Of a stretch of DNA of 64,000 bases, positions 1-64,000 are shown piece by piece (the first letter of the stretch is position 1; the number at the start of each line of letters is the position of its first letter). This stretch comes from Neodothiora populina. Its lineage: Eukaryota. Location: positions 1,116,001-1,180,000 of the forward strand of contig NW_027191408.1 in assembly GCF_041146345.1 (NCBI RefSeq), given 5' to 3'. The position numbers and the translations under genes were made by a program. The notes under the pieces are model-generated. The model did not search any database, was not told where the DNA came from, and was given only the letters and a program-made list of their open reading frames with translations.

Positions 1-2
1 AT

Positions 3-1103
3 CGCTTCCTGGATCTATTAGCTCTTTGCATATGTCAAGAAAACGACACACTAGCAAGGATAGGCAGCAACTGCCTGCAACAACTCATCCTGCAGAACGT
101 CACGAAGTTCACTGCAGGACACTGGGATCGGATAGTCGGTGCTTTCATTGACCTGTTCGCGCGGACGGAAGCCACCGCTCTCTTTTCTGCAGCGACATCG
201 TCATCTTACCCACGCAAAGATTCGTCTGCGTCATCGACGAATGGCGCACCAGTCAGACCCAACTTGAGCGAAAGTGCGTCGGCAGATCCAGCGAACCCGG
301 AGAACTCTCTTCCCATGAATGGCAGCTCTCCGGATCCCGAGGCCTCATCGATTGCACTGAGAAGCGGTCGACCGCGCGCTGGAACTGCAGCAACGATGCA
401 CTCGTTCGACTCTGGCGATCTGGAATCATTCGCTCCCTCTCCCAACCCATCCCAGTCCACTGCAACAGTTCCCGTCACGGCTGCCCGTCGCCGCTTCTTC
501 AACCAGATCATCACGAAATGTGTCTTACAGCTGCTGATGATAGAGACTGTGTCCGAGTTATTCTCGGTGGACTCGGTATACTCGTCTATCCCCTCGCACG
601 AGCTTTTGCGTTTGATGGCGTTGTTGAAGAAGAGTTACCACTTCGCTCGTCGCTTCAACGAGGACCGGGATCTGAGAACACGACTCTTCCGCGAAGGCTT
701 CATGCGTCAACCACCTAACCTGTTGAAACAAGAATCAGGATCCGCATCAGTCTACGTGAGCATACTACTACGCATGTTCGCCGACACAGGCGCCGAACGC
801 CGTTCTTCGCGCGCGGAAACAGAAGCCGCATTGATCCCTCTGTGCGCCGACATCGTCCGCGCCTACATTTCGTTGGACGAAGAGACCCAACAGAGAAACA
901 TCGTCACCTGGCGACCCGTCGTCGTCGACGTCCTCGAAGGCGTGGCCGGGTTCGAAGAAGCCGACTTTCGAAAACACACCGAGACGTTTGCGCCTCTAGC
1001 GGTCGGTCTCTTGGGCACGAGGGATCTGGGTCTGGAGCTGCAAAGGGCGGTTCAGGGCTTCTGGGCCAGGGTGTGCGAGGTTGGTCTCGGTGTCAAGATT
1101 TGA
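3..1103 (+). CDS. sec7: Sec7/BIG1-type ARF guanine-nucleotide exchange factor, C-terminal part (5' end lies before the window)
   Basis: Frame open from base 3: RFLDLLALCICQENDTLARIGSNCLQQLI...IITKCVLQLLMIETV...FNEDRDLRTRLFREGFMRQPPNLLKQES...LDEETQQRNIVTWRPVVVDVL, matching the conserved fungal Sec7 C-terminus; stop TGA at 1101-1103. Confidence 0.93.
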   Translation, partial: RFLDLLALCICQENDTLARIGSNCLQQLILQNVTKFTAGHWDRIVGAFIDLFARTEATALFSAATSSSYPRKDSSASSTNGAPVRPNLSESASADPANPENSLPMNGSSPDPEASSIALRSGRPRAGTAATMHSFDSGDLESFAPSPNPSQSTATVPVTAARRRFFNQIITKCVLQLLMIETVSELFSVDSVYSSIPSHELLRLMALLKKSYHFARRFNEDRDLRTRLFREGFMRQPPNLLKQESGSASVYVSILLRMFADTGAERRSSRAETEAALIPLCADIVRAYISLDEETQQRNIVTWRPVVVDVLEGVAGFEEADFRKHTETFAPLAVGLLGTRDLGLELQRAVQGFWARVCEVGLGVKI

Positions 1104-1280
1104 GATTTCTATGTTTTGTGGTGGACATCATGTAGAGGAAGAGAAAGAAGAAGAAGAAAAAGAATTTATTTTTATTATATTTTCAAACTGTGATTATATT
1201 CCACTATGTCCGCTGTTATAGTGTGGAGAAGGGAGTGGGACAGTTGGTGAAAGGGGATCGAGCTTTTTGGTTTTTTCCTT

Positions 1281-1332
1281 TTCTATATAGATATATATCT
1301 CTGTGTATGTGTACGTATGTATGTGTGTGTAC
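1281..1332. repeat. Compound (AT)n/(GT)n microsatellite-like tract in the sec7-medA convergent intergenic region
   Basis: ctatatagatatatatctctgtgtatgtgtacgtatgtatgtgtgtgtac read directly. Confidence 0.7.
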
Positions 1333-1799
1333 ACTGGTTACCGTCTCTTTCTTCCTCCTCTTCCTTCTCCTCACATCCTTGTCCTATAGACCCTTACGTA
1401 CGCCTATTCCTCGTCTTTCTCTCTATACGAGCGACTAGTTCTCACCATCTTCCAAGTCCTCGCCTTGCAAGCACCTACCTCCTTTCCCTTTATTCACATT
1501 CCTTGTCATCTTTTCACATCTCGCACACATAGTCCTGGAATCATACCTCACGATAGGCAAATCCATGCACAACACCGTACCTTCAAATTCTGTTTACGGT
1601 ACCAGACGATGACAAGACGATGACAAGAGTATGACAAGACGACAATCATCGCCAATCAGTTACATCGCAAAGTTGCGCACCCGCGAGCGCAGGGATACAG
1701 TATGACATTGACAAAACCTCTAGATCGAGTTCGAGTGCGCTGGTCGTGAGATTTGTCCACCGAGTGCTCCCGTTTGATTGGGTTTGGAGAGGGGTGGTG

Positions 1800-2140
1800 A
1801 GAAGTAGATACTGAGGTAGGAAGGTGGATGATTTATTGGAAGATAGATCGAAGTGAGGTGTAGATAGATGAATAGTAGACAGACAGATACATGGGTAGTC
1901 AAGCAGACAAATAATATGGAAACGGACAGATGAACATGGCGTCTACTAATGGACGGAGCGGTGAAACGATAGATGGATCAATAAAGACAGACAGAAAGGT
2001 AGCCAGATACATGGCCAGCCACTTGGAACGAAGGAAAACTATCGACACGAGACATTTCCAACGATGATAACTTGACAGAGGACAGGCTAGACATATAGCT
2101 ACAAGCGGATCAGGTGGCAGACAGACTGGCTGACTGACAG
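1800..2140. repeat. Degenerate GATA/GACA/GACT tetranucleotide low-complexity region
   Basis: Recurrent tagatagatg, agacagacagat, gacagacagaaa, gactggctgactgac. Confidence 0.55.
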
Positions 2141-3484
2141 CTGGATCCATGCCCACACGGAGTCGAGTCAGTGGACATGTGAAACTAAGTCTCTGCTCCC
2201 CATTGACCGAGCACTGGACACATGACCGGGGTTTTAAACGTGGAAAGTGTGTATTCAGTCAAAAGCAATCCCCGCGCCGAAAATGGTGCAGAAAATTGGT
2301 CTATGAACTTACAATCCTCGATATAACCTTCGTTATATAGTTACGCTACGGAGGAGAGTTCAGAAGTCAATGCACACAGTGCGCAATGTTTCATGAGACA
2401 AGTATAAGAGGAAAAAGTGGTGATCACAACGCGCAATCAAATGAACTCGAACGGTCTGAAGGTGAAAAGAATTGTTATTTTCTTCAGGATTAATCAATAC
2501 TAATACGATGGGGTGCATGTGTATGAAAGTCGCTACTCATTTGCGAACAAAAGCCAAACAAAAACCAAAGAAAGAATCGAGCAGGGGGGGTATCATCTTC
2601 CGATTTCTTTCCCACCAAACCAGAGAATGCAGCAATAAGAAAATAAAACAGAAAAACGCCCCAAGGGTCGCCCCTTAACCATCTTCCTGTATGCGAATGT
2701 GTGTTAAACGCCCCCTCTTAGCCTCTCTAGTCACCAGATGCTCCCGGATGCCAGAAAATAAGCGAGAGAAAAAAGCAGAAATTAGAGGTCATTGTTCGTT
2801 CGCCTGGATCGTCCAAATAACCAGCTGGCCCCAGGCCCTTTGCAAAATTGCAGAAAATGAAAAAAGACAAACGCGTCGAGACAAGTACACAAAAGCACAT
2901 TACACCATCCTTGGCGGTGGGTCGTCCATGAGATTATTAGTGATTAGTCGAGGGCATTGTTTTAGATTGCCAGCGGTTGATGCAACCAAACGCCTGTGCG
3001 ATCTCGTGAGAGATGGATGTCCGATGCTTTCTCTATAAGATAGTCGAAATGCGACGCTTCGGTCCATGTCATGCGCCCATGTTGCAGAGAACGCCGAAAG
3101 CTCCTAAGAAGATGAAACACCTGGTAAAGCGATCCTAGATGACGATGCAACAGAAAACGTGCGTCGTGTTGTCGCGAGGCCAATACAGAATTCTGCGTGT
3201 TTGTTGAGTGTTGATTGATGTGTGTGTTGCATGCGTAAAATAAGCCTCCTTGTGAAATGTATCCCGAAAGGCAGATGATGTGGTCACACGGGACAAAGTT
3301 TTAGATTGTCAAAGCTGCCCGATCCCGAACCGCTGGAACGCCCCGAGGCGGATGGCGCCGCGTGACACCCCAGCGTTGGTCGAATCCAGCCAACGTCATC
3401 TGAGCAAACTTGAAACTCTCCTGCGCAACACTTGACACACCGGATTCCAGGTCATTCCCAGTTCTTTGGATTTGCCGTTTTGAA

Positions 3485-5934
3485 TCAAGCGTGGGTGGTA
3501 CGGTGAGGGTAGTCTTTCCAATCTTGCTGCTGCGGTTGATGCTGCTGCTGTTGTTGCTGCTGCGGCACGAAGCCGTAGCCGAGAGACTGGCTGATCGACG
3601 GGATCCGTTGGAACTGTTGCATACCAGGGTTTGTAGGGCTGGGATCGAGATATTGACTAAAGTCCCAGGAACCACGTCCGGCTGCTGAAAGATCGTTCGT
3701 GTAGTGAGTCGATGGTTGATGCCAGGAGACACTTTGCGACACTGGAATGCCCAAGCGCAATTCCGGATGTCCTGCTGACACGCCTGCCATACCTCCTGAT
3801 AAGCCTGCGTGGTGTGCTGAAAGTGCCGTAGACGTCATGTTGCCAGGGTAGCCCATCGTGGCGCCTGAACTATCTGCTGAAGGTGGAGAGTGAGCAGGCA
3901 TCTGCTGCCTTCCTGGCGCAATCATGCCGGGTGAAGGGAGCGCGGCGGCGGTCGAAGAGTAGCTGGCAGACTGATGCTGTTGGTCAGTACACTGTCGCGA
4001 CGTCGTCTATTTGCAGGTGACTTACATATTTGCCGATGATCTTCTTCAGGGCATGTGCCAGGATTCGCCACGGAAACACTTTGACGTCCTTTTCAATATT
4101 GCGTGGCTTGGGGCTTGGGAATCCCATGATGACCTTGAAAAATTCTTCGCAGTCAGGCCTCGTCTTCGAAACAGTCATAGGACGGAAGCCTTCCAGGTTG
4201 CGACGGATGCGATTCTTCTCCTCCACAGTGAAGCGTACAGCGACCAGTGACTCTAATAGTTGTATGGTATCAACACTGGTGATGTAGCAAGCCTCTCTCT
4301 CTGCCCACCAGATACAGTTGACATAGATGCAGCCGGGGGCGTGGGCGTGCTCCTCAGGAGTGACGGGCTCAAAAGCGGCGCTGATGGTGCTACCGCTCTG
4401 AGAACGACGGAAGCGAACGATGCGTCTTTGTACAGTACGCTCCTCCGCAGTCCAATTCTTTGACATGCCATCTAGATCTCCCTCGAGTTTAAGAGTCGCC
4501 TTCGTGTTGGCAGGGTAAATGGCGTATGGGTTGAAGGTCGCGGGCTGAGGATGAGCGGCCGAGGTTGGTGAGCCGTGTAGAGCAGTCGTGCGGACAAGAG
4601 GTGGGTTGGCACCATTTGCGGTAGATCCTCCCATAATGTGCGGTTGCGCTGGCGCAGAAGCACGCTCCGTCGTCATATATGGAGGATATGAATTGTACTG
4701 AGGCTCTTGCGCTCCCATGCCATGGGTCGAGCCGTATTGCTGGCCCATCGCGTAGCCGGGGGCCGATTGCACACTCTGTGAGTATTGGTGTTGTGGAGCG
4801 TTGTATGACCGTTCGTATGGCACTGCTGCACTGTGAGGGCGGCTCGTGTATGGCTCTGGGATCGTCGCAGAGATTGGCGAGGTTTTGCTGCCATCAGAAC
4901 TATTGATGGGCGAATCCCGGAGTTGCTGATTTGATGGTCGCTTTGAAGGCGTTCGCATATCTTCCTCGGTCGGAGAGAGCTTGCGCTTCCTCATCGTACT
5001 TTGAGACGGGCTAGAGAGTTGGAACGCAGTGGCATCAGTATATATGAAGTGGCCAAAGTCTACATGTATGCCGGAAGCGTTGCCTCCTTCGGACATCTGT
5101 AGGTAGAGCGGTACGGTTGTGGCGGTGGCGCCGGTGGTGTCAAATGGTGGTACATCGACTGTGAGCGCATAGTTGCACTGTTGGCTTTGATTGCTCATCT
5201 TCAGAAGAGTACCTTCACACCTTTTAGAGCCAAAGACAACTGCAAAAGTCGAAGCCGGTGGCGCTTGCAGATCTTGGCTGGAGTTGAGGTAGAGAAACAA
5301 CTTGCGTCCGGCAGGCCCTTGAGCTGGTGAAAAGGACGTGATTTCCGGGACATGACGAGGTTGTGCAGGAATAAATGAAGAATACGAGCCATTGTGATGA
5401 CTGTAATTAGCGTCATGGGTCTGGTATTGGTCTTCAGATAGTAGTGGCAGCTCTGCCGCGTTTGGGAGACCAGATGGTACCTGCGCATGAGTACCTGCGT
5501 ATGAAATGGCGTACGATGGTTGAACAAACGCCGGATAGGCTGGTGCCTGATCAGGTCGTGTGGCAGTGCCATAGTCTGCATGATGAGATTAGTCATATGG
5601 CTGCGGGTAGATCCGCAGGATCATCAAGTCAGGTGGACAGGCAGATACATACCATACGCATAGGCTGGGTTTTTCTCGTAGCCAGACATTGAAGCGATTA
5701 GACTTCCGTATTCCGACGAGGCCAGGAGGCCACCCTTTTGGGCCTCCTGACAGGCAGCGACTAAGGAGTCTGGTAGGATTGACTCTTCGTCAACGATAAT
5801 TGGAGTGACTGGGGCTCTTGGTGACAACTGGATGCGATGTTAGTCTGGGATTCACCAGGACTATGGAACTGATCGGTCTCCAGAAAGAACCTGTGATCGA
5901 AAAGCAGAGACTTTTGACGAACCTGAGTTGGCAT
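3485..5934 (-). CDS. medA: Medusa (MedA/Acon-3/Ren1-family) developmental transcriptional regulator, ~740 aa; exons 5934-5923, 5827-5653, 5575-4026, 3970-3485
   Basis: Conserved MedA core: NWTAEERTVQRRIVRFRRSQSGSTI...NCIWWAER...YITSVDTIQLLESLVAVRFTVEEKNRIRRNLEGFRPMTVSK...FFKVIMGFPSPKPRNIEKDVKVFPWRILAHALKKIIGKY|SASYSST. Introns 5922-5828 (GTTCGT..ACTAAC..CAG), 5652-5576 (GTATGT..ACTAAT..CAG) and 4025-3971 (GTAAGT..ACTGAC..CAG) keep the frame. Start codon uncertain. Confidence 0.92.
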
Positions 5935-8900
5935 GTATGTAGAAGGGATGTTCAGTTTGACAACAGTCTTAAATAAGGCGGAATCCGGAAAAAAGAGTTG
6001 GTTATTCAATACAATGTAGCTCGGCCGCCTGGGTCGGTTGGCTGAGCAGACGAGGGCTGGCTGAATGAATCTGATGAACCCCTGGTCTGAGCGAGAAAGC
6101 AGGAATCCGTCGAATCAGTTCGTCGACCGTGGCGGTGTAGATTAGGAATCTATGAGACGATGGACAGTCCAGCTGGTGTGAATGTGATGCCAATCTTCGA
6201 TGAAGGAGTTCGCGGTAGATTACAGGGATACCAGCGATGATGAACCCCAAGAACCTGAGTACCTGCCCTAGGTATGTTCCCGTTCCACTACCCACAAGTT
6301 GGCAATGATTGTCGTCAAGACAACATACGTCTGAGACGAAACCTGGAGTGATTGGAGGAGAGGTCGGTAAAAAGAGGTGGCAAGGTGGTTTATTCTGACC
6401 TGTGCGCCGATGATACGTACAGACAAAGAAATCTTTGAGCTGAAGTGAACACTGGTCCAGCCTGGCGCCAAAATAAGTTGTCGAGGTCGGAAGAATTAGG
6501 CAGAGGTTTGCAGAAGGGCAGAGATTGAACTGGCTCGGAATGCAAGAAAATGGCAGAGCAGCACCAGACGTCCAAGAAACAAATCACACTTTCCGTGAAT
6601 GATATTAGGAGGTATGGTAGTGATCGTGAAGGACTGATACTACCAAAGATTATCTCCCTTTGTGGCAGTGGTATCAAAATGACAGACCACTAGTCTGGGG
6701 GCTGTGGATAAGCTTCGGGTAGACTTGGAGGAGGTGAGGGTGATGACGACCAATTAAAAAGTCTGGGGATAGACTGGGCGAAAGCCAACAGACAGATTGG
6801 AGTGGCAGTATGGACAACACGTCGTGAAGAAAGTTGCCAGATTGGATTGCGAGCAACCGTGAGTCGGATCTGAGTCAATGCCGGGACGTGTTTCAACAAG
6901 TCTCGCAGGCAGATCCAGAGTTGGCAAGTGTAGAAGTGACGAGGAGGCGGGGTGGTAAATATCCTGAAACTTGCGGAGAGATATGAGACTGGCGCCCAGA
7001 GAAGACTCTGAATGCGTGTGGGTGATGATCTCGAAATGCGCGGTCAGAAGATATCCACTTGGACGCTTTCCCACAGCGTGATATCGAGGGTGGAAAGAGC
7101 GAGCAATTAGTGATGATTGAAGAAGAGACAAGACGAGGGCGATAGCTAAGTAAGAAAGAGGACTGAACGGTATCAGTGCATTTGCGGCCATTATGAGAGC
7201 AAGCCAGTAAATGCATCATCGACCGCTGGGGTGGATGACAGGAGCTTGGAGCAGCGGCGCATATCGTTCTAACCGTGACAGATGCGCTAACTGCACTGCG
7301 TAGAGCACAAGAGAATGCGGACAGGGCAGCAGCTTAGGTTCTGTGGGCGCCGCCAATTCTGGGCGCGAGCCGATGCGCCGCCCGCCCTTGCATGTCCCTA
7401 AACTTTAAGCATCTTTTACTTACGATTCAAGTAGGCACGATTACTGCTGATGTTATTGCTGCCGCTGCCGCCGCCGCTGCTGCTTGTCTGCTGCTGTAAC
7501 GTCTGCCAATCTTACCGGCGCACACACAAGGGAATCGGGGCCTTCGTTTTTGGTCAAGACCGCTCGGCCATTCTCGGACGGGAAGACAACGTTCAATTGC
7601 CCTAAAAATATTGAGTAGAGTAATGGCCGCAATCTTGACAACGGCGGCGGCCAACGGCGCTGGCGCGATGGGTAAGGCAGGTACCGAGGGCACGGCTATA
7701 CTGGTACTCTGTATTGATGATTTTGATTTGGTGGCATTGGTCAACGACAAGTCCCTTATTGCCCTTGCTGGCTTCAGCAGCTTTTTCCCATATTATCAGA
7801 TACAGGCACACCCAGCAACCTTGATCCCGTATGTGCGCCCTTATTGCTTAGACCAGGTCGAGATGGTTCCTGCATGATCAGCGAGGCATTGTTTGAGAGT
7901 GAGCACCCTGACCCTGACGCAGTGCCAGACCATGGCCGAGAAAGTAAGGGGAGGACGGCCACGGCCATGGGGAGAATAATCGCCAATGAGCAATGAGGTG
8001 TGAGGTGAAGCTTGAGGCTGTGCGTGAAAGCGCCTTGACGCATCGAGCAGTGATCGTCATGGCAGTGGAGCCACAGCGTCCCAATGCAGAATGGTGCAGG
8101 ACACACGGACCCACCGCTTCCCTTTTCGCTGGCATCGGCACCTCAGTTTGCAGAAAAGTCTCCGCAGAGATCTTCACTGTCAGAGCTGCCGGAGCTTTAC
8201 CCTCTACGACTCGAAGGGTTGTTTGGCACGTATCAAAATTGTCGCGATGTCGCTGCGTCTTGCGTCCGTGTTACTCTACTTTAATCTCACTGACAACAAA
8301 CAGCGCCTCTCATCATTTCCCTCCTCTTACGACGACGACGCCCTGTGCAAACGCATGGCTCGAGACTCACTGAGGGTTGCGGTTCAGCAATACCTGCAGT
8401 ACCTTACACAAATCACGAACTACCATGTGACTTATCTCAGGTCTAGAGGTGCATTCGCTTCGCCGCTACTCAACGGTCTTCGATAGCATGCGAAGTGGTT
8501 TGGACAGTCTATCATATCTATTCAATATCGATTACCGTTGTGCCTTCTTACCAACGTTCGCTTTTTTAACGTTATTGGCTCAAAATCTGAAGAAAATCAC
8601 TTCCCCTGCCACCCATTTTCCCCATTTGCAACTTCTTGACGTCCTGACTGGCCAGATTCGCTTCCCAGTACCTGGAGATGAACGGTCCGCCTCGTACCTT
8701 TCTGCGTTTGCATGTCGATATCCGCCCTGCATACTGGAACTGCATACCCGTCCGCGTGCGTTCCCGTTGGTCTTCCCCATACCGTTTAATCACTGGATAA
8801 ATCGCTGTTGTAGGTACAGGCAGTAATGCTTCCAATATATTGCGGTATAGAGCATTATCAAGGTGGATGGATTGTTCGGTATACGGCTTGTGACATTAGA

Positions 8901-11548
8901 AAGGCTGAAAGCGCCTACCGTTGACGAATCTTCCGGAAGGGGAAAAAGAAAGGACTAGGGTGTGAGACACTGACTGTAGTAGACTCCCCGTTCACGTGCA
9001 CGATCGCGATAGGATCCACCATCGCATCAGTATGTCCCCTCCCAGGACCGAATGTGCCAAGAATCGAACAGGGATCGAGCGTAATTGCTACAGCATTTCG
9101 TATACTGTAGGCAGACTACACAAGGTGCGTCACCAGCACAACGGTCGGCCATCTAGAGCGAAGTTGTGGGATTCAACCGCAACAGACCTTCAAGCAGTGA
9201 TTGTCTTATGAACACAGTCTGACTCTCCCGATAGCCGAGGCTCTTCAGATCCCTTTCACTTCAAGTAGGTGTCAAGAGTCCACATGGCTGACTCATGTTT
9301 GCTGCCTCAATCGCGGCCCGTAAACGTTCGTTTCTCACCTTGCTTGCAATGTTGTAAGGTATCTACCATCAACGGTGTGTCTCAAACCATCAGACTCTTC
9401 TCTGTCAGAGCATATCCACTTTCCGTTTACACCGCACAGTACGAAGTGGGCACGACGAGAACGGACGATAGTCCATTTGCGAAAAGGAATCTTTACCTGT
9501 TCTATCAACTGCGCGACTCGGTAAGGATAGGCCACCTTCAGAACTGCAATTGATAGTCTGGACTTTGAGGGCACCCGCGGAGAGTCCAGCTCGACTATTC
9601 TGGCCGCCTGACGTTCCGATTACCTTCAAGTATCAGCATTGACAGGTCATTTCCATATTGGCCTTATGGATGGACCTCGTTAAAAACATAAGGACAGGTA
9701 TCGCATCACGTAAATTCGGCTACGAATTCCTCAAAGATGACTTCGTGCTGTCATGAGCGCACATCATATCCACAAAAGTATAGCGTCAAGCCATGCTCAA
9801 GATGTCTCGCCATGGGGAAACGGTTCTTCTCCGAGCCGTCAGCCTTCGCAGCAACGCCATTCGCACAACACCCTCGCTTTGCGAAGCTGAGAATGCAAGA
9901 TGCACCGTGGCCCTGACCTTCAGAACGTCACGGTCAGCGAGGATCGAAAGCACACAGACTGTGCTAACTGTTATGAGCACCGCAAGATCATCTCTCGATG
10001 CCCCTTGCCTCGTGAGCGTTACATCGTCGGAGTCCGCGAACCGAATGGCCGCAGCTCCATATCAATCATCGGCTTCGGCGCCTCTATGCCAAAGGCAGTT
10101 GCCCAGGGCGGAGGTGTCTGAGACAGCGCGTTGCGTTATCCTTTATACTCCCAACATCCAACCAGGCTGGCTGCCCACGCTGCTTCGAGACATGGATGGG
10201 CATCAGGGGATTAAGATGTGTGGTGAGAGAACAACCTAGCTCTGTCGAGATCTCAGACAAAGCCATCGAAGAGGCTCTTCCCCCCCCTCCCTTTACGACC
10301 ATTGTTCATCTCAGACATGGGTCCTAGATGTGCCCGCCGCCCCGCTGCCGCCAACCGTAGAGTCCGCAAGAGGCTTGTGCTGGCATGTTGAATACCCGCC
10401 TAGGCTTGTCTAGAGTGTCGTGACCGGGCAAGGTCAGGAAGACGGCGAACTCCCACATTGCTTCCCTGGACGATTCAGGCTAATAATCATAGATTGTCCG
10501 AAGCAGGTGGACGGACCATTTGGCACGCAACGTCCTGTTGATCGCCCTTGTCAGTAGTACCGGCATGCGAGCTTGATTCCATATAATAAAGTGGAGATGG
10601 TGGTCCCATCTGTCGCCTATAGGATCTCGTGGGATTATGGGTTTTTTGCTTTGACGAAATTATCTCCAGCAGCAGACGCGTCTTTTGGACATCATACGCG
10701 AATTTGAAGCTCCAGGCTCAATCCTTTCCGTGCGTTGCCGAGCTTTTGACTAGGTAGTACTGATGACCTCTTACTCCTTTTATTTACTCGGTACTAAGCA
10801 AGAGAGCTCTATGGACATCTCCGTCTCCGTTGCGACAACACTAGCGGTCATCATGACCGCGAAAGAGCTGTTATTTCTTCTTGCGCTAAGTTCTGCCTCG
10901 GGATTAAGACATCATGGTCGCGGTCTAGCTAGACAGACTAAGAAGACGTCCAGCCTTCCGTTACAGTGGCTTCGACCAGCAACGACTCACCAGCCTCTGT
11001 TGTGTTTTCTTCTTCGAGTCATGCTTCAACACCACTGTCAAGCTTTACAACGGCCCTCATCCCTGTCGTGAGACCTTTGGCATTAATGTTTGGTGCACCC
11101 CGCTACGAGGTCTCAATGATTTGCGCTTCCATCTAATATAAGGCTGAGGTCAAGTAAGACAGATACCTGAATGACTTACTGGATCGTTACCCAGTCTACA
11201 AGTGACATAACATCAGAACTTCTAGTTGGTTTTTTATGTAGCATTGGGTCTGGTATCGTAGGTTCTATCTCCGAGCCACCGTCGAATTATGTATGATACC
11301 TACCCTTACTTTCTGATGTTTAAAGCTCAGTGAGCTATGTGTAACCCTCTCGTAGTACTGCTGCTTGGAGCATCATGGTCGTGTGCCGTGTAAGATCCGT
11401 GAAGTGGAGGAGGTCAAACGCCCTTTCCAAGTCTGTTGATACGACAGCACTCACCCAGGCCCAGCAATCCTCTCAATTCCCTTTCCGCATCTGCGGTCGA
11501 TGATTCCGACGCCTGCTTTCCTTGGGACTAAGAGGATGCAGCAAGCCA

Positions 11549-13859
11549 CTACTCCTCGTAGGCATAGAGTTTGTAATTCGGAATGGCGTCCTCATCATCG
11601 TCAACCTGATCGCCATCTTCCTCGTCCTCTCCGTCACCGTCATAGGCTTCAGCAGAGGAACGGGCAAAGTCGACGTCGACCTTGATCAGACCATGAGTAC
11701 CATCGAAGCCCTCCTCGTACATGAGTCTTTTGTACCACCTCTGGAGAGTTTCTGGATCATAGGGATGCTGAGGCTGGACTGCGGTGCCGGCATGGATCGT
11801 TCCACTAGCCACTTCGTTCTGGTCCCTCTCTCTGCACTTCTGGTTGACCGACTTGGCGATCCTGGTCCATTTGGTCTCGGCGTCCTGTTTCTCCATCTCA
11901 CGCTTGACGGTCAGGATGATGGAAGCGTCTTCGTCGCGGACGATCGCGAAGTTCATCTTGAGACGCTCGTAGCGGGTTGGCAGAGTGGAGTGGCCGTAGG
12001 TGGCTCCGGACATGGCGTCGTATTTTTCTTTGATGGTTTGCCAATCTTGTCCTTCCTGGTGAATTGTAAGTAAATTTTGAAAATAGTGATGAAGATAAGG
12101 ATTAGGGGTGGTGGGGGATTTCATGGATGTTTTTTCTTCGGTTTTGACCGCAATGATGGAAATGAGGAGAAGATAGAGATGTACTCACGTCACGCATGCG
12201 GATCATCATCTTGTCGGCTTCGTCACATTCTTCGAAAGAGCGTGGGATTGGCTTGAATCCAACCACCATGTTGTCTGCTCTTGCTGCCTTTGAAGGTAGA
12301 AAGATCTTGGTTAGCTGAATCTTCATCTTCATCTTCATCATAGTGATAAATAGCAGAGGTAAGATTGTATGCTTACTGCGTCTTTGTGATCTTCGTCTTT
12401 TTCTTGAGTGCTGGAAGCTGACTTCTTTGAGTCGCCAGAGATGTTGTTTGGTCTGTTGCTCTCAGGCGTGTTGCGAGAGGTTTGTTGACGTGCGGAAACC
12501 GGGGTCTCCTTGCTGATCCCTTGCCTGGTTTTAGTACTCGGCGCCGAGGTAGGTCTAGGAGTGCTTCTCTTCCTTTTCCTTCCTCTTACTTCACCTGCAG
12601 TAGCTCTACCACGAGTACTTGCGCGGATGGAAGACTCTTCAGCGTGAGGGTCAACAGTTTCCTCAACTTCAGTGTCATCTCCACTGTCATAGGCACTGTC
12701 ACTATCGCCAACAGAATCATTCGACCAATCACGCTGAGAACGTATCCAATCGATAACCCAGAACGGATCACGTAGATCAGTCGGACGATACGCATTTGAG
12801 TCTGGGCTGCGGCCTGGAACTGCCGCATCGGCAGCTGCTATATCGGCTCTTCCCGTGTTGACCGAGTCTGCGTCCTCGGATTTGAAGTCTCTTCCAATGC
12901 TCTCGACAGGGGCCGTCATGGTTGCAATCGGCGCTGTACGAGGTCGATTGGCGCTATAGCTGGATGCACCAGAGTCCTCGTCGTCAAGAGTGATGTCAGC
13001 GACCAAAGGTGCATTGCCGTTCAGGTTTCCAGTCGCAGTGCCACTGTTGTGGCCGGGCGTAAAATGGTCATCCTGTTCGGGGGTGACTCGCCATGCACTT
13101 CCCGGATCATCGTGTGGTTCATAGACTGTACGTCCTCCAGGTGCAAACTGGACATAGTGACCAGTACCAGGGATGTAAGTGCTGTGTCCGCCACTGCTAA
13201 GCAATCCATGCTATTTTAGGGTTAGCAGCTATGTCCTAGGCTTCTTACACGTGTGTGTCAATGAGATGACTGACCTGCAAGTAGGGTGTCATGGGAACTA
13301 GGTCCCATTGGGGGGTTCTTGGGCCTGAACGATCATCTTGCATTGTGGCACCGGCATTGTCCTGGACGTCTTCACTTGCGCTGCGGGAATCCGCGTTTTG
13401 AGCCTCTGAGATTGGGCCTGCGTTAAAACCATTTGGGAACGCACGAATTATGTTACCATTACGATCTCTGTAATGATAGTAATCTGGAGCATCGGATGCA
13501 GGGTAAGTCTGAGCGACATAAGAGTTGTAGATGCTTTGTGCATGGTCGCCATCTGGAATCCTTGCTGGAAATACAAACCCAGCTTGATCATTTTGGACCT
13601 CTTCAAACGATCTGCCATTTATCATGCTGCTGAGGGGGACAAAGCGACCGATGGATCTGGGACGCGAATCATAGTCGCTTCCTCTGACGCGACGAGGATC
13701 GATATCGCGCTGGTACGGAGGTAGGTCTTCATCCGACGTCACTCTATGAACCGGCGCCATGTCATCAAAAAGGGAGTTTTCCGATCTTTCATCTTGCTCT
13801 ATCTCTATACCGGGCAGTACAGAGCTGTAAGGAGGCAGGCTGTCGTAGGAGCCCGACAT
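11549..13859 (-). CDS. Uncharacterised ~674 aa protein: long low-complexity N-terminus with basic NLS-like RGRKRKR and C-terminal tandem Myb/SANT-like helical region; exons 13859-13275, 13210-12377, 12287-12189, 12055-11549
   Basis: Four ORF fragments are joined in phase 0 by GT..AG introns (13274-13211, 12376-12288, 12188-12056) with branch-like GCTAAC, GCTAAC and CTTAC. The C-terminus IPRSFEECDEADKMMIRMRD-EGQDWQTIKEKY...STLPTRYERLK...KWTRIAK...LQRWYKRL resembles a widespread fungal Myb-like hypothetical family. Confidence 0.75.
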
Positions 13860-16800
13860 TATGAGCACTGAACCTTCTTTGGTATCGCGCTCAAAGAGAA
13901 TTGTAGAGAACAAGATACAGACCAGATCCAAGGTGAAGGAAGAGACGCGTTTGTTTGTGGACCCAGGAAGACCGCCGCTTGGCACGAGCCTGCCTTGTTA
14001 GATGTCAGCGACCTACAAGATGGGCAATTACCAAAACAGTCAAGTCCCGACTTCACTAATGGACTAGCGCGATAGTCCCCTTCCCCATCCGAGTACCATA
14101 GAGAGTACGCGCTTTCTTATGAGATGCTCTATCCTAGTGATCTTTTGTGAGGGGTGTGGCAATTCGTCGACGAATGTCGGAAAGAATGACGACGTCGAAG
14201 GGCCATGGCTCTTGGGAACAGCATGTGTAACCTTTTCGGGATCTCCTTTCCTTACACAAGGCCTAGCGATGACTTGACAATTCTGCAAGTGGACTTGATA
14301 TTGACACGTGAACCAGGAAAGTGCATGCCCTCGCTATCAAGCTGATTGACACGGTATATGTGTTTCTGCACCCCACGACACTTACCACAATCTGCCTGCT
14401 AGACCTTAGCTGGAATAAGGTGTACCAGCATCTCGAGAATCCCCCTGAAGGGACAAGATCAAGACTGCTTGCGCGTGGCCATTGTAGCCTTGCGAAATCT
14501 GTAATGTCGCGTCATTACACATGTTGGCAGTGCATGGCATTATCGAAAAAGAGGTAGGTCGAATCCCTTATCGTCGACTACAGTGTCGTTCCTTTACACG
14601 ACACTTACCTTAGCCAGAGCATGCCTGCCCTATCTTCACCTGCCCACTTCCGATATACAGCATGATCGGTCCGGTTTTCGGACCAGATTCTGTGCAAGAT
14701 TGTCACCAGTAACGAGACACATTTGACGACCAGCAGAGTGTCGCGCTTGAACCAAAGGGCGAACAAAGACCACAACTGGGGGTGTCATAAGAGCTGGATG
14801 TAAGTAGGCCTTCTGGAGATTTGTAAGGTTTCCAGTGGATTGATTTTGCTGACTTCAGCATTCCCTATCCGGTGGCGGGCATCCTAACCACTTGGGGCAC
14901 ACGTTGGAGACCAGTGTCCCGGACATGTGAGCCTCCGTCACTCTTTTGCGATCTTGCAGTGATTGTTGCTATAGCCATGTTCCGAGTCCAGGGTATATGG
15001 TCATTTAGATTACTGGTCTCTCACGAACAGCTGTACAACCGACGGATGCTATCAGGACACAATCTATCCAGTCTGGTGGGTCACATGTGAGGTTTCCACG
15101 ATTCCCGGCATAGACGTTCAAACGATCGAGTCCTTTGGACACGCCTTGGAATATCTGAGCCGTATTCCCTGAGACTTCTGGAATCTGGACCTCGTCTAAG
15201 GGCCTCCAAGCAGAGGGCGTGGCATATCCGCCAATGACCCAAGATACTTGATTTTGATATTGCCCATCAATCATTTTCGAACTATACGCATATGGAATGT
15301 ATCAACGCGGCGCTGCCCGGTCTCTAGCCCTGTCCTGGGTTGTGTCAACCGAACGCTTCCGGCAACATGACAACCGACCTCGCTGCCTAAGATGCACTGG
15401 AAATTCGATTTGTCCGTGTCACTGAACAGCTTTCTAGTGTCCTGGAGAGGAGAAGCGGCGTGTACAATGACTCGCAAATCTTGTCGACGCCTTTCGAGGT
15501 ACTCTGACCGACACGGTATGCATGACCTCCTGTGATTCATTTGCGATTATTGAGATAATCTCAGGGGGTAGACTGGTCAATAAAGATTGCGTTTGTGCAC
15601 ACGCTGCAAGTTCTAGCGTCTATTTCCGTCTCCGGCTCGACGATCTCACGCGGAGCATTTTCGGCATATTATATCAGACTCGTGGAGATGTTAACTGGGG
15701 TTGCTGACCGAATCTTCATTGCGACGATGTCGCCTTGTGCATCGGTGAAGACTTGCAGAAGTCGCGTATGCAGATGTGACTGCGAAGATTGAGGAGTGTT
15801 GCGACCGTCAGTATGGTGTGGCGTTGCGAGCATATGAGCCACTGTCGGCTGCCGACATCGGTAAACTCGTAAGTACTGTACCTTAATAATGCTACCGTAC
15901 CTTTAATACATGACTCGAGAAGATCGTCAGTCATATCAATCGGGATCGTAAACAACAACCCCAAAGCGTTTTATACCCGCCTGTCTGGGCCGCATACTGA
16001 TGTTCTATTTGTAATTTGCCTGCCTATAAGTCAAAGCACATATTGCTATCGATCAACATTGACAAGGGGAAACCACGTGGACCGGGAAGACGTGATGCAC
16101 AGACAATCGTGGAGCTGCGTCTTGCATCTGATGAAGTGATCACACGGACAGACATGGCTCACTTACACTTACTTGGTAGAGACAACATCGCCTCCCGGAA
16201 GTGTAGGTACTGAGGACGGGATGTTTTGGAAATTTGTCGTCGATTAGTTGATGGCTTAGTCTTCCATACTCAAGGATGGGATATGACTTGACACTCTATG
16301 GTAAGTAAACTCTGCCATCGATGAACAGGCTGCTGTCCAGAATGGTAGCGATGACATTAGCTGTGGAGATACTACTGCTGTGAGCTAGCCAGTATTCTCC
16401 AATTATCAAACCTACTACGACACATGGCCTTGCGATGAGTTTGTACCAGAGGTATGGCTATCTCCGTCAAGGCCTACAATCGGGTGTGGGCGTTGTAGTA
16501 AAGGACAACACATGACAGTATGCTACCTGCATCGTTATAGGGTCGTATCGCTCTACCAACATGTAACGTGACTGTCATCTCACAATCAGCTGAACAGGCC
16601 ACAGGAGTTTCGATTACCGGTAGGATATGTAGGTTTCCAAGCATCATCTAAGACATCCCCGAGTTGGTCATACGTATTTTCACTTTTCAAGCCACTCCAT
16701 CATTCGTTTCCACGATCGCTTTCAACCGCATCAACACTTACTGTGAACCGTAGCCGGGCCCCCAACGAAGCAGTGAGCAGGCTCGCTCACCTGATGTCTC

Positions 16801-19696
16801 GTGTGGCGTACTGTATCTCGAGTAGCCTTGGATCGGATCGGAGATGCCGAATCTTCCTAGTAGCCACTATCTGTGTGTGGCTGCAGATTCCCGGAGATAC
16901 GCTCAAGACACGCTTAGGTATATAGCTGCCATGGGGACCAGATTGGGTGAGATCAGTCGCCATTAGACATCCGGGGCTCGCCGTCTTCTCATCGGAATAC
17001 ACAACCGAGTTATCAGGGGGTGGGACATGATTGAGACATTGCCAGTGCTGTCCCGGGTCAGTGCTACCAGAATTCGATGCGTGCGTGATCTCTCTCTTTA
17101 GCTCTTCAAGGACTTGTTCCAATCAGCTTGTCTGAAGCGGCAGGTAACACCACGGCTATTGGGGTCCCAGGCCTCGCATAGGTGGTGGTATCGAGCTTTA
17201 TATGCTCTTCCGAGTAAGGCGTATGTTTCCAAGATACCTGTTGGCCGGTTTTTTTGGGGACTTCTTCCAGAGATTGAGGCACCTGACATCTTACGTCCTA
17301 ATTCTCCTTCTCGCATAATTTTTCAATTCTTCTTTCATGTACTCTGTTCAGTCAGGAGTAAATACAGTAACCTCAAGCCATTTCGCTAGCGAAGAGTCTG
17401 TCTACCTACAGTGACCGTGTATCGAAAGCCCACCTCAGCATTTCGATCCGCACAAGCTTTCTACAAGATAGATGGATATATCTAGTCCTTGAGGAGGTAA
17501 ATAAACAGCAGTGAGAAGGAAAGACCGAGGAAGATGAGACACGAACCCAACGAGGTCCATGAACTCGTAGGATCACAAGTATTCACCATCGTCGACCCGG
17601 GATCATTCTCCGAATGATACGCGGCAGTACCATTCTTATATCGACGTCCAGTCCTTGACATCACTAAACAATGTGCCATATGGCTAGTGATCATCGATCA
17701 ATACCCAATACTCCCGCTTATGTTCCTGCCCTTCAACCCAGCCATTCCATCACCAAGAGTAACGTACCGGCAGCTTCAGTGAGCATGCCAAGCATGTGGA
17801 ATATCGACGATATAGCAACGGGAAACAGCAGCAGGCAGATATTCTACACTTGAGTGACGTCCTTATCCGCAGTAGTCATACAGTAATAAGTCCTCCCATC
17901 TACCCATGGTGACAGTCCGTTGAGTATCAAAGAGGCTAGGATCTAACCCTGAGGAGTGAATGCACTTGGGAGAGTGGCTGTAGTGTACGGAGATATGGAC
18001 TTGTCTATTCCCTCTATGTCATCGGTGCTATGTATCTCAATCAAAGGTCCATCGGGGGCATGAAGCTACGAAATAAAGTAAAAGACATGGACTATCGAGC
18101 CTCAACTCAGAAAGTCCACAAATAGAGACGGAGGAGAGATACAGACATTAAGGTGAACATCACCACTACTTATCCTATCACCCTGATATATCCTCACAGC
18201 GACAGGAACAACAACAAGCAATAGATAGGTACATGGAGACTAGTCTCCATCCTCTACCTCAACTGACAGAGATCAAGATTTATCCCCCGTGGGTTGGATA
18301 TCAAAGAGGGACAGGGTCGCCTCACGACCGCCGAATGGAAAGCTTTACTTCTCTCCCTCCGAGCAGTATGCAATCCCATTCTCATCACTCGAGGTTGTCC
18401 AAGACAGTATACAGGATCTAGGAGAATAGTTTACCATAGCATCTGCCATGGTGGATGTGTCATGCTTCCGCGGTTCTAGTTTATCTTTTTTATGATCTGG
18501 CGTGAATCGACGAATATCACACGCTTACATATATACTTATTCAAGACAAAGATCACTGACCAACACAGTTCCATGACTTGATGCCATCAGCAAATACACA
18601 AGATGCGCGACAGGGAAGAGGTGTATCATCAATTCATGCTCTCACTACTTCTGCTGTGGTATGTAGCTCGGCTTCATCAAGATGTACTACATATCTCAAG
18701 CAAAGGAAAAGGTCACGCAAGCCAATCCCATGTAACAACAGCCGTCCACAAAAGAGATATATACAAGCCGAGGCAAAGGAAAAGCAACACTTCGCCAATG
18801 CCTCTCGTGCGGCGGCGCCCTCACTCGCTGTCCGAATCTATTTTGCAAAGACTGTATATCTCGAGAGAATGAACAAGGCCAGCTACGCGATAACCGTTCC
18901 GATCATCCTGACGGTGACTGAAATATCCCCGTTCAAGCTCGTTATAGTGCTGGGGTATTGGTTGCAGATTAGCGATGTGTATTTGTCGTGATGCATGGCT
19001 GGGTTGGAGCATGACCCTGTCCGCCTGTCGACCACTCTACAGCTTTCTACCTTACTGTCCGTCTGTCACGTTATATCTACAGTACTCAATTGAAAGACAG
19101 GGCTTAGATATGTGAATTGATAGACCGGAACTGATGACACTTTTTACTATCTTACAGTCTACTATTAGAGTCTGACCAAAGATGAGGAAGACAGGGGCAG
19201 GATACCCGTCTTGTCTCGTCTCACGTAGATCATACCTTGCACATACATATCGTGTCCGGTGTCCAGGCAGAAGAGCAAGCATTACAAGACACTTTCTCAT
19301 ACCTTTACACGACACATGAGTCCCAAACTCTCGAAAGTCCAGCACATCGAATCTGTCCAAGAGTAGGGGTTGATTTTTGTTTTTTTTGAAAATGCGATGG
19401 CCTTTTGCACTTTTCTCTCACGATTCGAAATAACTCCACAAACAGGCAGCTATTGAATCGATAAACACCTGAAAATGAAGAACAAACAAGGCTCCCCTCC
19501 TCCCGTATGCCACCAATTCAATGACCGTACGATACAAAACAGCAATTGACCCCTTCCTTTTTCCAGAAACGCCGGGTTTGTATATGCAGCGCAGTTTCAA
19601 AGCAAATTGCCAAATGCAAACAGAAAATTGAAATAAATTCTCGTGCATGTTCTCGAACAGACAGCGACCGAGTCTCACTTTCCGCGAAAAGAAACT

Positions 19697-22600
19697 TTAC
19701 ATCTCAGCTAGTTGACGATCAATCTCGCCGTCCAAGAAAGCCCTCTTGCCGGCATCTAGTTGCGTAGCCAGCTTCTGCTCCGTCAGAGCCTTGAGCTGCT
19801 TCTTCGTCACACTGTCGAGATCCACCTCGCGCAGGCACTCGGCCACAGCCATGCCGATGTCGTGCTCGCTGACTCCACGGGTCTGGAAACCGTTTGGACC
19901 GAGACCGATGGTGCTCTGCGGACGAGACGCACCCAGTGGTGAGCGCTGTCGAGGCACACCTGCTCCGGGTCCCTGTAACGGTGGTGACTGTTGTGGAGAC
20001 AACAGATCGGTCTGCGATGGCAAGCCTCCAGGGGGAAGCAGTTGCGAGTTTTGTCGAGAGTATTGTGGTGAGTATTGACCTTGTGCCTGCTCGGACATGC
20101 CTCCCATCGACATGAGACGACCGTGCTCGGTAGCATGGTCGGTATAATGCGAGTATGAGCTGACACGGTTCATGTTGGAGAATGGATTAGGAGACTGAGT
20201 GGGCGGGCGGTGAGGCATGTTTTGGTGCATTTGAGGATGGAAGCCCGTGAGGACAGTAGAAGCAGGCTTGACACTGCTGTACATGCTTTGCATGTCATCC
20301 ATCTCATAACCGGGTTGCACTGGGTAGTCGGAGTACATCATCTCCTTCTCCATTTCAGGGTTGCCGCGTGCGCCGGGTAGGTTGTTCATCATGGCGTACT
20401 CGTCCCAGCGTTGGAGAGGAATGCTGCGCGGATCGAAGACTTCCTCGTCAACGGCCACGATTTGCTTGCTTCCCTTCTCTCCGATGACAACACGAGTGTT
20501 ACCCCAGGAGAAATCGTCCTGCTTCCAGAACGAGTAGATCGGAAGAATAAACGAGTAAATGGGATAGGCCATCAGATAGATGATCATCCATCCGATGTGT
20601 TGCCATTGGCGCTTGAGGATGAAGATGATAGCTTGCAAGCCGTACACACCCGCCAGCATAATAATGGAAACCATTGGGAATTGTCCAGTACCAGTCGAGG
20701 CGACGACGATCAGGTAGACTAAGTAGACGCAAGTGGCTGGGAGAATAATGGTACCGAAGAGATCGACAAAGACGACGAAACGCATACTGAAACAACAGAA
20801 ACCACACAAGTCCTGAATAAAGATGAGCTCGGCCAAGTTGTGGATGGTAGAGTTGATCCAGCGACGACGTTGTGAGAGCAAGACGCTCCATTCTTCGGGT
20901 GCAGCAGTCAGAGCATACGCATCTGGGACAAACTTGAAAGAACACTGGGGAAAGTGCTTGAGCATGAGTGTGGTCAAGAAACGATCTTCTCCCAGAGACA
21001 GCAGATTCTTCTTGTGAAGGGTGTCGACATTGCTAAAGCTGTATTCTTCAATAATTGCATCGGAGATGATCAACGGTTTGCCCTTGTCAGCTGTTCGCAG
21101 ACGATACATGGTGAAACTGTGAAAGTAGATGGTCAGCTGAATGTTCTGTTCGCGTACAGGAGACTTGAGTTGACATGACTTACCATCCAGGCAAACAGGT
21201 GACGCTGCCGAACAAACTCTCGAAAGCCTTTGCAAGATGATGGGAGATATAGTATTCATAGACCTGGATCATAGTCCACCAACTGCGTTCTTCGTTTTCA
21301 AGACTGGTTTCACCACAAATACCAGCGATTTTGGAATCGTTGGCACAACTTGCGACGAGTCTTGTCAAAGCATCTTCCTTGACGAGTGTATCGGCATCGA
21401 CCATCAAGAGGTATTCGTAGAGCTCAGGGTCGACACCAATGACATTGTTGATCTGGTGGAACATCTCAAGCTCAAGAGGGGACATGGGAGAACGATGGTG
21501 TACACGATTAAGGAAGGACATGAGCAGAATCTGGGAGTCACGCTTGCCACGATTGCCAGGCTTGGACTTGGTTTGCTCGGACTCCTTGCCGACTTTGACG
21601 ACAACGATGTAAGGCACGACATTTCCTTCGAATTCGTAGAGACCAGAGTAGACCTTTCCGTAGTTGAGCTGTTCGTTTCCGGTACCGACAGACTTGAAAG
21701 GAAGAGCGGGAGGATCCATCTTGGGGTCGACACCGAGGATATCAAGGACAATTTTAGGTGTAGGCCGATCGTTACCACCTCCGACAATCATACCGTCGCA
21801 AATAACGCAGATGAGCTTCCTCTTGTTGTCGTAGGCGAGAGCTGTCAAAGAGTCCAGACCCTTACGCAGATGGTCTTCACCCTCAGTGTATGCAGGCACT
21901 TGACAAATGACGAACTTGTCCTGCGGTGCAGGTCTTCGCTTCGAGCCAAACTGCAAGGCAGCCAAGAACTTGATCAAAATAACAGCGCACATGATGATAG
22001 TGAAAGCCAGCAAAATGTAGTTGTTGACCTGACAGCGGGGCGAGTCTCTGAAGTCAAGTCTTCCCACGTAGAAGTTGTTGTCCAAACACTGCATAATGGC
22101 AGAACTCGCGGTGACGTTGCTGGCGAGCTTTTCCTTGAATTCCGAGGCAAGGTCACCGCCAGGGTTGTTGTTCACAATGTCATTGAAGGTGTCTCCAAAA
22201 AAGTTGTACTGGTCGAGGTTGTTCATCAGATCAAGAGTGTAATAATAGTCGGTCAGATCGTAAATCTTCTGGCCCATTGTGAACCATTTGTGACCGTCGT
22301 TCTCGCCCTCGTTCCTGACCTTGTTCTTCTTGACCACAAGGTCACCCTTGTAGTACTCCTTCATTCTGGGCAGGAAGTCTTTGTTGTACCAATCGATGCT
22401 GTGAAGCTTGGACGTGGGGGTTGTCTGCAGACGTGGTCCGGAATCGTGACTGGCCTGTGGGTAGAGGAGCGTGGTGTTGTACTGCAGGACAATAGTGTTG
22501 TCTTGAACGAGTCCAGGGCAGGCGATTGTGAGAGGGGGGCGAATGTACTCGGTCACGTCGGTACCGGCGAACGGTTCCATGTTTGACTGTGTGGTCTCGG

Positions 22601-25194
22601 TAGGCAAGTCGCTGTGTTGCAGCTTCCAAAACTTGGACATGTCGTAAACATGCCCGCGGTAGCTGACGTACCAATCGTTGTCGCCAGTGTGATAACCGAC
22701 TTCTTTGGCATTCCAGGCCTTGGCAGACTTGGGACACAAAACTTTTCCAAAACCGACAATGTAGAAAATGACAGTGGCGTTGATCAAAAAGATAATCATC
22801 ATTAGAGTGAACTTTTCTCTCCAAGCAAAACGAACATCGGGACGCTTCATACGGCCGAGGTAACGAAGGGCGAAAGAAGGGATGAAACAGGTCATGATCC
22901 AACAGGTGGCGACCCAGATTTTTCTCGCACGTGTGATGGGAAGCTCGGTGATGACCTTGCCATCACCTTCCTCAAGTTCGCCGTAGTATGAGATGCCGTT
23001 CTTATCGTCACCCTTGGTGCCGAGGCCGTAGTCACCCTTGTAGGCACTTCGGACTGTCTGGGCGCCTGCTTGGGTAGGTGCAATAGATCTGGCGCCCATT
23101 TGGCTCTGGTTTGCAAAACTCTGGTTGCGGCTGAGGAGGTTCTCCCTACTGGGATCGGCGAAAGGGCCCTGGCCGTAGAAGCTATCCGCGATCATCGGAG
23201 TCGAGACCTGGTAACCGGGCATGCCAGCCGGAGGGGCAGGTTGCTCCTCGATAGGCTTCATGTCAAGCATGCTCTCAGCCTCCCACCAGGCGGCTTCACG
23301 CATCCAGATGCGCTCGGTGCCGATGATGACCTCTCCGTTGCTCCAACCGCGTTCCATGATCCAGCTCTCGACTCCCTCGCGGCCATCTTGGCAGCCAAGG
23401 CGAGAGTAGCGATCGACGAACTCGACGAGGTCGAAGTCGGCCGTATAGTCGAGCTGTTTGTTACGGTAATTGGCCCACTCGGCCAATCTCCATGCGCGGA
23501 TCTGACCAGACACGGATCCAGCAGACCATGGGAAGACACCGGGAGCCTGGTTGGCAAGAGATGCAGGAGTGGCATCGGTGGGGTGCATAGCAAGATGGAA
23601 CCACACACGACTGCTGGCCAGCAAGTTCGGCAGACTGAACCTCCCAGTCTTGCCGAGAACGACACCCTGGCCGTCGATGGGATAGACAAGGCGACGCAAG
23701 AAGCTGTCGGCCTCGGTCTCAGTGCCAACCTTCTCGAGCACACCTTCACGGCGGTCGAGTGTGTCCGCGCGATCCTTGGCCTCGACACCTCCAGGGATGT
23801 CTAGATCTGCCTCACTCTCAGAAACAGCGGTCTTCATGTCCTTGATCACAGAGGAGCCGGCGTTGACCACAGGGACACCGTCCTCGGTCATCTCGGCGTT
23901 GATGCCATGGGTGTTGTCGAAGACGGTGCGGAGGGCGACAGCTTTGCCCAATTGTTGACTCGGTAGCTCGATAACAGTCAGACTGACGCTGTCACCCTCT
24001 TCCTGGTCGGATGGAGGGGTGAGAGCACCTCCACGCTCACTGTCCGAGGAGTCGGCACCAACACCCACTGCGGCGAGCGGGGAGGGACGGACGTGACGCA
24101 TCTCGATGCGGATGGCCTCGTTGGCTTTGGCGATGACCCAGTCGACGAGAGATTCGTAGATGGCAGCGATCAAGATCTGCCTGTCGAGGGTATCACATTT
24201 CTTGAGCAGAACGTCGGTGTCGAGGTCCAGCAGGTCTGCCACCTCTTCACAGGTGCTCTCGAGCACATCCTCTTCGACGAGGAAGCCAAGGGAATCGCCT
24301 AGTTTCAGGATTGCCGCAAGAGCAGACAGCATGTTTCGCAGAGCAGCTCCCTTGATGCCGATTGCCTTTAATGAGTCCCTGAAGTCCTCTGCAGCAGCAG
24401 CGTCGTCGGCGGTCGGGAGGTATGAAGGTGGGGAGTATGTCTCCGTCTTTTTCAGCAGAGTGTAGGCAGAAGCCGGTCGCAAGCTGAGAGCCTCCCTCTC
24501 AGCAGCAGAGGCACCAGTGAGAAGGTAGTAGAACACATCGAAGGCTCGGTATCCGGCCTCGGGAGGCACCTCGAGGAGACCGTTCTTGACGTCGATTCCA
24601 GAGGTAGAGAGAGCGATGGAAGCACCGATGATCTCTCCAGTCAGGGAAAGGTTGAAGGTAGCGGCGAGATTCTCATGTCGAGGAGCGGCCGGGTTCCTGG
24701 GAGTGACGCATTGGAGGAAGGGTCGTAGGGCGCTGAGGGCGGTAAAGACTGATGTGGGAGCAGCAAATGGCAGGGCCGAGATGAAGGGGATGAGAAGGGA
24801 AGGGGTCGAATCGTGAGTAGAACTGTGGTGACGGATGATCAGTACGACGCGTGTCCATTTGAGCAAGCAGACGGAAAGTATCTTTCCCAGAGAGATAAAC
24901 TCACCCTAACACAATACATCCGTCTTCCGCCCTCCGTCGAGCGTGTTCCCAGGCTCTGTGGGCGAGCTCTGCATCCACAAGACCGCCTGAGACACCGTCT
25001 GGACCGGCGTTGAGGCCAGTGACCCAGGTGTTGATGACCAGACTGGTGCTAGATTCGAGCGAGTACGGTTGTGCTTGAGTGTAACTCGTGTGAAGGGCGT
25101 TCAGGAGCGTCGTCGTCGACACTTGCTGGGCGACATGAAGTGCAGATCGATGGGCGTTCGACGCTGTCGAGTACATGGACATTCGAGATGCCAT
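19697..25194 (-). CDS. csmB: Class VII chitin synthase with short myosin-motor-like domain (CsmB/ChsVb type), ~1782 aa; exons 25194-24905, 24822-21184, 21116-19697
   Basis: Myosin-like N-terminus lacking a P-loop, cytochrome-b5-like region (GHVYDMSKF), GT2 motifs [51 protein letters not shown], and a C-terminal DEK_C-like segment. Introns 24904-24823 and 21183-21117 restore the frame. Confidence 0.95.
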
Positions 25195-26283
25195 GGCGAA
25201 GGCGAGTCTGGCAGCCGGGAGTCTGAAGACTCAGCCTGGAATGTTGAGGGTGCCTTTCTGGTTTTTACCCTTTGCTGCCTCACACAACAGATGAGTTGAT
25301 GAGAAAATCTAGACAGTGATTTTGACACTGATCGAAGTGGCAACAGGTGGCTCTTTGGTATGTTTCGTGTCGAGACCTGGTTAGAATATAGAGACGGGCG
25401 GAGCTTCCGGTGTTGTTATTGTCGTTGATGCTCAAAATAGCACGCAGACCAGCGAGTGACAGGGGGATCAAGCGATTGTATGGGAGTCCCGAAGACGATG
25501 CAAAGAAAAACACCAAAAGTCCAATGTTTTCTTGTCAAGTCGATGGATAAGGTAGGCAAAGACAAAAGAATCACAGCAAGGCGAGGTGAACTACCTTACT
25601 ACTGTGTAGGGCAACGGTCCGGTAGTATAGACAGACTCGATCCAAGGAGGCTTACACTTGCTTACCTTAATTAGCTTGTGCTGCTGTCCCTCTTCTGGCT
25701 CTCTCGTTTGGGGGACTCGCCTTTTGCCTCACCAGACTGCACTAGACACATACACACACACATTCTACCTTTACTTCTCTTCGGTCGACTAGAAAGCACC
25801 AGCATCTGCATCACACTCCCAACTCGCACTCAATAATGGCGGGAGCCCGTGCGTGCAAGCCAGAGATCGGCAGCCTGACACTCCCTGCCTATTACTTTGC
25901 ATTATTCATATCAATGCCGATACGAGAACATCAACCTCTCCACCCACCGATCATCTTGCCGCGGGAGACGGTACAAGTACTGTAGACGTCAGCAACCACG
26001 GTGAACTCTCCCCTGTATCATGATGCATTCTACTCTTGAGGTGTATTCCATTTTGTGCCAGACTAAAGCAGAATTCAATCAACATGACGGCGCAAGACCT
26101 GGACTGTGCCCGCCCGTGCTTTTCTTTCCATCTCATTGTATCCCTTCTCCCTTGCTGTTTGTTTCTTATCGGACACTTCTGCTGCATCATCCTCGACTGT
26201 AGAAAACGCCAGAAACATACCATTGTGGTTGTAGAGCGCTTTGTTTTCATGTGTAGGCCCAAGCAAAAAAAAAGAGAATAGAA

Positions 26284-26293
26284 CTAATAATAG
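26284..26293. promoter_or_regulatory. Rlm1/RlmA (MEF2-type MADS box) consensus site in the shared csmB/csmA bidirectional promoter
   Basis: CTAATAATAG = CTA(A/T)4TAG, in the ~3 kb between the divergent start codons (25194 and 28210). Confidence 0.5.
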
Positions 26294-28209
26294 ACCCTGC
26301 AGATGGACAGGCTAAGAGAGAGACAAGGCAAGGCAGGAGGCGGAGCTGCTGTTGGTCAACAACAGCGTCGTGCGGGCGGGCAGATGCGGATCCACGCCAG
26401 CCATCATCCATCATCGCTGGGGTGGCTTGGCTAAAGCTAACCCTGGTAACTCACCACTCCCGCCCATCCTTGATGCATGAACGCGCAATCAAGCGTTCTG
26501 CTGTCTTGTGTCGTGTGGTTCGGCGAGCGTGTTGCCGCAGAGTATGCTTGATCGGCCGGTACTCTGTGATCAAATCGAGAATTGTGCAATTGTGGAATAC
26601 AGTAGTACAGACTCCTCACCGCAATAATAATATAGTCCGGATCCTACAACATGACCCGTCGTTTTGAAAAGGCGTTTAGACTGTGCTCCGCTCAACCCCA
26701 TGGCCATGCTCCATATTGTATGAGATTTCACATTTAGCACCAGCCCCCATCATCTCATCTCACTTCTCCTGGGAAGAAGGCCAGAACCACGTCCGGCCAT
26801 CGGTTCGCCGGTAGCAGTGCGGATGTTCCTATTTTCAGTCACGAATATCCACCTCCCTGTCTTCTGACCATGAGCTGTTTGGTATATCAGCATCGCATCA
26901 CAACGAGACAAATTGACCCGCGTTCTCATGGAGATGGCACTGCATGTGAGGCGAACTCGATGAACCTAGTGGCGGCGAAAAGAAAAAAATAATGCTATCC
27001 ACAACGCCACTGGCTGAGCTGACCAAAAAGTAACCCCGCAAGTGCTGCAACGCTAAAGTGATTTAGCTTCGTATCCAAAACAACATCACGTTTGGGACGA
27101 TTGTCATCGCTTGCTTGCGAACGCGAGGCCAGATTTACAGATGATCATACCATTAGTCAAGCACAACCCTTCTGTGGTCGTCGGTTCTAGCAGGAGAAGA
27201 TGACACAATGCGAAAGTCGCGGTGTCGTTCAACTCTTGTGTAGGAGAGATACCTAGAGTATTCGTCGTACGGTTTGACACTTTAAATGCTCGTATACCGA
27301 TACTGGGGATATTCAAAAATAGATGGCAGTGCAAAAATACCCGAGTGCCTCGTATCGTTGACGAGTTCAACGACGGCGCTTGGTCTCACCGGCGGTGCCT
27401 GAGGAGTGTTCCTCGTACCTTCACTGACCTGTGCTCCGGGCTTGCTAAGAAAAGCAACACGTCCCGGGCGCGCTTCCTCGAAGTGGCCTAGCTCGATGCA
27501 TATCCCCCTTCCGCAGAAGTCAATCAGTGGTGTTGGTTTGTCAGTTATGAGTTGCAGAATGTTCGGTGGCAGCCACTGCTGTCTTCGAGTACTGTGGTGG
27601 TAGACAGAAAGTGAACAAAAGGTCCGTGTAAAGGTATGCATTTGCCATCACAGCCAGAATCCACAGATCAGTACTCGACCCGTCCGTAATGCACCTTAGC
27701 AGCTTTATGCTCTACCTTACCCTATTGTGCTAGTTCTTGTACTGTGCTTGCAGTACCGAGTCTTGGTCTGTACTTTGGCTGTGTCTGGCCGCCATCCAGA
27801 CACATGTGTGTAGCCCTTTTTGATTCATCTCTATCTGACCGTTGTTATTCCCCTCTATAACAAAAATACTCGAATTCGTCATTCGTTAGTCTTGCTATTC
27901 AGTGTGTACGGGACTCGACTTTTGTCAAACTCTCGCTCGCCCTCTTTTCTCTCGTTACCACGTTATTGCCGCCAGGTCCCACATAACAACACTAGCAACT
28001 TTGCACAACATCGACCACCTCCGGTTGAGACAGATCAACATCATTTACCTTCGCGTCATCAAATAATCCACGCCTAGATCTGCGTCGAAAGCAGAGGGAA
28101 CAAGAGGTTGATCAACACAACAGCACGGATTACCATCTGCAGCAAATAACGGTATAAAACCAACAACACCAAGAGTCGTCGCCCTTCAAAGGGTGACGTT
28201 CGAGCCATC

Positions 28210-31200
28210 ATGGCTACCAGCGGGATGCCTCAGCACACGCAGGCCTCGTTGCCTGCGTTGCCTGCCCATCTCCAGACGGACACGCATCTCACAGCACATC
28301 TCGCCAGCAGATTCCATGTCTCTTTACCGACTGCCCAGCTGTCTTCGAGTGCTATAATCTCACTGAACACTTACACCTCGTCGACAAAAGGCCCTGATGG
28401 AGGCAAGGAGGGCAGCGCCATGGGCGCTGCCGAAGAGCTGGCCGCAAGAGCGTGGTCCAGACTGGGCGCCAGACAGGAAAACCAAGCCGTTGTCTTCCTG
28501 TAAGTCCTGCTCTTCGACAGAGCCGCTTTGGTCCATAGGACAATGATGATGATGTTCTTGTTGTTCTTGTTTTGATCGATACTAACACACCAATCTCCAA
28601 CAGGGGCGAGAGTGGTTCCGGCAAGACGACAATTCGCTCACACCTGTTGTCCTCCTTACTAAATCACACCTCCACTCCACTCTCCGGCAAGCTCTCGTAC
28701 GCCGCCTTCGTCTTCGATACCCTCACCACCACCAAGTCGGTCACTACGCCCACTGCTTCCAAGGCCGGTCTCTTCTTCGAGCTGCAGTATGAGACGACCG
28801 CCACCCTTCACCCTACCCTCATCGGCGGCAAAGTCCTCGATCACCGTCTCGAACGCAGCCGCATCGCATCGGTGCCACCCGGAGAGCGCAGTTTTCACAT
28901 CCTCTACTACCTTCTCGCCGGTACCAGTCCAGCCGAGAAGGACCATCTGGGCCTGAACCTCACTACTTTCTCCGCCAACAACAGACACTCGATTGGTGCC
29001 TCGCAAAAGAGATGGCGATACCTGGGCCACCCCTCCCAGCTCAAGGTTGGCATTAATGATGCCGAAGGGTTCCAGCACTTCAAGACCGCTCTGCGTAAGC
29101 TTGAATTTCCTCGCGAGGACATTGCCCGTATGTGCGAGATCTTGGCCGCTATCCTCCATATCGGTCAACTCGAGTTCGAGAGCACTCAATCCACCACTCC
29201 TGCACCTGATGATTCCGGCGGCTACTCTCATGAGGGTGGCGAGGACGTCACGGCCGTAAAAAACAAGGAGGTCTTGAACATCGTCGCTGCCTTCCTGGGA
29301 GTCAGCGAGAGACACCTGGAGGAGAGCCTGGGATACAGGACCAAGACCCTCCACCGTGAACGTGTCACTGTCATGCTTGATCCCAAGGGCGCCAGAGAGA
29401 ATGCCGACGAGCTTGCTCGCACCCTGTATTCTCTGCTGGTAGCTTTCATCATGGAGAAGGTCAATTCGAGACTCTGTGCACCCGAAGACAGCATCGGAAA
29501 CACCATCTCCATCGTGGATTTCCCTGGCTTCGTCCAGACGTCCCCAACCGGTTCCGTGCTTGACCAACTCCTCAACAATGCCGCTACCGAGTCTCTCTAC
29601 AACTTCGCCCTCCAGTCCTACTTTGAGCGCAAGGCCGATTTGCTCGAGACCGAGGAGGTCAGCGTGCCTGCTACGAGCTACTTCGACAACACAGACGCCG
29701 TCAAGGGTCTGCTGAAATCTGGCAACGGCCTACTCAGCATCATGGACGACCAGATGCGCCGCGGAAAGTCAGACATGCAATTCCTTGAGAGCATCAGGAA
29801 GCGTTTCATGGGAAAGAACCCTGCCATTGAGGCGGGTAGTGCCTCTGCTCACATTCCTGGTAGCAACTTTGCCACGCCCAATGCCGCAGCCACGTTTACC
29901 GTGAGACACTTTGCTGGAGAGGTCGACTACCCCGTCGATGGTCTTCTCGAGGCCAACGGCGAAGTCATCTCCGGCGATCTCATGAACCTGATCGCAAAGT
30001 CTTCAAGTGACTTTGTTGTCGAGTTGTTCGGCCAGGAGGCGCTGAACAAGGTTGTCCATCCCCGTGAGCGATCAGCTGTGGTCCAGGCGTCCGTGGCCTC
30101 CAAGCCCTCTCGCATGCCTAGCACCGCGAAGCGAAACGGAAGACCTGTCCGACTCGGCACGAGACGTGACCAGGACGATGGCAGTGATGAAGGCGGAAGG
30201 AGCGCTTCGAGGAGCCGTAGGATCGATGCCGGATCGCAGGAAGGTGCTGCCGCTCAGTTCGTGACATCTATCAACAACATCACCAAAGCGCTGTCAGCTC
30301 CGGGAACGAACCCTTACTTCGTCTTCTGCTTGAAGCCCAACGATCGAAGAATAGCCAACCAGTTCGACTCTAAGTGCGTCCGCACTCAAGTCCAGACCTT
30401 CGGAATCGCCGAAATCAGTCAACGTCTGCGGAACGCCGACTTCAGTGTGTTCATGCCCTTTACGGAATTTCTCGGCGCCGCCGAGGGCGAGGTGTCAGTC
30501 ATTGGCAGTGACAGAGAGAAGGCGGAGATGATCCTCGACGAGAAGAGCTGGCCCAGCAATGAAGCCCGTGTGGGCGCTACTGGTGTCTTCCTTTCCGAGA
30601 GATGCTGGAGACAGGTGGCCAACATAGAAGGACTCGACGCAGCTCCTGCCAGCTATCACGATGAGACAGCCTACGGCGAACACAATGCAGCAGGCCTTCT
30701 GACGCCTGATGCGGCTGGCCGAATGAACCAGAGCGATTCAAGAATCAATCTGCTCAATTCTACGGCTACGTCGCCCGGTGCTTTCTACCATGATGACAAA
30801 ACTGCTGGCTACTTCGGCAGCAGGGATCTTGATGCGAAATCTGAGGCTGGTGCTTCAGCATTCCACCAAGGCGACATGTTCCATAACCTTGAGACAAGAT
30901 CACAACTAGCCGAGAAGGGCAACGAAACGAAAATGGCCGAGATCGACGTGCTTCCAGTCAGCGGAAGTCGCAAGAGATGGCTTTTCTTCGTCTGGTTGTG
31001 GACCTGGTGGGTTCCCGATTTCTTCATTCGGAAGATCGGTCGTATGCCCCGCAAGGATATCCGAGTGGCATGGCGAGAGAAGTTTGCGATCAACATGATG
31101 ATTTGGTTCAGCTGTGGTTTCGTCGTCTTCTTCATGATAGGGTTTCCCGCCCTCATTTGTCCCACTCAGCATGTCTACTCGGCTGGCGAATTATCTTCTC

Positions 31201-33950
31201 ACAACGGCAAAGGCAAAGCGAACTCGTTTGTTTCCATTCGAGGTGTCGTGTTCAATCTCGGCGACTTTGAGAACGTTCATTACCCAAACATCGTTCCAAC
31301 CAAGGATTTGCAAAAGTATGCCGGAATTGATGCTACAAACTTGTTCCCCATTCAAGTGTCTGCTCTCTGCCAAGGCGTAAATGCCACTGGTATCGATCCC
31401 GCCGTCCAGCTCAATTACAAAAACACAAACTACACCGGAATGGCTTCGACTATCAGCAGCACCGACAAACACGCCCAGTACCATGACTTCCGCTGGGCTA
31501 CCAATGACTATCGTCCCGATTGGTTTGCCGAGCAAATGATCATGCTGCGAGGAAACTACAAAAAGGGCAACATCGGATACACAGCGAACTACATCAAGAA
31601 GCTGGGCAACAAACGACAGTCAATTGCCATCATCAACAAACGCATCTACGACTTCACCGATTACATTGTCGGCGGTCGCACCTCGCAGTACCCTCCCGGC
31701 ACCGATATGTCAACTGTCACTCCTCCAGATACCAACTTCATGGACCAGGATCTCGTCGACCTTTTCCAGCAGCGTGCTGGTCAAGATATCACCAAGGACT
31801 TCAAGAGACTCGACATGGACCCAGGTCTCCGACAACGTATGCAAACTTGCATGGACAATCTTTTCTATGTTGGTGATGTCGACCACAGAAACTCCGCTCG
31901 TTGCTTGTTCGCAACTTATCTGCTGCTTGCTATATCCTTGTTTTTGGTTGCGGTCATCCTTGTCAAATTCGTCGCCGCCCTGCAATTTGGTGGAAATAAC
32001 ATGCCGGAGAATCTCGACAAGTTCATCATCTGCACTGTCCCGGCATATACAGAAGACGAAGACTCCTTGCGTCGTGCCATTGATTCTGCTGCGCGAATGA
32101 AGTATGACGACAAACGCAAATTGCTTATGGTCATCTGTGACGGTATGATCATTGGTCAAGGCAACGATCGTCCCACGCCTCGCATCGTCCTGGACATTCT
32201 TGGTGTGCCAGAGACCGTCGACCCAGAGCCTCTGAGTTTCGAATCTCTCGGTGAAGGACAGAAGCAGCACAACATGGGCAAAATCTACTCCGGACTTTAC
32301 GAAGTCGGTGGTCACATCGTACCCTTCCTTGTTGTCGTCAAGATTGGAAAGCCTTCCGAGGTCTCTCGTCCGGGTAACCGTGGTAAGCGTGATTCTCAGA
32401 TGATCTTCATGCGATTCCTCAACCGTATCCACTACAACATGCCCATGTCGCCCCTGGAGCTGGAAATGCATCATCACATACGAAACATCATTGGTGTGAA
32501 TCCGACGTTCTACGAGTTCTTGTTGCAAATCGATGCCGACACAGTCGTCGCTCCTGACGCTGCTACTCGCTTCGTCGCATCTTTCTTGCATGACACCCGC
32601 CTCCTTGCTGTGTGTGGTGAGACAGCCTTGTCCAACGCCAAGTCTTCCATTGTCACCATGATGCAAGTCTACGAGTACTACATCTCACATAACTTGATCA
32701 AAGCATTCGAGTCCCTCTTCGGTTCCGTCACCTGTCTTCCCGGTTGTTTCACCATGTATAGAATCCGTGCCGCGGACAGTGGCAAACCCCTGTTTGTCAG
32801 CAAGGAGATCATCGACGACTATTCCGTCGTGCGTGTCGACACCTTGCACATGAAGAACCTTTTGCATCTTGGTGAGGACAGATATCTCACGACCCTGCTC
32901 CTGAAATATCACCCCAAGTACAAGACAAAGTTCATCTTCCGCGCACACGCCTGGACTATCGCTCCCGACTCGTGGGCTGTCTTCATGTCTCAACGTCGTC
33001 GCTGGATCAACTCTACTGTTCACAACCTTGCGGAACTTGTTCCCATGGCCGAGCTCTGCGGTTTCTGCTGTTTCTCCATGAGATTCGTTGTCATCCTCGA
33101 TTTGATCTCCACTCTCGTCCAACCAGTGCTTGTGGCTTACCTGGTCTATCTGATTGTTCGTATAGCGGAAAACCCGTCCGCGATCCCTGTCACGTCTTTC
33201 GTCATGTTGGGCGCTGTGTATGGTTTACAAGCACTGATCTTCATTATTCGTCGCAAGTGGGACATGGTTGGCTGGATGATCATCTACATTCTTGCTATTC
33301 CGGTCTACTCACTCGCTTTACCATTGTATTCTTTCTGGCACATGGATGATTTCTCATGGGGTAACACTCGTGTGGTTGTCGGTGAAAAGGGCAACCAAGT
33401 CGTCGTGTCCGATGAGGGCAAATTTGATCCTGCTTCAATTCCCAAGAAGAAGTGGGAAGATTATCAGGCGGAGCTGTGGGAGGCTCAGACACAGACTCAA
33501 TCTCGTGCAGGCGACTTTGATGAGACTAAGAGTGTCATGAGCGGTGTGTCTTACGCGACAAGGTCTCAATTCCCTGGCATGGGCGGCAGCAGCGTGTATG
33601 ATCAACATGGATACGCATACCCACCCTCTCGAGCCATGTCACAACTTGGTGTACCGCCCGCCGGTGGTCCGTTCAACCAATCGAGGTTGTCGGTCGCTCA
33701 ATCTGCATATGGCGGTCACGCTGGTTTCGACCCGCAGCATGGCGGCATGGAGATGACTGACATCTCTAATCTGCCTACCGACGATGCTTTGCTTGCTGAG
33801 ATCCGCAACATCCTCAGCACCGCTGATCTAATGACCATCACGAAGAAGGGCGTCAAGCTGGAGCTCGAGCGGCGGTTCGGTATACCACTTGATGCGAAGA
33901 GAGCTTACATCGGTTCCGCCACCGAAGCTGTGCTCAGCGGGCAATTGTAA
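28210..33950 (+). CDS. csmA: Class V chitin synthase with myosin motor domain (CsmA/ChsV/Chs5 type), ~1878 aa; exons 28210-28499, 28604-33950
   Basis: Intron 28500-28603 (GTAAGT..ACTAAC..CAG) yields [13 protein letters not shown] (intact P-loop); [17 protein letters not shown], b5-like domains, [39 protein letters not shown]-like tail. Confidence 0.97.
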
Positions 33951-35298
33951 ATTGGCGATTGCATTGTTCTGAGTAATAGCAGCAGACGATTAAGCTTGGC
34001 GAGAATGGGTGTGGGTGTAGGAGTATAGGTGTGTCTTTACAGTCTTCTCGAGGAATAATACATCGCGGAGAGAGGGGGTTTAGTGTGAGGTCGATCCATC
34101 GTCTACTATCACTGGGCGGTAGTACGAATGGGATCTGCTATCCACATCATTCTTAGGAGACCATGCGTTGCATCTAGAAAGCGGCAGGCGTTTTGATATT
34201 TTTGTTCTATCTTGGGAAAATTTAACTTGGTCTATCTGTTCTATCATTAAAATCAAGAGTTGACGTTTTTGCGTGTCGCATTAGACTCATCTTAAACTCA
34301 TTTCCAACACGGGAATACATTTTGCGTACTCTTGTTGTCGAATGATATTGCGTTGGCCGCCTAGGAATGGGCAGGAGTGGCTGAGCTGACATGTAACGGC
34401 TTCTACAATATCATAGCCTATATAGTATAGAGCCAAGGCCCATCGCATGGAATCTGAATTTACCTTCAGTGATGAGAGTAGGTAATCAGAAAGCCAAGCG
34501 CTTACCTTGATTATACCGGTGAGACATGACCTCTCTCATCAATCTACTGTACAAAATTATTGTGCAGTACTACCGTATACACAGGTAGTCTGCCTCTCAG
34601 GGTGGTCGGTTTGCCGCAGCCCCTGCCAAGTCGACCGTTGGAGTGAGAAGTCCGGCCATGGACGCCGAAAACCTTCTCCGCTTGGTTTATGTAAACATGA
34701 CTGGTTTGTTGCATTGACGTCCACACTTCTACATGGCTTGTCAATAGATCCTCATGCGCTTGAAGCTCTTGCGATGGTTATTGGAGATATCAGAGTCTAG
34801 GCAGAGTCGGGAAGCAATTTCTGATACAAGATCCAGTGTGGCAGTTGCGCTGTATGTCCAATAGAGCTGTACAGCTGAAAAAGCCGTTGACGATATCAAC
34901 GGTACCTCATCAAATCTCCCTTTCTCGACTGTCCGAAACCGTTTTCACAGAATAGGCCGACCTGACAGGCCTCCTGAGCGCCATGTTCGCATAGCACATC
35001 CCTGCCTAATCGCGGGCAGAGGCGACATTAGGGAGTCCTTCCGTTTAGGGGCCTAGACTATATACCTGGTACGATAGGTAAAGTTTTTCTTTTCTTCTTT
35101 TCTGCTTGCGATTTGTGTAAGGTCTAAACTTTCGTCTCTCTTCTTTGTCGTTGGTTTATCGTTGCTGTTTGGTGTATACGATGAGTGTTGTTGTCTGCTG
35201 TATGTGGTAGTAAGGTTTCTCACACACTCGTATACGACCACGACGAGTGTTCATATTCAGTTACTGTCACGCGTCTGTCGTGCAACCACTCTTTCAAC

Positions 35299-37737
35299 AT
35301 GTCTCTCAAGTCGATATTTGACATAATACCTGTTCTTTGCGTTTTGCTCTTACTACCTGCGTTATCCAATGCAGACGTCGGTCCCTTTCACAACAGCCAA
35401 GAATACGACGATGGTAAATACTGGAGTTATCCTATCCAGAGATATGTTACAGAGCCGGGCTACACGATACCAGTCGGCAATATTCTGGTCCCACCTACGG
35501 ATGAAGCATCGAAATCGCCGTATATAACCTGGACGCCGGTCGGATTTGGTGGCGGTATGAACGACAATGGACCCATGATCCTGAATGCTACGGATCTGTC
35601 ATTAGTGTATCAGGCTCCTGAAATCCATCTGTACGGTAGCAAGATGGCGTGGTTCCGCGAGTCCATAGGAGCTACTGTGCAGATATGTAATGGTACTGAC
35701 TACTTGACGTGGTGGGGTGGAAAGGGAGAATGGGGCCGCAAGGGTGGAAGATATTATATGGTATTCACGGTTATCTGATGTCGAATGGCAAGGCCGTTGA
35801 CTGACCAAAGACAGCTTGACTCGAATTACAACCTCGCCTACAATCTTTCAGCAATCAACCATACTTATGGCGATGCTCACGAGTTTGTCATAACGCCACA
35901 ATGTACGGCCATTTTCACAGTCTACGAGCCGATGAAACATGATCTGTCCGTCTTTGGCGTCAAGGACGGAAGCATCATCGATTCTTATTTTCAGGAAATT
36001 GACATCGCAACTAACGAGCTTCTCTTTGAGTGGCGCGCGTCCGATTTTGTCAACATTACCGATTCTTACGGCGATCCTCACAAGTTCAAGCAAGGTTCTG
36101 TGATCTGGGATGCCTTTGACTACTTCCACATTAACAGTGTAGACAAGGATGTCTTTGGTAATTATCTAGTCAGCTCCCGTCACATGAAGGCTCTGTACTA
36201 TGTCGATGGCCGCAATGGATCTATAATCTGGACTCTTGGTGGCAAGAAGAACGACTTCAGTGATCTGTCGGGAGGCAACGCCACGAATTTCGCCTGGCAA
36301 CATCATGCGCGATGGGCTTCAGATGTCACCAAAGAACATACCTTGATCTCGCTTTTCGACAACCGTAACTCACGGTACGAGTATGCACCAGACCCAGTGA
36401 GCAGAGGCATGATCGTCAGCATCGATACCAAGGCTTTCACTGCAGAGTTGGTACAGGAGTATCGCGCGCCATCGAACATTACGTCCGTCCGAGAAGGTGG
36501 CATGCAACTTCTTCCAGATACACCTGGGAATGTCTTGCTAGGCTGGGGCAACGAGCCTGGACTGACAGAGTACACCGCCTCAGGCGAGATTGTCTACGAT
36601 ATCAGATTTGGACCACTTGACCGCGATAGGAAATCAGCAGACAACTACCGACCGGCCAAGGTAAACTGGACTGGTGCGCCGACTTGGAAGCCCAAGATTG
36701 CTTCTGCTCCGGGAAACATAACGCTGTTCTACCCACTCCGAGAAAACATGACTCTCGAAGAGAAGAGCGTAGACGGGAAGAAGAACGATACTATTTTCGT
36801 GTCATGGAACGGAGCAACTGATGTGCGCGAATGGATAATCCTCGCCTCCGCTTCTCCACCTCCAAAGTACGATACCGGAGCAGAAAGCAGAGACGTACCC
36901 GCCTTGCAATCAATAAACGACATCTTCGCCATAATCCCCAAACAAGGTTTCGAGTCCAATATGTCCATCTCCACGACCGAAACCGAGAAGAACGTGCGAA
37001 TAGCCTACGTCTGCGCCATAGCCATATCACATAACAACACGGTCCTCTCAGCAACAGACATCCTGCACCTCCCCTCCAACACCGTCCACCTCCCTGACGA
37101 GAACAACAACACGAACATCCCTCCCTTCGACCTCCAGTCCTTCAGCACAGCCTACTCCCTCCTCCCACCCTCGACACAATCCTCGCTCCGCCAAGCCACA
37201 AACCCGCACTGGCCCCCCTCTCCCTCGACAACGCTCCAAAAAGTCCAAGAAAAATGGTCCTTATCCCGTCTCTCAACCCTCCGTTTCTGGCCCCTAGCAG
37301 GCATTCTCCTCGGCAGCCTAACAGGAATCTACATTCTATTCGTCTCCGTGCGCGTCTTCATCCTCGAACGCCGCCTCGGGCTCCGTCGTCGCGGCCGTCA
37401 ATTCCATCACTCGGGGCGATATGCTCGCGTAGGACGCTTCTCGACGCTTCTTGGAGGCGGAGGCTGGGGCAGAGATAGTCTCGACAGCGACGAGGGCTAC
37501 GATGATCATGGAAAAGTGGAGATGGGCGTCCGCATCCGACTGGTGGACTGTGAAGGCGAGGACAAGGAATTGTCGCTGTCTTCGTCGTCGTCTTCGGTGT
37601 CGTCGTCGTCTTCGGTTGGGGAAGGTGGGTTAGGGGTTGTGGAGGTTCTGAGGGGCGATGGGGAGAGGGAGAGGGAACGCGAGGGGAGGAAGAGGTGGAG
37701 GGACGAATGGAGTGTCAAGTCACATAAGGGTGTTTAG
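35299..37737 (+). CDS. Arylsulfotransferase (ASST)-domain protein with signal peptide and C-terminal TM helix, ~794 aa; exons 35299-35760, 35815-37737
   Basis: Motifs GDAHEFVIT, FQEIDIATNELLFEWRASD, DYFHINSVDKD..GNYLVSSRH, IIWTLGGKKNDF, FAWQHHARW, ISLFDN, VSWNGATDVREW. Hydrophobic leader IIPVLCVLLLLPALSNA; TM LAGILLGSLTGIYILFVSV; intron 35761-35814. Confidence 0.88.
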
Positions 37738-38354
37738 GGATGGTTTGTTCTGTCGTTTGGGCTTGAGCGCTAGTTTCAGGCGTGCTTCAGCTTAGGCTTG
37801 TGGGCTGGGTGGGCACGGGGATGGAGTCAATGGGATATGAATATGATAATGAAATGTGTGTTTTTACTCGTCGCGTAGCTACGCTGTGCCTCTTCCTCTA
37901 CTGTTTACCATTCTATTCGCATCTGGCCAGTAACCCTCGACTCGATCATCAGTCCTCTATATCACAATATCAACATCTGCCAAACAAAGATACACGCATA
38001 CCATCGAAACGCCACGCATACCATCAAAACGCCACAAACACCCTTCGGCATTGACTCAAGCTGCGCTCAGCACAGTCCTCACACGAAAGCATACGCGATA
38101 ATCGACGAAGCCGTTGTGATAAGAAAAGACTAAAAAAACGCGATATATACAAATCATCCACTACCTGCCTGCGCTTAACGATTGGATTCGTTCGAAACCA
38201 TGCCCTTCCCTACTTCTAATCCTCCATTCCATGCGCTTCGAAAACATTCAGCAGCGAGAAGAGAGCACGACGACGCTCCTCTGTCTTCTTTTCCTTCTTC
38301 AGCCGGATGAACCGACCGTTCACCAATTCAGGCGAAAAGGATGCAAGTATAGGC

Positions 38355-39233
38355 TCAGATGAACAGCACTAAAGCAGCAGCAGCAGCTCCGAGACCCATG
38401 CCTGCAGCGGCAACAGTCTGTTGAGGGCCAGCGGCGCCGCTGAAGCTTGATAGAGACGGAGTAGAGGTGGCGCTACTGCTGCTGATGCTTCCTGTTTGTG
38501 TGGGGGATGTGGTTTGTGGTACCGGAGCGGATTCGGATTCGGATGAAGATGGGGAAGTAGAGGAGGAGGAAGGGGAAGGAGCAGTAGAGATAGGAGAGAC
38601 GATTATCGTGCTCCCTTCCGCCGAAGACGAACCAGAAGACAGCGTCGATGCAGTACTGACAGTAGCTGTAGCACTACCAGTAGCAGACGCAGTAGTGATA
38701 ACAGTCGTACTATCACCCGTAGTCCTGACGCTTCCAAAAGCCGAAGAATCGACGGAGAAAGTGGCGAAACTCGAACTCTCGGCCGGGTTCAACGACACTG
38801 AAGTCGCAGTCACCGTGTTGCCTCCCGTTGCGGTCGTGGTGGGCGCATCGCCGCCCAGACCTGCGATGATGAAATCCTCGCTCTGCGCCACGAAGGCACT
38901 TCCTTCGTTGGCTACCGAGTTGAAGTTCAAGCGCCATCCGCCCCCGTTGCTTACGCCCGAGAGCGCAAGGACTGCCGTGGCGGGTAGAGTGAACGAGTAG
39001 TCGTTGACGAGGATCTTTTGGACTATGGAGCGAGAAAAGGAGCCTGAATTCGATGGCTGCACAATGTCAATGTTCATGTGTGCTGGATCGATCGTCGAGT
39101 TGCGTTCCCATGTTATCGTGAAGTTCTGAGGAGTCAGGACAGTGCCTGCCGATGGAGAGGTGACATCGAGGCCCGCTACAAGGGTCGAGAATAGGGCTGG
39201 GGCGAAAGCGACAAGGGAAATTGAGGATCGCAT
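38355..39233 (-). CDS. Ser/Thr-rich GPI-anchored cell-wall/membrane protein with N-terminal Kre9/Knh1-like Ig-fold domain, 292 aa
   Basis: Signal peptide MRSSISLVAFAPALFSTLVAG; VTSPSAG..FTITW..DP...AQSEDF; long S/T tract; C-terminal FSGAAG..AAAGMGLGAAAAALVLFI GPI signal. Confidence 0.85.
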   Translation of the reverse strand: MRSSISLVAFAPALFSTLVAGLDVTSPSAGTVLTPQNFTITWERNSTIDPAHMNIDIVQPSNSGSFSRSIVQKILVNDYSFTLPATAVLALSGVSNGGGWRLNFNSVANEGSAFVAQSEDFIIAGLGGDAPTTTATGGNTVTATSVSLNPAESSSFATFSVDSSAFGSVRTTGDSTTVITTASATGSATATVSTASTLSSGSSSAEGSTIIVSPISTAPSPSSSSTSPSSSESESAPVPQTTSPTQTGSISSSSATSTPSLSSFSGAAGPQQTVAAAGMGLGAAAAALVLFI

Positions 39234-40150
39234 GATGGGCAAAGTTGCTTATATTCGTCATGCAGGTGTAGAAGAAAGAAGATCTGAATGAAACAGAAAA
39301 GGGCAGACGATGCAATATTAGATCACTCGTCATATCGACAGGACAGGCATACGTATATGCTTATGTACGTATCGTCATTCCTTCACTTACGTGGATCCGG
39401 GAAGAAACAGAAACTCAACACAGGTACGTAACCAGGAGGCTGAAGGTAATCCTGTCTACTTGACCTCAAGCAGCAAAGCTCCCCTACGGAAGACAGCCCG
39501 ATTCAGCCATCCGCCGCGGCTCTGTCTTGATTATATGTCCGAAAGGAAACGTCACGCATAGCGGCATCTTCTAGGCAGGATGCAGCAGTACACATGTGAA
39601 GAAGTGATTCGCGAATGTCAGCACACAAATTACTGTTCGTGGATGGTCCAAGGTCTGTAGTTTCCGGATTCGGGGAAGTGTTTCGGACAATTGAATGGAC
39701 TTCCCGAAAGCCAAAGCTTGTCGGCCTCGCTGCAGGGCTCGAGCGTCTATATTTATCTACATACAAGTCCCATCTCACCAGGATTAACCATGCACGCTGT
39801 CCACAGTCGTTACTGTACTCGAGGGGTCAGGACAAAACGACAGGTACTGGTGTACATCTATCATTGCGAAGATGATTGTCCTGTAAAAGTGTCCAAGGGT
39901 TCGTTCATAAGCTACACTGTTTCGCCGCTGATCATCTAGCTGCACATCTCGCAGTTCGGAGAATAAGGTACAGTGATTATGGATCCTATAGGTCCGCTGA
40001 CTCTACCTATATCTTGTAGCGCCCGCGCAAAGCACATTACTCGTGTTCGTGCCTGATCTACCGTTTCGGACATTGGCATCTCCCAAGGCTCTTGTCGTGT
40101 TGGCACTCAGAATGAATAGCGGATAGGAGAAGTGCAGTGTTGAACTTATT

Positions 40151-40195
40151 ATACGAAGGGCTTACAATACGAAGGGCTTACAATACGAAGGGCTT
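40151..40195. repeat. Tandem repeat, 16-bp unit ATACGAAGGGCTTACA x ~2.8
   Basis: Read directly: two exact copies plus a 13-nt partial copy. Confidence 0.9.
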
Positions 40196-41082
40196 GGTCA
40201 AATGCCAATTTACCCCGTGCGGCTGATCTGCCCATGAAGGGAGTAAGGCATTATGCCATTGCATCGTTCATTGCTAGGTAATTGGCATCTTCTATGTCTA
40301 TCCACTACCCACCACGTGCTATAGCACTGTATAGTACCTTGATTAGTTAGGTCATCTCCCAGAGGGAAGCTTGACCCGCCCATGATTTGTTCGTCGTTTT
40401 CTGATGTCAGCCGGAGCTCGAGGTGGGAACATCTCATGGGTTATGACGCGTAGCAGCACAAGTTGATATCTTGCTGTCAACCCTAACTCCTACAAAGCGC
40501 GGAATTGACAAGAAGCCGAACAAAGATACCATTCAAGATCCGAGCTCACCTCGATTGAGGTGCAAGTTCATCACTTTTGCTTCAATCCCTCGGAGTAGTT
40601 TGCGATATCAGGTAGTATACATATACATTCGAGTATCATGCTTGATCATCTGTGGGTCGACCATTGACTTGTCAAACGAGGAATGTCCACCAGCTTGAGC
40701 CGCAGCCGAGGCAGCTGCTAAGCTTTCGACGCAGGCCTTCGCGGCGCTCCAGAAGCAGATCATTGTTTCACACAGCTTGCGAGTTCGAGTATTATCCTGT
40801 ATATCTCCTTGTTCTCATGACAGTCACTCGCGCGCTGAAGCTGACTTCGATGTTACAGGCCATCAGCAACACCGAAGAGCATCTCGGTCGAGGCTGCTGA
40901 TGACGTAATGATATACGAGTGACGGTAGAGGAAACAAGTACCTGAACTACAGCAGGGCAAGGCTTACAATTGGTTTCTTGCTCAATCACGCGGTGTGAGG
41001 ACCTGACTATTGCTGTGGTAGGTTTGCATATAGCCGATATACTGCTATTCATCCTCCCCAGGCTGTCCTGTATTTGAACGCT

Positions 41083-41124
41083 AGAATGGATGCATATTAC
41101 ACAGAATGGATGCAAATTACACAG
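41083..41124. repeat. Tandem duplication, 20-bp unit AGAATGGATGCA(T/A)ATTACAC x2, upstream of mdh1
   Basis: Read directly; one mismatch between the copies. Confidence 0.8.
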
Positions 41125-41531
41125 AGCTGAGTGCAGCAAGAATCTAGCATTCGGCTACAGTCAGCAATGGTCCATGACTGCTGACACTGCTACACCCATC
41201 CTCTGGTCCGCAGGCTCACGTGCATAGAAAGACCGTGAAGAGTCGGAAAAGAGGGGTCATGTTGCGGAGGAGGTGCAGCGGCAAGGTAGGAAGAGATGCG
41301 GGACTAAGGAAGAATGAGGAAACGAAGTGGCCTCTGATGAGGAGCTTGGCGGGATTGTGGATTGTGGAGCTTTGACCCTCTGACCACGGGCGCCGTCGTG
41401 TCCGCTCCTTCCCCGAAGCCGAAACAACTTTCTCCATCCCAGACAGACAGAGACACTTCGATTCTCCTCCATCTCGGTCAATACCACTACACCACCACAT
41501 CCTCTTTCTCCTTTCATCTTCTTAATTCAAG

Positions 41532-42879
41532 ATGTTCGCTGCTCGTCAGGCTTTCGGTGCCGTTCAGAGAAGGGCCTTCTCTGCCACCGCTCGTGATGTA
41601 AGTGCGCATCCTATAGCTTCGCAGCAGCATTCACTGGCCGCTCTCAATGATGCCAATTGCGCCTGTGGCATGCGCGGATGTCTTGTGCTTCTATAGAGAG
41701 TAAATACTGATGATTTTCTGTGCGGCTTCAGGCTTCCAAGGTCGCCGTTCTCGGTGCCGGTGGCGGTATTGGCCAGCCTCTGTCTCTCCTCCTCAAGCTC
41801 AACCCTCGCGTGACTGAGCTCGCTCTTTACGACATCAAGGGTGCTCCCGGTAAGTCACGAATTTGAAATCAGGACCACTAGAAGGCAATGTGAGCGTCTG
41901 CTGATACTCAATCCTACAGGTGTCGCCGCCGATGTCTCCCACGTCAACACCAAGTCTGTCGTACGTCATCAGTATTTCCTCGACCTTTCGAGTATCTTCA
42001 AATGGACCGGATCATTAATCAATTCGCCTACAGGTCAAGGGCTACGAGCAGGCCGATGTTGCCTCGTGCTTGAAGGGCGCTGAGATCGTCCTCATCCCCG
42101 CCGGTGTCCCCCGCAAGCCTGGCATGACCCGTGACGACCTTTTCAACACCAACGCCTCCATCGTTCGTGACCTCGCAAAGGCCGCCGCCGAGAACTGCCC
42201 CAACGCTAACATTCTCATTATCGCCAACCCTGTATGTCCTGCTGCTTGAGACAGTGACAAAAGAAAAGCGGAATTGACAAAGATACAGGTCAACTCGACT
42301 GTACCCATCACCGCCGAGGTCTTCAAGAGTAAGGGTGTCTACGACCCCAAGCGTCTTTTCGGTGTCACCACCCTCGACATCGTCCGTGCCTCCCGCTTCA
42401 TCTCTCAGCTCAAGGGCACCGATCCCGCCAACGAGAACATCACCGTCATCGGTGGTCACTCCGGCGCCACCATCGTTCCCCTTCTCTCCCAGGCTGGCTA
42501 CAACCTCGAGGGCGAGGAGCGTGATGCCTACATCAAGCGCGTCCAATTCGGTGGTGATGAGGTCGTTCAGGCCAAGGGTGGAGCTGGCTCTGCCACTCTC
42601 TCCATGGCCATGGCTGGTGCCCGCTTCGCCGAGTCCCTGCTCAAGGCTGCTCAGGGCGAGAAGGGTGTCGTCGAGTGCACTTTCGTCGACTCTCCTCTCT
42701 TCAAGGACCAGGGCATCGACTTCTTCTCTTCCCAGGTCGAGCTCGGCCCCAACGGTGTCGAGAAGATCCACCCCGTCGGCAAGGTCACCGAGTACGAGCA
42801 GAAGCTCCTCGATGCCTGCCTCAAAGACCTTAAGGGCAACATCACCAAGGGTGTCAAGTTCGTCCAGGAGAACCCTTAA
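41532..42879 (+). CDS. mdh1: Mitochondrial NAD-dependent malate dehydrogenase, ~337 aa; exons 41532-41597, 41732-41849, 41920-41960, 42034-42231, 42289-42879
   Basis: Presequence [100 protein letters not shown]; four canonical introns; strong C-ending codon bias. Confidence 0.97.
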
Positions 42880-43066
42880 ATGCTGACATTTCTTGAAAAT
42901 TTGTCACGAATTGTATAATACGTATGAAGGATGGAAGCCCTTGGGAAAGTCTAGGTTTTTATGAAATCAACAATCAAGATTTGGCCATTCCACTCTTACT
43001 TTCTGAGAAAGGAGGAGGAGCATTGCGACCTGTGATGGCTTAGATGACATTCGTAGACATCCAATC

Positions 43067-45910
43067 TATAAATCTCTTGTCGTTTCCTGTGGACACTTAC
43101 GCTTGTGTGATTTGCCATTGAGCCGTGTGATGGGCTAGGACATCGGGAACGCAAGTACCGAGAGGTGGATGAGAGATAGAACAACCCCAGTCTGGTCAGT
43201 CCTGGGCACTAGTCACCTAGAGCTGCAAGGCACGCTGGATCTCTTCGCTTCCATGGATGGGAACAGACGTGTAGAGATTCAAGCCGCGGAACACCCATGC
43301 TCGTCGGATCCATGGTGGCAGATTTGACTGAGAAGTTGCAGACGTAGTCTGCCGACAAGCTTTATGTCATGAGTGCTCCGTATGGAGCAGAACATACACA
43401 AACATTCCACGGGAGAGGCTTGCGTCACTCGCTGAATCGGGTGTACTGTTGTGAAGTCTATCTCAACATCTAACGAGACCCTGTAGTCATCGAAGATCCG
43501 CATTGACATGTTGGTCCTGGAGACCTGAATCGCGACATGGTGGAAAAAGCTTGCCGAGCTCATTTTCGTGCTGTCGTCCCGATCCGGGGACATCGACATG
43601 ACAAATCAATCAACAGAGACACAGGCACCCTTGGTTGCTGATCCCGTCCATCCTTGATGGCCGAGATACGAGCTAGGATCGGACACTGTGATGCTCATAA
43701 TGATAGTCGCTTTGCGCTTCACTACCTTAATTCATAGGTGATTTCTCGCTTGCTTCAATTACAGTGCTCATTTAGGTTCGTGCCGTTCGGCTACCGCTCC
43801 CGCTCGACGTCGGCTCATAAGTGCTCAGGCGATGCTGGGCAAAGCGACAACTGTTCGCTAATCGCCACTTCATCTTCATATTTGGTTGATCAAATTGTCG
43901 CTCTTGTCGATGCCATTTCATGCCGAGCTCGGCGACATTCATGCATACAGGACACCTCGACAATTGATCAGCGTCTGATGATGCGGAATCGGCAAAGCGG
44001 AGCCCGGGCCTCGCGCGGACTCTACTTGTATTGCAAAACACTCTCGTCATATATCATTGGCCGATACTATAGGCTCGGTCCAATCTAGAAATTAATTTCT
44101 CCACAAAGAGTGGTATGATAGATCATCCGTGGAACCTGTAATCTCGTCAGACGGGAGATAGGCCCATGGCTCTGTGTACCTCTGAGATCCCGCGTCAACC
44201 AGGGGGCACATGCGGTACGCTCACGCAATTGCCAAAGAGGATGATTGCTTGCTGCTACCCGGATCACCATGGCTTGATTGGATCGCAGATCTCTTCTGAT
44301 CAATTCTCAATGGCAAGTGCGCAATTACCTCAATGAGGGATCCATTTAGGTTGGGCTCCTAGCTACAGAACTGGAAAAGGATTATCGAAGTGCCTCAGAC
44401 GTATAATGCACCGAATCAAGATTCTGTGACCTGCCGAATCGAGCTGTGGGCGTCGTAAGTTATGTCCCTTATCGTCGATGGGGCCGTAATCAAATGTATC
44501 CTTGCGACTGTTGCAGCGACCCAATCTATTGGGTATATGTCGCAATTATGGTTTCACACTACTTCGAACCCCATGCAGACATGCACTGTACGATTCAGTA
44601 ACGGCATGCGTGGCTCTACGAGGGCAACCGCCATACAGCTTCTACACGTCCATTTATCGCGGGTCTGATCTTTGCCGTAAGGGATTTTCTGTGAACAGGG
44701 CACGACATGCATCGCTCCACCCACCGGTGGACCCAGTTATGATAGCACGAATATCGAGTGCAAATTACTTGCCATCGTGAATGACTCGCCTCTTCAATGA
44801 GCTTCAATGCAGGGGTATGTGGCGAGCCGGTCACACGGGGCCCCGTCCGTAACATACACCTCTGTGCAGTGGGGACTGGGCACTCAAACTCGAGTCATAT
44901 CACTGCAACCTCAACAAACCGCCTGCTAACTACAATGCATGGTAGCAATTCGATGTAGACCATATTCTGGGTGCTACCATACTTAAATCAGCACCGGTTC
45001 TGTCATCTGGTTTCCGGGTTCGAGAATAAGAACTAATGCGTGCGGTAACGCGGCAATGCGTCTAAACCAAGATATCCAAGCCATAAAAGTTCTCTCTCGC
45101 TCTACCATCACCTCAATTGCTCGGCAGCCAGAGCCACCATGTTACGCATGGGTGCATGAAATGGATGATCATAGGGTAACCTGCATCGTTAGTGGGCCGC
45201 GTTCGTAGATCCTGCGATCTCAACAAGCCATAAGGTATACCGTTCGTCCACCGCCGCTACCCAATCTTATTTCGGCGGATACCATGATCCGAGTATATCA
45301 ACGGCTAACGTAGAATTGACTAGGGTAATTTGATGGTACCGCGTGTGGTCATGCCGATCATTTGTGTATGACCATGTTTTCGCGCGACGACATGGTGGGC
45401 GTTCATGGCGGTTCCACCCTCGCTTCTATCCGCTGTCAATACCCCGAGCTGAACATGTCATGTCTGCACTTATGTCTACTCAACCCTTGATTGTCTAACG
45501 GTGTCATGGTCCTGATTATGCATGCCACGAGCATGATTCATGCGGTATTTGCCTTACAGACCACAAACGAGACCGTCAAGGCTTAAGGGTACAATTTCAT
45601 GCCGGCACCCGTTGAAGCAGGGTCTCATACATGACCCAGATTTCGAGTGGACGAGAGAGTCGAGATATATATCGCTCTTCGTAATGACAGACCAGGTCTG
45701 GCTCTCCGCTGTGCTCTCTTTCCCAAGTGTACAGCAGTGTTGCATTTCGACGAGCGTTGATGATCAGCAGCCCCTCTCATCTACGTCGGGGTCCAATACT
45801 TCGGTACATCCAAAGACATCGTGTTGCTAGCGGCCGCACACAGAAGTAGCAGCGCTGTTCCGCAGATTCCTCGACGTCGAGTGCACTTCAACGAGGGCTT
45901 GTGTCCTGGT
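43067..45910 (+). ncRNA. Candidate structured long non-coding RNA block 0 (boundaries approximate)
   Basis: TATAAA at 43067, no credible ORF, many stems seen by eye (e.g. perfect 10 bp 43706-43715/43839-43848; 15 bp 43885-43900/43958-43972). Not computationally folded; strand inferred from TATA orientation. Confidence 0.3.
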
Positions 45911-46317
45911 CTTCGCTCCTCGCGAGACTTTTGACTCCATTGTCATCATAGTCGGCTGTTGTCGATCAACTACTATTTCCAAGACTTGCTGAGGCGACCA
46001 GAGGCACAGCGAACGCGACCGAACACACAGCCCACTTTGCTGCGCCGTCTTTGCACCGCAAGTATTTTGCTTCTCCTCACTTCAACGAACAAAACCTCGA
46101 GTGCTCCCAATTCTCTTCAGTACAGGACACTCCTTTCCTTCCAGCACTTTAGTTCCTCTACATATCTGACTGATCATCCGTGACGTCTGGTGGTCGTGAT
46201 AGACCGCACCGACTGGGAGTGAGCAGAGGGACATCGCCCCGACCATCTTGCTCCGGTCTGCATACACATATAGCCTCGACCACCCACCAAAAAGGTCGAC
46301 GGGGTCGATAGCTCAAG

Positions 46318-47258
46318 ATGGCAAACAACTTCTATGATGAGAGACTCATCTCGCTTCTCCAACGTATCGAAGACAGGGAGACTGCAGGAAAATTCGTCTC
46401 AATGCTGGACAACCTACAAAATTCAGCCAGCGACGTGAATGAGACGATAGCATTCTTAAGGAAACTGTTCACGTACAGCGAGGAGGAACAAAGGCTTCTC
46501 CTGTCCCATCGCAATCTACAAAAGCACTTGCATGTCGCGTGCAACCGTAAAAGCCCTCGTCAGTATTTCTCCAGTCTGTCGAAAATCGGTCGTGCTGACT
46601 TTACTGGAAAGAGCGTCCTGCTACTCAGACAATGCCGAATGAGCCCACACCGATCCAACCCGTCAAAAGAAACTCGAAGAAACAGCGCACTGGCAAGCTT
46701 GGGGCAAAGATTCCTCGATCCACTGTCAACTGCACTGAAAAGAATTGCAGTAACGTCTACAGAAAGGAAAGATTCCTTAGAGAGCACCTTGTGCTTGGCC
46801 ATGGCGATTCGAGAGACTCGGCTAGTGACCGAGCGAAAGCCGCCTTCGCCCAAATGCGAGGTGAACATCACACCAGACCGAGTCTCATATCTGAAGCGTC
46901 CTCGAATCGCCCACCATCTCAGATGCTCAGCGATGTCACCGGCTGCGCAAGCTCCGAAGCCGAGCTGCTGCTAGTGTCGCCCAACAATAATAACAACAAT
47001 AACAACATGTACAACAACACTTTGTCTCGGTCCACTTCAGCCCCAAGCTTCATGAACGTATACAGTCCAATTGCAGCAGTGAACGGCGACACCACTCGGA
47101 TGGATCCACAATACAGCTCGTCTTATTTTTACCCCAATGGGCAAATTCCTTGGTCTGCGAATTTGACCGACATGAACAATCCGCCTCCGTCGGGGGCTGA
47201 CACGCGCCTTGTGACACTTTACCCACCGCAACAATACGCCGAGATGCACTGGAATTGA
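46318..47258 (+). CDS. Orphan single C2H2 zinc-finger protein A, ~295 aa; exons 46318-46558, 46612-47258
   Basis: Intron 46559-46611 (GTCAGT..GCTGAC..AAG) joins two ORFs in frame; basic patch KRNSKKQRTGK; finger CTEKNCSNVYRKERFLREHLVLGH (46731 onward); poly-Asn and low-complexity tail. Confidence 0.75.
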
Positions 47259-47554
47259 CGTCTGTCGTACGAACTCTAAGTGAGTGACAGCGCCATGAAA
47301 GTCGATAATGCTGCAGCAAGAGCCAGTCAGGACGAAGTCTGACCACAAGCGCATATCGAACAAAAGATATAAAGATTCTCCTATGTTTTGAGCCTCTCAC
47401 GACTAGTATGATCCATTACTCTGCCACGCGGAGATGGTGAACACCTTGTGGAGGAGATACACAAACCATGTTCTCTGTTTCTGCATTCGCTCTTGGATTA
47501 TTTTCTTTTGTTCGGCAGGATACCCATTGCTGCGATTTATTTCTACCGCGCTCT

Positions 47555-48410
47555 TATAAACTCATTCCTATATACACAAAACATAGTCATTCAACATGTT
47601 TGAAAACCAAAGTCTTCGATCTGCGGTCTTCAGTCTGGGCAGTCTTATGCACAACCATTCTCGACTTGCTTCTAGACCAAGCATGCTTGTACCAAGCGTC
47701 GCACAATAGTCCAGGCCAGTCCAAGTTCTGGCACTGGCGCTGTTTCTTTAAGCTTATGCACGTAACGCACCCTGCAAAGTCACAGTGCAAGACTGGACGG
47801 AAGGACGGGGCGGGCGGCGCGGGCAGCGGCTTGTCCTTCCCGTCGACGATCCAAACGACGGGGTCTCGCGGCGGGCGGCCGGGCGGGCTTCTCGATCCGA
47901 ACATCCCGATAACGAAGGAAAGTCAGAAAATCCCCCGGGGTGAAAACCAACTGCTTTCCCACCGCACTTCTCGAACGAGGGCCGCTTCGCCAACGTACAG
48001 CAGTGCCGTGCAGGGAAGTGCAGGGCAGTGCAGGGCAAGGGCTCCTTCGTATATCGGTAAAACCTGTCGATTTGCATCTGTGTGCCACATTTTCCCATGC
48101 GCTCTCACGTAGTAGAACGGCCAAGAACTGAAATGGGTCGTAATTCCTTCCCGCTGGGTAAGCTTAACCTAATCTGAAAAACGGTGCATGAACTTGAAGA
48201 TGCCGCGCGCGCGCTGCTGTACTACACTACTGGACTGGGGGTTTTCCATTTGGGGGGGGCGGAAGCCATTCACGCCCCCAAGGTCCATGCGATACATGTG
48301 TACTTGACCTTAATTACACACGGGATGAGCTCCACGTTGGATTTAGCGTCGGGCCTATTGTACCAGCGTCATGGAACCACCACAATGATATATTGGGGAT
48401 TTTGAGCTAC
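47555..48410 (+). ncRNA. Candidate structured RNA block 1 (possible paralog of block 2)
   Basis: TATAAA 47555; 14-bp stems 47796-47809/47830-47844 and 47906-47919/48043-48057; shares the two-part motif with 49392-49627. Confidence 0.35.
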
Positions 48411-48901
48411 TGTAGTGTGCTTTCTTCGAGGTCAATGATCCTTTGTACGATGATAAGCACGAGTCAAACTTCAAATGTTTCTCCAACCTGCTGAGACGAT
48501 GTCCAAACATGCGACGATGACGGCGCGGATTTCACCCCAATCTGCAATGCCAAATGCACTGCCCGTTCGCGATGCAACCCTGCGATGTGTGGTGATCGTT
48601 ACAGCAGGCTTGCCAGCCCAGTCAGCCAAGCCGTCCACACAGAGCAGAGGATAAGAGAGATTACCTTCAAGGCTGCAGTGCAGGGACGGGGGTGTGCACT
48701 ACGTCTCTCCAGATCTGTAGCTTTTCTTGCTTTGCTCTTCCGGGTCTTTGGGTTTCGAGTGAGTGCTAGATGTGACCACTCCTATCATGAAAGCCTTCTC
48801 TCCGCCGTTTCGAACAATGGTAGCGTGGCAATTTAGCTGCCGTATTTAAGGTTGAGTACTACACCGCTCGAACAGCACAATGGCACTGCAGTCTTTCGGT
48901 T

Positions 48902-49740
48902 TATAAATAGTCTTCGACCGTTTCCTCAGATCTTGATCTGGAGAATCATGTCCAGATAGCACGAAGGTAGGAGAAAGTCGGGCCCTGCGAGAAGAAGGAA
49001 GCGCATAGGGTCGAGTTTGGGGGCTTAGGCTAAACCCAGATAGGGAAACGCAACACGGCGATGTGAGGGTGTATCCTCTGCCTCACGATTAGACACCCCT
49101 TCTCTCTGCTAAGGGACGCCTTTTCTGTTCACCGTCTCGTCATGCCTGGTTCTTGAGTCGCGAGGGCAGACCACACGCACCTACTCACCGCCAATTCGTG
49201 AGAGAGGGAGTGATGGTCTTGCTAGACCTAAGGTCCTTGAGGGACCTCGATAAGGCCGAGGCCCTGTTCAAGTGGCTTGAACACGACGGAGCCACTCCCC
49301 GTTAGCACTGCGCTGCCGGAGTGAACACCTACGAGCGGATGCGGACACTAGACGGTCTACGTGAGGCAAGCAGCTGCCCCCAATGGCTTCTTGTCGATTT
49401 TGCATCCTTCCATATGTGGCACATTTCTGGCGAACCAGGGTCCGGAGTCTACACTGGGAGGAGCCCAGAATTTGGTCAGCGCTGGGCTGGGATCCAACGG
49501 ATGTCGAATGCCGGCCAAACCAGTAGCGATTGCAGAAAGGGCATACGGGCATTTCGACCCCTTTTGATTGCCGGACCATAGTAAAAGCCGGTGATATGTA
49601 GGATGGGGGCGGATGGATTTTGTGCGTGCGGAAAAGTTGGTAGACCTCGCCTTTTGAAACAATGGGCGATAAACTCTACTGTTTGGTTGGCGCAGTCCAC
49701 CATCCTTTTCGGCTCTAGAGGCAGGCGAGGGACATGCATG
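48902..49740 (+). ncRNA. Candidate structured RNA block 2 (possible paralog of block 1)
   Basis: TATAAA 48902; dense hairpins including a multibranch domain at 49206-49299; shares the two-part motif with 48065-48349. Confidence 0.4.
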
Positions 49741-50306
49741 GACAATATATATCCCGCTTCAGCTTCTCAAGCATCGATAGCGCATCGATAACGCCTTCCC
49801 TCGGCTTGTAATGCCGTCCTTCGTTACATGACGTGGCTAATCCACAAGCAAAGCAATTAGAAATGGTATTCTGTACGTGAAATACAGCCTCGTAATCTAT
49901 CGGGTATCTAGAGCAAATGTGATCGGAAAAAAGCGCCAGCAATTAAAATATCAGGAAAATTATGTGTCCATAATCAAATCATCTCAATGTCAGGGCATGC
50001 AGTGGTTAAGGGAAAGTCGAAGTCATGATGCAAAGGAAATAGATGTCATCGAAGATGACTCGGTAGGAAACATGATGACACTCTGAGAATGGAAAAACGT
50101 CTGAATCCATGAGTGCATCTCGATCGCTTGCCTGTGTCCAGGGCATCTCGCTGGCTCACAAGACAGCGCGATCGGGGATCACCGGGAGGCAACTGGTCTT
50201 CCACATGGATCGTGTCATGTTTACAATACTGTCGACATGTGTTTGTGTATGAGTGGATGGTGCAAGGGGGGCCATCATACAATCGTGGTTGTCGCACACC
50301 CTTGTT

Positions 50307-51562
50307 TCACATGTTTCTCAACGATAAATCGTCGAAGGTGGTGTACGGCTGGGTATCAGCGAAGCTGTTACCAGTAGGGTCCGTGGTCACGCCAAACAGA
50401 TTATCCTCGAGATTCGTACGGGTCTGTTCTTGTACACTATTGTTCAGTGCATCCGTAACTTGGAATGTGTCCGACGCGATGAGGTCTAGATCCATTGTGG
50501 TGGAGTCAGGATACCTGAAGGACCCCGATTCAGATGCCCAACCTCCGACTCCGCCAAGCTGTTGTATAGTTCGCGGATGAGTAGGCTGCAATTCGAACCC
50601 GATCGCAGTGTTTACGTCGGGATCTGGTGTATTTGCTGGAAGACTAGACGTCAAGTCCATATCAGGTTTGGTGTCGAAGAGCTGTTTTGCAATATATTTT
50701 GCGTCTTCCACCTCCTTGTGATGTACCAACGCGAGATGCTCTCTCAAGCCTCGAGCTCTCTTGTACACTCTATCACAGTCTTCAGGGCATTGGATGGTGG
50801 GGACCTGTGAAGATCTTGTTGATACAGATGATTGGTAAGAAAGGTTTGCATGGTAGCCCACTTGAAGTCCAGGTGTTGTCACTGCAGCGTTGCCACGAGA
50901 GGATGAGGAGATCATGATCGGAGCTGCACTAGTAAGACTTGAGCCTGCTGACTGGTATCCACTACTTGCTCTTCCAGAAGTATCTAAAACAAGGTCAGAT
51001 TAATGAACATGGATGGGTATATGTTTGACTTACAGTGCTGAGAGAAAACAAGGCGAAAACTTCCTTCTGGATCTGGATCCGTAATAATGGTTTGTACTGC
51101 CAGTGCATGCAACCCGGCTTTGCGGGCCAGATCTGTTGCAATGTATCGATGATGGTGAATTACATTGATGAGGTTGAAGGCCTTTTCAATACCAATTTCC
51201 ATGAGTACAGCCGAGCAGCCTCTGTCAGATGGGGATGTAGGTACAGATGAAATTATCCCAGTAGAAGGAGTCACAAGTATTATCCCCATTCTCTCTGGAA
51301 TCAAGGAATACCATACTTTGCAGATGTTGGAGACGTTGATCTCGGGAATACAGATATATCGTATCCTACCACCAAATTTTCGATGGAGTCTTAAAACCAA
51401 TATGTTGCCGGTGCCTTCTGCTATTGTGTCGCATATTATGACTTGTTGATGCTCAAGAAGAGGTAGCGAGATGTTGTACTCTTGCCTGAGCGCATCCAAC
51501 TCGATCCTCCATGCCTGAAAGAGTGACGGGATGATGATGGAATCTTTGAATGGTTGTGACAT
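50307..51562 (-). CDS. Orphan single C2H2 zinc-finger protein B, ~401 aa; exons 51562-51034, 50983-50307
   Basis: Intron 51033-50984 (GTAAGT..TCTGAC..TAG) fuses the 192-aa and 202-aa ORFs in frame; finger CPEDCDRVYKRARGLREHLALVH (50789 downward); acidic tail. Confidence 0.75.
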
Positions 51563-52490
51563 CCGGGAAATTGTGTAGAAGTGAGTATCAAGATACTTGT
51601 TCGGCGAAGTGGGAGATAGCTGAGAGATGACTCGGTTGATCCAGAGGAGTGATGGGTTTGGGCAACAGAGGTTTACATCTCAAAGCCAGTCTGTGGCGCC
51701 CCAGGCTAGGTACTTTAGTATTTGACTTGTACTTCAAATGCAAATTCAGGCGAACTTAAAGTGGAGAAGCCAATACAAGTCACGTCAGATGACCATCTAC
51801 AGCATGGCCGAGCCACAAATGCCATTTCTCGAGTCTAAGCGCTGTTTGATCGAACCAAACCAATGGAGGACTCTCGAAAGGCCGTCTCCGGTCATTTCCA
51901 TCGAAAGACAGCGACGCTACTTAGACACTAATAGCTTGCCGGCAGTAAGTGACTTTGAGAGGCTCGGGTCGTTTCTGCTCATTCGTCTATCATACGACCC
52001 GGTGTAGCGAAGCGTGACACATGTCACTCTCCTGGAGTCGACCGGCGTCTGGAAGCCGCATCGCCTTCGTCTGCACAGCGTTTCAGAAAGTCGCCACACT
52101 GACAAAGTCGACTTTTTGTCAGAATTCCTCTGATAGTCTTGCGAAAGCTACTACTAGAGTAGCATTTGTCCTGTAGCCTTCAATAAGAAACCGATTTGAA
52201 GTATTGGACGGTCATCGAAATTCTTCCGAGGTCGAAGTCCCCGCCTTTAGTGAACATAACGGGGTATCAGCGTAACTGTACTCAAGCCTTTTCCTGTCAT
52301 AAACGGTTTCTTAGCATCCATGGCACTTCAATGCCGGTATGTTACCAGTCAACATGAGGTGGCCTGACACTAAAAGAGACCACAGTGTGTGAGTACACTA
52401 GTTGCAGCTCGCGCTCAAATTGCAGCGCAACTTCCAACATTCTAGACAACCCAAACCTTTGCCTACTAAGGTGGTCCATGGCACACGACC

Positions 52491-55150
52491 TATAAAATCA
52501 ATTCCAAATACGACCCAACAACCGGCAGAACCTCTCTATTGTCGAGGGACGACGTCAACCATATACGCGTGACGAGTGGACCTCTATGTGCGGCCGAAAT
52601 GCAGCTGAATTATTTCATAGTAGCCGCATCTCTGTAGCAGTATGCAACATGAAAGTATGATTTAGAAACAATCGCTTTGACCAAGAATCGCTTCACCGGC
52701 CCGACATGCGCTAATCAACCTAGTCTTGCAAGCGCTAAAGACTTAGAACATGAGGTAAATTCAACTACCAGGTCTACCAGTCTATCAGGTCGTCTTCTTG
52801 GTCGTGGTAGATATCGCGAAGTTGACTATCACTGACTTTTTCTCCCTAGCAGAGTCCTGAAGCATCTTGATTCGCGGTTATCCTCATGTCAAACACAAAT
52901 CTCACAAATGCCACGAACATCGCTTTTGACTACTACTGTGGCGAACAACAGAAAAGTTAAGGCGTTATAAGTCGGGAGGTGTTGTGTGTACAATCTCGAC
53001 GCACAAGCCTGTGTGATATGCGTATCTTGCATATATCATTTATGCGAACGGGTGTGGGAAGAGGGCCATGCGGTACGCACGGTGGACATGTATCAGAAAG
53101 ACTACATTGCTTATAGCCACATAATGTCGTAAACTGCATATACTAAGGTTTCGACTGGCCTTGATCACGACGTCGTAGAACAACTTATGCATGGCTTGAT
53201 CAAGAACATGGAATACTGTACCCAGAATGCAAATGGGCATGTTACCTCCCGTATAGCTTAGATCGTAGAACTGTGGTCGGTAGACTAATCGCTTCAGTGT
53301 AGCCTATAGGCTCCAGATATGTCCTGAAGGTCAAGAGCAATGGTAGTTTCCATAGAAGATGCCCACAAGCTGTTTGGAAAGTCGGATGGCGGGTATTGAT
53401 GCGGACCTCTGGCTCCAGCCTCGTAGTCGGCTACTTGGTGTCGTTGCGCTGAGAAGACACTGAAATCTTTCTCCGACGTTGTATCGACTTGGCTTTGACA
53501 CGGAGTCGGTAGACTTCACTGTTCCACTAGACTGGCGCTACATGTCGCGACGTATTGGATATCCACCAGAGCTAGCCAATAACATACCATCAGTCGTAAG
53601 TCGGTGGTTATTGGCTCCTGTAACACCGTCCGGCATAATAAGCAAAGATATCGGAATATCTGCACTGTTTTTCGGCATTCATGTAGACTCCTGAAGTCAT
53701 ATGACCGATATGCCTCAGATTTCGAGGATATAACACAAGATGGGAAATGCCTTGATTTCAACGGTCCACAAACTCTTCGAGCGAGTCACAAGGATTACCG
53801 CGTTAGGTAAATGGAAAACAAAGCAACACCAGGCTATTGTAAGATAAGGAGCTTGCGTGAGAAGGCGAGTAGCATTGACACAGGCAAAGTGAAGACTAGA
53901 GTGAGAAGCTTAGAGATCGGGAGAGAAGGTTCACTGTCGACCACCTGCACCCTTCGTGGAGGAACTATGACGTGACTCCTTGGACATTGCTACATCCGAC
54001 CATGAGATGGAAAAGACAACAAATATCGGCGACTAACAAGCCGGGTGTTGATGAGCGCCGTGCGATGATATGTGGTACGCTACGAGTATTGCGATGCAGT
54101 TACTGATCTTCTTCCACATGACCTGGAGGGACACTAGCCGTTTCACAGAAGGCAAACCTGAAAGTGTGCAGACCGTTGCAAACCGCACGGGAATAGGAAG
54201 TACCCAAGAGTTTATTGGTGCCACGAAGATGGCGACGGCGAGAATAGCGAGGTTGAGACAGATTTGTGCAGGTAGCGTGATCGAAGAAGGCGTCTCCCGA
54301 AAAGCACCAGCATTATGATACAGACAACAGTGAACTTGCCGAGGAAGGAACGCCTGCACAGCGCTTTCTCGACAATGCATCTTGTTCTATCCAGTAATAC
54401 TGTTAGACGCATGTGTCCATATGACGAGGGCGGCGCAATGACGGTCCGCATTGGTATGGTTGTTTGGAAGATGAGGCATCCAATTTCGCTATCGATGGAG
54501 GATCGGACTTGTGAGTGCTTATCAGGGCGTGGGATATCGGACTTCCTAGCGCTCCAGCTGAAATCACCGCATCAGCGACGACCTCACAGATCGTGGGGTG
54601 CAAGGGGGTCATCTAGCTTTTTCTCCATCTCTCGTCCGCGACGAAGTAAAATTAGTATTCTAGGCATACATGCACATGTCACGAAAGGCTGATACCATTC
54701 GGTGTCAGCGCCAGCTCTTTCTGGAAACAATGTCCTTGTCCGATTGAGCCAAGATCAAGCGTGGTCCGGCATATGATCACAAAGCGTAAGCAACCCACCG
54801 CATGCATAAGACCGACCTTAGTATTCGGTGCCGAAGGCAGCCGACATATCGTGAATACCAAGCTTTTTACATTTACACTAGCTTCGCCTCCTGCGAACGT
54901 CGCCAACGTGAACCACATGTTGCTTGTAGTCCAACCAGAATCTGAGGAATCCGTGGTCTGTACGTTGCTGCGCTGTCTAGCTGATACGGCGTATGTCTTC
55001 CCTGAAACCATGATCACGAGCACAAAATGAGGGTACTTGGTGACCTGCATCCTCGTCTTCAATGATCTTCAACGAATGTGCCGGCGTCCTGCATTGCATA
55101 CAAATTGCCCTACGCCTTTTTCTTCTACTCGTAACGAAATGCAGATCACC
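52491..55150 (+). ncRNA. Candidate structured long non-coding RNA block 3 (boundaries approximate)
   Basis: TATAAA 52491, no credible ORF, stems such as perfect 10 bp 53574-53583/53607-53616 and hairpin 54688-54709. Not computationally folded. Confidence 0.3.
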
Positions 55151-55422
55151 TCGAGTAGGCTCAAGGCGACTCATCTACAATTATCAATGATAGTGCATAC
55201 ATATCTCTGAAGTCGAACATTTAAACGCGACATCTTCCCAGTTCAGTGTCTTGACCCCGTGCATCTTCTCCTGACTATCGTAAGTACGAGAACCCCTCTC
55301 TGGTCTGTCATTGTCACCAGATCCGCTTCCAAATCTGCACACAGGCCCTTAAGGATTATGCCTATGCCAAAGGTCGTGAACAACTCAATCAATAACTTGT
55401 CAACATATGAAACTTCAATAGC

Positions 55423-56180
55423 ATGGCTTCACGCATAACCCACGTTGCGGACGAGGAATCCAATATACAAAACATCACCTTACTCGTAAACGAATTTGGA
55501 CCTGCAAAGGCACTGCAAGTCAGCAATTCCTTGTTCAGCGTTGGTCAAGCCTGTGTCCAACAAATTTGCCAGTCGCACCAACAGAACCTCGCGGTGCTAC
55601 GGTATCAGGATATGTCGCCGAGTAAGTTGACCTACCTTTTGTGTGTTCACTCTGTAGACTTACATCGAGAGCAGATGGGGACCAACATTCGAGGAGGCAC
55701 AGACCGCGTGGCTCACGATACAGACCGGGATCAAAGACGTGAGTTCCAGCAATGCTTGCCTCATATCTTACAGCTGGGAGCTAACACTATAACAGCCCTA
55801 CAAGAAATGCTGTAGCAGGCGTGGCGGAATTTTGTAGAGTTCCAGGATGCCAGACCCGAGTCGCATATAAAACTCCCCGGGGTTATAGAGAACACCTCAT
55901 CTTGAGGCACAACGAGCCCTACATTTCTGCTGTTGCAGCAGCAAAAGCGGTATTCTCTCGAGATAGGCATTCTCGGTCTGAAGGATCCATCAACGACTAC
56001 GTCTCAGGGGATGAATCCTATACGTCCCCTGCCGGAACAAACCAGCCTGACACCGACAACACAATGACCATGTGTGGCTACGGAACAACTCCTATGCGTG
56101 ATTCGATCTTTTCATTCGACTTCGACGATGGGCATGGACAAGTCCACGACGAGTTTAGTCTCTCAGCAATACGCAATTGA
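55423..56180 (+). CDS. Orphan single C2H2 zinc-finger protein C, ~215 aa; exons 55423-55621, 55675-55738, 55796-56180
   Basis: Introns 55622-55674 (GTAAGT..CAG) and 55739-55795 (GTGAGT..GCTAAC..CAG) give one open frame; basic exon 2 (HSRRHRPRGSRYRPGSK); finger CRVPGCQTRVAYKTPRGYREHLILRH (55833 onward); acidic/aromatic tail. Confidence 0.75.
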
Positions 56181-56715
56181 TCGGACCCGAGCGAGCAGGC
56201 CCGGTTCCCCTTTTTGTCGTTTGTTATTGCTTAGTTCATTCTTTGCTTGTCTCATTATTTGATTGTCTTATTATTCACTTGTCTCATTATTTGCTTGTCT
56301 TTGTGCAGGACTTAGCGGGTTTTCGGCTTTTTGCATCGATACCAGTTTCGTTTATGGATATACTGTACCTAATTGCATTCGTATTGACATACAATTTGAA
56401 CACATTATTCTTCACATAGGGCTTGCATGCGCTCTAGGAAATCGAAGTTCGCACCCGCTTGGTTTAGTGTTGCAGTCGAGGCGCTTGATGCAGCTCGGCG
56501 CTCTTGAAGCGGTCCTAAAAATCGGGCAACTTAGTCGAATGAAGTAGACAGTTCCACAAGCCATTCTCGGACATATTAGCAATGAATAATCTTGGACATT
56601 AACTATTATACCTCTCTTCTGATATGTACGACTAACGACATTTATAACACACAAGAGCGCATCCATAACTCCAGAAGCGCCATCGATACCCAAATCCCAC
56701 GAAACCACTTTCACC

Positions 56716-58547
56716 TCAGAAAACACTTTCCTTACTCCAATAACTGCTCGCTCTAATGCGACGGCCAAAGATATAAAACAAATACGGGATGGGAATCAGT
56801 GCGATCGAAAAAAAGGCGAAAATGGATATTCCCCAAGGGATGCCGACGTTATGCAACAACGGGTTGATAAAGAGCGGGAAGGCACCGGCCAAAGCAGATC
56901 GCAAGAAGGTGTTTGCGGCGACAGCACTAGCCGCGTAGCGCTGGAAGGTGTCGATGAGGTAATTGAGAGCAGCCTGGAAGATAGTGAAGAAACCGAGACC
57001 AATCAGCACAGCTCCGATGCAGGGCGCGATCCAGTGGATGTGAGCCGGAGACGTCCACGCGAAGATGAACAGTCCGGCGCAGAAGCTGACGCTGCCGAAC
57101 ATCATGGGTGGAAGTCTGGCTTCGGGAACTGGACGGTTGCCGGCCGCCTTGAAGCGTTTGATGTAGAACTTCTGGTTCATGATGTTGGCGCACGCACCTA
57201 TCATAATGCCCAGAAGTAGGGCTAAGAAGGGCAGAGCGCCGATTAACTCGTTCCAGCCTCGTGTTTCCTGGAACTCGACGGGGAACGCAGCGAGAGTGGC
57301 ATATAGGATGCCGTATACGAAGGATGCATAGAGTGCCACTAGGAAACAGATTGGAGTGAACAACAGCTGGAAGGGCCGCACGAGATATTTGTTGCAGAGT
57401 TCTCGTAGGGATATGTCCCACTCCTCGTGTTTCGCATGCAAAGCCCAATTGCCAGATTCGTGACGGAGTCTGCGGGCCTTGTAGACTAGTAGAATCGGAG
57501 GGAACGATTCATCCAAGATCAAAATATCGAGGAACAGCATTACCAGCATGTATATGCCAGTGATCTGGGAGAACGATTAGCCTATGATGATATTCAACAT
57601 TTGAGATGAAGAATAACTTACGTATTGAGTCCATCTCCAGCTGACGCCGCTTACGATGATCGCACCGCCGACTATTGGTCCAAGGGTTGGTCCTCCTACT
57701 ACAGCCAATGCGTAGCCCACAATTGCCAGTCCTCGTTGCTCTGCTGCCCAGATGTCTCCTAGCACACCACCAGTATTTGTTACAGGTGCGCTAGCAAATA
57801 AACCCGTGAAGAAGCTGCATCTTGGGTTAGCACCCGTAAGCTCAGTCGCCTTGAGAGTTGGACTCACCGAGTGATGCATATCGACTGGATATCTTTCGAT
57901 GCTCCGGTCGCAAAGGAGAAAATACCAGCGATAAAGTAAGGTATCAAGACTGCTTTCTTGCGTCCGTACACTTCGCTCAATGGTGCCCATAGCAAGGGAC
58001 CCACGCCAAAGCCAAATAGTAAAAGTGCGACTCCAAGAAGGCTCACTTCAGTGCCAACATGGTATTGCGAAGAGATTTCTTTCACAGCAGGACTGTACAC
58101 GCTGGAAGCGAAGGAGGATCCCATAGTCGTAAAGCCATAGAGCGCAGTCGTCCAGAGTTTCTTCTTATATGGCCAATTTATTGGTCGATACGGGTCGTCC
58201 GGACCATCGAAGTCTACCACTACATCCGGCTTGGTCTTTTCATGCGTGAGTGGATGTGAAAACGGCGGTATCGGTCTGCGCGACCTTATCACAGACAATG
58301 CAGTATTCACTCTCTCAAGACCTCGAGTCTCCATACGACTGAGTCGTGATCCTGTTCTCTCGAGGTCTTGTTGCTGAAAATGACTCGATGACGAACGGGA
58401 TCTTAGTCTAGTGTCCGCACTCCTTGACCTCACATAGTCTCCAGCGGATTCGTAATGCTCCAGCGGTTCATATGGTTCGTAAGGCTCACATGGCTCATGA
58501 GGCTCCTCCGCCTTTGGAGCCTTTTCTAGGTCATGTCCTGTGGACAT
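56716..58547 (-). CDS. MFS drug:H+ antiporter (DHA1 family; Tpo1/Flu1-like), ~573 aa; exons 58547-57868, 57814-57622, 57564-56716
   Basis: VVDFDGPDDPYRPINWPYKKK, FGFGVGPLLWAPLSEVYGRK, GPTLGPIVGG..SWRW, LDESFPP, PEARLPPMM, NYLIDTFQRYAASAVAANTFLRS; two canonical introns. Confidence 0.93.
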
Positions 58548-58932
58548 TCGTGGTATGACAGTGGCGGACGAGTTTTATACTAGGTAAAAATCCATATGCG
58601 AGTGTCGAGTGATGAGATTTACAATGGATATTAGTTTTACAGCTATGGTGCATCCTTCCGATGTGGCCGTGCCAGTTTTAATACATTGAATTGAACTCGC
58701 CGGCAATTGATGACGATGACGTTGAAGTCCTTTGTTCGGACCGGCTTCGGGAATAACGACGATCAGATTGCCGAAACTGCCGAAAGCGGACCAAGTGGCT
58801 GGTAGGGGATACTTCTGTACAGTACATCATACGGAGACAGTACAGTAATATGCCTTACCTTCGTACAGCATCTTGTGATTGTCCAGGATACTGAGACTTT
58901 GAATCACAGTAATTACAAACCGACCGCGGACA

Positions 58933-60337
58933 ATGTCTCTTGGACGTCGGAGTGATGCGATGCCGCTGTTTGTATTTATCCTCAAACTGCTGGGACTTGC
59001 AGCCTCGACACAAGCCATATGCCTCATGTACCTAACTGGGTAAACCAATATCGCATCCTCCTGATCTCCCGAGTACTGAGCAATTCCCAGCCAGCATCAA
59101 GTCGTCCCGGAAAAGCGTATGGTGCAGGACGTAAGTCACGTCGTGCTAGCTTTCATGCAATCCGAGACCTTCAATGTGATCAATCAAGACAACTGGCCAT
59201 TATTCACGAATGTTGAAGCTACTCGGCAAGCTTTTGCAGAAGGCACCAAGATTATGATCGCGATTGGGGGCTGGGGTGATACCACAGGATTCGAGAAAGC
59301 TGCCACCAATGAGAAAACTCGTGCAATTTTTGCGGCCAATGTAAAAGCAATGATAGCAGCCACAGGCGCTGATGGTAACTTTGACATAAGCGAAGGTTTT
59401 GATAAGGGCTGATCCTTGCAGGTGTTGATATAGATTGGGAATATCCTGGGTGAGTCTCTTGCAGGACAGGTTGTATACTGAAGATTAATTCAATCGTGCC
59501 AGCGGAAATGGTGAAGATTACAAAAAATTGCCTAACACGGAGAAGGCTTGGGAGATAGATGCGTACGTTGGTCTGCTGGCTACTCTTCGTGAAGAATTGG
59601 GATCTCACATCTTGATCTCGGCGGCTGTTCCTGGTCTAGTCAGAGACATGATAGCTTTCACCGAGGCGAATGTGCCCAGGATCGCACTTTATGTCGACTT
59701 CTTGAACATCATGACATATGATTTGATGAACAGGAGAGACAATATTACAAAACACCATGCTGGTATAACTGCCTCTCTGCAAGCAATCGATGCGTACCTG
59801 AGCAGAGGCTTACCGTCAAGGAAGGCAAATCTTGGCTTCGCTTTCTATATAAAGTGGTTCAAAACAGATCCTGCAGCGCAGTGCCAGATGAGTCCGATTG
59901 GCTGTCATACCGCTTTGCTGGAGGATCCAAGGACCGGAGCCGATCTTGGAAGAGCGGGAGCATTTTCATGGCATGACGAAGTACCCGCCGATTTGTCAAC
60001 TTCATTTCAGCGAGCCATGAAAGATGGCAAGTATGACAATGAAGGTGGTGGGCGGTATTTTTGGGATTCAGAAAAGAACATTTTCTGGTCGTGGGAGACG
60101 CCAGAATCTATCTCTGCCAAGTATGATGAAGTCGCTGTGAAGAAGGACCTCGGTGGTACGTTCGCTTGGGGTTTGGGTGAAGATGCCCCTCATTGGGCCC
60201 ATTTTAGAGCTCTTGCGTCTAAGGTTGAGAAGAGCTATGGGCGACATGAGGAGCCTCCCGTTGAAAAAATATGGACATCAGCTCTCCCCGAAAAGGACTC
60301 CCGCTCCCATAAAATGCCAGACAAAGATGAGCTTTAA
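58933..60337 (+). CDS. GH18 chitinase (group A-like) with C-terminal KDEL, ~417 aa; exons 58933-59039, 59091-59374, 59422-59449, 59503-60337
   Basis: MYLTGQH..VP, KIMIAIGGWG, intact catalytic DGVDIDWEYPG (on a 28-nt micro-exon), FLNIMTYDLMNRRD, LGGTFAWGLGED; ends ...PDKDEL*. Alternative in-frame ATG at 58960. Confidence 0.92.
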
Positions 60338-62097
60338 GTATTGATTGTATACGATGTTCTCGCGAGGAAGAACGATACGACATCATTCTGCCATGTAGAC
60401 TCACATCGTTGTAGGAATCAGAAGTTCCTTGATAGGGCATGTTCTGGCGCATCGTCAATGTATGAGTGACACTAGTATTTTGTGTAAGGTAGTGATTACT
60501 ATTCCTTGCACACATAAATATGATGCAGTTGATTGTGACGGCATTTACCGCCAGAAAGTCATGTAGACCTTGCTTTCGCAGTCGAGATGCCAACATCAAT
60601 AGCCAGACGAGTCAACACAGGCTACTGCACATTGGAAACAGGTGGGCCTGTTCTCCACTAATGGCCGGCGGTTCACTTGAAGGCTTGCGTATGGAGCAAA
60701 TCGTCCATGGACACTACGTTCATTTCGCGGACTATGAGGTTTTCTCCAGCTTTATACTAGTCAGCGCTTGGTGGTTGAGGGTCCATCTCGAAAAAGTGTC
60801 TTCCACTGCCCTGTGCTGTTGGACATGATTCTCTCTCTACATTCAGTCATCATTAAGTCATCAGAACGCCCCACAATGTGAACAAAGTTAAAGAAAAAGG
60901 TTAATGTTCTTTTATGCATGATTTGAATATTCCCGCTCCTCGATTTTGGCGCTTCTGCATCATGTGCAAGGCTGTGGGAATACAGCAGGTGTTGTCGTTG
61001 AGAGCATTGGACAGAGTCTTGTAGGAAATAGATGGACTTGGAGAACCCGAGGTGCATTTCGCACGTCCCGTCCCCTTGCTTCCTGAGCCACGCCGTCCGT
61101 ACCGGCCGACAGGGAACAGGGTGCGGCACAAATAACTCAAAGTGCTGATCCCAAATGATCTGGGCCCTTGTGACACAGTGTAGCGCCATACTATAAGTGA
61201 TTATCTACTCTTTACCAGGAACTGCTTGCGAAAGGTCGCAGTGTATGTTGAGGGGCAGCTCGGCTTTTCTAAGTTCACGCTTCTGACAAAGGACCATGAC
61301 CGCATTGATTCCTCGACGCCAGCGCCAGATGATCAGATACAGGAGATATCTCGGGAAGTGTAAGAAGTCGCGCCACGCCGCTTGCTGGTTTCTGTCATGC
61401 TTGAGTTTGTTTCATGCTCAGTGGCTGAAGGTTGAGGAAGCTTTTCGCTATAACAGTGGAGGGAAGGCTTTTCTACGACGTTATTGTACACTACATCCAT
61501 TGCGCAGGTTCGCTACGGTGTTGTTCCGGCATGCTTTTTTGATAGAGATACAAATATGTAGAGGATCAACAAACCCCCAATCGGAGATCGGAGAGTTTAC
61601 AGTTCACGATTCTGTATAGGCAATGTGTAGCGTAGAGTCTGGGGAGGAGTGAGTTCATTCTATGGTCCACTCGCTCATGATGTCCAAAAACTGACTGAAC
61701 ATCAATAAGCCCGACAACGGACTAACGTCAGCCACATCGCGGACATGTTTGGAAGAGCAAGAAAGGGGCAGGAACGTGGAGATCACTCCGCCGCTCTACT
61801 ATCACGTACATAGCAACGAATTACAAGGCTTTTCCTACCGTAAGTAAGTGTCCAAGCAGCGTGGACAGGAGTTGGTGTCTTTCTAGAACGAACTGAAGAA
61901 CTCCCACGTTTTCATCATTTTTCGCTGTCGGACCGGGTGACCTCGAGACGATTGACTTGAGGCCTCAGCTTCACGAATTATTGTGCAAGAGCAGAACTAG
62001 GCGCTTTCGGCTTTGAGGCAGCCTGCCTGAAAGATTGATTTATGTACAAGCACGCTTGCCATCTAGCGCCTATGTCGGTATTAGATTTTCTATATCA

Positions 62098-63505
62098 TTA
62101 TGCGCCCGCCCGATACAAGCCAGCTAGTTCGGGGTAGGTTTGTGAGAATACAGTGCCCAGTGACCAGTTGTCGAGATTTCTCAGATGGTGTTCAAAGGCC
62201 GAGCTGATCACCACTTCTCCGGAGACAGGGTCTGTTGTTGTCGCATGGTCCAAATCGTGCGGCCAATTCACCGATAATCCAGCGAAATAAGGCATGGAGA
62301 ATTCTTCCTGTAGAAATCGTGTAGAATGCCCAATGAGGAAGTTGCGCACTTGTGGCCAGGGTATATGATCTATCCAAGGGGGATGGGCTGTGACCATCTG
62401 TAGATTGGTAGGGCGGGCCCAGTCTGGCAAAGCTTCATAATTTTCTCGACTTGGAAATATGACAAACTTGCATCGAGGTTAGCATGAACGCAGACTAACG
62501 CTTCATAAGCAGACTTACTCTCAAAGTAAGATGTGTGAACCACACAAAAGCCACCTGCTCAGGTATCCGATGGAAAATCTGTACTTTGGCCATCACCTCT
62601 GTGAGCATCTGGGTCACTGGGTGCTGCGCCTTTGGGCCCGCTCCTAGTCCCAGAGATGGTAGCATGCTCATGGGTGGAACCCTGTTGCCTAGTACCAGAT
62701 CCTCGGGCTCTCCATTTTTGAGCAGTGTCTGTCTAGAATTCGTGAAAATGGTGATAATGCTGTCCATCGGACATGTCGGAGCCGAGTTCTTCGGCACTAG
62801 GTTGGGCAGATCGGACCATGAATAAACAGAATTGGGGCTTCCATAGGCAGAACCCTCTGTACCACAGCCAGGACTGCTGTGTGAGTCGATGCGAGTTGTA
62901 CTGCGATGATTCCATGACGGTATCAAGACTGCTTCGTGAGGACCCGGAGAAACGGAAGCAGGAGAAATTTGTCTCTGATAACGAATCGACAGATGGTCCG
63001 AACGATTCGATGGTCCACGTGATACCATGGAGTCGGATGCCTGAGGTGATTGCAGCTGAAGAGGTCGACTGATCTGATAAAAACTAATGCCAGAGTCCAC
63101 AGGCAAGCCGCTCGGTGAATTTGCTTGTGATTCGTCGGTGCCAATAAGTCGAGAGACTGACGCCAGTCGCGCCCGAGCAGCTTCTAATTGGGCATAGGTG
63201 GACTCGAGTCGCTCACGGAGCTCCATGGCTTCCCTCCGCGCAACATCGCGCTCCTCTTGGGCTTGATTTATGATCTGCTCATATCTGGCTGCAGCAGCTT
63301 GACTTTCCGCAAGACGGGTCTCTGCTTCATCAATTCGCCGTCGGGTACGTTCACGACTCAATCGCTGAGCTTCTCTGTCCTGATCACGTTTTCGAGCAAT
63401 CTGATCAGGTGTTCGCTCTGGTCTCCGCCGCTTCACGTTTTCAGTCGAAGCACTCCTAGATTGCTGCATATTAGATGGGCTTCCACCAAGTGCTGTGGTA
63501 CTCAT
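62098..63505 (-). CDS. bZIP-type transcription factor with C-terminal DUF3425-like domain, ~451 aa; exons 63505-62519, 62466-62098
   Basis: Basic region QIARKRDQDREAQRLSRERTRRRI followed by a coiled coil; VPKNSAPTCPMDSI, NYEALPDWARPTNLQ..AHPPWIDHIPWPQVRN, LSVNWP, AFEHHLRNLDNWSL; intron 62518-62467. Confidence 0.88.
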
Positions 63506-64000
63506 CCTCCCACGATTTGAAATGAGAAGGGACGGGGCATTGGTAGCGTGGATACCGAAAGGTATATGTTCTTTGAAGGTCTAGTCCACGTGCGATGGTG
63601 AGCCAAGCACTTTTGCCATATGGTCGATGTACACATTACGAAATTGTTGTCTGGAGGGATCGGCATCGCCCCGCGGAGTAGATCGTCCCTTCTAGCAAAT
63701 CATCGATTTACGCCGGTGCGGTCGGCTACCGGAAAACGCGCCAGCGCTACTTGGATGGTTCCGCCGCTAACGAAGCATGAAGTGGGAACATACGAAACAA
63801 GAGTCCTTGCACGTTTCGTTCTGATCCATGCATCAATACTGCTGTATTTGGACCGCCCTCCGAGGAACGTGCATAGCTCTGCAAGACTCACTTTGCCTCT
63901 TCGCCGTGACAAGCCGAAGAAGAGGCGCTGTCGTGCGTGGTGTCGGTGTCAGATCCCAGCAAGTAAGATCGATTCGGAATGATGGGAACCTGTAATAAAG

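Follow-up and report, generated by a model that had tools for sequence, protein, structure and literature searches.

Three genes in a gene-sparse island

Three genes, A, B and C, each encoding a single C2H2-type finger with a conserved helix behind it, were found in a 64,000-nucleotide stretch of Neodothiora populina DNA (the window). They lie together in a gene-sparse 13.7-kb island flanked by conserved genes, and their reading frames run uninterrupted for 295, 401 and 215 codons, respectively. The Cys and Phe codons delimiting the finger stretches are located exactly where the original prediction had placed them (Table 1). The species is known as the aspen-canker fungus.

Table 1. Positions of genes A, B and C and of their parts in the window
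Feature	Position	Strand	Content	Evidence
Gene A	46318-47258	+	spliced product 295 aa	
Gene A exon 1	46318..46558	+	80 codons + 1 base; N-terminal helical region	ATG at 46318; X2 contig 46324-46558 joined to 46612
Gene A intron	46559..46611	+	53 nt, GT..AG, phase 1	X2 contig joint 46558->46612
Gene A exon 2	46612..47258	+	basic linker, finger + capping helix, Asn-rich + acidic tail, stop	ORF; X2 contig 46642-47049
Gene A finger + capping helix	46731-46847	+	within exon 2	first Cys codon 46731, last Phe codon ends 46847
Gene B	51562-50307	-	predicted spliced product 401 aa	
Gene B exon 1	51034..51562	-	176 codons + 1 base; long N-terminal region ending in DPDxxxSFRLxFS patch, also present in Delphinella P0039	predicted
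Gene B predicted intron	50984..51033	-	50 nt, GTAAGT...TAG, phase 1	sequence
Gene B exon 2	50307..50983	-	Ser-rich linker, finger + capping helix, acidic tail, stop	ORF; outside-only profile; weak zf-C2H2
Gene B finger + capping helix	50789-50676	-		first Cys codon 50789, last Phe codon ends 50676
Gene C	55423-56180	+	215 codons	
Gene C exon 1	55423..55621	+	66 codons + 1 base; N-terminal helical hairpin	X2 contig collinear over 55117-55621; AlphaFold2; N-domain profile
Gene C intron 1	55622..55674	+	53 nt, GT..AG, phase 1	X2 contig joint 55621->55675
Gene C exon 2	55675..55738	+	strongly basic linker	sequence; X2 contig
Gene C intron 2	55739..55795	+	57 nt, GT..AG	X2 contig joint 55738->55796
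Gene C exon 3	55796..56180	+	finger + capping helix, acidic + aromatic tail, stop	ORF; X2 contig
Gene C finger + capping helix	55833-55955	+		first Cys codon 55833, last Phe codon ends 55955
Gene C spliced transcript contig incl. untranslated ends	55117..56402	+	1176 nt, three pieces	X2 record 13

The RNA evidence consisted of transcript contigs of run X2, which derives from the same sample as the likely source of the assembly. These contigs confirmed transcription and splicing of genes A and C, and transcript reads placed the donor of the gene A intron at 46559. A branch-like CTGAC site is visible for this intron. The introns on which the original prediction relied were thus borne out by RNA in A and C but not in B, for which run X2 contained no covering contig. 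Excision of the predicted 50-nt intron fuses the two ORFs of gene B into a single 401-aa frame. A phase-1 intron directly follows the N-terminal region in all three genes, that of gene B being the predicted one. When codon usage was compared between the six frames, the genes' own frame was the best for all exon pieces in A and C, as well as for three of the five pieces of B. The in-frame scores of the three genes were low (-0.04 to 0.14, versus 0.11-0.63 for most conserved window genes), only about 1-2 SD above those of null ORFs of the island (mean -0.13, SD 0.11).

The concern that automated annotation could miss these genes proved justified. Protein collections hold only gene C (P0001, AAFC00_002311); A and B were not found there, and therefore seem to be absent from public annotation. 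The deposited model of gene C itself departs from the transcript: the gene C product is identical to P0001 except for 18 residues, which are spliced out in the deposited model and retained in the transcript contig.

The finger-plus-helix module and its family

Pairwise BLASTP comparisons of the finger exons yielded E-values of 8e-8 (A/B; 37.0 bits, 18/42 identical), 1e-5 (A/C) and 9e-6 (B/C; 14/30 identical). The alignment of the three sequences has 14 invariant columns, including A-x3-AK-x2-F past the second His. A profile of the finger-plus-helix module was built from seven relatives, leaving out the window's own sequences (outside-only profile), and was run against the 1656 six-frame ORFs of the window. 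It found exactly C (2.3e-16), A (3.5e-11) and B (5.1e-10), the fourth-ranked ORF having an E-value of only 0.39. At the sequence level these values confirm the earlier claim that the similarity of the three genes exceeds both chance and the generic C2H2 pattern. Identity over the module is 33-36%, and residual DNA similarity among the three genes was not found in the island, which agrees with the deep divergence originally proposed. We consider it highly probable that A, B and C are deeply diverged, old, tandemly clustered paralogues of a real family.

Nine columns (C, C, R, R-E-H, H, A and F) are invariant across the three genes and their relatives. The A and F columns of the post-His helix, A-x3-[AK]-x3-F, are invariant in 10/10 rows of alignment A2; in alignment A3 (15 rows) the helix A is invariant and the helix F is at least 90% conserved. 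The classical spacing, C-x2-4-C-x12-H-x3-5-H, takes the form C-x4-C-x12-H-x4-H in A and C-x3-C-x12-H-x4-H in B, and in C the second Cys and the first His are separated by 14 rather than 12 residues. The finger retains the classical register [FY]-x5-[LY]-x2-H-x4-H, the [FY]-x5-[LY]-x2-H part being present in all three. A single residue separates the two cysteines in some relatives, and P0064 has an irregular Cys pattern; both are odd for a zinc knuckle. Among the six exon pieces of the three genes, gene B gave a weak match to Pfam zf-C2H2 (E 0.0029, 18.4 bits versus the 25.2-bit cut-off), and A and C gave no Pfam match at E<=1. PF00096 matched none of nine relatives.

To find the family, 1.84 billion representatives were searched exhaustively with a profile, and a word-seeded search was added; together these gave 13 members. 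These include three hypothetical proteins of Delphinella strobiligena and nine further relatives from other assemblies, thus the genes can no longer be called orphans. Among named organisms, members come only from Neodothiora and Delphinella, both Dothioraceae, in keeping with the lineage-specific distribution that had been suggested. Of 81 stored proteins scored with a 10-sequence profile, 13 reached at least 38.9 bits; the other proteins listed with this profile, all generic multi-finger C2H2 proteins, scored 25.3 bits or less. No Pfam model reaches its cut-off in the six exon pieces or the nine relatives, and a PDB sequence search with the family profile returned no match at E<=1. The family, unfamiliar also to the original prediction, thus appears from sequence comparison to be small, narrow and so far without a name or a Pfam model. 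It is a lineage-restricted version of a very well-known domain, C2H2 being the commonest DNA-binding domain of eukaryotes. The branches of the family tree are very long (3.0-4.6 changes per column), which would fit fast evolution, and none of its 12 inner branches is well supported. The three Delphinella members are encoded on one 1.76-Mb contig; two of them have accession numbers only three apart and are presumably neighbours.

The structure proposed for the module, a finger plus a trailing helix, was reproduced by AlphaFold2 for a 109-residue piece of gene A. In this model a classical finger, predicted with the beta-beta-alpha fold, is capped by a second helix (strands 38-39 and 48-49, helices 52-63 and 67-85; block pLDDT 95-98, about 95 for the capping helix 67-85). 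Solved single C2H2 fingers superpose on model residues ~33-67 with 1.6-2.5 A over 30-35 residues, e.g. 1xrz with 1.6 A over 30 residues and Miz-1 finger 12 with 2.3 A over 31 residues. Fold searches with the whole finger-plus-helix unit revealed no significant neighbour (best Z 4.6, best Foldseek E 1.3). The conserved A, A/K and F occupy a single face of the capping helix and are probably packed against the finger.

A folded N-terminal exon had been assumed for all three genes. For gene C, exon 1 forms a two-helix hairpin in the AlphaFold2 model (mean pLDDT 80) and was matched by an outside-only N-domain profile (E 0.0026). This profile did not match exon 1 of A or of B, but the N-terminal region of B has a 16-residue patch in common with Delphinella P0039 (E 0.005). 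That of A showed no significant match to the relatives. The notion of a common N-terminal domain is therefore partly supported by sequence: it holds for C and is hinted at for B, whereas A lends it no support. The other parts were as described originally. Strongly basic linkers occur in A and C, the net charge of the 35 residues preceding the finger being +7 in A, +1 in B and +6 in C. The tails are of low complexity and acidic in all three genes (net charge -5, -13 and -9 in A, B and C), with an Asn run in A, and carry hydrophobic and aromatic residues.

Possible function of the three proteins

The most likely explanation is that A, B and C are nuclear, sequence-specific DNA-binding transcription regulators that work with one finger, a basic linker and an acidic activating tail, and to the DNA-binding regulator role as such we would give an even chance. 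Each protein consists, in order, of the N-terminal helical region, the linker, the finger with its second helix and the acidic tail. The finger is predicted to be a classical beta-beta-alpha C2H2 zinc finger, in which the recognition helix is followed by a short turn and the second conserved helix. Enlarged by this cap, it would recognise a short DNA site through the major groove. The basic linker would serve nuclear import and touch the backbone or the minor groove, as it does in other DNA binders with one finger, while activation of transcription would fall to the acidic tail. That the proteins bind zinc and DNA, reside in the nucleus, act as activators and may pair through the N-terminal hairpin is what we infer. 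The regulator reading is favoured by the basic linkers of A and C, the acidic tails, the N-terminal hairpin of gene C and the RGRP-type basic stretch ahead of the finger in Delphinella P0039, which may be an AT-hook. It is disfavoured by Pfam scores that are below the cut-off or absent, by the unusual cysteine patterns of some relatives, and by gene B with its nearly neutral linker and lack of an X2 contig. The low codon scores, the unsupported N-terminal homology of gene A and the absence of a significant neighbour in the fold searches also speak against the explanation as a whole.

Helix positions 2, 5 and 6 invariably hold R, R and E in the deeply diverged paralogues; variation would be expected there if the paralogues read different DNA sites. 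A structural or protein-contact role would fit this invariance just as well. A possible, though rather unlikely, alternative is that the capped finger binds protein or RNA instead of DNA, and that the three proteins are adaptors or cofactors, recruited e.g. by partners to chromatin or RNA. The constancy of R/R/E and of the A/A/F face despite the low identity of the modules would suit a conserved interaction surface, and gene B lacks a basic linker. The zinc-finger regions of the RNA-processing proteins SERRATE and Ars2 were among the weak, non-significant Foldseek rows (E 1.3 and 2.8). On the other hand, basic linkers (A, C) combined with acidic tails (A, B, C) are typical of transcription factors, the finger has retained the register of classical DNA binders together with their H-x4-H spacing, and Pfam zf-met and zf-C2H2_jaz were absent at E<=1 from the exon pieces and the relatives.

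It is improbable that we are dealing with lineage-specific genes of recent origin, or in decay, whose conserved function is slight or absent, gene B in particular possibly being an untranscribed relic. The weak codon bias, the very long branches, the low-complexity tails, the missing X2 contig of B and the absence of A and B from the protein collections would all be compatible with such genes, but the frames are intact, transcripts of A and C exist and show correct splicing, and the same nine columns are invariant in relatives from another genus and other assemblies, which requires long-term purifying selection on the module. Finally, an origin from, or transport by, a mobile element (e.g. a domesticated BED-type transposase finger or a large fungal transposon) is very unlikely: several copies do lie in one gene-sparse stretch, and the T-x-R-G-L-R-E-H-L-x3-H segment resembles the BED-finger signature, but apart from a 16-nt tandem array neither direct nor inverted DNA repeats occur in the island, the window contains no further family copies or relics (next best E 0.58), zf-BED (PF02892), transposase and recombinase were absent at E<=1 from the six exon pieces and nine relatives, and the family is tiny among the representatives searched.

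Within the DNA-binding regulator reading, a more specific and rather improbable version is that the helix-capped finger represents a distinct structural C2H2 subclass acting as a stand-alone DNA reader, each of the clustered paralogues pairing with itself and with the others via the N-terminal hairpins, whereby two single fingers would form a composite recognition unit. If this were true, the family would constitute a small, rapidly diversifying, lineage-specific system of combinatorial regulators in tree-associated fungi.

Comparison with known systems

With classical C2H2 proteins (Sp1/KLF/Zif268 type, PF00096) the three proteins have in common the two Cys and two His, the register and the predicted fold, but the classical proteins carry an array of fingers, in contrast to the lone finger with conserved capping helix of A, B and C. 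GAGA factor and SUPERMAN-type proteins possess a single C2H2 finger, which needs flanking basic segments for DNA binding. They can serve as a working analogy, since A and C likewise have a strongly basic segment before the lone finger, whereas B does not. A sequence relation to these proteins was not found: the BTB domain of GAGA factor and the QALGGH helix of SUPERMAN are missing from A, B and C, and the family described here is set apart by its capping helix and N-terminal hairpin.

In the bacterial Ros/MucR 'prokaryotic zinc finger', one C2H2-like finger has gained a second helix and forms a larger globular domain, able to bind DNA by itself; oligomerisation is driven by the N-terminal region preceding the finger (PMC7663847, PMC7283297). 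Ros/MucR proteins are bacterial, have a beta-beta-beta-alpha-alpha topology and a different ligand spacing, gave no PDB sequence match with the family profile (E<=1) and, Ros87 included, were absent among the structural matches listed. They are probably not relatives of the A/B/C family and provide a working analogy only.

The closest counterparts are the hypothetical proteins KAF1345161 (P0039), KAF1345158 (P0068) and KAF1345217 (P0080) of Delphinella strobiligena, which belongs to the same fungal family as Neodothiora. Their identity to A, B and C across the module is only 30-38%, and P0080 differs by its C-x-C spacing, but all three contain the same finger-plus-helix module (65-82 bits to the family profile) and the same order of parts: helical N-terminal region, linker, finger and acidic tail.

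Gene models, transcripts and annotation

The window comes from Neodothiora populina, which is placed in the Dothioraceae (Dothideales) and appears in paper titles as an aspen canker fungus. Genes A, B and C are the only convincing genes in the interval of about 13.7 kb between the dehydrogenase and the transporter. The head-to-head chitin synthases farther upstream presumably correspond to the csmA/csmB-type pair of filamentous ascomycetes.

Features of the window and of the island carrying genes A, B and C
Feature	Position	Strand	Remarks
Sec7/BIG2 C-terminal domain
Two chitin synthases	19697-33950	- (19.7-24.9 kb), + (28.5-33.9 kb)	myosin-motor, cytochrome-b5 and DEK_C domains
Arylsulfotransferase-like gene
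Malate/lactate dehydrogenase	41.9-42.9 kb
Spacer contigs (X2)	45713-45867; 53249-53590		transcript-like, short
Gene A	exons 46318-46558, 46612-47258	+	intron 46559-46611 (53 nt); 295 aa
Open frame between A and B	47441-48112	+	223 codons; Arg/Gly/Ser-rich
Break-up of contigs (X1)	48211-48283		deletions at 48237, 48252
Gene B (predicted)	exons 51562-51034, 50983-50307	-	intron 51033-50984 (50 nt); 401 aa
Small ORF	53043-53303	-	87 aa
Gene C	exons 55423-55621, 55675-55738, 55796-56180	+	215 aa
Extra intron in deposited gene C	55519-55572	+	in-frame, 54 nt, GT..AG
Tandem repeat 3' of C stop	56227-56300		16-nt unit TTGCTTGTCTCATTAT, 4.6 copies
MFS transporter and GH18 chitinase

The splicing of these genes was followed in X2, a run of the same sample as the run containing the whole stretch; it is labelled 'DNA?', no listed run being registered as RNA, and gives patchy, gene-wise cover. 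Its contigs contain the joints 46558->46612 in gene A and 55621->55675 and 55738->55796 in gene C, all with GT..AG ends. Since two genes together show three such skips, each exactly the size of an intron, and the cover is gene-wise, we infer that X2 can sensibly be read only as a transcript library; on that reading the joints demonstrate both transcription and splicing of A and C. X3, a run of another sample, gave short collinear pieces and zero joints. An alternative donor in gene A at 46547 (GTAAAA) was ruled out, the donor used in the transcript being 46559. No X2 contig covers gene B, which has no bearing on its expression; the B model is therefore a prediction. The originally proposed introns were thus verified in A and C by the X2 joints, and that of B comes from sequence inspection. 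In A and C a phase-1 intron directly follows the N-terminal region, as had been proposed, and a canonical phase-1 intron is predicted at the equivalent place in B.

The product of gene C is identical, except for one stretch, to the deposited N. populina protein AAFC00_002311 (P0001), from which 18 residues are removed by an additional intron. The X2 contig runs collinear through this segment, and the 18 residues have aligned counterparts in the N-terminal domain of relatives; the extra intron probably reflects either a mistake in the annotation or a minor isoform. Word-seeded searches with the finger region of A, among proteins of 117-375 aa, and with exon 1 of B, among proteins of 96-308 aa, returned nothing. 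Since A and B were not found in protein collections at the lengths searched, they are probably unannotated. The concern that automated annotation misses the family proved justified: the collections lack two of the genes, and the deposited version of the third contains a doubtful extra intron.

Several other features of the island were noted. The 223-codon open frame has neither a Pfam match nor a transcript contig and is probably not a gene. The spacer contigs, which lack a convincing ORF, may be unannotated or non-coding transcripts; the 87-aa ORF has no Pfam match. The tandem repeat lies within the C transcript contig, which ends at 56402. A scan of 100 bases for bacterial promoters and terminators, of no relevance in a fungus, was empty. 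In X1, the assembly-source run, several short alternative contigs were found between A and B with deletions of 1-2 bases beside runs of G5 and G8, most likely representing homopolymer length noise.

Relatedness and extent of the family

BLASTP comparison of the finger exons gave E values of 8e-8 (A/B), 1e-5 (A/C) and 9e-6 (B/C), and when all three are aligned 14 columns do not vary, among them the A, A-K and F that follow the second histidine. With a profile based on seven members from outside the window, C (E 2.3e-16), A (3.5e-11) and B (5.1e-10) were the top matches in a set of 1656 six-frame ORFs from the window, the next value being 0.39. Judged from these comparisons the similarity among A, B and C is real, and the observation of three related single-finger genes is confirmed. 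Over the 55 columns of the module (finger plus capping helix) the three are 33-36% identical to each other and equally distant from all other members. In a tree of these columns the A, B and C branches are very long and none of the 12 inner branches is well supported, so that it assigns no orthologous pairs between the window's genes and those of Delphinella with confidence. Apart from the 16-nt tandem array, no DNA-level repeats were found in the island, which, together with the low identity and long branches, indicates that the duplications are old.

Searching 1.84 billion representatives with the A/B/C profile yielded 78 proteins at E<=0.001. Most are multi-finger C2H2 proteins matched on the finger proper only; a separate set matched the whole profile length. 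Three further proteins came from a word-seeded search using a 10-sequence profile, and when the 81 stored proteins were scored with this profile, 13 members (38.9-83 bits) stood apart from all others (<=25.3). Four of the 13 belong to identified species: gene C and three hypothetical proteins of Delphinella strobiligena (KAF1345161, KAF1345158 and KAF1345217, here P0039, P0068 and P0080), also of the Dothioraceae. The Delphinella genes share one 1.76-Mb contig, and the accession numbers of two of them are three apart, which suggests that these two are near neighbours too. Among the other nine members several resemble bare finger exons.

No member reaches the cut-off of any Pfam model, and the family profile has no sequence match in the PDB. 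The motif profile search originally suggested thus delineated a narrow family, without additional copies in the window. In a protein atlas the top clusters for A exon 2 were hypothetical proteins (0.93-0.95; recognition below the mark), C2H2 families scored under 0.9 and serve as leads only, and B exon 1 had no usable match. Among the papers listed for N. populina and D. strobiligena, no title or abstract opening mentions the family, and a literature search on fungal single C2H2 fingers with a basic region found no paper, which hints that the family is so far undescribed. It is a real, narrow family without a name, partly unannotated, and the original interpretation was largely right in kind.

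Two multi-finger proteins of about 1000 aa (P0012 and P0025) carry one finger near the C-terminus with a similar helix behind it, of the pattern acidic-Ala-x3-Ala-x2-hydrophobic. Their scores with the family profile are only 20-25 bits; helix-capped fingers may be more widespread than the A/B/C family.

Predicted structure of the module and the N-terminal region

The linker-finger-helix piece of A was modelled by AlphaFold2 using a 15-row family alignment. An alignment headed by the whole exon 1 of B was left out of the folding because it put the conserved core of B in the wrong place. In the model two short strands are followed by one helix at 52-63 and another at 67-85, this block having a pLDDT of 95-98 and the flanks low confidence; the proposed post-finger helix is thus reproduced. 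The finger retains the classical [FY]-x5-[LY]-x2-H-x4-H register, and solved single fingers superpose on the model with 1.6-2.5 A over 30-35 residues. In the second helix the conserved A, A/K and F recur at i, i+4, i+8, which brings them onto one face, where they probably pack on the finger helix. Neither Foldseek nor VIA found a significant solved match to the finger-plus-helix unit: Foldseek returned nothing at E<=0.001, and the best VIA Z values were 4.6 (wide search) and 4.3 (second look).

The N-terminal exon of C was modelled as a two-helix hairpin (mean pLDDT 80). Its fold neighbours are generic coiled coils, the best (GapR and the DOT1L-AF10 coiled coil) having a Z of 6.1, which is below the tool's meaningful level for helical models. 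Homodimer prediction gave a score of 0.02, which has no bearing either way on pairing. The N-terminal region of C was detected by the outside-only profile (E 0.0026) and matched P0080 (E 4e-4), and that of B gave E 0.005 over 16 residues. The idea of a shared folded N-terminal domain is thus supported for C, hinted at for B and unsupported for A.

Possible function and comparison with known systems

As originally described, the linkers of A and C are strongly basic (+7 and +6). The tails are acidic with hydrophobic residues (-5 in A, -13 in B and -9 in C). The parts thus come in the order helical N-terminal region, basic linker (in A and C), finger and acidic tail, as they do in a small transcription activator. 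The linker of P0039 contains an RGRP-type stretch, which we take to resemble an AT-hook, a minor-groove binder. We give about an even chance to A, B and C being DNA-binding regulators.

Three points speak against a simple DNA reader: positions 2, 5 and 6 of the helix do not vary throughout the family, B has no basic linker, and the cysteines of some relatives show an unusual C-x-C spacing. A protein- or RNA-binding adaptor is therefore a serious, though less probable, rival. That the genes are decaying or functionless orphans is unlikely. In codon-usage log-odds, for which nine conserved window ORFs served as the training set, the proposed frame ranked top of six for all A and C pieces and for three of five B pieces; at -0.04 to 0.14 these pieces score lower than most conserved genes (0.11-0.63) and only modestly above 67 null island ORFs (mean -0.13, SD 0.11). 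A mobile-element origin is very improbable; profile searches detected no relics of the module in the window. The remaining probability falls to something else.

The genes give N. populina biology three candidate regulators, from a lineage-restricted, regulator-like family largely missed by routine annotation. The unit of about 50 residues is compact, is predicted with high AlphaFold2 confidence and has no close solved counterpart, so that autonomous DNA binding would be easy to test. The family opens no long-standing question, since no DNA binders are commoner in eukaryotes than C2H2 proteins and their expansion in single lineages is to be expected; it is a fresh variation on a very well-known domain rather than a separate kind of system. 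GAGA factor and SUPERMAN are one-finger DNA binders that depend on flanking basic segments, and A and C likewise have a basic segment beside a lone finger, an analogy of mechanism and not of kinship. In the bacterial Ros/MucR proteins a second helix makes the finger a larger domain that binds DNA by itself, and the N-terminal region drives oligomerisation (PMC7663847, PMC7283297); this analogy, too, is one of mechanism rather than descent.

Follow-up and report, generated by a model that had tools for sequence, protein, structure and literature searches.

The window, i.e. the whole stretch of 64,000 nucleotides that was analysed, holds a 2.8 kb non-coding gap between two convergent C2H2-finger frames. 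The left frame (46599..47258, + strand) and the right one (50307..50999, - strand) each contain a lone C2H2-like finger, and are related, with 43% identity over 42 aa. A third related finger frame lies in the same gene-poor island, at about 55866-55994 (+), and a fourth finger match was found within a long frame on another contig (C6:2926412-2926582, 38% over 56 aa). Two large protein searches returned no homologue of the left finger protein outside its own genome, and the island was therefore read as gene-poor and fast-evolving. Elsewhere in the window, two features can be used as synteny anchors: a head-to-head pair of chitin synthases with myosin motors (19697-24905, -, and 28539-33950, +), and an intron-rich gene at 41533-42880 (+) that reads, by eye, like a mitochondrial malate dehydrogenase. 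On the other side of the gap, MFS and GH18 genes are found at 57-60 kb. The arylsulfotransferase at 35.8-37.7 kb has its best named relatives in Delphinella, Sphaceloma, Elsinoe, Myriangium, unnamed Dothideomycetes and other ascomycetes, from which we assign the host to the Dothideomycetidae or their vicinity.

Both units examined here lie in the gap between the finger frames, spaced by about 1.3 kb, and each is preceded by a TATA hexamer. Upstream of unit 1, TATAAA at 47555..47560 (+) may be a promoter-like element or may mark the 3' end of the left gene. It is followed by TATATA at 47569, by a C/A-rich leader and, 41 nt after the first hexamer, by a 38-codon ORF (47596..47712, +) in a CAAC-ATG context, an arrangement that, over 47555-47712 (+), resembles the 5' part of a small expressed gene. 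Upstream of unit 2, TATAAATA is found at 48902..48909 (+), where the minus strand also reads TATAAA (48905). The earlier note placed these hexamers 510 and 490 nt upstream of the 5' blocks, and these distances are correct. Additional hexamers had escaped it: TATAAA at 47368, TATATA at 47569 and 49746, and TATA-like hexamers on the minus strand at 49751, 48905 and 47574. In total, the gap contains 8 TATA-like hexamers (5 on the plus strand, 3 on the minus strand), versus 3 and 1 in two neighbouring gene-poor stretches. GC-rich short tandem repeats (GGCG runs, and GCAGGGCAGT repeated 3.8 times) occupy 47800-47890 and 48000-48042, and resemble promoter-like low-complexity DNA; GTGCAGGG occurs again at 48678, outside these stretches.

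The two units share a bipartite motif. The 5' block of unit 1, TGTCGATTT-GCATC..TGTG-C-CACATTT (48065..48092, +), has its counterpart at 49392..49426 (+) in unit 2, and an exact DNA palindrome, TGTG-N-CACA, is present in both (48081-48089 and 49415-49423). The 3' block consists of a shared 7-mer and two short words at loose spacing, reading GGATG-N10-TGGATTT-N1-GCGT in unit 1 (48323..48349, +) and GGATG-N8-TGGATTT-N3-GCGT in unit 2 (49601..49627, +). All block and TATAAA coordinates of the earlier note proved letter-for-letter correct when the sequence was read again. The stem proposed there between the two blocks is also complementary: in unit 1 the 3' arm (48317..48327, +) faces 48075-48084 with 10 pairs, one of them U-G, and one bulge; in unit 2 the arm at 49594..49605 (+) faces 49403-49415 with 11 Watson-Crick pairs and one 2x1 loop. 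The palindrome is stem-paired in unit 1 and only partly so in unit 2, so that the stem does not explain its conservation.

We then asked how far each piece exceeds chance. The 5' blocks align with a score of 26, against a shuffle mean of 21.5, and 62/1000 dinucleotide shuffles reach this score. In this comparison with shuffled controls, which the earlier note had named as a possible refutation, the block stands above the shuffle mean, yet is matched at an appreciable rate. Among real neighbouring tile pairs, the score was matched in 31/304, and, over nine scoring schemes, in 8 to 128 of 615. With three scorings that make long gaps cheap, it was reached by 21, 59 and 1 of 383 pairs. When the comparison was extended to 1328 neighbouring tile pairs in 270 kb, 31 distinct alignments, the observed one included, scored at least as high. 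The letters and positions of the shared motif stand, and a clear excess over chance does not, with shuffles or with neighbouring tiles as the null.

For the other pieces, the 3' block (score 14) is equalled by 99.9% of 2000 random pairs, and the best alignment of the downstream regions is a different 9-mer. Of 1000 random regions, 67% and 33%, for the two units, offer the 5' arm a duplex as good as its best one with the region downstream of it, and 12,823 of 22,550 random trials yield two stems of at least 10 pairs with the same 4-mer as their core. MAFFT alignment of the two units did not place the blocks in register. As the earlier note had it, the enclosed domains are not alignable, sequence comparison finding no alignable sequence between the blocks; likewise, in the 500 nt from TATA to block, the similarity of the two units is limited to scattered 9- to 17-mers. 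Each piece taken singly is hardly more than chance.

The whole combination is rarer. Given the real 5' blocks, the full 3' pattern (a stem, with a shared 7-mer and a 4-mer beside its arm) was obtained in 109 of 22,550 random trials. An earlier joint null, with 2141/7036 at its tightest setting, missed the stem of the real pair and was superseded by this one. In the joint test on 270 kb, the 1328 tile pairs yielded 153 alignments scoring 27 or more, of which 143 entered the stem test, the 10 longer than 60 nt being excluded. Five of the 143 passed the strict stem-plus-flank test: the present pair, three pairs that were discounted because their offsets are under 250 nt and their flanks overlap, and one clean pair, which lies in the window (37178/38873, block score 28). 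TATA hexamers at a matching distance were found for the present pair alone among the 153. This uniqueness of the whole combination in 270 kb is the strongest result in favour of the earlier idea, and it is weakened by the fact that all thresholds were set at the observed values and that the control pairs are probably mostly coding. Multiplied by hand, the separate rates come to about 3e-7 per tile pair; if some six criteria are allowed to trade off, 0.1 to 1 equally striking cases are expected per 64 kb window, again by hand estimate. We take the joint likeness to be suggestive, yet within what chance can give in a genome-wide scan.

The earlier note had looked to further homologues for support, and none emerged, whether as a third copy in the genome or in a metagenome pattern scan. 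In the genome (24 Mb, 18 contigs, the context of all genome-wide searches), the combined 5' pattern occurs exactly twice, and nothing else in the 270 kb around the locus comes within 5 mismatches of its 25 letters. None of the extra genome matches has both blocks, and they are about as frequent as with reversed-pattern controls; one, on C1, lies antisense inside a long coding frame, and others are on C8 and C15. At eight other TGTGNCACATTT sites, the 14 letters upstream differ at 4-8 positions, and the second block is missing. A third exact TGTCGATTTGCATC was noted at C13:1676240-1676253 (-), where a preceding GATGC closes a small hairpin; no other block was found around it, and the count equals that of the control. 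The metagenome scan, an insensitive search for exact patterns among few fungal contigs, gave 13 loci with 7 distinct sequences, and the 3' block in 0/13. An equally insensitive exact-pattern scan of viruses gave one match, inside an apparent coding region. A transposon, MITE or other dispersed repeat, a match to which the earlier note had named as a refutation, was discarded: the locus is single copy by DNA search and has no terminal repeats, a decayed relic being able to escape this search, which skips very common words.

Four sequencing runs contain near-identical short contigs at the locus. Six of the 8 non-repeat pieces end on both sides at CCGG, CTGCAG or ATGCAT, which makes them DNA restriction fragments, uninformative on expression or divergence. 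A 205-nt piece that spans the second TATA, from a run marked 'RNA? (probably DNA)', was not used as evidence. A literature search that covered few subscription papers returned no description of these motifs and no paper with the block letters, which are also absent from three supplementary files of PMC5640933.

Folding was compared with that of shuffled sequences. On the plus strand, the whole units fold no better than shuffles (z -0.98 and -0.85), nor do the enclosed domains (z +1.08 and +1.22). On the minus strand, z values were +0.51, -1.75 (unit 2, the lowest), +0.81 and +0.22, none of them significant. The proposed stem has an ensemble probability of at most 0.06 on the plus strand in ten contexts. 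On the minus strand it ranges from 0.003 to 0.24, with 0.17-0.24 in unit 2 only and 0.0 in the wider unit 1 windows. Forcing the stem in tight plus-strand windows costs 2.4 (unit 1) and 1.6 (unit 2) kcal/mol above the minimum, and random stems come equally near to it in 166/634 and 166/584 cases. In wider windows, the cost is 2-4 kcal/mol in unit 2 and 12-15 kcal/mol in unit 1. Two other structured stretches were noticed outside the blocks: at 48487-48608, between the units, a 24-nt inverted repeat closes a multi-branched fold (z -2.0 on either strand), and at 49170-49340 (+) short hairpins are clustered, one of them a perfect 8-pair hairpin at about 49267-49285 (z -2.0).

Our best explanation, to which we give a probability of about one half, is that the likeness is a chance resemblance. 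The gap would then be unremarkable intergenic DNA, flanked by two orphan zinc-finger genes whose 3' ends face each other. The 28/35-nt 5' block would be a top-few-percent local match, of a kind found many times between neighbouring stretches of the genome. The 3' block and the stem would be what comes out of a search, over a few hundred bases, for one 7-mer in common and one 4-mer able to pair, and the TATA-like hexamers, of which the gap has eight, would serve as weak promoters or mark 3' ends. We infer that no selection acts on the motifs; what we observe are the statistics above, an absent third copy and an absence of predicted stable folding. The interpretation of the earlier note, that the units are RNA genes, was neither refuted nor backed by positive evidence for an RNA. 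If the likeness is due to chance, its value is one of calibration only, placing a 26-letter gapped match together with a 10-pair long-range stem within the reach of chance in fungal intergenic DNA.

Should the likeness be real, the better mechanism, possible if unlikely and conjectural at every step, would be an ancient duplicate pair of non-coding RNA genes, each about 0.8 kb long, transcribed by Pol II and equipped with a bipartite protein-binding site. Each transcript would start 30-60 nt after its own TATA box. A helix with a CAUC/GAUG core, extended by complementary sequence specific to each unit, would close a variable domain of 170-230 nt, and would hold UGUCGAUUU and UGGAUUU single-stranded at either side, as a putative two-part protein-binding site. 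This layout resembles that of snR30 m1/m2 or of the RNase P/MRP P3 loop; its sequence differs, and the units would belong to neither family. That the stem extension differs between the units and pairs in both, with one U-G pair that works on the plus strand only, is consistent with such genes. So are the rarity of the full 3' pattern given the 5' blocks, the nearness of the stem to the folding minimum in tight windows, the unique TATA coincidence, and nested helices that are predicted inside unit 2. This is countered by the low probability of the stem and its high cost in the wider contexts of unit 1, by the lack of a folding signal, of an Rfam match and of a third copy or homologue, and by pairing with rRNA and U6 that is not above chance. 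The 500 nt between TATA and block, whose similarity is limited to scattered words, and the palindrome, whose pairing register is not the same in unit 1 as in unit 2, also argue against it. More specifically, it is unlikely that the units are two tandem, paralogous, TATA-driven lncRNAs of an undescribed class, in which a long-range helix presents UGUCGAUUU and UGGAUUU to a protein, and in which evolution is free to change the enclosed domain and the first 500 nt. If the RNA reading were true, a new class would join the long structured RNAs of filamentous ascomycetes, and the paralogues would directly mark its functional core for mutagenesis and pull-down.

Alternatively, the blocks may be homologous or convergent DNA elements, either what is left of an old tandem duplication spanning about 1.3 kb, or transcription-factor sites that recur (TGTG-N-CACA and TSGATTT), the stem being incidental; we regard this as rather doubtful. 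The offsets between matching features fall smoothly, from 1347 (TATA) through 1327-1334 (5' block) to 1278 (3' block), and the island carries three diverged paralogous finger frames, pointing to old local duplication. The palindrome is exact in both units, and 270 kb contain only 7 of its kind, these two included; within 43-57 kb, TSGATTT has four occurrences inside the units and a single one outside them. However, nothing is alignable between the blocks, and the palindrome followed by ATTT is not clearly enriched genome-wide, with 10 occurrences versus 6 for the control pattern. A RIP-like dinucleotide skew, such as a formerly recent fungal repeat could show, is also missing (TpA/ApT 0.84 and 0.76), a weak argument, as RIP may be inactive in this host.

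A third possibility, which we consider very improbable, is a transcript of the minus strand, giving an atypical H/ACA-like RNA in unit 2, possibly with a 93-nt intron (49546-49454). Such an RNA would start after the TATATAT at 49751 and comprise, in order, a hairpin at 49713-49628, an ANANNA-like ACAAAA, and a long second arm closed by CAUCC/GGAUG and followed by ACA. The hairpin, the one strong local fold, speaks for it: this long interrupted hairpin of 86 nt (49628..49713, -), which adjoins unit 2, has a z of -3.4 (0/200 shuffles; z -1.2 on the plus strand), begins about 35 nt after the minus-strand TATATAT, precedes ACAAAA and is a single copy in the genome. The highest probability of the stem is also that on the minus strand of unit 2, and an intron-like GTATGC..GCTGAC..CAG lies inside this unit at 49454-49546 (-). 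However, the hairpin was chosen out of 144 strand-windows, and unit 1 has neither a counterpart beside it nor an ANANNA there. The ACA comes 7-8 nt after the stem with no lower stem, so that no canonical pocket is formed, and Rfam has no match. Nearby gene-poor DNA contains 0.3-1.35 intron-like patterns per kb, and trial splicing of 49454-49546 (-) gave no convincing protein. By itself, the hairpin could be a small-RNA precursor, an H-box hairpin or a chance structure.

Finally, it is hardly credible that the units code, or once coded, for short proteins, the blocks being coding remnants. In favour would be the open frame of 223 codons at 47441-48112, another of 162 codons with one stop at 49093-49578, and the start context of the 38-codon ORF behind the first TATA, but indels of 1 nt and 6 nt shift the frame across the block, the six-frame comparison of the units shows nothing there (its best score, 44, is elsewhere), the 223-codon frame has no Pfam match, Atlas recognition is low (1052, 1264) with no usable match, and the 162-codon frame has no paralogue in the genome.

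The units were also compared with known RNA families. The earlier note could not assign them to any, and this was borne out by a scan with Rfam 15, which gave 0 matches in the window at the gathering threshold; the best sub-threshold matches in 47200-50300 (E 5.7 and 8.7) are both outside the blocks. As to the known long RNAs, the host genome has its RNase P and MRP RNAs and a telomerase RNA candidate at other loci, and U6 and 5.8S rRNA were located on other contigs as well. Among small RNA classes, a Box C/D guide, whose antisense element precedes D or D', was rejected, RUGAUGA being on neither strand and CUGA beside neither block. A Box H/ACA guide, which would have its pocket 14-16 nt ahead of H or ACA in both units, fits on neither strand: on the plus strand, one unit has its ACA (CACAUUU) 7 nt farther from the conserved strand than the other, and on the minus strand the ACA (AUCGACA) lacks a lower stem, and ANANNA follows a hairpin in unit 2 only. 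A strict Sm site, RAU(4-6)GR, occurs once, at 48398, outside the blocks, and an Sm-class snRNA was dismissed as well. As for pairing partners, the unit 1 block pairs over 12 nt with 25S rRNA (-16.5 kcal/mol), as do 127 of 1167 random 14-mers equally well; unit 2 has 11 nt in common with 25S rRNA, as have 11-mers in other parts of the units. For the two 3' motifs, the best pairing is at one ITS1 site, at chance level (86/644 and 795/951), and mimicry of U4/U6 is achieved equally well by 135-455 of 500 random stretches.

In architecture only, the units resemble snR30/U17, a Pol II RNA of several hundred nt in which two single-stranded motifs flank a long variable stem. In snR30/U17, m1 and m2 pair with 18S rRNA, and m2 stands just before the ACA box. 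Neither m1 nor m2 is found on either strand of 47560-49760, nor is pairing with rRNA above chance; a genome-wide search for snR30 returned nothing, and nothing in any control either, which makes it uninformative. The likeness to the telomerase RNA of Pezizomycotina (RF02462) is that of a long, TATA-driven, fast-evolving Pol II RNA. The host telomere repeat is TTAGGG, and no AACCCTA or TAGGGTT template is found in 46000-51000. The candidate lies on C2, where a partial, sub-cut-off match to RF02462 (C2:481583-481674, -, 24.6 bits) has a template-like TAACCCTAA about 1.1 kb upstream, and is, judging from sequence, the probable telomerase RNA gene.

RNase P and RNase MRP RNAs are ancient paralogues that share P3 and P4, and are in tandem in some Pezizomycotina. 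The two units are like them in being, putatively, an anciently duplicated RNA pair with only short motifs in common. Both RNAs are treated in PMC3879985; they are defined by CR-I to CR-V motifs with the P4 pseudoknot, in a single-copy gene. The units are not this pair: the region gave no match, the motifs differ, and both genes are on C6, RNase P RNA at C6:479954-480275 (31.3 bits) and RNase MRP RNA at C6:599466-599950 (107.7 bits). In this host the two genes are about 120 kb apart and not tandem, and the MRP gene has an insertion of about 200 nt. Further parallels are the intergenic structures 1-4 of PMC8216456 and the motifs of PMC5640933, which are likewise candidates from filamentous ascomycetes that stand alone between genes and have no known function. 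As described there, these orphan RNAs of Pezizomycotina, with one of which the present units might coincide, average 92-144 nt, are mostly single-copy and show covariation in hundreds of genomes, with nothing comparable seen here.
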